DNA of 62,934 nucleotides, counting the filler, from Octopus bimaculoides (Eukaryota): the NCBI RefSeq assembly GCF_001194135.2. It is 6 parts of 6 records of this genome, joined end to end, with 100 filler letters (N's around TTAATTAATTAA, not from the genome) between each part and the next. Parts side by side here need not be neighbours in the genome. Positions count along the whole stretch, not along the records: positions 31,377 to 52,456 come from NC_068986.1; 5 more parts are not named here. One strand, written 5' to 3'. A program made the position numbers and the translations under genes. Every line of letters starts with the position of its first letter. Position 1 is the stretch's first letter. Under the pieces are notes generated by a model. The model searched no databases and was not told the origin of the DNA. It saw nothing but the letters and a program-made list of their open reading frames with translations. Shown in pieces: positions 1-62,934 of this stretch.

Positions 1-10785: not shown

Positions 10786-11827
10786 NNNNNNNNNNNNNNN
10801 NNNNNNNNNNNNNNNNNNNNNNNNNNNNNNNNNNNNNNNNNNNNNNNNNNNNNNNNNNNNNNNNNNNNNNNNNNNNNNNNNNNNNNNNNNNNNNNNNNNN
10901 NNNNNNNNNNNNNNNNNNNNNNNNNNNNNNNNNNNNNNNNNNNNNNNNNNNNNNNNNNNNNNNNNNNNNNNNNNNNNNNNNNNNNNNNNNNNNNNNNNNN
11001 NNNNNNNNNNNNNNNNNNNNNNNNNNNNNNNNNNNNNNNNNNNNNNNNNNNNNNNNNNNNNNNNNNNNNNNNNNNNNNNNNNNNNNNNNNNNNNNNNNNN
11101 NNNNNNNNNNNNNNNNNNNNNNNNNNNNNNNNNNNNNNNNNNNNNNNNNNNNNNNNNNNNNNNNNNNNNNNNNNNNNNNNNNNNNNNNNNNNNNNNNNNN
11201 NNNNNNNNNNNNNNNNNNNNNNNNNNNNNNNNNNNNNNNNNNNNNNNNNGTGTGTGTGTGTGTGTGTGTGTGAGTGAGTGAATTGTTTGTTTGAAAACAA
11301 TAGATACTTAAAAACCTGCAACCAGCCACAGAGCATTCTGGGATGTAAAATATAACTTGCTTCTTTTTCAAGTTTACTTTTTTATTTTAGTTGCAATTAT
11401 TTCTGCTTTTAAAATTCTTGACGCCATATTTGGAAAGATTTATAATCAACATTCGCCAAAGTGGGTGCGCTGGAAGAGCTGGAAATGGTAACTGAAACTA
11501 CCTTGAAAAATCATTCTGGAGAGAAGTTCTATATTCAGACACAGACCAAATTTTCACTATACTTTCCCACATTTTTTAAATAGTGTAGAGTTTACTGATA
11601 GGGACGTGTGGCTGTTATTTCTAATACACACTTAGATACTCCCTGGTTGTCTTGATTCGATTATTGATGTTGATATTGTAGTTAATTGTGTTGGAGGTGT
11701 AGTCGAGGTCAGACGCACTCTGGGTGACCTATAATTGTTGTTGTTATTCATGTTACGTCAACCCCGAGCCAATACAATATACGATCAAAAACATTCCAAA
11801 TGTAATCATTTCTCCTGTTTATATAAT

Positions 11828-12304
<477 letters not shown>

Positions 12305-14395
12305 TATAAACAAAAACAGTGTATCTCTGCAACTACATTATTTAACGCGGCCTTCCTCCTTTAGCATGGTACTTTCCTATTTGAGGTTGATTTGACGATT
12401 ACATTTAGCAGGTCAAACAACAAACAGCGTTATGTTTCAAGGTATAATATGACTTTGTTGTTATTACTATATTACTATAGCCCCAAGCTAGAAATATATA
12501 TATATATATANNNNNNNNNNNNNNNNNNNNNNNNNNNNNNNNNNNNNNNNNNNNNNNNNNNNNNNNNNNNNNNNNNNNNNNNNNNNNNNNNNNNNNNNNN
12601 NNNNNNNNNNNNNNNNNNNNNNNNNNNNNNNNNNNNNATACATACATACATACATACATACATACATACATACATACATACATACATGTGTGTGCGTGTG
12701 TATACATACATGTACAGGTAGATAGATAGATAGATAGATAGACAGATAGCCTTTCTGAAAACATGTTTGAAGGTGTGGTGAATGACATAAGCTCTGGAGA
12801 GAACCTAGTTATATCGATCTAGGGTTTGCCATTTCGACCTGTAACACTAAATTTGTTTTGGAGCGAAACCAGAAATAATTTCTCTTATGGAACTAATTAG
12901 TTTATATGTCCAGTGGTATGTTATGTAATTTCCCGCGAATAGATACATTCACACGCACGTATAATGCTTTAGTTGCATTACACTGGTGTGAAAAGCAATT
13001 AAACGAAAGAAAGTTCTTAATGCAATGAGAAAGAGCAGAATAATATTCTAAATTAGTATGTAGATTGAATACGTACATCTACATATGCTAGCTGTTCTCT
13101 AACACACACTCTCTAAGTAACTCGTACCTCACTTTACCTCTTGCATTAATTATCTCTTTGGCAATAAGGAATAGTAAGACGGAAAAGGTTTTCTCTTGGC
13201 TGACGAGAATATCGGTTGCTCTGTCAGCCGCATATCTGCTTCACAGTGTTCCCTATCCCAACATTCTCAGTGTATGTTGCCTGGTTCCGGTGTTCAACAG
13301 GAAGGTTCTAAACAGACGTTCGAACTAACAGTAATGGATAGCTGTCGAATCTCATTTTCAAATCAACTGTATGATGTTAAATAAAGAATATATTGTGAAA
13401 TGAACATTCTGATATATAAAAACATAGGATGGTCATAATAAGAACACGTTCGTCATCGAGATGAGGCGAGATTAAACCAGTACAGCAACAATCAAATTTA
13501 TTTCAAGTTAATGAAGTCATTCGACCTGCTACATATAAAAGTAAAATTTTCATCGAAAGACATACAGCCATCTAACATCGAGTAAGGACCCATCCAACAA
13601 TGTAGTCAAAAAGACGAGAAAGTATATGCATATTACAAAAGATAGAAAATGAGACTGTTCACAAGGCAGTATTTCTCTTAGTTTGTTCAAAACTGAATGT
13701 ATGTGATTCACTGAAAACCGACTTCCGGTGTGCATATGTATGAGATGCATGTGTGTTTGTGTGTATGTAGGTGTGTGTGTGTGTAAGTGGGCGTGTATGT
13801 GCATGCGCACAAGTGAGTGAGTGGGTGAATTTGTGGGGTTAAAGGTTCAGCTACTGAACGAGGTATGCAATAAAGTTCCGGTTTGTTAAAATTTCACTCC
13901 GAGTAGGAGAAAGAAACCCAACAGACTGAGAATCGTTAACGATGAGGAGCTAAAAGCTATCACTGGACAGGTTTCGATAAAGGTCTTACGTACACTATTT
14001 GCCAATCATAATTTACAAAATTCAAATTCAAAAAGGAGTAAGGGACATAACTCAAATAACATAAATATGGCTAATCAAGTTTTATGGTACATATTGAGTG
14101 GCATATGCAATATACTAACAAATTATTGGAATTTCTCGCAAACGAGAAAAAAGAAAATTCAAAGCCTAGAGATAACTATTTGCATCATCGGAGAAATGGG
14201 GAGATAATTTCAGGAAATCAATAAGTAATTTGCCAAGTTAATTTACAGATGTGTGTGTATGTATGTATGTATGTATGTATGTGTATGTATGNNNNNNNNN
14301 NATATATGTATATCTTCATGTGTGATTGAGGGTGTAGATGTATCTGTGTGCGCGTGTGCTAGCACATATATGTGAGTGAGGATGTGTGTGTATTC

Positions 14396-14457
<62 letters not shown>

Positions 14458-15178
14458 TAGCGCATACACTCATAGATTTCCATATGCCTACATATATATG
14501 TACGCATGTATGTATGTATACATCTATGTATGTATCTATGTATGTATGCATGCATATACGTATGTCTGTACGTACGTATGTATACTATATTGTTCTACGG
14601 AATATATAAAAAAACGTTGTATAACAATATAGAGTGTTCACACCTACTTATATACATAGTGTTACCAAAAACCTCTATAGATGTATTCTTTAGTAGAGTA
14701 CAAAACTGAAGCAAATCACTATTAATTCACCAGTAATTCGTTCATGAATCTAACTGATAAGAATGCATCATTCGTGCAAATTGCTCCAGTCAGTCTACTG
14801 ACGCCTTTCATAATAATGTGTTTATACAGATTATTACCGTGAACAACGAAAGAAAGTAATAGATAAAATAGATAAAATACCAACACAAAGTTGAATTAGT
14901 CCAGCTGATCTTAGTTTTTCTACTTACGAAGATATACACAGAAAAGGTGCTTATATATTTCTATATATGCAATGTTGGTTAAAAACCTGTAGATATATTT
15001 ATAGTACACTATAGTATTTAAACAAAAATGTGTGACACACAACATGAGTCGTATATATTTTTCTGCATATATTCATAATAATGTCAGGGTTGTAAAATAT
15101 ATATTGCATATATATGTATCATAAAGGACTACTAATATTTAATACAGAACCCGATACTTGAGGCAGACTGGCGCTTGT

Positions 15179-15292
<114 letters not shown>

Positions 15293-16066
15293 GACTGTAT
15301 CCCTGTTAGATGTGCACACGTATTAGTGCGTGTGTGAGTGTGTGCGTGTGTGTGTGGCGAGATGTAATATATGTATGTATTTACCTTATTTGCGGCTGTC
15401 TGGGTGTTTTTCTATAAGTTACTTCTGCAGCTTGCCAAATGATTTGGCTGTGATTTTGTTGGTCAATGGTTAACCACATAATATATTATATAGCAATTGT
15501 CTATCACTGAATACTGCCAAGACTGCGAAATCTCACTGCCCATAGCCTACAGTATCAATTGAAAGCCAATGAAGTTACCTGTATAGCTTCACTCATTCCA
15601 CTGGTTACTAGAAAAGCTGCGATCAAATCTCACATATTGTCTGCAGATAATTCACATCATATCGTTTGAGTAATGACAGGACTCATTACACACAATTGGC
15701 CCAGATATACCATTGGTGAAGCAAAGACGGAGGAGTCACGTCTGAAACATTTCATGCAGGAATTTGGTCACTCCATCTATTTGAAATAGCTACTAAAACT
15801 TCCTAAATCAAATCCTGAAATGTCTTAGAAAATAACATATTGGATAATAGAGACCTAGGTGTACAAAGCGCATTTAGTGATGGAAAATTTTGATCACGCG
15901 TTGCTCTACAAGGGCTGACTTGGGCCTAAAAAGTAACACTACACCTACTATATTAACAAGAACAAGATTAAACTAATATAGAAGATTGTGGGTCAAGGTT
16001 TAAGAAGCCTTTTAGTACCAGGAATCATTTTACAGATTCATAATTATAATGAAATAATTTACTATC

Positions 16067-16315
16067 TTTTATCTTTTACGTGTTTCAGTCATCAGAAAAA
16101 AATTTAGTTGAATAAATTGTCCACAGTACTCATTCTTTTTTTAACCCTGGTACTTATTCAATCGTTGTCTTTTGCCGAACCATTAAGTTATCAAACGGTG
16201 TTGGGGAACAGACACAGACACAAAGACGCGCGCACACACACACGCACACACATCTATATTCTATATTTTCTTTCCGTTTACCAAATCACTCATTAGGCTT
16301 TGGTCCGTCTGAGGC
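16067..16315 (-). mobile_element. Degenerate copy of the CORE-like composite SINE
   Basis: gtttcagtcat..., tttgccgaacc..taagtt, tttccgtttaccaaatcactca match the family reverse complement. Confidence 0.6.
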
Positions 16316-17869
16316 TATTTACCACTTTTGTGGCAACAAGCAAACAGTTTCCACACCAATATTTTGTAGGATTGTCGATGGAATTCTCTTGATTTTTTTA
16401 AAGGCATTTTCTTTATGCAATTAGAAGTTAAACATGATTAGTTTATTCGGTATTCTGTGTATATGTGTGCGCATTTATTATAAAAAGTTGACCGTAACTT
16501 AGGATTTTCGAAACAGGTGTCTTCTAAATCTGTAATTTTAAATGTAGGAATTAGACGTGTTAGTGCCATTCAAGGATATCAAGGGTAAAAACTGTTAGTT
16601 GGGATAAAAGATTTAGTTACGGTCATATTTTAATCTTCTATCAAAAATGGATAGGGATTAGGGGCTAACGCCAAATACGGGTTAGAGTAGTTACGAATAT
16701 AATGTATACCACCAGGTGCAATAGGGAATGTTTAAAATACATACAATGAATATAATTATATGATTTAATAGTTAAGAAAGGATCTTAAAGTTTGAAAATT
16801 TCAACGGATTAGTATTTGTGCGAAGTGGTTGAAATGAAATCGAGGAGAGAAAAAAAGACAATGTGGATCGGCTTAATAAAATCATCCCAAGATTATTATT
16901 TAAATTCAAAATTACACAGTATTTGTTGCATTGCTGAGTAATGAGATATGATTCATGATTCAAAATTGAACAATATAATTTTCGAAATTGCATGAAATGA
17001 TTAATTTGATTTAAATTTTAATTAGAATTTAAGTTAGTATATATTGTAAGTTAAGTTACTTTTTCGGGTCCATGTGTAAATCTGCCTATGTGAGGGATAT
17101 TATTGATAAAAATTGTTTGTTTTAAAGCTTTCAGAAATCTATGGAAGTATGTAAGGTTATAAAATAATTGACTAAAATTAGTGTATAATGATATAAATAT
17201 AAAAACATATGAGAAGAATGCATTCTCACTACAGAGAAAAACCAAAAGCTAAAAAAGGCAGCGAAAAAAGACAAATTTTGAGCTTTGATTATTTATGTAA
17301 GAAACAATTCTTCGGAATGATTATTGAAAGCAATATAGTGAATAAACACATAGTATATATACCATGAAAGAGGAATTTCAAAATTCATTGAAAGATACGA
17401 CTAGATATTGTAAGATATGAGGAGAGGTTTAGTTAAGTCAGTATTAATTAAACTGTTGTCAAGGAATTCGAGATGAGTAACATAAATAGCACAAAATCTT
17501 GTTCAAAAAGAATTTAAAGGTTAAGAATGATTGAGAATATTAGTATTTATTCGGTACGAGTCAAGTTATAAATAAGATTAAGAGTTGTAAGAGAGTTTAA
17601 AGTGGTTCTAATAAGGAATTATGCAACGGAGAAGCAAGAGTGAAGTAGTGATCCGACATAATAAAACCATCACTGAGCGGTACTAAACAAATGCACTTGT
17701 TAAAATGTGTAAGTAGGTACATCTTGGCAAATTATTATATAAATGGAAAGAAAATAGGTCATAGCAACAGATAACTATTAATTCAAAACTATACAATGAC
17801 TATAAGGAAACTTGTGATATGTTTGGGAATTGATAACTGTAAGGTATTATACGAAAGCTCGTCTTTCAT

Positions 17870-18078
17870 GTATCCTGCCACAAGTCCCTGTCCAAGACCA
17901 TTCTTCTGGGCACAGCTGAAGAAGACGAAGGAGATGCTAACAGAGAAATTCCTGGTTTAACAACATCAAGGACTGGACAAGCCACAACACAGTGAATTTG
18001 CTATGCATGAAAAGAGATCACCTAGAATGGCACCCAAGTGACCGCCTGCATCAGTTAAGTGATCTAATGATGATGATG
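17870..18078 (+). mobile_element. Degenerate RTE LINE 3' end with (GAT)n tail
   Basis: SLSKTILLGT....SWFNNIKDWT resembles the RTE C-terminal KTILQGTVEG..W.DNIKEWT; ends tgatgatgatga. Confidence 0.55.
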
Positions 18079-19685
18079 AAGGCATTATATACGGAAAAAG
18101 AGTTGAGAGTACATTACAGAAGAAAAGTGATGTGTTAGAGCATACAATGTTAGATATGAATAGCAGATCGAGAAAGAGAAAATCATACTGGAAAAGAGTT
18201 TAAGAAACTATTGTATAGAAATAAAATCATCTCGGGAAATGATTTAGAAAAGAAATAGCCATAGAATGTGCGTTGTGTACAGTTATGCAGAAAAACCAGA
18301 TGTAGTAAGTTGTGGATAATGTAAATAATAAGGATTCTTTTTATAAAATGATTTCTTTTATTTAATAAGAGTTTAAAACTATTATTTAGAATTAAATAAA
18401 TGAATAAATAAATGTTATAAGGCATTGAAATTAGTAATGAACGGGAATAAGTTAGCTTTAAACAGCAAAAAAATAATGCTTAATCGAGCACAAGTTTAAA
18501 AATCAATAAATAGGATTGTAAAGAATCATAGAAAGGGATATGAATTCAGATCTACACACAACGATGTTATCAGTAACCATATATATTAATTATATAAACA
18601 TACAAATTCATATATGAACACACACATACACACACGCATGTATTTATATACAGAGAGAAAGAGAGAGAGAGTGAAAGAAATAGAGAGAGTGAAAGAAATA
18701 GAGAGTGAAAGACATGCATGCACGTACACAGATACAAGTAAATTGCGACATTTAGGTGTATAAAATGGTATATACATACTTACAATATATGTGTATTTAC
18801 ATACGAACATTACTTTGAAATGCAAAGTACGGTAATGGGGACGAAAGGTGCACCGTTTCCAACACTAATAATAGGAGTCCTTGAAGGAAAAAAATTGTAT
18901 TTACCCGAATTATTTTTTATCCGCATTTCCAATCCTTTTAAATTATAAACTGCAAAAAGTTTCCTTGATGACTACTTCATATTTTGAAACGGAAGGAAGA
19001 CCTTGCAAGATTCCCTGAGTCAATAAATAGAATTCATGAATTGATCAAGTATAGCATAGAAATGAAAGAGAACTTACTTTTTTTCTGTAAATCAGATAAT
19101 TAAATTAAATGCGACAGTTACAACCGATGTCTACACGAAAGCACACCAATATTTTGACTCTAGACCTTTCCACCAATTCTATATTAAAATGAATATCCTA
19201 TTCAGTCAGGCAAGACGTATCTACTCAATTGTTACGGACACCAATGGACGAGAGAAACGACAGATAGAACTAAATAAATTCCTTCAGAATCAAAAGTACG
19301 AAAATAAATTAGTAAGTCATCTTATAACTAACACATAAGAGACCCCGATCACAATGTTGGCGCAGACAAAAAAAAAGCATATATTTTTCATTTCTAGTCA
19401 CCCATAATCCAATTATTTTTGCAACAACCCCAAATGGATTTTTTTAAAAAACTGTAAGCACATACACCTTTAACGTGAGTATAGGACAAAGAAGTGTGCA
19501 AGGCTGGTGACCGGCTTTTATTTGGAATATGATATAGTTTTACTCAAAATTTCCAACACATAAACCACAGCTTGCTTCCATAAGAACCACAAATTCAAGA
19601 ACATATAAGTCTCTATTACTAATGTTAACATTTAAAGTAATAAACATTCTCAATGCCGCTTTACAAAAAGACATGTGTATGTGGA

Positions 19686-19758
19686 GAGCTTATGACTCAG
19701 TGGTTAGAACACTGGTCTTGTAAAGCAGGTGTCGGGAGTTCGATCCTCCTTGTGGACT
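19686..19758 (+). pseudogene. tRNA-Thr(TGT)-like pseudogene or tRNA-derived head
   Basis: actcagtggttagaac, anticodon arm ctggt-cttgtaa-agcag, T arm gggag-ttcgatc-ctcct; acceptor and D stems pair poorly. Confidence 0.6.
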
Positions 19759-19792
19759 GGTACATAGCGTATTTCGCTATAATACTTTTTAT

Positions 19793-19951
19793 AGGCGCAG
19801 GCATGGGTGCATCGTAAGTTAGTTTCCCAACTGCATTGTTCTGGGTTCAATCCTACTGCATGGTATCATGGGCAAGTGTCTTTTACTATTGTCTCGGGCA
19901 GACCAAATCCTTGTGAGAGGATTTGATAGACGAAAACTGAAAGAAACCCGT

Positions 19952-20012
<61 letters not shown>

Positions 20013-20203
20013 CTGTCTCCGGTGCACTGCTTGACAACAGGTGTTGGTGTTTGTATGTCCCCGTGACTTTGCCTTTCAACAAAAGTGACCGATAGAATAA
20101 CTATTAGTACTTTAAAAAATAAATGCTAGAGTCGATTCATTCGACTAAATATTTTTCGAGTCGGTACCCCATGATGGCTGCAATCAAATGACTGAAACAA
20201 GCA
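19793..20203 (+). mobile_element. tRNA-derived CORE-like composite SINE with internal (TA)n(TG)n
   Basis: Same architecture as 11828-12304. Confidence 0.8.
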
Positions 20204-23200
20204 ATGTATATGAATATTGTTATGCAATACATTATACAGCAGTTAATCTGGAAGAGTTAGCAATTTTCCTTTCAGACTACTTTGTCTACATATTTTTGCA
20301 TCATTAATTTTTTTTTTTTTTTTNNNNNNNNNNNNNNNNNNNNNNNNNNNNNNNNNNNNNNNNNNNNNNNNNNNNNNNNNNNNNNNNNNNNNNNNNNNNN
20401 NNNNNNNNNNNNNNNNNNNNNNNNNNNNNNNNNNNNNNNNNNNNNNNNNNNNNNNNNNTAATTGATTTATTTATCTTATTTTGTTATCTCAACCGATTTT
20501 TGTCAACTTTTCAACATGGAAAGAAAATAAATTAGAAATGAAATGGATAAAAGAAAGGAAAAAGAAAACACAAATACCGATTTTCTTTTACTTTCTTATC
20601 TCTTCAAATTAATTTACAAGCTTTCATATTTCCAATCCATATATTTGTTCTAACGTGTGAAATGCTTTTATTCAAATGAATAGAAGCATCTTTGAGGGGG
20701 GGGGGGGGTTGTCTGTCTTGTTTTGTTATTGTAGTAATCTTTTTTGTTTTTCTTTTTCTTTCTGAAAACGTCATCTGTTGTGAATTGATTGAGAAGGTTA
20801 GATGAAGAAATAAATCTGTCATATTTTAATCACTCAAGTTCATTTGCAGCCGCCGTTTCATTTGGGAGGACTGCTACCGCAACCAAAGTGTTTGATTCTT
20901 TTGCCTTCTATTCTTGTTGTTATTGATATTGCTGCTTTATTGTTGTTTTCTTACAACTTTTGATGTTGTTGTTGCCGTTTAAACTCTCCCATATATGATC
21001 GAGCAAAACTACGTTGTCCAATACATTTTTTTGTTCATTGCGCGGTAGGATATCAATTGAGGAGAATATAACTAATATTCCTAGAGTTTCGCTTAATCAT
21101 GCAGGAGCTTCTTAGTTCGCTCATTTTGTTGTTATTGTTGTTCTTAACTTGTTGTTGCTGTTATTATTTATTTAGTCTATCACACGTTATGATGTAGCAG
21201 AACTTTGATCAAAAGCGTTCAATCTGTAACCATCCTGCCTGTTATATTTTTCTGAAAGAGAAAGTATATTTAAGTTTACCTTATTTATCATATATTTCGT
21301 TTTTAAATAATAAGATTTGGTGAGATTTTGCGACTATTTCTTGCATACTAATCTAGTATATTTATCGTTGTTATTAACTATGGTAATATTGATGGTAGAG
21401 ATGTTCATGATATTGAAAGTGCTCCTGTTATTGCTTAGTTAAATCACAAGAACCTCAATAGCAATAAGATTCGCGTTGAATTTCAGTAAAGTTTTTATAT
21501 TTCCACAGTTCCAATTTCGAGAGAAATTGATGAAATCTAAAAGATTACTAAAATGGATGAGATAGTGCTTCACATGATTATCAGCAACTAGAAAATGTGG
21601 GAACTTCGTAATACATAAAAAATTAAATATGAAGACAAAAAAAATTTGTATCTTCTTCCTCGTATTCCTTAATTTTAAATTGAAATTTCTAATCCTGCCT
21701 TTCGTTTTGAGGAGATATTTACCACCCTTGTATTAACCACCACAACCCAGAATACTCAACATGTGAAAATGATATAACATTAACGAAATATATTTGATTT
21801 TGTCGTTGTTGTCCGTTCAACCTTGTTCCAGTAGACCTTTGATGGAAAGGTTCATCCATATCTCTGCCATCTTTTTGTTTATCTAAAACTGTAAAGCCCA
21901 ATGTATTCCTTCTCTTTCCTTAAAGACTGTAGAGAATGATTTGAAAGAAATTTGGTTGGCATTTTTAATATGCCATAAAGAAATATGAACGACTGTGACG
22001 ATTCAGACCTCTCGATTCTAACGTCTTATTCCTGTCCTCATTTTATTATGTAATTTTCTTTGTTGTTCAGCTTTTCATAGATATTGTGGTTTACAGTTAT
22101 ATGAGGCCGAAGTGAATAAAATGGTCTAAATATGTACAGAATGTTTAGTTAACAACCCTATAAATACTTTGATGGCACATTAACGTAAATAACTGTTTCT
22201 GTAAACACTCTGAGAGCATCTAAGGACGGAGAGTGTTACTTAGAATGTAACAAATTAATGTAATAAGAAAAATTTCCTTCACACCACACTATTTTATAAA
22301 ACAAACGACAGGGAATAATGTAGTTCCTCAGAGACTATATATGACTAAAAGATTTTCTCGGCATGGCTTGAGTGTCATTGATAATAGGCCTTCTGGACTA
22401 GAGCTAATTTAGACATATACAATAATAGTATGAGAAATGGCAGATGCTTCTAATTCTATTCACATATTCTAAAAGATGCCTATATATGAGTTTGTGTCTA
22501 TGTATGTCATTATTCAGTTTTATTTCAAGATTTCTTGCCAATAGAGAAAGAACCGGTTTCTAACCAAGATTCAAGGCTCCTTCATTGACATTTCAACATC
22601 AACAACAGGGTATGTATGTATGTATGTTTACGTGCAGATTTGTATATTTTGTCTTATGCACGTCTCCTCCAGCATATACTAGCATATCTAGACACGGTCA
22701 TATATGCTTAAATGATAAACTTATGGAAAGTTTTACAGATTTTTACAGTTCCAGTGATGGCTAGGATCTGTAGTCTTCGAATATATGTATATGGATACGT
22801 TAGCATGTATGACTGTGTGTGAGCGCACGCGTGAGTGTTACATCCATATGAACAAAATATGCTTGCGCTGATTGACAAAAACCAAACTGAAATCCAATAA
22901 ACTAGCTGGAATCGAACTAGCGCATCCTTTATCAACAAATTGGTATAAATACCGCGACCACATATACACTTTGTCAAACGATATATATCACCAGCCTACA
23001 CGTTAAATTTCATACCTCTTCAAATGACTACGAAATTGACTATTAATGATAATATTTATTAACTGGAAAGATTGCCATAGCTGTCACTTTCCTTCTTAAC
23101 AAAGACCAGATCTCCACACACGCCCCCAAGTACGAGTATTCAATTTTTCTTATAAGTTTCTAACTTCTCGAAACTATCTCCCCATCATTTTGACAGTTGC

Positions 23201-23516
23201 TAACAATCGCTACTGGGAGTTGGGTTTCTTTCTCGACGAAGCAAATTAAAATTCATTGACAATTTTTACGTACGTTATTTAGTACACCATCAGCTACTTG
23301 AATTATATATTGTAAAACATATACTCCGGATCACAACAAATTATTTCATTAGATACATGGTTCTTAGATATGTTGCAATAACATTCTTGTGCATGCCTTT
23401 AATGTTGGAAAGATCGAAAATCAATCTTAATTTCCATTCAATTTCGAACAATGTCTGAAAGGTATGTCTTTGAAATTATTGTTTATATGCGAACCAATTT
23501 GTTTCAGATACTCACA

Positions 23517-23589
<73 letters not shown>

Positions 23590-24907
23590 TTAACCACGCA
23601 AGCACATACGCACACAAACCTTCAGTTCCTGAATGACAATATAAATGCTAGTGTTTATGTGAAAAAGTGTAATCCTATGAGTGCGTGCGTGTGCTTAAAT
23701 GTGCAAGTATATGCTTATTTTTATCTATGTATGAACATATTTGTGTGCATGGCTATGTATAATTTTGTATATATACGTATGTGGGTTATGCACATATACT
23801 TAAATAGAATAACTGCCTGCTGCACGAGAACTTGATACTTTAGTCAGCGCAAGTATACTTGTTGTGGGAAGGAAAGTATAATTAATTGATTAAAATTATA
23901 CATATCGCGAAAATGGATTAATTTTTTTAATAAAAAAATTCTAGTTTACAACAGGGTAGAAAGACATGACAATCGAAATTACTTGGAAGCTAGTGTCATA
24001 GACGTGATTTCATCCTCAACTCTTAGTCGAAGCCTATAAAATGGAATCGTGCATAGCATACACAAAAGAATGCCGAATCTACTACTTTTAACACTGGTTA
24101 TCTTTTTCTTTGATATCTCATTATTTTACAAGTTTCGATAATTTTTTAAGCGTTAGGAAAAACCATACTGCACAATGTCGTCTTATAAACACAAATGGCG
24201 AGATATTAAATATAAATAGCACAAACATGAATAAAACCGCCATTTGTTTTTTATATATAAAAATAGCGCACTGTTTTCGGTATTGATATTTCAATCGACT
24301 TATATCTTAAAAACGATCCTAATTGCCAGTACATACATGTGTATGTGTGTGGGCGTGCGCGAAAGAATTACACAACATTAGGATCAGTAACGATCCAAGG
24401 TAAGCTTATGAGCGGGTGGTTATAATAAAACTTCTTTTAGGTTCGGCGTATAAAACCAAAACAGATACTCAGATTAAATTCGGCATCTCTGTCAACGAGA
24501 AACTGCTCGACTTCGAACCACGGGTAGTGCTTTACCTAAACCACTAATTAATGAATTCTTTACACGAGTTTTCAAATTGACTATTCCTATTTATATCGAT
24601 ACAACACACGATCATTGACCGCCTGTTTAAAAGTTTTATGGCGCTATAAATGTAAACCAGCGAAGAAAGAAGCTACACAGAGATTCACTGCAACCTTCCC
24701 GTTGAGACGGTTTTTAAAGTCAAATACTAACAGTACTATAATTTATATACGCTCTGTCAAGGGCTTTTTCTTTGAAATATCGTTTTGAACATTGATAATT
24801 TGTTTACAATAAAATTGTTCACATATAAACATTGCACCAGACCGCTTTATTTTATTCAATATAAGTGTATATATGTTTACATATACATTCATATATATAT
24901 ATATATA

Positions 24908-24989
<82 letters not shown>

Positions 24990-25444
24990 TGTGTGTGTGT
25001 GAGTGTGTGTTTTCAAATTGTTTCACATCAATGATTCTAAACTGATCTATTCATTATGATTTTAAATTATTCTGTATACGAAATCAATAAACGCTACATA
25101 ACAAACTCTGTTTTATCTAGGTCACCATTTGTGTTATATACATACGCACAAATGTATATATTTGTGTGTGTGGTGTACACGCACACACACACACACAGAC
25201 ACACACACACATCTTTTAACATTCATCTTCTATCTTTTACTTCTTTCAGTCATTGCACTGCGACGATGCTGGGGCACCGCCTTGAAGGACTTAGTGGAGA
25301 AAATCTACTCCAGCACTTAATTTTATAGCTTGGTACTTATTCTATCTGTGTTTCTTCGCTGAACCGCTAAGTTAGTTATGGAAGATGTAAACTAACCAAC
25401 ACCGATTGTCAAGCGGTAATGGGGGAGGGACAATCCTCAAGCTC

Positions 25445-25507
<63 letters not shown>

Positions 25508-25559
25508 CCGACCGATTCCTTCAGCATAAACTGTGGTCAAGCGCCAGCAACTCTCTACT

Positions 25560-26260
25560 AATCTGTCAGTGTGGTTGATGAAAGTTATATGTTGGCGTTC
25601 TATTCAGGTTTAGTGGGGTAGAAAATCGACGGCGTCGTAGGGGTTACCTCGAATGTCGATGAATATTAACTGACTCCTACGTTACGAAAGATCTAGCCCG
25701 TGTCTAGTTTTGCAGTACGACTGCAGGTCGTTGTCTCTGTTTCAGATAAATTTCACAGACACTGAAGTGCCCGTCAGCCATACTTGTCCGAGATCTGTGC
25801 AGTACAACGAAACCATTCTGCACGCACTAGCCTAAAGCCCGTGCATTATTGATTTGTAGTGTTATGTCGATCAGGACGTGTAGGACGGATCCGCCTATCA
25901 GCTGAACCAACTGTAAAAATTGTCCTGCCAACTTCTTTTGGCCGAAAAGGCAGGCAGTTTTTATCTGTCAGCTGGTCTTATGTGGTGGACAAGACTGAAA
26001 GGTTGAAGAAAGACACTATCTCATTTGACCAAGCTTTAACATGTTACCCTTGAATCAACATGTTCATGTTACACCAGAATAGATAAATGAGAATGGAGAG
26101 GAAAGTGCTACCTCCAAAAAATCTGTTGATAGATGAATAATAGTGTAGAGTATGGTTCGACTTAAAGGGCCTACTCTCAGCATGCGCCTGTTGACCGGGG
26201 AAAGACAGTTGGGAGAGGACACTTACCTTAGTGATTAGAGTGACCGTGCTTTCGTAGGGT
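25560..26260 (+). mobile_element. Older, diverged Tx1/L1-clade LINE 3' fragment
   Basis: ccgagatctgtgcagtacaacgaaaccattctgcacgcact and gggcctactct are homologous to 27058-27100 and about 27445-27455. Confidence 0.6.
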
Positions 26261-26489
26261 ATCAACAAATAACGCTCGGAGATACACTTCGCCTGTTTGC
26301 GTAAAATTTTCTCTGAATTTTGATTTTTTGTTATTTTTCTTTACACGTTTTTGGAATCTCACACTGAATGGCTCTGTACAGTCTTCAATCCTTTTTTCAA
26401 CCTTTGTTGTTAATAAAGAAATCCTCATCATCATTATAGTCATCATCATATGGGTAGAGGTAGCGAATAGGTACATCGCTTCCCTCATC

Positions 26490-27712
26490 CATTACTATCT
26501 GACTGTCGTCCCTTGCTCAGCTTCATGGCTGACCAAGCTGGCTTTTCTGCTTTTGTGGAAGGAACGTATTTTGCTCAACAACTGTTGCGTGGAGGAATGA
26601 ACATGCTATGGCTAATGATGCGCAGATACGCACTGAGGCAACGATATCTCCAGCATTTTCATAAAGGTGAACAGGTGTGGTCGCCGTTTGTTAAGCAGGA
26701 TTTTCCTCAGCTCGTCTCATTGACAGAGCTACAGTCCTGGATTAAACGTAAACAAAGAAAAGGCGCTTGGCACCTGGAGTTTCGGCAAACACTCACAGAT
26801 CCCTGCCAAGTGGGCAACGCGGTCGGTAGAAGTTCCATTAAGGGGTTCTATTGGGGATTAGTGACGGGAAAGAGCGACAACGACCTTGGGGAAGCTTTGG
26901 GTGTCAGAAGGGAGCAATTAACAGGTCTTTTCCGGAGGACCTTTGCGCTGGAGCTGATGAATAACTTCCAGAAATCCCTGGCATGTCAGTGTTACCAGAG
27001 AGCTCTGCCGGTTCGAGACAAACTCTACAGACACGGGGTGGGAGCAGACGGACCTATCCGAGATGTGCGCAGGGCAATGAAACCGTCCTGCACGCACTCG
27101 TCCAGTGTCCGTGCATTACTGAACTTGTGGCGCTTTGTCGAACAGCTGTTATCGCGTGTTGAATGGATCCGGTTACCAGCCAAGTCCATCGTGAAGGTCG
27201 CCTAGCTGCCTTCCTTTGGCCGGGAAAGAAAGATAGTTTTCCTCTATCTAGTGTCTATGGCGAAGGTGGTAGTGTAGTGGACGTGATTAAAAGCATTGAA
27301 GACAGATACTTTCCTCTTCAGCCAAGCCCTCATCAACTTTTTCGAGTTCCACTTGAAAACGAAAGTGAGGGTAGAGGGAGTAGTTCTGCGCTCCCAGTAA
27401 ATTTGTTGAAATGAAATGTGTGTGTATGTGATGAGAATTTCCCGCGTGGATGGGCCTACTCTAAACTTTGGCTTGTAAACCGGAAGTTGAGAAGGAGAGA
27501 GGGGCACTTGGCGGCCTGAATAACCTGATTGTGTGGGATTCTGTGGTTTCCCTCTGAGATAGTCCCCCTTTTAAGGAATTTGTAGTTTAATTTTGCTATT
27601 TGTTTTTGTTACTTATTGTATACACGGCAGTGTTCAACATCCCGTTTGTCCCTTGTATTGTATTGTTCCTATTTGTTTTGTGTTCAGCCCTTGTGGCCAA
27701 TAAAAGAAAGTA
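26490..27712 (+). mobile_element. Tx1/L1-clade LINE 3' part (zf-RVT region plus 3' UTR), frameshifted
   Basis: YYLTVVPC..WLTKLAFLLLWK, GGMNM, ALPVRDKLYRHG..(C)PRCAQGNETVLHALVQC; 3' end gcccttgtggccaataaaagaa. Confidence 0.85.
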
Positions 27713-27736
27713 TTATTATTTTTTTTTATTATTAAG

Positions 27737-28310
27737 AAGGCAGCAAGCTGGCAGAATCGTTAGCACGACGGGTGAAATGCTTAACGTTATTTCGTCCGTC
27801 GTTACGTTCTAAGTTCAAATTCTGCCATGGTCGACATTGCCTTCATCCTGTGGGGGTCGTCAAATTAAGTACCAGCTACGCACTGGGTCGATGTAATCGA
27901 CTTACTTCTCCCGCCAAATGTCAGGCCTTGTGCCTATAGTAGAAAGGATTATTACTATTATTAAGGCCGCGAGGTGGCAGAATCATTAGTGCGCCGTCAA
28001 AATGCTTAGCAGTATTTCGTCCGTCTTTACATTCTGGGTTCAAATCCCGCCGGGGTCGATTTTGCCTTTCATTCTTTCGGGGTCGATTAAATAAGTACCA
28101 GTTACGCACTGGGGTCGATGTAATCGACTAGTCCTCTCTCCCAAAATTTCTGGCCTTGTGCCTTTAGTGGAAATGATTATTATTCCACCAAGTTTGACTT
28201 TGCTTTTCATCCTTCCGAAAAAGTACCAGAAGAGCTCTGGTGTCGATGTAATCGACTTACTCCCTCCCCTCAAAAACTGCTGGCACGGTGTCAAAATTTG
28301 AAACTATTAT
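27737..28310 (+). mobile_element. Tandem array of about 2.5 copies of a tRNA-derived SINE (further copy at about 59160-59370)
   Basis: gctggcagaatcgttagc..gttcaaattc..ggggtcg..aagtaccag..ggtcgatgtaatcgact repeated. Confidence 0.75.
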
Positions 28311-28319
28311 TATGACTTG

Positions 28320-28657
28320 TTGGCACTCCGTCGAGGGTTCCAGTTGATCCAATCAACGGAACAACCTGCTCGTGAAATTAACGTGCAAGTGGCTGAGCAC
28401 TCCACAGACACGTGTACCCTTAACGTAATTCTCGGGGATATTCAGCGTGACACAGAGTGACAAGGCTGAGCCTTTGAATTACAGGCACAACAGAAACAGG
28501 AAGTAAGAGTGAGAGAAAGTTGTGGTGAAAGAGTACAGCAGGGTTCGCCACCATCCCCTGCCGGAGCCTCGTGGAGCTTTAGGTGTTTTCGTTCAATAAA
28601 CACCCACCACGCCCGGTCTGGGAATCGAAACCGCGATCCTATGACCGCGATTCAGCT
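28320..28657 (-). mobile_element. tRNA-derived SINE, second family, truncated by gap
   Basis: Nearly identical to 29860-30215; minus-strand B-box ggtttcgattcc. Confidence 0.8.
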
Positions 28658-29667
28658 NNNNNNNNNNNNNNNNNNNNNNNNNNNNNNNNNNNNNNNNNNN
28701 NNNNNNNNNNNNNNNNNNNNNNNNNNNNNNNNNNNNNNNNNNNNNNNNNNNNNNNNNNNNNNNNNNNNNNNNNNNNNNNNNNNNNNNNNNNNNNNNNNNN
28801 NNNNNNNNNNNNNNNNNNNNNNNNNNNNNNNNNNNNNNNNNNNNNNNNNNNNNNNNNNNNNNNNNNNNNNNNNNNNNNNNNNNNNNNNNNNNNNNNNNNN
28901 NNNNNNNNNNNNNNNNNNNNNNNNNNNNNNNNNNNNNNNNNNNNNNNNNNNNNNNNNNNNNNNNNNNNNNNNNNNNNNNNNNNNNNNNNNNNNNNNNNNN
29001 NNNNNNNNNNNNNNNNNNNNNNNNNNNNNNNNNNNNNNNNNNNNNNNNNNNNNNNNNNNNNNNNNNNNNNNNNNNNNNNNNNNNNNNNNNNGTGTGTGTG
29101 ATAAAACATAGCACACATTTTCTGCAAACCAGGCCGCTATTATTGATTAGTACAATCTGGCTTACAAGCAACAGTCTATGGATCTGCTCGGTCGGTTAAC
29201 AGTGAGCAGTATGAGTTAGAGAAACATTTAACAGTACATTCACTCGATGAAGTTTCATTTTAGACTGATAGGATGGACACGTTGCTATGCTGAATGAATG
29301 AACTCACGCAATACTATAACAACTGCTGTTTATTATAAACAGATATGTTAATGCTTCAACAATGTGGAAATGTTATTCAACCCCGATCGTCCTCTCTCCC
29401 GCCTCCTCTCATACTTTGTCATTATGCTCCAACGAGGTGTTTCGATATGCTTCTCTGACGAAACACAAAGATAAAGGCCGACCGGTACTCAAACGTTCTG
29501 TTCATAGTACTAACTAATCGATCGCTTGAAGGTGCGTGTGTAAGTACTTGTGTATGTGCGAGGACGTGAATGTTGTGTGTATGCATACAAGGATGCTTAT
29601 ATGAATATGCATATATATATATATATATATATATGTGTCACGCGCCTCCGTATATATGTGTGAGCGT

Positions 29668-29705
<38 letters not shown>

Positions 29706-29711
29706 GTGTTT

Positions 29712-29750
<39 letters not shown>

Positions 29751-29859
29751 GGTTTGAGCATGCAAATTTTCATTAAGATACTCACCACTTTAAATTTCCA
29801 AATTTTAATAGATACACACACATATGTATTATGCGTGAATATATATGTATGTTGTTGTT

Positions 29860-30317
29860 GTTGGCACTCCGTCGCTTACGACATCGAGGGTTCCAGTTGA
29901 TCTTTTTTATTTTTTTCACAGCCTGCTCGTGAAATTAACGTGCAAGTGGCTGAGCACTCCACAGACACCTGTACCCTTAACGTAGTTCTCGGGGATATTC
30001 AGCGTGACACAGAGTGACAAGGCTGGCCCTTTGAATTACAGGCACAACAGAAACAGGAAGTAAGAGTGAGAGAAAGTTGTGGTGAAAGAGTACAGCAGGG
30101 TTCGCCACCATCCCCTGCCGGAGCCTCGTGGGTCTTTTAGGTGTTTTCGCTTAATAAACACTCACAACGTCCGGTCTAGGAATCGAAACCGCGATCCTAT
30201 GACCGCGAGTCCGCTGCCCTAACCACTGGGCCTAAGCACTGGGCCTAACCACTGGGCCATTGCGCCTCTGGGCCATTGCGCCTCTGGGCCATTGCGCCTC
30301 TGGGCCATTGCGCCTCC
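29860..30317 (-). mobile_element. tRNA-derived SINE, second family, with reiterated 5' A-box
   Basis: Reverse complement reads ggaggcgcaatggcccagtggttagg..ggtttcgattcc; 16-mer ctgggccattgcgcct x4 at 30252-30315. Confidence 0.8.
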
Positions 30318-30782
30318 ACATACGTATGTACGTGTGCCCATTCTAGCATAGTATCCGCAATAAATTAGAGCGTTCATTTCTGTCTCGTTTTAGTAATAGT
30401 TCATTTATTTGTTTCAGTCCTTGCTCCATTTCTTTTGCTTTATCTTGTTTTGTCTTCTTAATCCCGAACTTTACTTCTGCTTTTTATTGTTTCTGGTTCT
30501 TTTGCAGTAAATCATTTCAAATTACACCAACTAATGACTTGTGAATTTTCTCGCTTTCTTCTGCAAATCGAAGTCCAGCAATTCCTTTGTAACTGTCAAT
30601 CTCTACTCTGTTCGCTTTGTAGTTAATTACATGTTGCATGTTTGAAAAGTCGTCTGTTCATTTCCTTACTCTTACGCACTTACTCCCATCCGCTATAGTC
30701 ACTGGCACATATACCTCTTTATTGCCTCTCTTTCTTCATCTCCCTATACAGAACTCTCCCACTCTCCTCTCCTCTCACTCTC

Positions 30783-30828
<46 letters not shown>

Positions 30829-31375
30829 CTCCTCTCATTCAAAATGCCTTTACCCTTTATGTCCAAATTCCCCCTAGCACGCAGACATTTCGACAACATA
30901 CACAAATTGCTCTCTCTTTCTCCTTCAATCTACCTGTCTCTGCCTATCTATCTATCTATCTATCTGACGGACGTGCTGTCACATCGGCTGCAGAGGTAAA
31001 CGTTTATTTGACCTTTTATTGTCCACATTTTGTTGGAATTTTTTAATATTTTTGTTGCGAAGCACCTAGGCTTCATTTTTGTGTATTTTCAAGGGCAGGA
31101 ATTGGCCCCCAGGGGCATTTTCGGCCGTAGCCAAATACAAAAATTTCTTTCTCGACATTTGAAAAATGTCGAGAAACATAATTTTGGAACGCTTGTCTTG
31201 TTCTTTTGATGAGCATTTCCCGAGGCTTCAGATGCCAGAAGAGAAAAAAGAACAGAGTAGCACGTGCTCACACAGTNNNNNNNNNNNNNNNNNNNNNNNN
31301 NNNNNNNNNNNNNNNNNNNNTTAATTAATTAANNNNNNNNNNNNNNNNNNNNNNNNNNNNNNNNNNNNNNNNNNN

Positions 31376-31614
31376 NCGGGTGGCACATAAAAGACACCAT
31401 TTCGAGCGTGGCCGTTTTCGTGCGGGTGACACGTAAAAGCACCCACTACACTCTCTGAGTGGTTGGCGTTAGGAAGGGCATCCAGCTGTAGAAACTCTGC
31501 CAAATCAGACTGGAGCCTGGTGTTGCCATCCGGTTTCACCAGTCCTCAGTCAAATCGTCCAACCCATGCTAGCATGGAAAGCGGACGTTAAACGATGATG
31601 ATGATGATGATGAT
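31376..31614 (+). mobile_element. Young (GAT)n-tailed element, truncated by gap
   Basis: About 4 differences from 122-345 and 2 from the 43680-43905 copy. Confidence 0.85.
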
Positions 31615-32439
31615 TAAAAAAATAAAACTTCCGTCTTCTCCCATGAAAAGAGTTTCACATTTTGCTTTTGTGTAAAATACAAGCACATAGCTTAATAAAT
31701 GGAATAATATTGTAGATTCTTAGAGTTATTGCTTAGCTTCAAATCAGTTATGATCATGCAAATTTACAAGCAAAAATGTTCCAACCATAACAATCTTGTC
31801 TTATATTCAGATAAAGTGTATGAATGTATCTAGGACTACTTTTTCCAAATGCTTACACCTACTCTTATTTAAGACAGTAAGGTGTGTGTATTTGAGGGAG
31901 ATTCAGCAACTTTTTCCAGTAGATTAAGCAATCATGTGAAAGTTCTCACACCGACTCATTGCCAAACAATGTAGTGGTGGTGGTAATGATAGTGGTTTGT
32001 AATGTAGTAACCAAACACCCAGTCATCATATAATGATTCAAGGCTGGACTTACATGTGTTTTCTTAGGGTCTTCAAGGACTTGAAATCATCACTGCAAGC
32101 TTACAAAAACACTTGTAATTTTGACTGTGTTCCCTACAGTGTTTTTCCCATTGTCTGCAAACCTCTCAAACTCATTAGTTATAGTCACACCACCACCACC
32201 TTGCTAGCCCTGGTCAAACCATCCAACCCATACCAGCATGGAAAAGGGAGGTTAAATGACGACGATGATTATTGGACTCACTGTAATGAGAACTGAACTG
32301 GAAACAGAGGGTTACCAGATTTTGATACTGGAAATAACACCCGTTTCGTACTTTAGCTTCTCCTCAATACTACACTGAGTTGATGGGTCTTGTCTTGCAA
32401 ATCATTTGGTGACCCCATTAGTGTTGGTGCCACAAAAAA

Positions 32440-32614
32440 AAAAAAAAAGAACTCAATACACACTGTAAAGTGGTTGGTATTAGGAAGGGCATCCAGTCAT
32501 AGAAACCATGCCAAAGCAGATACTGGAATTTGACAGTCCTTTGTCTTGTTGGATTCTGTGGAACCATTCAACTGATGCCAGGATGGAAGGCAGACATTAA
32601 ATGATGATGATGAT
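32440..32614 (+). mobile_element. Diverged (GAT)n-tailed element
   Basis: gtggttggtattaggaagggcatccag..ccatgccaaag..cattaaatgatgatgatg. Confidence 0.7.
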
Positions 32615-33175
32615 TGTTATTGAAGCTAACAAGTATTAATCAGTAACAGCTAGACTTAAAATGTTTTCCAAATGTTAATTTATATTGATTTTATGACATT
32701 CATTCAAATGAATTGATTTATGCAGCTCTATTCACATGATTGTTTTAATCTGAGATGTGTGTGGATGTAGGCAACAGATTGATAAAGGTGGGAGGAAAGA
32801 CAGCAGGGGAGAGGCAAATCACTGTGAAAGATAGATAGAATGAGAGAGAGAGAGAGAGAAAAGATAGAATGACAGGACAGGAAGACAGATATAAAGTGGA
32901 AATTTGCAGAATAGAGACAATGAAGAGTGTGAAGGGACGAGTCTGGTGATGTGGAGAGGGAAAACTTCTATGAGAGGGTAAATGTTGATCTTTCATAAAA
33001 ACAAAATAAAGGGCTCAGGTGCAGATCCAAGGCCTCGAGACCTTCAGAAACTTTGGATATTTTATTTAGTTTATGTAAAATTTTGCATAGGGAAACTTCT
33101 GTGCAGCTGCTCAACCTGCTAAAATGGTGACTAAATCTCCATTAAATCACATCCTAACATAAGTTAGAGCTTCAG

Positions 33176-33395
33176 CCCTTTGGTATTCAGTACATTCTGT
33201 CAAAAGCAATGTTTATTTATCCATATTGTTTTTAATTAATCCTACATTATTTCTGAGCTTCAAGATTTTGATGATGTGATTGTTTATTTTTAAAATGACT
33301 CTGTAGGGTAGGTATGAAAGGCCAGATATGATCAGTTTGAAGATAAAACAGATAGAATATTTTGACTGGTTATGACCGGTTTAAATGCTAAAGTG
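33176..33395. mobile_element. Degenerate piggyBac-like (TTAA) MITE
   Basis: ccctttggtattc ... aatgctaaagtg|ttaa imperfect termini. Confidence 0.4.
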
Positions 33396-33724
33396 TTAAA
33401 CTATCAAAACTAAACTTCACCACCACCACCACCACCATCATTTAACCTCTGTTGTCCATGCTTGACAGAAGTGATAAGCTGAGGGGCTGCACCAGACTCT
33501 TTTATGTGCCAATGGCATAGCACCAATATCTACCATGACTACAATTTCACTTGGCTTGATGAGTCGTCTTCTCCAGCACAGCATATTGCCAAAGATCACA
33601 GTCATTTGTCATTGCCTCCAAGAGACCCAACACTCGAAAGATTCTTTTTACATGTGCTACCAGCACTGGTACTAGTTACACAACACCGGCACATTGCGTC
33701 TATGAGGCCAAATGCTTGAAAGGA

Positions 33725-33945
33725 TTTAGTAGATAGAAACTGAAAGAAGCCCGTTGCATGTATGTATGTATGTCTCTTTGCACCCCCCCAACATCACTTG
33801 ACATCCGATGCTGGTGTGTTTACGTCGCCGTAACGTAACAGTTCGGCAAAAAGAGACTGATAGGCTTACAAAGAATAAGTCCTGGGGTCGATTTGCTCGA
33901 CTAAAAGGTGGTGCTCCAGTCAAATGACTGAAAGAAGTAAAAGAA
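33725..33945 (+). mobile_element. 3' half of the CORE-like composite SINE
   Basis: ggtgtgtttacgtcgccg..gttcggcaaaaagagac..ggggtcgatttgctcgactaaa..aatgactgaaagaagtaaaag. Confidence 0.75.
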
Positions 33946-35585
33946 TATCTACAAAAACACATGAAACACAAAGAAAAGTGGAAACAAAAACAGGTTTGTT
34001 TTATTCACATTTTAAAAGTCAATTTGCTTTGGTGATCAACAAGAATGTAAAAATACAAATAAAAAAAAACATTTATTACAAAAATATGGATATGCTGCTG
34101 CCTTAAACCATTCTTTTCCAGTTCCAGAGTTCTTATGTGTCTCAGAAATGTTCAGCAACTTTTGTCACATTAAGAAGAATAAACTTATAGAAAGGCACAT
34201 TATGAGATCTCCAATGGCAACAAATTAAAACACAGATTAACCAACAACAAACAGTCATAATTATGAAATTGATGAACCAAACTTGAAAATAGACATCCAT
34301 AAAAGGAACTGCGATCCGGGTTAAATCAGTCGAAAGTTGAAAAAGCCAATTGAAGTACTTTTATAGACCCAGTTTCTGTTAGAAAAATGGCACAAAAGGA
34401 ACTGTAAATGGAAATAATTGAATCACAGACTAAGGAACTTCTATAACAAAGATTTTACGATAAATCTTTATTGCACTTCTTTTTTAAAACTTATTATTCT
34501 TGAAGAATCCTACCTTTATGAGAAAATAATACTATTTGATAATACTAATAAATAAATGATTGTAAGCTTTTTTCTGAAATCGAAGTGGTGAAGTAAAACA
34601 AGACCAAGATTAATAGAAGACAATTTATGAGCTGCAACCTCTCAGATGTCACCAAATATTGAATGCTTAGTTATTTTTATAACAATATACACACATATTT
34701 CTTATAAAAGAAATTTTCTTTAAAAATATTTGTATGATTTGTTTAGAGTAATATGCAGTGTACTAAATGCTACATTATGTTTGTTAAATTATAAATTGAA
34801 AGATTCGTCCTTCAATGTATAATGAGCAAAATTTCATAAGGTCCATACTTGAAAAAGAGACGTTCTTGTGTTGAAGTTACAGATGACGGAATACAAACTG
34901 ACAACCACTGAGTCTGTTGTCTGATCTTCAATTGATTTAGTCTAATATCTTACTGATTGACAGCTAAATAAATATTAAGGTTTATCATAAAGAAGTAACT
35001 GGTTCTACAAATTGAAGTAAAATGGTTTCATTTAAATATTAGAATATTATTTGTTCCATGTTGCATTTTCAAAAACCAAAAGTTACTAGTACCTTAAATA
35101 TAGAAATAAATTTTGATCTGAATGAGTAGCTAAACGAAGATAACACCACAAGACAATTCATCATGCAACAATGAAAATCTAATCAGTAATCTTTAAACCA
35201 TAGTGGAAATTAAAAATGTGAAACTACAATGCATGAATATCATTTGTGATATAAAAACTTATTTGCATTTTCCCATAAAGGCCCATTTTAAAAATGTTCC
35301 AATCAACAAAAGCAAAAAAGCAAAAATATGAACCAAAAACTAAAGAGATTTTGTGTGCATATCTAGTATTTGTTTCAAACATTGAATGGCAACACCACAG
35401 CCAACTGACAGAAACCAATGAAAAAGTCTCTTCTTTCTTCTAAAATATTGCAAGTTTTAGACAACATCATACAATTTGTTCATTTAGCAATTTGATAAAT
35501 TGTTAGATTTTTGTTGCTTACCCTCCACCCAAACAGATTTATTTCTGAAAATTTGCTTTCTTTTTGTTAGCCTTGAATTTTCTTC

Positions 35586-35846
35586 TTAAACACTAGAATC
35601 TTCACCATTGATATCATTATCCGTCATTTCATTACATTTGCCCACGCCATCCTCATCACTGTCATTTTCTTCAGCAGGAGAATCACCATCACAGTTGTCT
35701 TTCTTCACCAAATCTAATCCATTGTCTTTATTACTACTACTGCTGCTGTTTGAATGTTGACTTGCTGTGTCAGAGTCTAACAAATCTACACCAGAGTCAG
35801 CATCCGATTCTTCATTTGCTTTATCACTAAAAGTATCTTGGTTTTT
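35586..35846 (-). CDS. SRA/YDG-only protein, last coding exon (acidic tail KNQDTFSDKANEESDADSG...EDSSV*)
   Basis: Acceptor ttctatcttacag|AAA in phase 0 matches the upstream exon; 261 bp open to TAA. Confidence 0.75.
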   Translation of the reverse strand, partial: KNQDTFSDKANEESDADSGVDLLDSDTASQHSNSSSSSNKDNGLDLVKKDNCDGDSPAEENDSDEDGVGKCNEMTDNDINGEDSSV

Positions 35847-36080
35847 CTGTAAGATAGAACAAAGATCATCAAAACCTGAGAAACGAAGACAAAATAATAA
35901 TTCAATGCAGTAAACTTAAGAAAGAATGATCAAATGCTTGCTTTATTGGGTCATCTCATCTATTTACATTCTGCTACAGACACACTGTTCAGACATCTGG
36001 GTTTTTAAGAAATCAAGTTTTTATTAGAAATCAGTGTTTATGCACCAATAGTTACCACCATGGTCACTGGAGTGTAGACC

Positions 36081-37186
36081 GCTTCAGTTATACACTCATT
36101 ATCTGACATACAGCATCAGTTATACACTCATTATCTGACATACAGCATCAGTTATACACTCATTATCTGACATACAGCTTCAGTTAAACACTCATTATCT
36201 GACATACAGCTTCAGTGATACACTCATTATCTGACATACAGCATCAGTGATACACTCATTATCTGACATACAGCTTCAGTTATACACTCATTATCTGACA
36301 TACAGCTTCAGTTATACACTCATTATCTGACATACAGCATCAGTTATACACTCATTATCTGACATACAGCATCAGTTATACACTCATTATCTGACATACA
36401 GCATCAGTTATACACTCATTATCTGACATACCNNNNNNNNNNNNNNNNNNNNNNNNNNNNNNNNNNNNNNNNNNNNNNNNNNNNNNNNNNNNNNNNNNNN
36501 NNNNNNNNNNNNNNNNNNNNNNNNNNNNNNNNNNNNNNNNNNNNNNNNNNNNNNNNNNNNNNNNNNNNNNNNNNNNNNNNNNNNNNNNNNNNNNNNNNNN
36601 NNNNNNNNNNNNNNNNNNNNNNNNNNNNNNNNNNNNNNNNNNNNNNNNNNNNNNNNNNNNNNNNNNNNNNNNNNNNNNNNNNNNNNNNNNNNNNNNNNNN
36701 NNNNNNNNNNNNNNNNNNNNNNNNNNNNNNNNNNNNNNNNNNNNNNNNNNNNNNNNNNNNNNNNNNNNNNNNNNNNNNNNNNNNNNNNNNNNNNNNNNNN
36801 NNNNNNNNNNNNNNNNNNNNNNNNNNNNNNNNNNNNNNNNNNNNNNNNNNNNNNNNNNNNNNNNNNNNNNNNNNNNNNNNNNNNNNNNNNNNNNNNNNNN
36901 NNNNNNNNNNNNNNNNNNNNNNNNNNNNNNNNNNNNNNNNNNNNNNNNNNNNNNNNNNNNNNNNNNNNNNNNNNNNNNNNNNNNNNNNNNNNNNNNNNNN
37001 NNNNNNNNNNNNNNNNNNNNNNNNNNNNNNNNNNNNNNNNNNNNNNNNNNNNNNNNNNCGCTTCAGTTATACACTCATTATCTGACATACAGCATCAGTT
37101 ATACACTCATTATCTGACATACAGCATCAGTTATACACTCATTATCTGACATACAGCATCAGTTATACACTCATTATCTGACATAC
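36081..37186. repeat. 32-bp minisatellite cagttatacactcattatctgacatacagc(a/t)t in the last intron, interrupted by a gap
   Basis: About 11 units before and about 4 after the N-run; period 32 (36085 to 36117). Confidence 0.95.
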
Positions 37187-37603
37187 CCTCCGATCTATAC
37201 ACCTTTGGGTCTCTATTACAGATTGAGCCAGGTATGATTAGTAAGTCAACTGGTTGAACCACGAATTGAACCTGTAACCCAGACTGCTTACTGAGGTCTT
37301 AACACCAATTGAAACTGCTCACATCTTTACACTAGGCACAGGGGATGGCTTCAGTCATTTAAACCAACTTTGATGGAATTAGAGAAGAACTTCGTAATGT
37401 AAGACACCATATCATAAGTCTAGCATTAAACAATGTTATGTAGAATACTGAAAACATTATAAAATGCACTTGAGGTATGTACGCTGCTGTTTCTAGTAGC
37501 CCAAGTGACTACATAGAGGCTCTATCAAAAAGTTATACCATTGCTTTTATTCTACAGCACTCATTAGCATAATTAAACAATAAGCAATCTACAATCAGCT
37601 TAC

Positions 37604-37713
37604 CATAGTCCATGGAGGAGGAGCTTGGTTGGGACAGCGCCGGAGTGCAAATTTCCACACACCAAAACCAGAAAGACCAATGGTGTACCAATATTTTTCC
37701 ACAGTGTAGAGGC
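37604..37713 (-). CDS. SRA/YDG protein exon: (G)LYTVEKYWYTIGLSGFGVWKFALRRCPNQAPPPWTM
   Basis: ag|GC...ATG|gtaag; SRA C-terminal segment completing the YDG motif. Confidence 0.93.
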
Positions 37714-37934
37714 CTATAGCATGAAGAAAAAGAAAATATAAAAATACATGCAAAACAACTTTGAATCACATGGCTTTGCAATGTCCAGGGATATAATAGA
37801 AGATGATTGCCCAAGGTACCGTGCAATGGGATTAAACTCTAAGCAACATGGTTGAGAATCTAATTTAACCACATAGCCATGCCAGTGTTAAGCTCAGAAA
37901 GCCAGTTCAGCCATCTTAATAAAATAATCCTTAC

Positions 37935-38088
37935 CATCATAACGATATCCTTCTTCAGGGGCAAAATCACTCTGGGATTTATAACCTCGGATCACTCTAA
38001 CAGGCCTTCCTAGTTCACAGTTGCGGCTCAGAGCTAAGTTTCCTCGAGTCAATGTTTGGTCTTTAGACTGTGGTGCTGTTCTTAAATT
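37935..38088 (-). CDS. SRA/YDG protein exon: NLRTAPQSKDQTLTRGNLALSRNCELGRPVRVIRGYKSQSDFAPEEGYRYD
   Basis: ttttcag|...G|gtaag; PVRVIRG and APxxGYRYDG are SRA hallmarks. Confidence 0.95.
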
Positions 38089-38419
38089 CTGAAAAGGTGA
38101 AAAAAAAAAAAACTGTTTTTAAAAAATCTGAGAAGATTCATAGCAATCTGAGTAAGCAATAGTTAATTCTGTAAGAGTTGATTGTGGAAGACGTTTGCCA
38201 AGGGAACCACACAGTGGGACTGAACCCAAGGCTGCCTGGTTAGGAAGCAAGTTTCTTAACCACACAGCTACACTTCAGTTGTAGTACACTAACCAACAGT
38301 AAAAATAAAATAACTACTGAATTTAGTTAGCGATAAGGCCAAAACTTTCTCTTTATTCATACATTTTTGGGGTTGTGTCAATGTAAGAAATTCTTATTGT
38401 TTCTTCACACACCTGCAGA

Positions 38420-38815
38420 ATCATCATCATCATCAGCGTTTAACATCCACTTTCCATGCTGGCATGGGTTGGATGGTTTTACTGGGGACTGGTAGGCCAG
38501 GAGGCTGCATCAGGCTCCAATCTCATCTGGCAAAGTTTCTACAGCTGGATGCCCTTCCTAACACCAACCACTCGGAGAGTGTAATGGGTGCTTTTACGTG
38601 CCACGGGCACGAGGGCCAGTCAGGCGGTACTGGCACCGACCACACTTAAAAGGTGTTTTTTATGTGCCACCTGCACAGGAGCCAGCCCGGCAGCACTGGC
38701 ACCGACCTCGCTCAAATGTCTTTTACGTGCCAGTAAGGCAACGCTGGCAATGATCATGCTCGAATGGTGCTTTTTAAGTGCCATCAGCAAGGGAGCCAGT
38801 CAGTGGCCCTGGCAA
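38420..38815 (-). mobile_element. Intronic (GAT)n-tailed element
   Basis: catcatcat..gtttaacatccactttccatgctggcatgggttgga.. plus modular body. Confidence 0.8.
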
Positions 38816-38833
38816 TGAAGAAATACAACTTAC

Positions 38834-38871
38834 CTTTGGATTTGTTTTGGTACCTCTGAGATCTCGACCTC
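38834..38871 (-). CDS. SRA/YDG protein exon: (G)GRDLRGTKTNPK
   Basis: ccag|GA...AAG|gtaag; 38 bp, phases 1 and 0 fit both neighbours; matches SRA YTGxGGRDL. Confidence 0.92.
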
Positions 38872-39718
38872 CTGGTAATACGAAGAAGAAAGGATTCAAT
38901 GATAGCAACACAAATGACTTGGTAAAATGTAGAATGGTAGAGTAAAGCTAAGAACTAATGTCACAATATATTCCAGTGGTTGACTGTTTAGATCGCTAGA
39001 CTAGTGGTTAGTGGTCTAAAACACAAGCGCTATCAGTTTGTAGGCGCAGTTACCCCCCACCCCCAGTGGGTTTAAACAAACTGACACTAGATGGTGTTAG
39101 AGTGTGAGATTCTGGCACAACCCCTTAGGACTATCTCTTTCTGCATTGAGACACGAGACTATGAAGATGTAACCTAGCTGTCTCTCCCACACCACACGCC
39201 AGTAGCAGATAGGAGCTAACACACAAAAGACCATGGCCTCCAAGCATCAAACCATTTTCATTTATCATTCAGCTGGTGTATATATGTGTAGCCACATTAA
39301 AGGTATATAAAGTTACAGCCTTGTTTTATGTATTCTTTATACCAGGTTTCCTGTCAAATGATATTACAGCACTGTGCTTCAGCATAGTTTCTGCAGCTGG
39401 ATGCCTTTCCAAACACCAACTACTTTACAGATTACGCTGGGTGCTTTGTTTTTTTTCATGCTAGCTGCACTGGTGAGTTCACTATGCAAGACTGTGAACC
39501 TCCAATAGAAGTAATGTTATGCTAGATGAGGGTTAAAATGTGAGAGAAGGGGCCAAAACAGAACAGGTTTCTTGCTGTAGAGGAGTCACATGGCTAAACA
39601 TATTTTAGAAAAGAAGGTGCGAGTTATCAGGGTGAAGCTGGAAAGAGAGATAAAAGCGTGGTGATGAGGTGTATGGATGGACATTAACTGAATTAGAAAA
39701 GAAGAATGAAAGACCTAC

Positions 39719-39834
39719 CTGCTCCTGTGTATGTGAAGCATTCTCCGAAATCTAAATCATCTTCATAGCCACCTGACAGAGCAATAGAATATGCTCCTTC
39801 TGTTTCACTTCCATGAATACCAGCAACTGTAGGT
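39719..39834 (-). CDS. SRA/YDG protein exon: (R)[38 protein letters not shown]
   Basis: ttcag|A...G|gtagg; AGIHG, [13 protein letters not shown] and FTYTG are SRA methylcytosine-pocket motifs. Confidence 0.95.
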
Positions 39835-40610
39835 CTGAACAAGATGTGCGTGTGTGTATGATTAAGAAAGAAGAAGAGAAACCATCAATAGTAACAGAGT
39901 TGGAAGATGTTGCTGCAAAATAGCAACAAATCCAAACTATTTTTAAACATTTAAAATAGTGTGTGAATGGACAGCATAACGCACAGGACTTCATTCTACC
40001 TCTTGTCCAAATACAGTATTCCTCATTTACGATGCATGAATGCATTCAGATTTCTGGGATTTTATTAATTCTTTAAACTAAGTAAAGCATTTAACAACAG
40101 GAAATTTCAAGAGATTAACACTAAACCCAAGTAACCCCAAAGAATTCCATCGTTCATTATGTTCCCTTAAATAGGTAAGACGCTAATTTTAGTAGGATAA
40201 GAACAGATATATACAGCAAAAGAGATCCAAATAATCTAGAGTAACTTGTAAAATTTTCAAAATTGTAATTGTATTTCTATATAAAAATATCATTCAGATT
40301 CTAATCAGACACAATCAATTAGAACTAAGGCCAATTTAAAAAAGTGACTATTTTATCTTTATTCTAATAATGTATCTAGAACTACATTGTCCAATGTGAC
40401 CAGCTGTTTTTAAGAAAAGAGGATATGATTCAAGGAAAATCTGGTTGCTATCTTTAGCATGTTGAGTGACCACATTAAACAAAAACAATTGATTTAACTG
40501 TCCCATTCTTATTCTCTCTAAGTTCACTAAACAAGCATATTTGGCCCAAATATGTGTGAATTAGTAACTGAAATTCTCACTCTTCCAAGTATGACAATCA
40601 AGTAACTTAC

Positions 40611-40671
40611 CTGTGGATTCCAGCATAGCTACACTCCACTCGAGACTGCCACCAGGTACCAACTTCTACAC
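40611..40671 (-). CDS. SRA/YDG protein exon: (G)VEVGTWWQSRVECSYAGIH(R)
   Basis: acag|GT...AG|gtaagt; homologous to the UHRF1 SRA start G.PVG..W..R...S..GVHR. Confidence 0.93.
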
Positions 40672-40904
40672 CTGTCGGATACAAGAAACGTGATAAATTT
40701 TATTGACAAGGTTGGTAATAAATAAAAGCTATTATTTATTAAAGAATACATATTTATGTCACTCTTTGACTGATTTCACTTATTGGACTGCAACCATGCT
40801 GAGAAACAACCATCAAAGGTGTTGGTCACTTACACTGACTCTAGAATTTTACTTCTTGATAATTTTGTAACAAGAAAAAGTAAAATTGACCGAGGCATTA
40901 AGGG

Positions 40905-41337
40905 ATGCATAGGCCACAGGATATGGTCTCACTTGGCTTGCCGGGTCTTCTCGAGCACAGTATATTTCCAAAGGTCTTGGTCACTTGTCATTGCCTCGGT
41001 GAGGCCTAATGTTTGAAGGTCGTGCTTCACCACCTCATCCCAGGTCTTCCTGGGTCTACCTCTTCCACAGGTTCCCTCTACTGCTAGGGTGTGACACTTT
41101 TTCACACAGCTATCCTCATCCATTCGTACCACATGACTATACCAGCACAGTCATCTCCCTTGCACACCACATCTGGTGCTTCTTAGGTCCAACTTTTCTC
41201 TCAAGGTACTTACACTCTGTCGAGTATGCACACTGACATTACACATCCAGCAGAGCATACTGGCTTCGTTCCTTGCAAGCTTATGCATGTCCTCAGCAGT
41301 CATGGCCCATGTTTCACTGCCATGTAGCATGGCTGTT
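40905..41337 (-). mobile_element. RTE LINE 3' fragment
   Basis: AMLHGSETWAMT..LCWYSHVVRMDEDSCVKKC..VEGTCGRGRPRKTWDEVVKHDL. Confidence 0.9.
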
Positions 41338-41973
41338 TGTGAAATTTTGAATTTAGTTCACGGACCCCTAGTACTACCTCTGTGGATGACCAGAGGTCCA
41401 CGGACCCCAGGTTGGGAACCACTGATCTAGGAAGACAATAACTTTGAATAATAAGAATACACAGAAAGTAATGGGGATAGAATAAAATATAATTTGTTCA
41501 TGTCTATGTGTGAAATGAATGGAATACTTCAACACCTACCCAACTTATGCAGACATGGAATTAAAAAAATCATTGTTTTATTGCTCTCTTTTCCATGCTT
41601 GCAACCATCAAATTAAATTCATTGAGGCAGATTTTCTATGACTAGATTCCCTTCCTGTTATGAACTGCCTAAGGAAGGTATATATATCTCCATGCTCAGA
41701 TATGTTTTCAGGGAAGACTGGCAACGAAGGACACTGCTTGTATGATGGTTGGGAAGCAAGTTCCTCAAAATCACAGCAATACTTGCACCTACAAGCCACA
41801 CAGGTGCATGAATAAAGAGACACCTGTCCAAACCGTCATTTGCTGTGGGATTTAACCCAGAATCACTGATTCTGAAATGGAACTTCTTAAACCTACAGAG
41901 ACATCTAAGGAAAGCTATGACAATGACAGAAGCTACACAGAGTATTGTTATTAGCAAGGATAAGAAACCTCAC

Positions 41974-42076
41974 CTTCAATTGAACCAAATGTATTTTCTC
42001 GAAACTGAGGAATTCTTTTAGCTGGAGACGGTTTATCCTCATCAAGGAGTTCAATGAAATTGTTTTCAGATGGTTT
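41974..42076 (-). CDS. SRA/YDG protein exon: KPSENNFIELLDEDKPSPAKRIPQFRENTFGSIE(G)
   Basis: ttttttctag|AAA...G|gtgag; FGSIEG joins into the SRA start motif FGxIxG. Confidence 0.88.
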
Positions 42077-42373
42077 CTAGAAAAAACAAGAAAATTGTTA
42101 AAATTAGGGGCAGGGGGAAATCTGTAAAAAAATGTTACCATTAGCACAGTGAAGTTGCTGAAGACTTGTTATTTAGAGTTGTGTTTCTGACTTTTCGGTT
42201 CCTTAAATGGTTTAATCAGGACAGACTTCTGCATATGACCTTTGCAGAGCCTCCAAGACTGGCAGATAGCAAAATTAATGCACTTCAGTTTAAATGAACA
42301 ATCATCACTTTAACCCCCACCACCTTTTTTAACCATATTTCTGTTGAAATTCAATTAATTTTGAAACTTTTAA

Positions 42374-42651
42374 CCCATTACCTACCAGTGATCTCATACG
42401 AGATCACTTAAAAATTACAAATTTTGTAATTATCTGTCAATATTTACACATATCTAACCTTTTTGCTATATCTACTAGGTATATTTCTCTGATATTCAAA
42501 TGAGGTTTGCTAACTTTTCACCCAATATCTCGCTTATTTCTATTTAAAATGTTATTTTGATCATGTCAGCATGTTTCTAAGGCTGTTTTATGCTAGAAAT
42601 CAAAGTTTCATAAAAAAAATTCCAGTTAATAGAATTAGGGGAGGTAATGGG
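42374..42651. mobile_element. piggyBac-like MITE with TTAA target-site duplication
   Basis: ttaa|cccattacct ... aggtaatggg|ttaa (10-bp perfect TIR, CCC/GGG ends). Confidence 0.7.
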
Positions 42652-42954
42652 TTAAAGAAAGTAGTAAAATAACTATTTTTTAAATTGGGAGCGGGAACAT
42701 AAATCAACATGGAATTTGGATGTACGTTTTAATTTAGATCATATCAACCCTTTAGTTACCATATTTCTGCTAAAATTCACTGCTTTTGTTTCAATTAATT
42801 TCAAAAATAAAGAACTTATTAAAATAACTGCCATTATTAAACTGGTGTTTGGAATATAAATAAACATGAAATTTTTATAAGAGGTTTTAATTAAAATCAC
42901 TTAAACCATGAAGTTGGTATCCTAGAACCATAGGTGATCTCAAAAACCAGATTG

Positions 42955-43215
42955 GCATCATCATCATCATTTAGCGTCCATTGTCCATGCTGGCATGGGT
43001 TGGACAGTCTGACCAGGGCTGGTAAGCTGAGAGGCTGCACCAGACTCCAGTCCGATTTGGCATGGTTTCTACAACTGGATGCCCTTCCTAACACCAACCA
43101 CTCCATTCGTGTGACACCAATATCTGCCACAATTTTACTTGGTCCGAAGAGCCTTCTTCTCAAGCACGGCATAATGCCAAAGGTCTTGGTCATTTGACGT
43201 TGTCTCTGCGCAAAT
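42955..43215 (-). mobile_element. Intronic (GAT)n-tailed element
   Basis: catcatcatcatcatttagcgtcc..ccatgctggcatgggttggac..ctggatgcccttcctaacaccaaccac. Confidence 0.8.
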
Positions 43216-43410
43216 CTTTGAAGGCCTTTTTTTTTTGTTAGTAATTAGGTTTATTGTAAAGTTAAAACCCTTTTTTGTCTTAAAACAAAGACATTGTGAC
43301 TGAAGGATGAACTATAAACGAATTCTTGGAAAGCTGATAGGTTTTACTGACTTAGATAACACAAGACCAACATTTTTTCCCAGAAGAATAAACAAAAATT
43401 ATTTTCTTAC

Positions 43411-43560
43411 CTCTCCTCTCAGTCTACAAGAACGTCTCACGGCACCAACACTGATTGAACCTTCATCTGTGGTAGAGGGCACAGATGATCTTTTGGAAGC
43501 CTTTGGTGTCCACTGTGCTTTGCGTTTAATTGGTTTGTGGACCACTTGAAATTTCTCCAG
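43411..43560 (-). CDS. SRA/YDG protein exon: LEKFQVVHKPIKRKAQWTPKASKRSSVPSTTDEGSISVGAVRRSCRLRGE
   Basis: tttccttttag|CTG...GAG|gtaaga; 150 bp, phase 0-0, open. Confidence 0.8.
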
Positions 43561-43649
43561 CTAAAAGGAAAGGACAGAAATGATGACGATGATTCACAAA
43601 ATTTGTTGAAGTGGCTCCTCATTGAACTGCATTTACAAAGGGGCCTGAA

Positions 43650-43921
43650 CCATATATATTATCATCCCCCTGGACTGGTTTGTGCGGGTGGCACATAAAA
43701 GACACCATTTCGAGCGTGGCCGTTTTCGTGCGGGTGACACGTAAAAGCACCCACTACACTCTCTGAGTGGTTGGCGTTAGGAAGGGCATCCAGCTGTAGA
43801 AACTCTGCCAAATCAGACTGGAGCCTGGTGTTGCCATCCGGTTTCACCAGTCCTCAGTCAGATCGTCCAACCCATGCCAGCATGGAAAGCGGACGTTAAA
43901 CGATGATGATGATGATGATGA
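43650..43921 (+). mobile_element. Young intronic (GAT)n-tailed element
   Basis: Near-identical to 31376-31614. Confidence 0.85.
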
Positions 43922-43954
43922 TTATTGTCATTTCAGGTTAAAAATTATACATCA

Positions 43955-44270
43955 GTGCAGGAATAGGTGTCTGGTAAGAAGTTTGCATCACGACCACATG
44001 GTTCCAGGTTCAGTCCCACTGCGTGGCACCTACTATGGCCTCGAGCCAGCCAAAACTTTTTGAGTGGATTAGGTAGATGGAAACTGAAAGAAGCCCGTCA
44101 TATGTGTGAGTGTGTGCCCTCGCTTTACATCCCTTTAATCTAGTGGTTCAGTGAAAGAGACTGATAGAATAAATACCTAGGACAGAGGTTGATTTATTTG
44201 ACTTAAAAAATTCAAGGTGGTGCCCCAGCATAGCCACAGTCTAATGACTGAAACAAGTAAAAGATAAAAG
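43955..44270 (+). mobile_element. CORE-like composite SINE (internally shortened)
   Basis: ggttcagtcccactgcgtggcacc..ggaaactgaaagaagcccgtc..aatgactgaaacaagtaaaag. Confidence 0.75.
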
Positions 44271-44871
44271 ATCCTAAGAAAATCTCTTGCGCAAAAAGTT
44301 GGGAACCTATCTTATTTTGCAGATTTTAATAGTGTGCTGTTGTGGTTGAAAGTGAAAAGTGGACAAGTGCCTACCAAAAATGAAGTCCAGCATGGTTCTA
44401 AATATCATCATAATAATTTAATGTCCACTTTCATGCTGGCATGCGTTGGATGGTTTGACAGGAACTGGCCAGCTGAAGCACTACTCAGGCTTATCAAGTT
44501 ATTTAGACTTTTGAAGCTTTTTAACAAAGCAGGCGGTAAAAAATAAATAATACTCATCCTTGTGCAGACAAAAAGCAATATATAACATGGAATTTTATTT
44601 CATTAAATATAAAGCAAAGGCATGATTTTCATGAGAGAGGAAAAAATAACTTCTCATTAGAGAATTAAAAATAAGAAGGATGTATTTTCTATTTAGCTGA
44701 TGAGGTCTAATAGCATCGGAACATAGAATTACCTCCCATGATCGTCAAGAGAGAAAATATTTAATGACCACACTAGAATTGTTCTAGTTAGCTCCGCCCT
44801 GCATTAAATATCAACACTAACTTTACTACTTTATATTTGGCGACTTTCTCATCTGGATATGTATGGTTTAC

Positions 44872-45018
44872 TTGCAAAACAACTGTTTCGAATCGACAAC
44901 ACGTAGTCGCTCGAACAGCTAAAAAGATCTCCAAAATTACGACTCCTGTAGAAGATAAAAATTTAGAAAACACGCGGAAGAAAATTTGAAGTGGGACGAA
45001 TGAAATGGAGGCCCCCAT
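44872..45018 (-). CDS. Candidate first coding exon of the SRA gene (MGASISF...VVLQ)
   Basis: ATG at 45018 is open to a phase-0 donor CAA|gtaaac compatible with the next exon; no recognisable homology, so it may instead be 5' UTR. Confidence 0.35.
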
Positions 45019-45019
45019 A

Positions 45020-45166
45020 ACGATAGCCAGCGCTTCCTGGCGGAAAACAGATTTTACTAATTTTCTAGGAACGATAACTCTCTAAACAATGGATTATTTA
45101 TCACACTGCCAGCAACCGTGTTCACCGGAATTGGATGTTATATATATATATATGATGAGGAAACAG
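45020..45166. promoter_or_regulatory. Candidate bidirectional promoter and plus-strand non-coding first exon
   Basis: CpG-containing; cttcctggcggaa and caccggaa ETS-like motifs; plus-strand donor cag|gtatgt at 45166/45167. Confidence 0.45.
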
Positions 45167-46679
45167 GTATGTGGCGAAATTATATCGGTCTCTCTCTCTC
45201 TCTCTCTCCCCACCTCTGTTAAGCTAGTGAACTAATCTCAGTTAAGAACGAGGCCCTACATGTAAATATACGTGTGTATGTATGTATGTGAAAAGATGGA
45301 ATTAAAGCCCCGAGCGAGCCGAGAGCAGCATCTCGACTCCTGTTCCTGATTTGTTTTTAACTAAATGTTATATCGTATTGTTAATGGCCCTTAGTAACAG
45401 CATGAGACGCTATTTCATGTCTCTTCTGCCAGTCTTCTTTTGTGTAATCTTTCTCCTCGGCCCACTTTAATCCCCGTTTGTCTTTTAGAAGCATTTATCA
45501 ATCGCTGACACCTTTAAGTGATACATTATTGTGAGTCGGTAACAATCCGGATATTAAAAAAATATATTAGTTGAAAAGCCATAAATTGAAGCCGGAAAGG
45601 AACGCATGCTGGAAAGATTAACTAAACATTATGTGGTATTATCGAGGACTAACAGCTTAACATCTTTCATTACAGAAAACTTTCTGAAGGAAGGAGGGAA
45701 CGAACGTGTGGCTTTGGAATATTTTTTCAATTCTAAGAAGTAAAAAAGGAGAGCGGAAGTACATGAGAATCACTAAAGATTCTCAGCTTTAAAACAATCG
45801 GAAAACGAGCCACCGAGGAAATCTTTTCATAGTTACTCGGTCTGCTAGAAAGAGTAGCCAGACCTTCCTCGAATCATACATGTTTGAAGCATTTTTGTTT
45901 CTGTAAGGATCGCCTGTCAAAAAGATGATTGTGGAAGAGAGTTAATTTAAAAGACTTGCCCACCATTTCTAGCAGACGTGTTGTCACATGGAGCATGTAT
46001 TAATAACACAAGTTCCATGTGGGAATTTTAAGAGAAAAGGGTTGTGCCGACACTGGTTCCAATGAAAGTGTTTTTTTCAACGTGGAACCATTTTCTGAGT
46101 GGAATACAAACTGTTCTGCCCAAGCAACCACAAAAACAACCAAACTTTAAGAAGATGCTTTGGACGTAGGGAAGTTCCGCTGGCATCTCCCAGCATTAAA
46201 CAAAAATAGTCGAAGGACACAAATTTAACTTCGTTATAACAATAATTAGCCATACCTACACAAGAGTATCCACTGTCTTTGTTTTCTGAGGCATACCAAG
46301 TTTACCTATACTTAATGTATACGCGTTCTCAGATTAAAAAAATATATATATATATTTAAAGCTCGCTGCATAATCACAAAATTCCACGTTCGATCCCAGA
46401 ATGTGGGGCAAATGGCTTCTGCTCTCATTTCGGTTCCACGTAAATACCTTGTTATGAATGAAGTTTAGTAGAAGAAACAATGCAGAAAACTGTAGCGTGG
46501 AAGCACCGGTATATAAAAAAAAAAAAAAGTCGGTGCTCTCTATGTTGTCACATCGTGCCATAACTTAGCGGGTCAGCAAATAAATCTTTGAACTCCAATA
46601 ACAAACTAGGGAACAAATCCTCATTTTGCGTTTGATTTTCCAAACTTAACATTTCGCCACTAGATTCCAGTCCTTTGCT

Positions 46680-47100
46680 GAATTTGTAGGATCCAGCTTC
46701 CTAAGATCAACTTACATCATTTCTTTCTATGCCTAAACCCTTCCACAGGTTCTTTCCGCTTCAAATTTCTTGTCACTTCTTTATCCGACTCATCATCCGA
46801 AAGCAGCATACGTCCTTACCACCTCAAATCCTCTCTATTGTACGCAACATCTGATTCCTCACCCACCTCTTCCTCTAGGGTATGTGCGCTGCATTTCTTT
46901 TTACCTTTCGCACAACCCCCATATTCATTGCCTAGGTTTTATTACCATGCAACATCGCACCAAGTGCCACACAATTTGCTCTTTACCCCTACCGCCATCC
47001 CCCAACAGAGGCAACTTTTCTCATTACATTCTCCCTTTGGTCACTCTGCTTTTGCGGTACCTGCCAACCCAAACAATTTCATAGGTGCTCTTAAAAGTCG
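46680..47100 (-). mobile_element. Highly degenerate RTE 3' fragment
   Basis: TLEEEVG..AYNREDLRW*GRMLLSDDES aligns loosely with the RTE LRW.GHV.RMD..S motif seen at 41130-41220. Confidence 0.4.
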
Positions 47101-47944
47101 TCTGCCAGTCTGCTTGTGATTTCCAATTCATATCTTGCCCAAAGTTTACATTGGACAGGCTGTATGGATTTACTACACATTACATATAAAGTATAGTGGC
47201 TACTTCTCCGATTGCCGGGAATCTTTTCGATATTGACACATTTGTCTTAATTTTCGATTCTAACCTTATATACGGAGCTTTTGTTTTTTTTCTTTTCCTT
47301 ACATTTACATATATGCTCTGAGAGATGGCAGTCACAGACGTGGATGCCTGATTAAGAAGTTAATAATTATATACTACTTGATAAATGAAACTCATTTTTA
47401 AAAAAAATCTTGTCTTCAGATTTCGTGTTGATAAATAGAATTGATTGCTAAGTTGAAATGAAGATTGTTATAGGCAATGGTTTAGCAACACTTTTTTCTA
47501 ACCCATATAATAAAGCATAAAAAAAAAAACCCATCTAAAAGTATTTTGCCCATTTCTTTCATTTCCAATTATTTTTTGTTGATTTTTCAAGTAATCCAAT
47601 AAACTTTATTTTCCATAAATCAATTCCTAAAAATCACTGCATAAATGTTGTGATCCTCTTATTTTACCTAATGTCTTTCATTTTTCCGAAGGTAGTAAGT
47701 TATAGTTTATGGGAGATTTCACTGCTACTCTCAACCAGTTGAACATTCAAGTGGAAATTCCTTTGTTTAGTCCCCACTGAATACTTCCTTCAGGCCATTC
47801 TGGTTGTTAGATTTTGAATTCTTTTCTCAATTGGTTTCGTATTAGTTCACATCTAGACTGATGCAGTACAAGTTACACCTTCATATTGCTTATCTTGTTT
47901 AGACTTGATGAAAAAAACTTTTTCAAAATCAAAATTTTTTTTGT

Positions 47945-48130
47945 TTATCACCATTTAACATCCATTTTCCATGGAGGCATGGGTTGGATGGTTCGACCGG
48001 ATCTGACGAACGAGAGCACTGTATCAAACTCCAATATCAGTATTGGCATAGTTTCTATGGCTGGATGCCCTTTTCTATGCCAACTGCTTTACAGAGTGCG
48101 TTGTGTGCCTTTTCTTGTGGCATCAGTACA
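47945..48130 (-). mobile_element. Diverged (GAT)n-family element
   Basis: catttaacatccattttccatggaggcatgggttggatg..ggctggatgccc. Confidence 0.65.
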
Positions 48131-48450
48131 AGTGAGATCACGAAATAACTTGCAAGACATACGGGAGTGTAGTATTGAGGGAGGTAGCTTTATGCCAGGT
48201 GTCAAAAGGTTGAAATATGAGAAAGACAGAAACAGGGGGTCATGTTCAAGAGAAGATACACGGCTGCCCCCTGTTGGAAAGGCAGGAGAGAGAATAGAGA
48301 CAGAGGATCAGAAAGGGTGGGGGCTATAATCATTTTGCTGCTGCCTGTCAGATGTTGCTCAAAATTAATACAATTGATTTTTCTTACAGATTTATCAAAT
48401 GGCAGTAACAAGGAGTGAAATGAAATAAGAAGAGAAGGAAGTCCATCAAA

Positions 48451-49164
48451 ATGCCTCAGGTTTTACTTGAAGAAACTCACCGAAACCTAACATATCAAGA
48501 AAACAAACACGATGATTTCCTTCTCATTGAAGTGGAAGCAATTCTTCGACACCCAAACCCAGCAAAAATTACACTGTCCCCACCACTCTTCCCCAAAGGT
48601 GGTGATGTTTACCTTTACAAATCTGGTCCCCATGACCGAAGAGTCAAAGATAAATACTGGTGGGTTAACAGAGGGAACAACTTCCACTCAAAAAGTCAAA
48701 AGCGCCATGCCATTATGAAGACATACTTCAGTCTAAAAGATAGAAATGGCAGCAAGAAAAGTGATTGCCTTAATGGATTCAGGCGCCACATCTACCGCCT
48801 GGCGGATGCAAAAGATGACAGGAGAACATTAATGCTTGTTCACTATCTTGGAGATGAAAAACTACACACAACAATCCCTCATGGTAACAGCAAACACAAA
48901 AAAAGTCAGAATGAGAGTAACAGCCATCAAGTAAAAACAATGCTAAGCAATGACTTGGACACAACAACAATGACCACCTCCTTACAAAATTTGAATGCAG
49001 CTAAAAATGAACTGAGAACCTCTGATGGTGTTGGAAGCCGTGGCAAGATTATAAAGTCGCCAATCAATAACCTGAAGCAACCAAGTTTTACCATTCAAAC
49101 ATTAAAAGACAACAGCAGTTCAGATGATTTGAAAATCTGTTTGGAGAAATTAAAACACAAATCG
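48451..49164 (+). CDS. CG-1 (CAMTA-type)-like DNA-binding domain protein, probable first coding exon (unspliced ORF runs to 49227)
   Basis: 258-codon uninterrupted ORF; ITLSPPLFPKGGDVYLY..KDKYWW..KTYF..FRRHIYRL..LVHYLGDE..PHGNSK parallels CG-1 (P..GS..LY..RKDGY.W..F.RR.YWL..VLVHYL); acceptor ttttcttacag| at 48389, donor TCG|gtaaga at 49164. Confidence 0.8.
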
Positions 49165-50129
49165 GTAAGATTTCTTGTTTCAAATGACCTTTTCGGTTCT
49201 CCAGCAGAACCAAAAAGGTTATTTTAGAGCCTTGCTGAAAATTTGAAGTGCTGTGTTCATTCAAATTTACAATAGATATGCATTTATGCTTATATTCTCC
49301 TCCATCACTGTCTGACCCCCACACATCCCTATTTTCTGATCTACGGGTTTATTGCTATTATCCCCGTTTTTCTTCACCCCCATTCCCTACATTCACTCCT
49401 ACTCCAATCTCTAACCACCTGTTGCTCTCCTCTCAAACTAATGAATTTATCCACCCACCCTACCCAATCTTGTGCATTCCTTCTCTTACACTCACCTTCT
49501 TGTACCTTGAAAGTAGGCACCAACACCCGGTCAGCGCCACCACTGTCCTTTCGGTTTTTTCCACCCACTTTTATACAACATGCAAGGTAGCTATATATCT
49601 CCTCTACAGCAAAGCACCTGTCCTTCTGTCGTGCTAAAACTTGGCATCAAGCCACCTACCCCTGCCTACTGCAGCTCCACTCTGTTAAAGGTTGTTTTCC
49701 TCATTGTCTTCTAAGTTAATTGGCGACCTCACCAGGGTCAGTGTTGCCAAATGGCTGGCATGAAAAAGAGAAACCATACAACTGTCCTCTGGCTTGCTGG
49801 ATGCTGTGAAACCATACAAACCCATCACAGCATGGAAGATGAATGTTGAGTGACAGTGATGATAATTTACATGTAGCTGGTCACCATAGGAACAGAAAGC
49901 AGAAGAAATGTAAACAAATGAAAAACGTTCCACAAAGAACATGCTTAAAAAATGAGAATTGGAAACATTGAGAAAATGGTTATTTCCATAATAGTAAAGC
50001 TAATGGCCAAATGTTGGGTTTTGATTAAGCTTTGAATATTAACCATCTCAGACCTGGGCCCTTGTGTCTAACTTTACCCTCCACCTGGGCTCCTGAACAA
50101 AAAAAAAAAAAAAAGAAAAAAAGGTTGCA

Positions 50130-62934: not shown

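What the first reader, a model, noticed from the sequence alone, without database searches (positions are those of the whole stretch)
35586..43560. Stand-alone SRA/YDG methyl-DNA reader gene lacking the other UHRF1 domains
Seen: eight exons (150, 103, 61, 116, 38, 154, 110, 261 bp) with GT-AG boundaries join in frame to 330 codons plus stop. They contain a complete SRA domain (FGSIEGVEVG..W..R; AGIHG; [12 protein letters not shown]; FTYTGAGGRDL; PVRVIRG; GYRYDGLY). No RING exon follows, and no UBL, Tudor or PHD exon was found upstream. Established: in vertebrates SRA occurs in multidomain UHRF1/2, which bind hemimethylated CpG. Inference: an invertebrate SRA-only protein that reads modified cytosine independently of ubiquitin ligase activity, for example as an adaptor or a UHRF1 competitor. 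Similar proteins may already be annotated as 'UHRF1-like' without functional study.
Basis: partly seen in the sequence, partly recalled or inferred. Interest (0 to 1): 0.72.

Follow-up and report, generated by a model that had tools for sequence, protein, structure and literature searches.

The report
Octopus stand-alone SRA methyl-DNA reader gene
This is a real, already annotated Octopus bimaculoides gene for a small protein that has the methyl-cytosine-flipping SRA domain of UHRF1 but none of its other domains. Its conserved front end resembles the part of CDCA7 that recruits the HELLS chromatin remodeler, which points to a second, untested way of coupling DNA-methylation reading to chromatin remodeling.

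Summary
Eight minus-strand exons (150, 103, 61, 116, 38, 154, 110, 261 bp, all AG..GT) join to 330 codons plus TAA and contain a full SRA domain (Pfam E=1.7e-55).

They are residues 29-358 of Octopus bimaculoides XP_014774607.1 (UniProt A0A0L8H8G0, 358 aa). Macchi et al. 2022 mention this protein as "YDG_OCTBM" and describe a separate five-domain UHRF1 in the same genome. The ATG exon (28 codons) lies outside the piece.

The N gap sits in a 32-bp minisatellite inside phase-0 intron 7. Four cephalopod orthologues, including an intron-free cuttlefish-type contig, show the same junction across it. No UBL, Tudor, PHD or RING was detected anywhere on the gene strand.

The protein belongs to a conserved animal and fungal family with three parts: an N-terminal helix, an HMGN-like RRSxRL motif, and an SRA domain with an invariant 6-residue finger insertion. 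An acidic tail follows.

The N-terminal module also matches plant CDCA7 orthologues (E about 1e-8). It aligns, weakly, exactly onto the HELLS-binding leucine zipper of mammalian CDCA7.

Best reading: a non-enzymatic 5mC-reading adaptor, possibly an SRA-based counterpart of CDCA7. The gene is known. The CDCA7 link appears to be new and is untested.

The parts
43411..43560 (-). Begins at a splice acceptor. Encodes the basic KRK stretch and the HMGN-like motif.
   Evidence: AG/GT boundaries and frame; 100% match to P0001 residues 29-78
43414..43437 (-). Codons for RRSCRLRG (aa 70-77), an HMGN/Dsup-like candidate anchor for the nucleosome acidic patch.
   Evidence: R70, S72 and R74 are conserved in 110-113 of 120 family members. 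The motif RRSARLSA and the roles of its arginines are described in PMC12487698. Coordinates.
41974..42076 (-). Coding exon 3, 103 bp: acidic linker and start of the SRA domain (..NTFGSIEG).
40611..40671 (-). Coding exon 4, 61 bp (VEVGTWWQSRVECSYAGIHR).
39719..39834 (-). Coding exon 5, 116 bp: thumb loop (PTVAGIHG) and 5mC pocket (GGYEDD, FTYTGAG).
38834..38871 (-). Coding exon 6, 38 bp (GRDLRGTKTNPK): first half of the extended finger loop.
37935..38088 (-). Coding exon 7, 154 bp: second half of the finger (NLRTAPQSKDQ), helix, PVRVIRG, GYRYDG.
37604..37713 (-). Coding exon 8, 110 bp: last SRA strands (LYTVEKYW..PPPWTM). Ends in phase 0.
35586..35846 (-). Last coding exon, 261 bp: acidic, Ser/Asn-rich tail (86 aa, 25 D+E against 6 K+R, pI 4.05) plus the TAA stop (35588-35586).
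   Evidence: The same tail is present in the O. sinensis and O. vulgaris orthologues, and a similar one in Argonauta and the cuttlefish-type contig.
36433..37058 (.). Assembly gap (626 N) inside intron 7. It is not coding.
   Evidence: (the same gap is present in GCA_001194135.2)
36084..36431 (.). 32-bp minisatellite (10.9 copies) next to the gap. The same unit resumes at 37063-37186.
   Evidence: phase check
37063..37186 (.). The same 32-bp minisatellite (3.9 copies) on the other side of the gap.
43561..52456 (-). The part of intron 1 that lies in this piece. The ATG exon (aa 1-28, the N-terminal helix) lies beyond 52456.
   Evidence: no Pfam domain on the gene strand

Best explanation
The locus encodes residues 29-358 of the O. 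bimaculoides protein 'YDG_OCTBM'. This is the octopus member of a conserved animal and fungal family of small, non-enzymatic SRA proteins.

Proposed mechanism:
1. The SRA domain binds 5-methylcytosine in CpG DNA, probably hemimethylated, by flipping the base out. It would use the same thumb valine, tyrosine/aspartate pocket and finger arginine as UHRF1. The finger is 6 residues longer than in UHRF1 and is invariant within the family.
2. The protein has no E3 ligase. It acts as an adaptor through a CDCA7-like N-terminal module. An amphipathic helix (aa 4-22) resembles the HELLS/DDM1-binding helix of CDCA7. About 50 residues further on, an RRSxRL motif resembles the HMGN/Dsup anchor for the nucleosome acidic patch.
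3. The acidic, serine-rich tail is disordered and probably regulatory.

Shown: gene structure, domain content, family membership, residue conservation, the sequence link to plant CDCA7. Inferred: DNA specificity, nucleosome binding, HELLS binding, biological role.
For: - Gene model and identity.
- SRA domain: Pfam E=1.7e-55. Best solved relatives are UHRF1 SRA domains (E about 1e-49). In the AF2 model the SRA core has block pLDDT of 88-98. The Foldseek top hits are UHRF1 SRA bound to hemimethylated CpG, TM-score about 0.74 normalised to the target, 51% identity.
- Residues (human UHRF1 numbering, self-checked against the aligned sequences): the V446, G448, Y466, Y478 and R491 equivalents are conserved in 107-120 of 120 members. 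D469 is D in 93 and N in 26. PKNLR in the finger is invariant in 120 of 120.
- Family: hundreds of 300-500 aa proteins with SAD_SRA as their only Pfam domain, from molluscs, echinoderms, amphioxus, hemichordates, annelids, cnidarians, a sponge, crustaceans, thrips, spiders and fungi. 96 of 120 carry both N-terminal motifs.
- N-terminal helix: pLDDT about 90.
- CDCA7 link: an exhaustive HMMER search with the N-terminal profile found 1480 representatives. Among the 85 longer hits scanned, 24 have SRA and 2 have zf-4CXXC_R1 (Camellia and Cuscuta, E=1.5e-8 and 9.3e-8). By my reading of the sequences, these two keep the three ICF-associated residues and are therefore class I CDCA7 orthologues. The helix alone scores about 20 bits on them.
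- Three profile-profile comparisons all place family residues 3-23 on mammalian CDCA7 residues 112-132 ([19 protein letters not shown]), P=4e-4 to 1e-2. Shuffle controls: 15-19 of 3000 reach the real score for the primate sequence, 0-1 of 3000 for echidna.
- Literature: that helix/leucine zipper is required for HELLS binding (PMC11343034; PMC11343032). The plant equivalent is predicted to bind DDM1 (PMC12718391). The RRSAR arginines anchor HMGN2 and Dsup to the acidic patch (PMC12487698). An SRA-only protein of Cryptococcus binds hemimethylated DNA and promotes 5mC (10.1101/149385).
Against: - No experiment exists on this family.
- The match to animal CDCA7 is short (about 20 columns) and weak (hhalign probability 4-35%). 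Only the plant link is strong.
- The CDCA7 counterpart of RRSxRL in mammals (RSRSRILG) matches imperfectly and was not aligned by hhalign.
- Pfam HMG14_17 does not hit.
[quoted passage not shown] My alignments disagree for the thumb, pocket and arginine. They agree that the NKR finger is altered and that S481 is A here (E in most of the family), so specificity could differ.
- An isolated SRA domain cannot bind hemi-mCpG inside a nucleosome core (PMC11343034), so coupling to the acidic patch would have to work on linker or unwrapped DNA.
- O. vulgaris has a predicted isoform without the helix.
- Presence of HELLS in octopus was not checked.
Confidence: 0.55

Rival explanations
1. UHRF1 competitor or decoy. 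The SRA-only protein occupies hemimethylated CpGs, blocks UHRF1 and DNMT1, and so dampens maintenance methylation in a genome where fewer than 10% of CpGs are methylated.
For: Same fold and pocket as UHRF1 SRA. No E3 domain. A canonical UHRF1 coexists, and octopus methylation is low (PMC9476566).
Against: A pure decoy does not need an N-terminal helix and an RRSxRL motif that are conserved from fungi to amphioxus. The same module sits on CDCA7, a positive factor for methylation. The Cryptococcus SRA-only protein promotes 5mC rather than reducing it.
Confidence: 0.12
2. Adaptor for a partner other than HELLS. The SRA domain reads 5mC, but the N-terminal helix recruits something else (for example a DNMT, a histone modifier or a repair factor). 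The likeness to the CDCA7 helix would then be convergent or generic.
For: The animal CDCA7 match is weak. The same module occurs in front of unrelated or unknown C-terminal regions in oomycete and other proteins, and with HRDC, Myb or FYRC hits in single proteins. This is compatible with a general chromatin-targeting module.
Against: The two reader domains identified among its fusion partners, SRA and zf-4CXXC_R1, are the two known hemimethylated-CpG sensors (PMC11343034). That is what a shared downstream partner would predict.
Confidence: 0.2
3. Reader of a different base modification or lesion (5hmC, 5fC/5caC or another flipped base) rather than hemimethylated 5mC.
For: The pocket residue equivalent to UHRF1 S481 is A in cephalopods and E in 97 of 120 family members. 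H445 is T. The finger is 6 residues longer with a different invariant sequence. UHRF2 SRA, a close structural match, prefers 5hmC (4pw5 among the hits).
Against: Thumb V, G448, Y466, D469, Y478 and R491 are all kept. The top structural matches are 5mC complexes. The only SRA-only protein tested binds hemi-5mC.
Confidence: 0.1
4. Artefact: a truncated or mis-joined model of a larger UHRF1-type gene, or a decaying UHRF1 duplicate, with the join across the assembly gap being spurious.
For: Two assembly gaps lie inside the gene. The public name is 'E3 ubiquitin-protein ligase UHRF1'.
Against: It has its own ATG exon with a family-specific motif and its own stop. Contig L002 (1639 nt) from a related cephalopod carries an uninterrupted ORF with the same architecture. 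Orthologues in O. sinensis, O. vulgaris and Argonauta have the same junctions. No other domain is found on the gene strand. The gap lies in an intronic minisatellite. The architecture is conserved across phyla.
Confidence: 0.03

Closest known systems
SRA domain of UHRF1/UHRF2 (e.g. PDB 3CLZ, 2ZKD, 3F8J, 4PW5)
   Same: Same fold (Foldseek E about 1e-19, TM-score about 0.74 normalised to the target, about 50% identity). Sequence E about 1e-49. Thumb valine, G448, the Y466/D469/Y478 pocket and the R491 equivalent are conserved.
   Different: No UBL, tandem Tudor, PHD or RING. The finger loop is 14 rather than 8 residues between GGRDL and QSxDQ, with invariant PKNLR. H445 is T and S481 is A (E in most of the family). 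The 15-residue UHRF1 insertion before PVRV is absent. It carries an N-terminal helix plus RRSxRL module that UHRF1 lacks.
CDCA7 (zf-4CXXC_R1 hemimethylated-CpG sensor and HELLS/DDM1 adaptor)
   Same: Same order of parts: helix, basic stretch, arginine/serine motif, linker, then a domain that reads methylated DNA. The N-terminal profile hits plant class I CDCA7 at E about 1e-8. It aligns onto the mammalian CDCA7 leucine zipper / HELLS-binding helix, residues 112-132.
   Different: The reader domain is SRA (base flipping, contacts both grooves) instead of the zinc finger (major groove, works on nucleosomal DNA). No cysteine-rich domain is present. The similarity to animal CDCA7 is short and statistically weak. 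HELLS binding is untested.
Cryptococcus neoformans Uhrf1-like protein (CNAG_00677, uhf1)
   Same: An SRA protein without Tudor or RING. It is shown to bind hemimethylated DNA selectively and to promote 5mC in parallel with H3K9me (10.1101/149385). Basidiomycete proteins with the same N-terminal module plus SRA exist (P0157 Cylindrobasidium, P0178 Parajaminaea).
   Different: It works with Dnmt5, which animals lack.
HMGN proteins and tardigrade Dsup (RRSARLSA nucleosome-binding motif)
   Same: The core R-R/K-S-x-R-L is nearly invariant in the family (RRSCRLRG in octopus, RRSARLRGKA in amphioxus). It lies in a disordered basic region, as in HMGN. An acidic C-terminal tail is also shared.
   Different: No Pfam HMG14_17 match was found. 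The rest of the HMGN nucleosome-binding domain (SAKP..) is not kept. Binding to the acidic patch is inferred from the motif alone.
Plant SRA proteins (SUVH4/5/6/9, ORTH/VIM)
   Same: SRA fold and 5mC flipping (E 1e-22 to 1e-34).
   Different: They are fused to SET or PHD/RING domains and are more distant in sequence. They lack the family's finger and its N-terminal module.

Membership tests
SAD/SRA (YDG) domain superfamily, PF02182 | Full-length match to the Pfam model above its gathering score | tested here: met
   187 bits against a cutoff of 30.7, profile positions 2-148 of 148
SAD/SRA (YDG) domain superfamily, PF02182 | SRA fold | tested here: met
   AF2 block pLDDT 88-98 over the domain core. 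Foldseek top 40 hits are all UHRF1/UHRF2 SRA
SAD/SRA (YDG) domain superfamily, PF02182 | Residues for base flipping and the 5mC pocket (thumb V, G, Y/D/Y pocket, finger R) | tested here: met
   V136, G138, Y156, D159, Y168 and R187 are present and conserved in the family. S481 equivalent is A and H445 equivalent is T
SAD/SRA (YDG) domain superfamily, PF02182 | Binding to modified cytosine in DNA | not testable with these tools
   Needs EMSA, fluorescence polarisation or a crystal structure
UHRF1/UHRF2 (canonical E3 ligase) | N-terminal ubiquitin-like domain | tested here: not met
   No Pfam hit in the protein or on the gene strand upstream. The N-terminus is a family-specific helix
UHRF1/UHRF2 (canonical E3 ligase) | Tandem Tudor and PHD finger | tested here: not met
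   contig L002 has no such region
UHRF1/UHRF2 (canonical E3 ligase) | C-terminal RING finger | tested here: not met
   The ORF ends in an acidic tail and TAA. No hit in 31377-35585. A separate five-domain UHRF1 exists in this genome (PMC9476566)
UHRF1/UHRF2 (canonical E3 ligase) | NKR finger (G-N-K-R-T) | tested here: inconclusive
   The sequence is G-T-K-T-N-P-K-N-L-R-T. R is kept. N and K depend on where the 6-residue insertion is placed
Animal/fungal helix + RRSxRL + SRA family (unnamed; 'YDG domain-containing protein') | N-terminal helix S.YE..R.KN[IL]..N..[IV]L..LGL | tested here: met
   MCSEYEKLRLKNLADNRRVLAELGI in exon 1 of the same gene, outside this piece. N16 and L20 are at least 90% conserved
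Animal/fungal helix + RRSxRL + SRA family (unnamed; 'YDG domain-containing protein') | R-[RK]-S-x-R-[LIV]-x-G motif 30-40 residues before the SRA domain | tested here: met
   RRSCRLRG at aa 70-77, window 43437-43414
Animal/fungal helix + RRSxRL + SRA family (unnamed; 'YDG domain-containing protein') | 14-residue finger with invariant G-T-K-x-N-P-K-N-L-R-T-A | tested here: met
CDCA7 family | zf-4CXXC_R1 domain (PF10497) with 11 cysteines and the ICF residues | tested here: not met
   No such domain. The protein is therefore not a CDCA7 family member.
CDCA7 family | N-terminal HELLS/DDM1-binding helix (leucine zipper) | tested here: inconclusive
   Strong match to plant CDCA7 (E about 1e-8). Weak but correctly placed match to mammalian CDCA7 112-132
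CDCA7 family | Physical binding to and activation of HELLS | not testable with these tools
HMGN family | Nucleosome-binding domain with core RRSARLSA (Pfam HMG14_17) | tested here: not met
   Only the RRSxRL core is present. No Pfam hit at E<=5. This is a motif resemblance, not membership.

The most novel reading that the evidence does not exclude
The helix + RRSxRL + SRA family is a second adaptor for the HELLS/LSH remodeler, ancestral in opisthokonts and based on SRA: an 'SRA-CDCA7'. It would bring the remodeler to hemimethylated CpGs on linker or unwrapped DNA, while CDCA7 does so on nucleosomal DNA. Among the 120 best hits none is from a vertebrate, so the family may have been lost there. 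This would mean that one recruitment module was fused independently to both known hemimethylated-DNA sensors. It could also explain how HELLS or DDM1 is targeted in lineages or contexts that lack CDCA7.
Probability: 0.35. Interest if true: 0.85.

Novelty: new variant of a known kind. Interest (0 to 1): 0.6.

Why it matters
UHRF1's SRA domain and CDCA7's zinc finger are the two known eukaryotic modules that sense hemimethylated CpG. How HELLS/DDM1 is targeted when CDCA7 is absent or dispensable is an open question; PMC12718391 explicitly raises 'additional methylation readers'.

A widespread protein family joins an SRA domain to a CDCA7-like recruitment module and an HMGN-like nucleosome anchor. 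It has no functional study, and databases mislabel it as 'E3 ubiquitin-protein ligase UHRF1'.

The hypothesis is directly testable in sea urchin, oyster, Daphnia, amphioxus or fungi. For the octopus it also corrects two points. The gene is not an E3 ligase. And, by the alignments made here, its 5mC-flipping residues are largely intact, contrary to the brief published statement.

Tried and rejected
1. Exon 1 and the alternative O. vulgaris first exon (MNRGVVQK) were searched for inside the piece. Neither is there.
I re-ran with stop-free segments joined by X and found nothing.
3. The N-terminal helix profile against the PDB gave only chance-level hits, E>=0.06.
With the 84-aa N-terminal profile it returned only 13 short fragments and no new architecture, which was uninformative. 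The exhaustive representative search was what revealed the CDCA7 link.
5. Pfam at E<=5 on five family members gave nothing for the N-terminal region or the tail.
6. Oomycete and other proteins carrying the module have no significant Pfam domain. There is only a faint DUF3427 hit, E=0.16.
7. Literature searches for 'HMGN-like'+SRA, HLBH, and SRA-only/YDG found no paper describing this family's N-terminal module.
8. A phylogeny including invertebrate canonical UHRF1 was not built.
9. The pseudogene / truncated-model reading was rejected (see rivals).

Full report
WHAT IS IN THE SEQUENCE

The piece (31377-52456, 38% G+C) is 100% identical to Octopus bimaculoides chromosome CM046606.1 of assembly GCA_001194135.2. 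It is bounded there by N gaps and carries the same internal 626-N gap.

The gene is on the minus strand. Each is preceded by AG, and the first seven are followed by GT. They join to 993 nt, which is 330 codons plus TAA. The product contains a complete SAD/SRA domain (Pfam PF02182, positions 2-148 of 148, E=1.7e-55).

It is 100% identical over its full length to a 358-aa protein, XP_014774607.1 = UniProt A0A0L8H8G0. NCBI names it 'E3 ubiquitin-protein ligase UHRF1' and UniProt names it 'YDG domain-containing protein'.

The true first coding exon (28 codons, MCSEYEKLRLKNLADNRRVLAELGIRHS, followed by GTAAGT) lies about 2.4 kb beyond the end of the piece. It is separated from exon 2 by an 11.3-kb intron that contains a further 1008-N gap.

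THE GAP TEST

The gap at 36433-37058 lies in the intron between the exon ending ..PPPWTM (37604) and the last exon (starting at 35846). This is a phase-0 intron. The same 32-bp minisatellite unit flanks the gap on both sides, with 10.9 copies at 36084-36431 and 3.9 copies at 37063-37186. The gap is therefore most simply an unresolved stretch of that repeat.

No reading frame crosses it. All residues 29-358 of the annotated protein map outside it at 100% identity.

The join across the gap has independent support:
- O. sinensis and O. vulgaris proteins read PPPWTV|KNQDTFSDKANEESDADSGVDLLDSD.
- Argonauta hians reads PPPWSI|KNPDGFSDK.
- Contig L002 (1639 nt, run SRR9970012), whose 90% protein cluster includes Sepia pharaonis, carries an uninterrupted 370-codon ORF with the same order of parts and no extra residues at this point. 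Because the octopus gene has nine coding exons, an uninterrupted ORF most likely marks L002 as a transcript; this is an inference.

There is thus no sign of a hidden constitutive exon.

NO OTHER UHRF1 DOMAINS

I took every stop-free segment of at least 28 aa on the gene strand, upstream (43561-52456), downstream (31377-35585) and in the sequenced parts of intron 7. None gave a Pfam hit at E<=1. The full-length protein and four orthologues from other phyla hit only SAD_SRA above threshold, even with the reporting limit at E<=5.

Macchi et al. 2022 (BMC Biol, PMC9476566) describe the canonical O. bimaculoides UHRF1 (A0A0L8IC59) with UBL, TTD, PHD, SRA and RING. They mention this gene in one sentence as YDG_OCTBM, a shorter SRA-like protein. 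So the stand-alone architecture is real, and the gene is a separate locus from UHRF1. It is also already annotated and has been noted briefly in print.

THE FAMILY

The best 120 of 2983 database hits are almost all 260-550-aa proteins whose only Pfam domain is SAD_SRA. They come from molluscs, brachiopods, annelids, nemerteans, echinoderms, hemichordates, amphioxus, cnidarians, a calcareous sponge, Daphnia, barnacles, thrips, spiders and two early-branching fungi. No vertebrate is among them.

Aligned, they share four features:
1. An N-terminal motif S-x-Y-E-x-x-R-x-K-N-[IL]-E-[DE]-N-[RK]-[RK]-[IV]-L-x-x-L-G-L. N16 is present in 112 and L20 in 111 of 120; the remaining sequences are N-terminally truncated predictions.
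2. A basic KRK stretch.
3. R-[RK]-S-x-R-[LIV]-x-G, with R70 in 111, S72 in 110 and R74 in 113 of 120.
4. The SRA domain followed by QAPPPW and an acidic, serine-rich tail.

Of the 120, 96 carry both N-terminal motifs, including the fungal members.

AlphaFold2 with this alignment gives a confident helix for residues 4-22 (pLDDT about 90) and a confident SRA core (block pLDDT 88-98). The linker, finger loop and tail are disordered.

THE SRA DOMAIN IN DETAIL

By sequence, the nearest solved structures are mouse and human UHRF1 SRA (E about 1e-49), followed by UHRF2, SUVH6/5/4, the bacterial TagI endonuclease and SUVH9. By fold, the top matches are UHRF1 SRA bound to hemimethylated CpG (Foldseek E about 1e-19, TM-score about 0.74 normalised to the target).

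I used human UHRF1 numbering from my own knowledge and checked it for self-consistency against the aligned sequence. Conservation across the 120 members:
- Thumb V446: V in 118.
- G448: G in 120.
- Y466: Y in 119.
- D469: D in 93, N in 26.
- Y478: Y in 107, F in 13.
- R491: R in 120.
- H445 is T.
- S481 is E in 97 members but A in the octopus.

The finger has 14 residues between GGRDL and QSxDQ, against 8 in UHRF1. G-T-K-x-N-P-K-N-L-R-T-A is essentially invariant.

[quoted passage not shown] It does not hold for the flipping and stacking residues. Base flipping of a modified cytosine is the most likely activity. The strand and modification preference is open.

THE N-TERMINAL MODULE AND THE CDCA7 LEAD

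An exhaustive HMMER search of 1.84 billion representatives with the N-terminal profile (helix to RRSxRL, no SRA) found 1480 proteins at E<=1e-3. I scanned the 85 longer ones among the best 150 against Pfam:
- 24 have SAD_SRA.
- 2 have zf-4CXXC_R1, the CDCA7 zinc finger.
- A few single proteins hit HRDC, Myb, FYRC or DUF7923 + CCCH + SRA.
- The rest have no Pfam domain.

The two zinc-finger proteins are from the plants Camellia sinensis and Cuscuta campestris, at E=1.5e-8 and 9.3e-8 for the whole library. They carry the helix + RRSxRL module two or three times in front of the zinc finger. By my reading of their sequences, the zinc finger keeps the three ICF-associated residues. That is the class I, CDCA7-orthologue definition of Funabiki et al. 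(PMC10538959). The helix alone scores about 20 bits on them.

Three profile-profile comparisons all gave the same single local alignment. They used the helix only, the N-terminal module and the full-length family, each against a 10-species CDCA7 alignment. Family residues 3-23 aligned to CDCA7 residues 112-132 ([21 protein letters not shown]), with P = 4e-4, 1e-3 and 1e-2 and hhalign probabilities of 4-35%.

In shuffle controls, 15-19 of 3000 shuffles reach the real score for the primate sequence, 29-35 for mouse and 0-1 for echidna. A plant module fragment aligns to the same CDCA7 segment (46% identity over 24 columns, P=0.012).

That segment is the CDCA7 leucine zipper:
- It is required for HELLS binding (Hardikar et al. 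2024, PMC11343032).
- It corresponds to the 'HELLS-binding helix' that binds the CC2 helix of HELLS/DDM1. Deleting it abolishes the interaction (Wassing et al. 2024, PMC11343034).
- Plant class I CDCA7 has the analogous helix, predicted to bind DDM1 (PMC12718391).

The link to plant CDCA7 is strong. The link to animal CDCA7 is weak but lands on exactly the functional helix.

THE RRSxRL MOTIF

RRSARLSA is the conserved nucleosome-binding core of vertebrate HMGN proteins, and the tardigrade Dsup motif resembles it. Cryo-EM shows the second and last arginines of RRSAR anchoring in the H2A-H2B acidic patch, and serine phosphorylation is predicted to break the contact (PMC12487698).

The family consensus R-R/K-S-A-R-L/I-x-G-K (octopus RRSCRLRG, amphioxus RRSARLRGKA) matches this core in a disordered basic region. 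This is a motif resemblance only. No HMGN Pfam hit was found. The mammalian CDCA7 counterpart (RSRSRILG) is imperfect and was not aligned by hhalign.

MOST LIKELY MECHANISM

The protein is a non-enzymatic adaptor. The SRA domain flips out and binds 5mC, probably at hemimethylated CpG. The one SRA-only protein tested, from Cryptococcus, does this and promotes 5mC maintenance. The RRSxRL motif would hold the protein on the nucleosome face. The N-terminal helix would recruit a partner, and the best candidate is HELLS. The acidic tail (pI 4.05, 25 acidic against 6 basic residues) is a plausible autoregulatory or phospho-regulated element.

Shown: structure of the locus, domain content, family conservation, residue conservation, sequence relation to CDCA7's N-terminal module.
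Inferred: every binding activity and the biological role.

RIVALS

- A UHRF1 decoy. This is less likely, because it does not explain the conserved N-terminal module.
- An adaptor for a partner other than HELLS.
- A reader of another modification, given the pocket and finger differences.
- An annotation artefact, which is essentially excluded.

NOVELTY AND LIMITS

The gene and its SRA-only nature are already in databases and in one paper. RING-less 'UHRF1' homologues are flagged in Funabiki et al., and a fungal SRA-only protein has been studied.

I found no paper that describes the animal/fungal family's N-terminal helix, its likeness to the CDCA7 HELLS-binding helix, the HMGN-like motif or the invariant extended finger. 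The searchable library is limited to open-access texts, so this absence is not proof.

Not done:
- An SRA phylogeny with invertebrate UHRF1.
- A check that octopus encodes HELLS and CDCA7.
- Any complex prediction.
- A test of whether the Cryptococcus protein belongs to the same family.

Noticed in passing
window 48451-49224 (+ strand): A 258-codon ORF starting at an ATG lies antisense inside intron 1 of the SRA gene. It coincides with the start of a 683-aa gene called in the public annotation. It has a divergent CG-1 DNA-binding domain (the domain type of CAMTA proteins): PF03859, E=4e-5, 23.8 bits against a cutoff of 23.5, profile positions 11-114 of 116.
   Followed up: partly
window 36084-36431 and 37063-37186: A 32-bp minisatellite (TCAGTTATACACTCATTATCTGACATACAGCA, 97-100% matches between copies) flanks the assembly gap on both sides. 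The gap is probably more of the same array.
   Followed up: yes
window 31377-31616 and 43685-43924 (99% identical); also 38420-38612; minus strand about 41357-40932: Interspersed repeat copies (SINE-like) lie in introns and flanks. An ORF fragment (..RGRPRKTWDEVVKHDLQTLGLTEAMTSDQDLWKY..) looks to me like the tail of a retrotransposon ORF, but it gave no Pfam hit.
   Followed up: partly
O. vulgaris proteins P0122 / P0123 (not in the window): O. vulgaris has a predicted 338-aa isoform in which an alternative first exon (MNRGVVQK) replaces the N-terminal helix. If real, it would be a natural helix-less form. No equivalent exon was found in this piece.
   Followed up: partly
PMC9476566, Additional file 9 (Fig. 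S5G legend): [quoted passage not shown] Thumb V, G448, Y466, D469, Y478 and R491 are conserved. The discrepancy probably comes from how the 6-residue finger insertion was aligned.
   Followed up: yes
proteins P0169 (Aphanomyces, oomycete), P0245, P0208 (one search hits): The helix + RRSxRL module also occurs, sometimes repeated up to 4 times, in front of C-terminal regions with no significant Pfam domain. P0245 has only a faint DUF3427 hit, E=0.16. The module looks pan-eukaryotic and may be fused to further readers that are not yet recognised.
   Followed up: partly
proteins P0157 (Cylindrobasidium, 1058 aa), P0167 and P0178 (Parajaminaea, 531 aa): Basidiomycete proteins (P0157, P0178) and an unnamed 1137-aa protein (P0167) carry one or two copies of the module followed by an SRA-like region. 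P0178 has the family's finger (GTPSNPKNLRTAPQ). P0157 has a Pfam SRA hit and adds DUF7923 and a CCCH zinc finger. These may be relatives of the Cryptococcus Uhrf1-like protein.
   Followed up: no
L001 38504-39345 (downstream neighbour, outside the window): The next gene downstream on the chromosome is a glycoside hydrolase family 31 (alpha-glucosidase-like) gene. There is no functional link to the SRA gene.
   Followed up: no

What the first reader, a model, noticed from the sequence alone, without database searches (positions are those of the whole stretch)
48451..49227. Intact CG-1-like DNA-binding-domain gene, probably a domesticated transposon module
Seen: a 258-codon ORF with no stops in otherwise decayed DNA, flanked by good splice sites. 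Residues about 30-150 follow the CG-1 pattern plus a PHGNSK motif, followed by an S/T/N-rich linker. No TIG, ankyrin or IQ (CAMTA) exon, transposase catalytic domain or TIR was found nearby. Established: CG-1 is the CAMTA DNA-binding domain. From recall (unverified): similar PxGGxVYL..HYLGDE..PHGN domains occur at the N-terminus of invertebrate transposon proteins. Inference: a host-captured, non-CAMTA transcription factor.
Basis: partly seen in the sequence, partly recalled or inferred. Interest (0 to 1): 0.78.

Follow-up and report, generated by a model that had tools for sequence, protein, structure and literature searches.

The report
Domesticated transposon DNA-binding gene in cephalopods
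This is the first coding exon of a real, conserved cephalopod gene whose CG-1/WRKY-like DNA-binding domain came from a Mutator-like transposon, so it is a fairly ordinary but previously undescribed case of a host capturing a transposon part.

Summary
The ORF is real. It gives a 267-codon stop-free stretch, against a maximum of 180 in 300 shuffles. It is coding exon 1 (48451-49164, 238 codons) of a spliced gene, and its last 20 codons are intron read-through.

- **Domain.** Residues 27-133 match Pfam CG-1 just above the curated cut-off. A confident AlphaFold model matches NAC and SSR4, the published structural neighbours of CG-1. A profile of the family also hits WRKY domains by sequence.
- **Transposon origin.** The nearest non-cephalopod relatives sit at the N-terminus of MULE (Mutator-like) transposases.
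- **Host gene, not a transposon.** The Argonauta hians orthologue (689 aa, "uncharacterized protein LOC115212992") lies in a colinear locus. It has the same acceptor and phase-0 donor, and a second exon with no TIG, ankyrin, IQ or transposase domain. Domain dN/dS is 0.06. The piece contains no TIRs and no transposase remnant.
- **Age.** A more distant pair of relatives shares the same neighbour gene, so the capture is old.
- **Neighbour.** The exon sits head-to-head with an SAD/SRA-domain gene on the other strand. In both loci that extend far enough, the two genes interleave.

The verdict is a domesticated MULE DNA-binding module. Its role as a transcription regulator is inferred, not shown.

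The parts
48380..48389 (+). Polypyrimidine tract and AG acceptor (tttcttacAG) preceding the exon
   Evidence: Sequence. Acceptor and the first exon bases (AG|ATT(T/C)ATC) are conserved with A. hians L002.
48390..48450 (+). 5'UTR part of the exon. It contains a 3-codon mini-uORF ATGAAATAA at 48420-48428.
   Evidence: The uORF string is conserved in A. hians but not in L001. At least one further upstream 5'UTR exon is implied by the acceptor but was not located.
48451..49164 (+). Coding exon 1 (238 codons, ends in phase 0) of the CG-1-like gene
   Evidence: ORF. tblastn of the A. hians protein P0002 aa 1-230 ends at the donor. dN/dS over the whole exon is 0.16 against A. hians.
48502..48900 (+). 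CG-1-like / WRKY-GCM1-clan DNA-binding domain (aa 18-150), pI 10.0
   Evidence: Pfam CG-1. AF2 pLDDT is above 90 for most of aa 11-140 (block 81-90 is 78, block 121-130 is 88) and falls to about 72 for aa 141-150. Foldseek hits NAC and SSR4. The family profile hits WRKY PDB chains. dN/dS is 0.062. pI.
48649..48663 (+). D67-K-Y-W-W71, the DxxxW motif (within DKYWWVNRG, aligned with WRKY DGYRWRKYG)
   Evidence: D67 and W71 are at least 90% conserved in the family. DxxxW is reported to stabilise the recognition loop in this fold group (PMC9252788). WRKY alignment.
48841..48894 (+). HYLGDE(x7)PHGNSK signature (aa 131-148), typical of the transposase-borne subfamily
   Evidence: Y132 and G134 are 97-99% conserved; H144, G145 and N146 are 89-93% conserved among 76-78 relatives. 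The motif occurs in MULE transposases P0005, P0006 and P0008. PHGN is replaced by SRGS in A. hians.
48901..49164 (+). S/T/N/Q-rich low-complexity linker (aa 151-238)
   Evidence: 41% S+T+N+Q. Low pLDDT. dN/dS 0.29 against A. hians.
49165..49227 (+). GTAAGA donor (49165-49170) and intron read-through up to the stop codon. These 20 codons are not part of the protein.
   Evidence: The donor CG|GTAAG is conserved in window, L002 and L001. The A. hians CDS continues in exon 2 about 7 kb downstream. No exon 2 lies within the 3.3 kb left in the piece.
37930..43560 (-). Neighbouring, divergently oriented SAD/SRA-domain gene. Exons lie at about 43560-43402, 42076-41960, 40672-40610, 39839-39705, 38890-38813 and 38094-37930.
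   Evidence: tblastx against A. hians, 55-95% aa identity per exon. Pfam SAD_SRA E=4.6e-40 on the joined exons. The same exons lie upstream of the CG-1-like gene in L001 and L002.

Best explanation
Window 48390-49164 (+) is the first coding exon of a single-locus host gene of coleoid cephalopods. Its orthologue in Argonauta hians is annotated only as 'uncharacterized protein LOC115212992'. The exon encodes a basic, zinc-less DNA-binding domain of the CG-1 / WRKY-GCM1 fold group, with an alpha-beta5 sheet and a DxxxW-stabilised recognition loop. The domain descends from the N-terminal DNA-binding domain of a Mutator-like (MULE) transposase. The transposase core and the element ends were lost. 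The exon is now spliced in phase 0 to a large second exon, which encodes mostly disordered sequence plus one strongly conserved block of about 50 aa. The most likely mode of action is inferred, not shown. The domain would bind a specific DNA motif in the major groove, as CAMTA CG-1, WRKY and NAC domains do. The disordered, S/T/N/Q-rich remainder and the conserved C-terminal block would recruit partners, making the protein a lineage-specific transcription or chromatin regulator. Shown: the ORF, the splice sites, the fold, homology to the MULE-borne domains, conserved synteny, and purifying selection. Inferred: the direction of transfer (transposon to host), DNA binding, the target motif, and a regulatory role.
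For: - **ORF.** Its length is far beyond chance.
- **CG-1 similarity.** Pfam CG-1 at 23.8 bits against a 23.5 cut-off, covering nearly the whole profile. 73 of 124 homologues also hit CG-1.
- **Fold.** AF2 model with pLDDT 84.8. Foldseek top hits are NAC domains (probability 0.99-1.0) and S. pombe SSR4. These are the same neighbours that Holm 2022 found for CG-1 when placing it in the WRKY/GCM1 clan. D67 and W71 of the DxxxW motif are conserved.
- **WRKY link.** The family profile hits six WRKY PDB sequences, best E=0.007, aligning DqYrWvnkG with DGYRWRKYG.
- **Transposon relatives.** MULE, Transposase_mut and Ulp1 domains occur in homologues. 52 of 133 homologues share the region that follows the domain in the MULE transposase P0005, 34 of them above 130 bits, while P0002 and P0003 do not.
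- **Host-gene status.**
  - Two-exon orthologue in A. hians with the same donor.
  - Colinear conserved blocks across about 11 kb.
  - Domain dN/dS of 0.062 at dS of about 1.2.
  - The four cephalopod sequences are monophyletic in 200 of 200 bootstraps, on short branches among long MULE-linked branches.
  - P0003 comes from 2.3-3.0 kb intronless contigs that look like mRNA.
  - No transposase remnant and no TIRs in the piece.
- **Charge.** Domain pI is 10.0.
Against: - The Pfam CG-1 score is marginal, and the orthologue P0002 scores below the cut-off (21.3 bits).
- No DNA-binding or expression data exist for the window's own species.
- Copy number in that genome could not be measured.
- Exon 2 is outside the piece, so splicing is inferred from relatives.
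- The PHGN motif is 89-93% conserved in the family but is lost in A. hians (SRGS), so its role is unclear.
- The direction of transfer rests on distribution and tree shape. The sister group is unresolved.
- The organisms behind P0001/L001 and P0003/L003 are not identified, so the coleoid-wide age is an inference.
Confidence: 0.8

Rival explanations
1. An ordinary, decaying MULE transposon fragment. The ORF would be the still-open N-terminal part of a transposase gene whose remainder has eroded.
For: The closest non-cephalopod relatives of the domain are MULE transposases. Dispersed SINE-like repeats surround the exon.
Against: No homologue matches anywhere else in the piece. There are no TIRs; the inverted repeats found are copies of dispersed repeats. 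An orthologue sits at a colinear locus in A. hians and in a third genome. Domain dN/dS is 0.062. Splice sites are conserved.
Confidence: 0.03
2. The first exon of a canonical CAMTA gene, with TIG, ankyrin and IQ exons lying beyond the end of the piece.
For: Pfam names the domain CG-1, and the piece ends 3.3 kb after the donor.
Against: Full-length relatives P0002 (689 aa) and P0003 (725 aa) carry no TIG, ANK or IQ domain. The domain carries the HYLGDE..PHGNxK signature of the transposase-borne subfamily.
Confidence: 0.01
3. The same domesticated gene, but working mainly as a transposon regulator. A protein with the DNA-binding domain and no transposase would occupy the ends of related MULE elements, either repressing them or using their dispersed copies as a binding-site network. 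It would not have its own host-specific motif.
For: The domain keeps nearly all residues conserved in the transposase-borne family. Proteins that derive from transposases and retain only the DNA-binding domain are known to bind the cognate element ends (established knowledge, for example SETMAR and the P-element KP repressor).
Against: No related MULE copy is seen in the 21-kb piece. Conservation across deeply diverged cephalopods at saturated dS outlasts typical transposon family lifetimes. Nothing here tests binding.
Confidence: 0.15
4. The locus matters chiefly as an antisense partner of the SRA-domain gene. Transcription through the SRA gene's first exon and promoter would regulate that gene, with the protein secondary.
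For: In L002 and L001 the first coding exon of the SRA gene (MSSDYEKLRLKNLADNRRVLAELGI) lies inside intron 1 of the CG-1-like gene on the other strand. This interleaving is conserved in both loci.
Against: Strong purifying selection on the protein sequence (dN/dS 0.062) shows that the protein itself is under constraint. The interleaving could not be confirmed in the window, because that exon is not within the piece.
Confidence: 0.08

Closest known systems
CG-1 domain of CAMTA transcription activators (Pfam PF03859)
   Same: Sequence match over almost the whole profile. Same predicted alpha-beta5 fold with a DxxxW motif and the same structural neighbours, NAC and SSR4. Basic, with no zinc site.
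   Different: No TIG, ankyrin or IQ domains in the full-length relatives. The score is only at the cut-off. An extra HYLGDE..PHGNxK signature is shared with transposases. The relatives are MULE transposases rather than CAMTAs.
WRKY-GCM1 DNA-binding domains of MULE transposases and the transcription factors derived from them (FAR1/FHY3, MUSTANG, FLYWCH, GCM1; Babu et al. 2006, cited in PMC9252788)
   Same: N-terminal DNA-binding domain of a MULE transposase, recruited as a host protein. The family profile aligns DxYxWxxxG with the WRKYGQK strand and xYxG with TYEG of WRKY.
   Different: The C-x4-5-C...H-x-H zinc ligands are absent. Only the DNA-binding domain was kept, whereas FAR1/FHY3 and MUSTANG retain the transposase core. 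It is found in animals (cephalopods). No paper linking CG-1 to MULE was found in the searchable library.
Host-transposase fusion genes formed by exon capture (Cosby et al. 2021, from my own knowledge, not read here)
   Same: A transposase DNA-binding domain spliced to non-transposase sequence, at a fixed syntenic locus under purifying selection.
   Different: Here the transposon-derived domain is the N-terminal first coding exon. The partner exon carries no recognised host domain such as KRAB or SCAN.
NAC (NAM) domain and S. pombe SSR4 N-terminal domain
   Same: Best structural matches to the model.
   Different: 10-21% identity, TM-scores only 0.3-0.46, and no sequence-level match. This is fold-level kinship only.

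Membership tests
CG-1 domain family (PF03859) | Score at or above Pfam's gathering threshold over most of the profile | tested here: met
   23.8 bits against 23.5, profile positions 11-114 of 116. The pass is marginal, since orthologue P0002 scores 21.3, but 73 of 124 homologues match at E<=0.001.
CG-1 domain family (PF03859) | Alpha-beta5 fold of the NAC/SSR4/Gti1-Pac2 subgroup with a DxxxW-stabilised recognition loop | tested here: met
   AF2 pLDDT 84.8 with H25-33 and five strands. Foldseek hits NAC and SSR4. D67 and W71 are conserved. Criteria from PMC9252788. This is a predicted structure only.
CG-1 domain family (PF03859) | Sequence-specific binding of CGCG-type motifs | not testable with these tools
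   Needs PBM, SELEX or DAP-seq.
CAMTA transcription activators | CG-1 followed by TIG, ankyrin repeats and IQ motifs | tested here: not met
   Full-length relatives P0002 and P0003 have none. Nothing of the kind lies in the piece.
WRKY zinc-finger domain (PF03106) | WRKYGQK strand plus C2H2/C2HC zinc ligands | tested here: not met
   The strand is recognisable (DKYWWVNRG against DGYRWRKYG). The Cys pair and HxH are absent and no Cys is conserved in the family. Pfam WRKY does not hit the window protein.
MULE (Mutator-like) transposon | DDE transposase core (PF10551 / PF00872) in the same ORF or element | tested here: not met
   No match of any transposase-bearing homologue outside the ORF. P0002 and P0003 lack the region.
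MULE (Mutator-like) transposon | Terminal inverted repeats flanking the element | tested here: not met
   The inverted repeats near the ORF are copies of dispersed SINE-like and microsatellite repeats.
MULE (Mutator-like) transposon | Multiple dispersed copies in the genome | not testable with these tools
   The host genome is not available. There is one copy in the piece, one in L001 and one in L002.
Domesticated transposase-derived host gene | Orthologues at a syntenic locus in diverged species | tested here: met
   Colinear blocks with A. hians. The same SRA-gene neighbour is present in L001 and L002.
Domesticated transposase-derived host gene | Purifying selection on the retained domain | tested here: met
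   Domain dN/dS is 0.062 (window against A. hians). pN is about 0.18-0.20 at saturated pS against the distant pair.
Domesticated transposase-derived host gene | Expression as a spliced mRNA | tested here: inconclusive
   P0003 comes from six intronless 2.3-3.0 kb Logan contigs with UTR-like flanks, consistent with mRNA. There are no data for the window's species.

The most novel reading that the evidence does not exclude
The CG-1-like gene and the SAD/SRA-domain gene interleaved with it on the opposite strand form a conserved two-gene unit. One partner would read methylated or hemimethylated CpG (SRA). The other would bind a CpG-containing motif through a transposon-derived CG-1/WRKY-like domain. 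Together they would couple DNA methylation state to sequence-specific regulation in cephalopods. A second point: this zinc-less MULE-borne domain matches both WRKY and CG-1 at the sequence level, which would make animal MULE transposases a candidate source of the CAMTA DNA-binding domain.
Probability: 0.1. Interest if true: 0.75.

Novelty: new member of a known kind. Interest (0 to 1): 0.48.

Why it matters
- **A candidate regulator.** It gives cephalopods a lineage-restricted candidate DNA-binding regulator with a clear evolutionary origin. It is one of few documented animal cases where a MULE DNA-binding domain was kept alone.
- **A wider family.** CG-1-like domains form a widespread N-terminal DNA-binding module of animal MULE transposases. 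They occur in a hemichordate, an annelid and a gecko among others, and no paper in the searchable library mentions this link.
- **A sequence-level bridge.** The family profile matches both Pfam CG-1 and solved WRKY domains. Until now CG-1 and WRKY had been linked only by structure comparison.
- **Limits.** Transposase domestication is common and the gene model already exists as an uncharacterised protein. This is useful annotation rather than a surprise.

Tried and rejected
- **Word-indexed protein search.** It returned only P0001 for the whole ORF. It returned nothing for the domain alone or for the conserved C-terminal block. The exhaustive representative search was what revealed the family.
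- **Exact look-up of the 258-aa ORF.** Not on record. This is expected, because the real product continues in exon 2.
- **PDB sequence search with the single protein.** No hit. Only the family profile reached WRKY.
- **C-terminal conserved block of P0002/P0003** (DYxKxFEEASxLPxMGCDVFVLVSYPGCKPAYWGTxKYVxKFENSE).
  - No Pfam hit even at E<=10 and no PDB hit.
  - No similarity to any of the 132 other homologues.
  - A passing resemblance to the MADS-box beta-hairpin was not supported by any search and is dropped.
- **Full-length AF2 of P0002 with a 6-sequence alignment.** pLDDT was 31.6, which is uninformative.
- **Pfam CAC1F_C hit on the linker.** 20.1 bits against a cut-off of 26.6. Rejected as low-complexity noise.
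- **Pfam scan of raw six-frame references.** Replaced by tblastn of all 133 homologues against the piece.
- **Non-coding RNA checks.** Rfam and ARAGORN on the piece found nothing.
- **Phylogeny scripts.** The first bootstrap script timed out and the second crashed on saturated distances. The capped-distance version ran.
- **Literature searches** for CG-1 with MULE, MuDR, Mutator-like or transposase terms, and for the accession numbers, found nothing relevant.

Full report
**1. The observation**

The 258-codon ORF at 48451-49227 (+) exists as described. It is the longest ORF in the 21-kb piece; the next is 147 aa. The stop-free stretch is 267 codons. In 300 shuffles of the piece the mean was 124 and the maximum 180, and none reached 258.

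The ORF is preceded by ttttcttacag|A at 48389/48390. At 49164/49165 it runs through TCG|GTAAGA. Residues 27-133 match Pfam CG-1 (PF03859) over profile positions 11-114 of 116, with E=4e-5 and 23.8 bits against a curated cut-off of 23.5. PHGNSK lies at aa 143-148.

**2. It is exon 1 of a spliced gene**

An exhaustive HMMER search found 133 relatives. The best is P0002: 689 aa, 66% identity over aa 1-239. It is GAB1608516.1, "uncharacterized protein LOC115212992 [Argonauta hians]", encoded on assembly GCA_054771915.1. That assembly is Argonauta hians according to PMC13652810.

The P0002 CDS has two exons, at L002 10001-10690 and about 17675-19051, separated by an intron of about 7 kb. The window aligns with exon 1 up to exactly the GTAAGA donor. 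So exon 1 in the window is 48451-49164, which is 238 codons ending in phase 0. The last 20 codons of the ORF are intron.

- The donor CG|GTAAG is conserved in the window, in L002 and in a third locus, L001.
- The acceptor and the first 5'UTR bases are conserved between the window and A. hians.
- Exon 2 is not within the 3.3 kb that remain in the piece.

**3. A host gene, not a transposon copy**

- **Synteny.** blastn of the piece against the A. hians locus gives a colinear series of conserved blocks: 37930-38095, 38826-38903, 39705-39839, 40604-40673, 41959-42101, 43408-43566 and 48447-48936.
- **Selection.** Nei-Gojobori dN/dS for the domain (aa 18-150) is 0.062 at dS of about 1.23. For the linker it is 0.29.
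- **A more distant pair.**
  - P0001 is the exon-1 ORF on a 238-kb ENA contig (L001). P0003 is 725 aa and comes from 2.3-3.0 kb intronless Logan contigs that look like mRNA.
  - Against this pair, synonymous sites are saturated while pN in the domain is only 0.18-0.20.
- **Phylogeny.** In a neighbour-joining tree of the 45 domains nearest to the window's, the four cephalopod sequences are monophyletic in 200 of 200 bootstraps. (window + A. hians) and (P0001 + P0003) each have 200 of 200. They sit on short branches among long transposase-linked branches, and their sister group is unresolved.
- **No transposon remains.** None of the 133 relatives matches the piece anywhere outside the ORF. The inverted repeats around the ORF are copies of dispersed SINE-like and microsatellite repeats, which also occur many times in L002.

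The organisms behind L001 and L003 are not identified. That they are decapodiform cephalopods is my inference, based on shared synteny and relative divergence.

**4. What the domain is**

An AlphaFold2 model of aa 1-175, built with a 79-sequence alignment, has mean pLDDT 84.8. Most of aa 11-140 is above 90. The model has one helix (25-33) and five strands.

Foldseek against the PDB returns NAC domains (1ut4, 3swm, 7xp3, 7xlj; probability 0.99-1.0, E about 1e-3) and S. pombe SSR4 (7k82, 7k7v, 7k7w). TM-scores are modest at 0.3-0.46. Holm (2022; PMC9252788) reported these same neighbours for AlphaFold models of CAMTA CG-1. That paper placed CG-1, NAM, SSR4 and Gti1/Pac2 in a subgroup of the WRKY/GCM1 clan, with a DxxxW motif that stabilises the DNA-recognition loop.

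- The window has D67-K-Y-W-W71, and both D67 and W71 are at least 90% conserved in the family.
- A profile of the family alignment hits six distinct WRKY sequences in the PDB (best 1wj2, E=0.007). The alignment pairs DqYrWvnkG with DGYRWRKYG and hYlG with TYEG.
- The WRKY zinc ligands are absent, and no Cys is conserved.
- The domain is basic, with pI 10.0.

It is therefore a zinc-less CG-1-type member of the WRKY/GCM1 fold group. It keeps every strongly conserved family residue: L32, P45, P48, G51, D67, W71, G75, F110, Y132, G134 and H144-N146.

**5. Where it came from**

- The closest single-domain relatives (38-43% identity) carry MULE and Transposase_mut domains after the CG-1-like domain (P0005, P0006). 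Others add a Ulp1 protease (P0020, P0074).
- Pfam finds MULE in 12 of the 124 shorter relatives.
- An iterated search with the region that follows the domain in P0005 recovers 52 of 133 relatives, 34 of them above 130 bits. It never recovers P0002 or P0003.
- The named relatives include proteins from Ptychodera flava, Capitella teleta and Paroedura picta.
- The HY[LI]GDE(x7)PHGN[ST]K signature is common in this transposase-borne family.

MULE transposases with N-terminal WRKY/GCM1-type domains, and host factors derived from them, are established knowledge (Babu et al. 2006, cited). A CG-1-like version fits that pattern. I found no paper in the searchable library that links CG-1 with MULE.

**6. 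The rest of the protein**

P0002 and P0003 have no TIG, ankyrin, IQ or transposase domain, so this is not CAMTA. Beyond the domain they share only one block, P0002 aa 435-541, at 54% identity. Its core of about 50 aa is nearly identical between the two. The block has no Pfam, PDB or other homologue. A full-length model was uninformative, with pLDDT 31.6.

**7. Mechanism**

Shown: an intact, constrained, basic domain of a DNA-binding fold, at the N-terminus of a largely disordered protein that carries a conserved C-terminal block.

Inferred: the protein binds a specific motif through the recognition loop and strand, and recruits partners through the C-terminal part. That would make it a lineage-specific transcription or chromatin regulator.

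A variant that cannot be excluded is that its targets are the ends of related MULE elements. The PHGN motif is 89-93% conserved in the family but is SRGS in A. hians, so it may serve the transposase context rather than DNA binding. This is unexplained.

**8. Surroundings**

On the minus strand upstream lies an SAD/SRA-domain gene. Its exons are at about 43560-43402, 42076-41960, 40672-40610, 39839-39705, 38890-38813 and 38094-37930. Joined together they score Pfam SAD_SRA E=4.6e-40.

In A. hians the annotated 329-aa SRA gene extends to L002 14327. There its first coding exon (MSSDYEKLRLKNLADNRRVLAELGI) lies inside intron 1 of the CG-1-like gene. The same exon lies 8.6 kb downstream of exon 1 in L001, and SRA exons A-C lie upstream of it. 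The two genes are therefore interleaved head-to-head in two distant genomes. In the window the first SRA exon is not within the piece.

**9. Verdict**

The gene model already exists in public annotation as an uncharacterised protein, and transposase domestication is a known phenomenon. This is a new member of a known kind and is moderately interesting. The more novel points are the animal MULE/CG-1-like domain family, which matches both CG-1 and WRKY at the sequence level, and the conserved interleaving with an SRA gene.

Noticed in passing
window 37930-43560 (-); L002 1-14327 (-); L001 1548-3720 and 19284-19364 (-): An SAD/SRA (YDG) domain gene lies head-to-head with the CG-1-like gene. In A. 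hians and in L001 its first coding exon sits inside intron 1 of the CG-1-like gene, so the two genes interleave on opposite strands. The annotated A. hians product is only 329 aa and has no other domain on record, so it does not have the multi-domain UHRF1 architecture.
   Followed up: partly
window 48420-48428; L002 about 9960: A three-codon mini-uORF (ATGAAATAA) in the 5'UTR part of the exon is conserved between the window and A. hians, but not in L001.
   Followed up: partly
window 36084-36431 and 37063-37186, flanking the N run 36433-37058: A 32-bp tandem repeat (TCAGTTATACACTCATTATCTGACATACAGCA, 97-100% matches) lies on both sides of an assembly gap. This is probably one long array that the assembler could not span.
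   Followed up: no
window 31459-31611, 38419-38571 (-), 42956-43104 (-), 43767-43919, 47953-48084 (-): A SINE-like dispersed repeat of about 150 bp is present in several copies in the piece and in many copies in the A. hians locus. It is not tRNA-like by ARAGORN or Rfam.
   Followed up: partly
window 50207-50297, 50801-50896, 51602-51686, 52416-52455: A second dispersed repeat family, associated with (TA)n and (TG)n microsatellites, lies downstream of the exon. It accounts for the long inverted repeats in that region.
   Followed up: partly
proteins P0053, P0085, P0094, P0109 (3458-4108 aa): These giant proteins have an N-terminal CG-1-like domain. P0053, the only one scanned, has it followed by a Ulp1 protease and about 30 ankyrin repeats. 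CG-1 plus ankyrin recalls CAMTA, and these may be other fusions of the same transposon module. Their organisms are unknown.
   Followed up: no
proteins P0004 (Capitella teleta, 1394 aa), P0007, P0013, P0014: These proteins consist of two to six tandem CG-1-like domains with no transposase. This is another architecture of the family.
   Followed up: no
A. hians P0002 aa 143-148 (L002 about 10427-10444): The PHGNSK motif, 89-93% conserved across the family, reads SRGSIK in the A. hians orthologue, while the rest of the domain is 90% identical to the window.
   Followed up: partly
protein P0011/P0143 (Paroedura picta): A gecko protein named 'tripartite motif-containing protein 54' carries a CG-1-like domain at its N-terminus. 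This may be a gene model that absorbed a transposon fragment.
   Followed up: no
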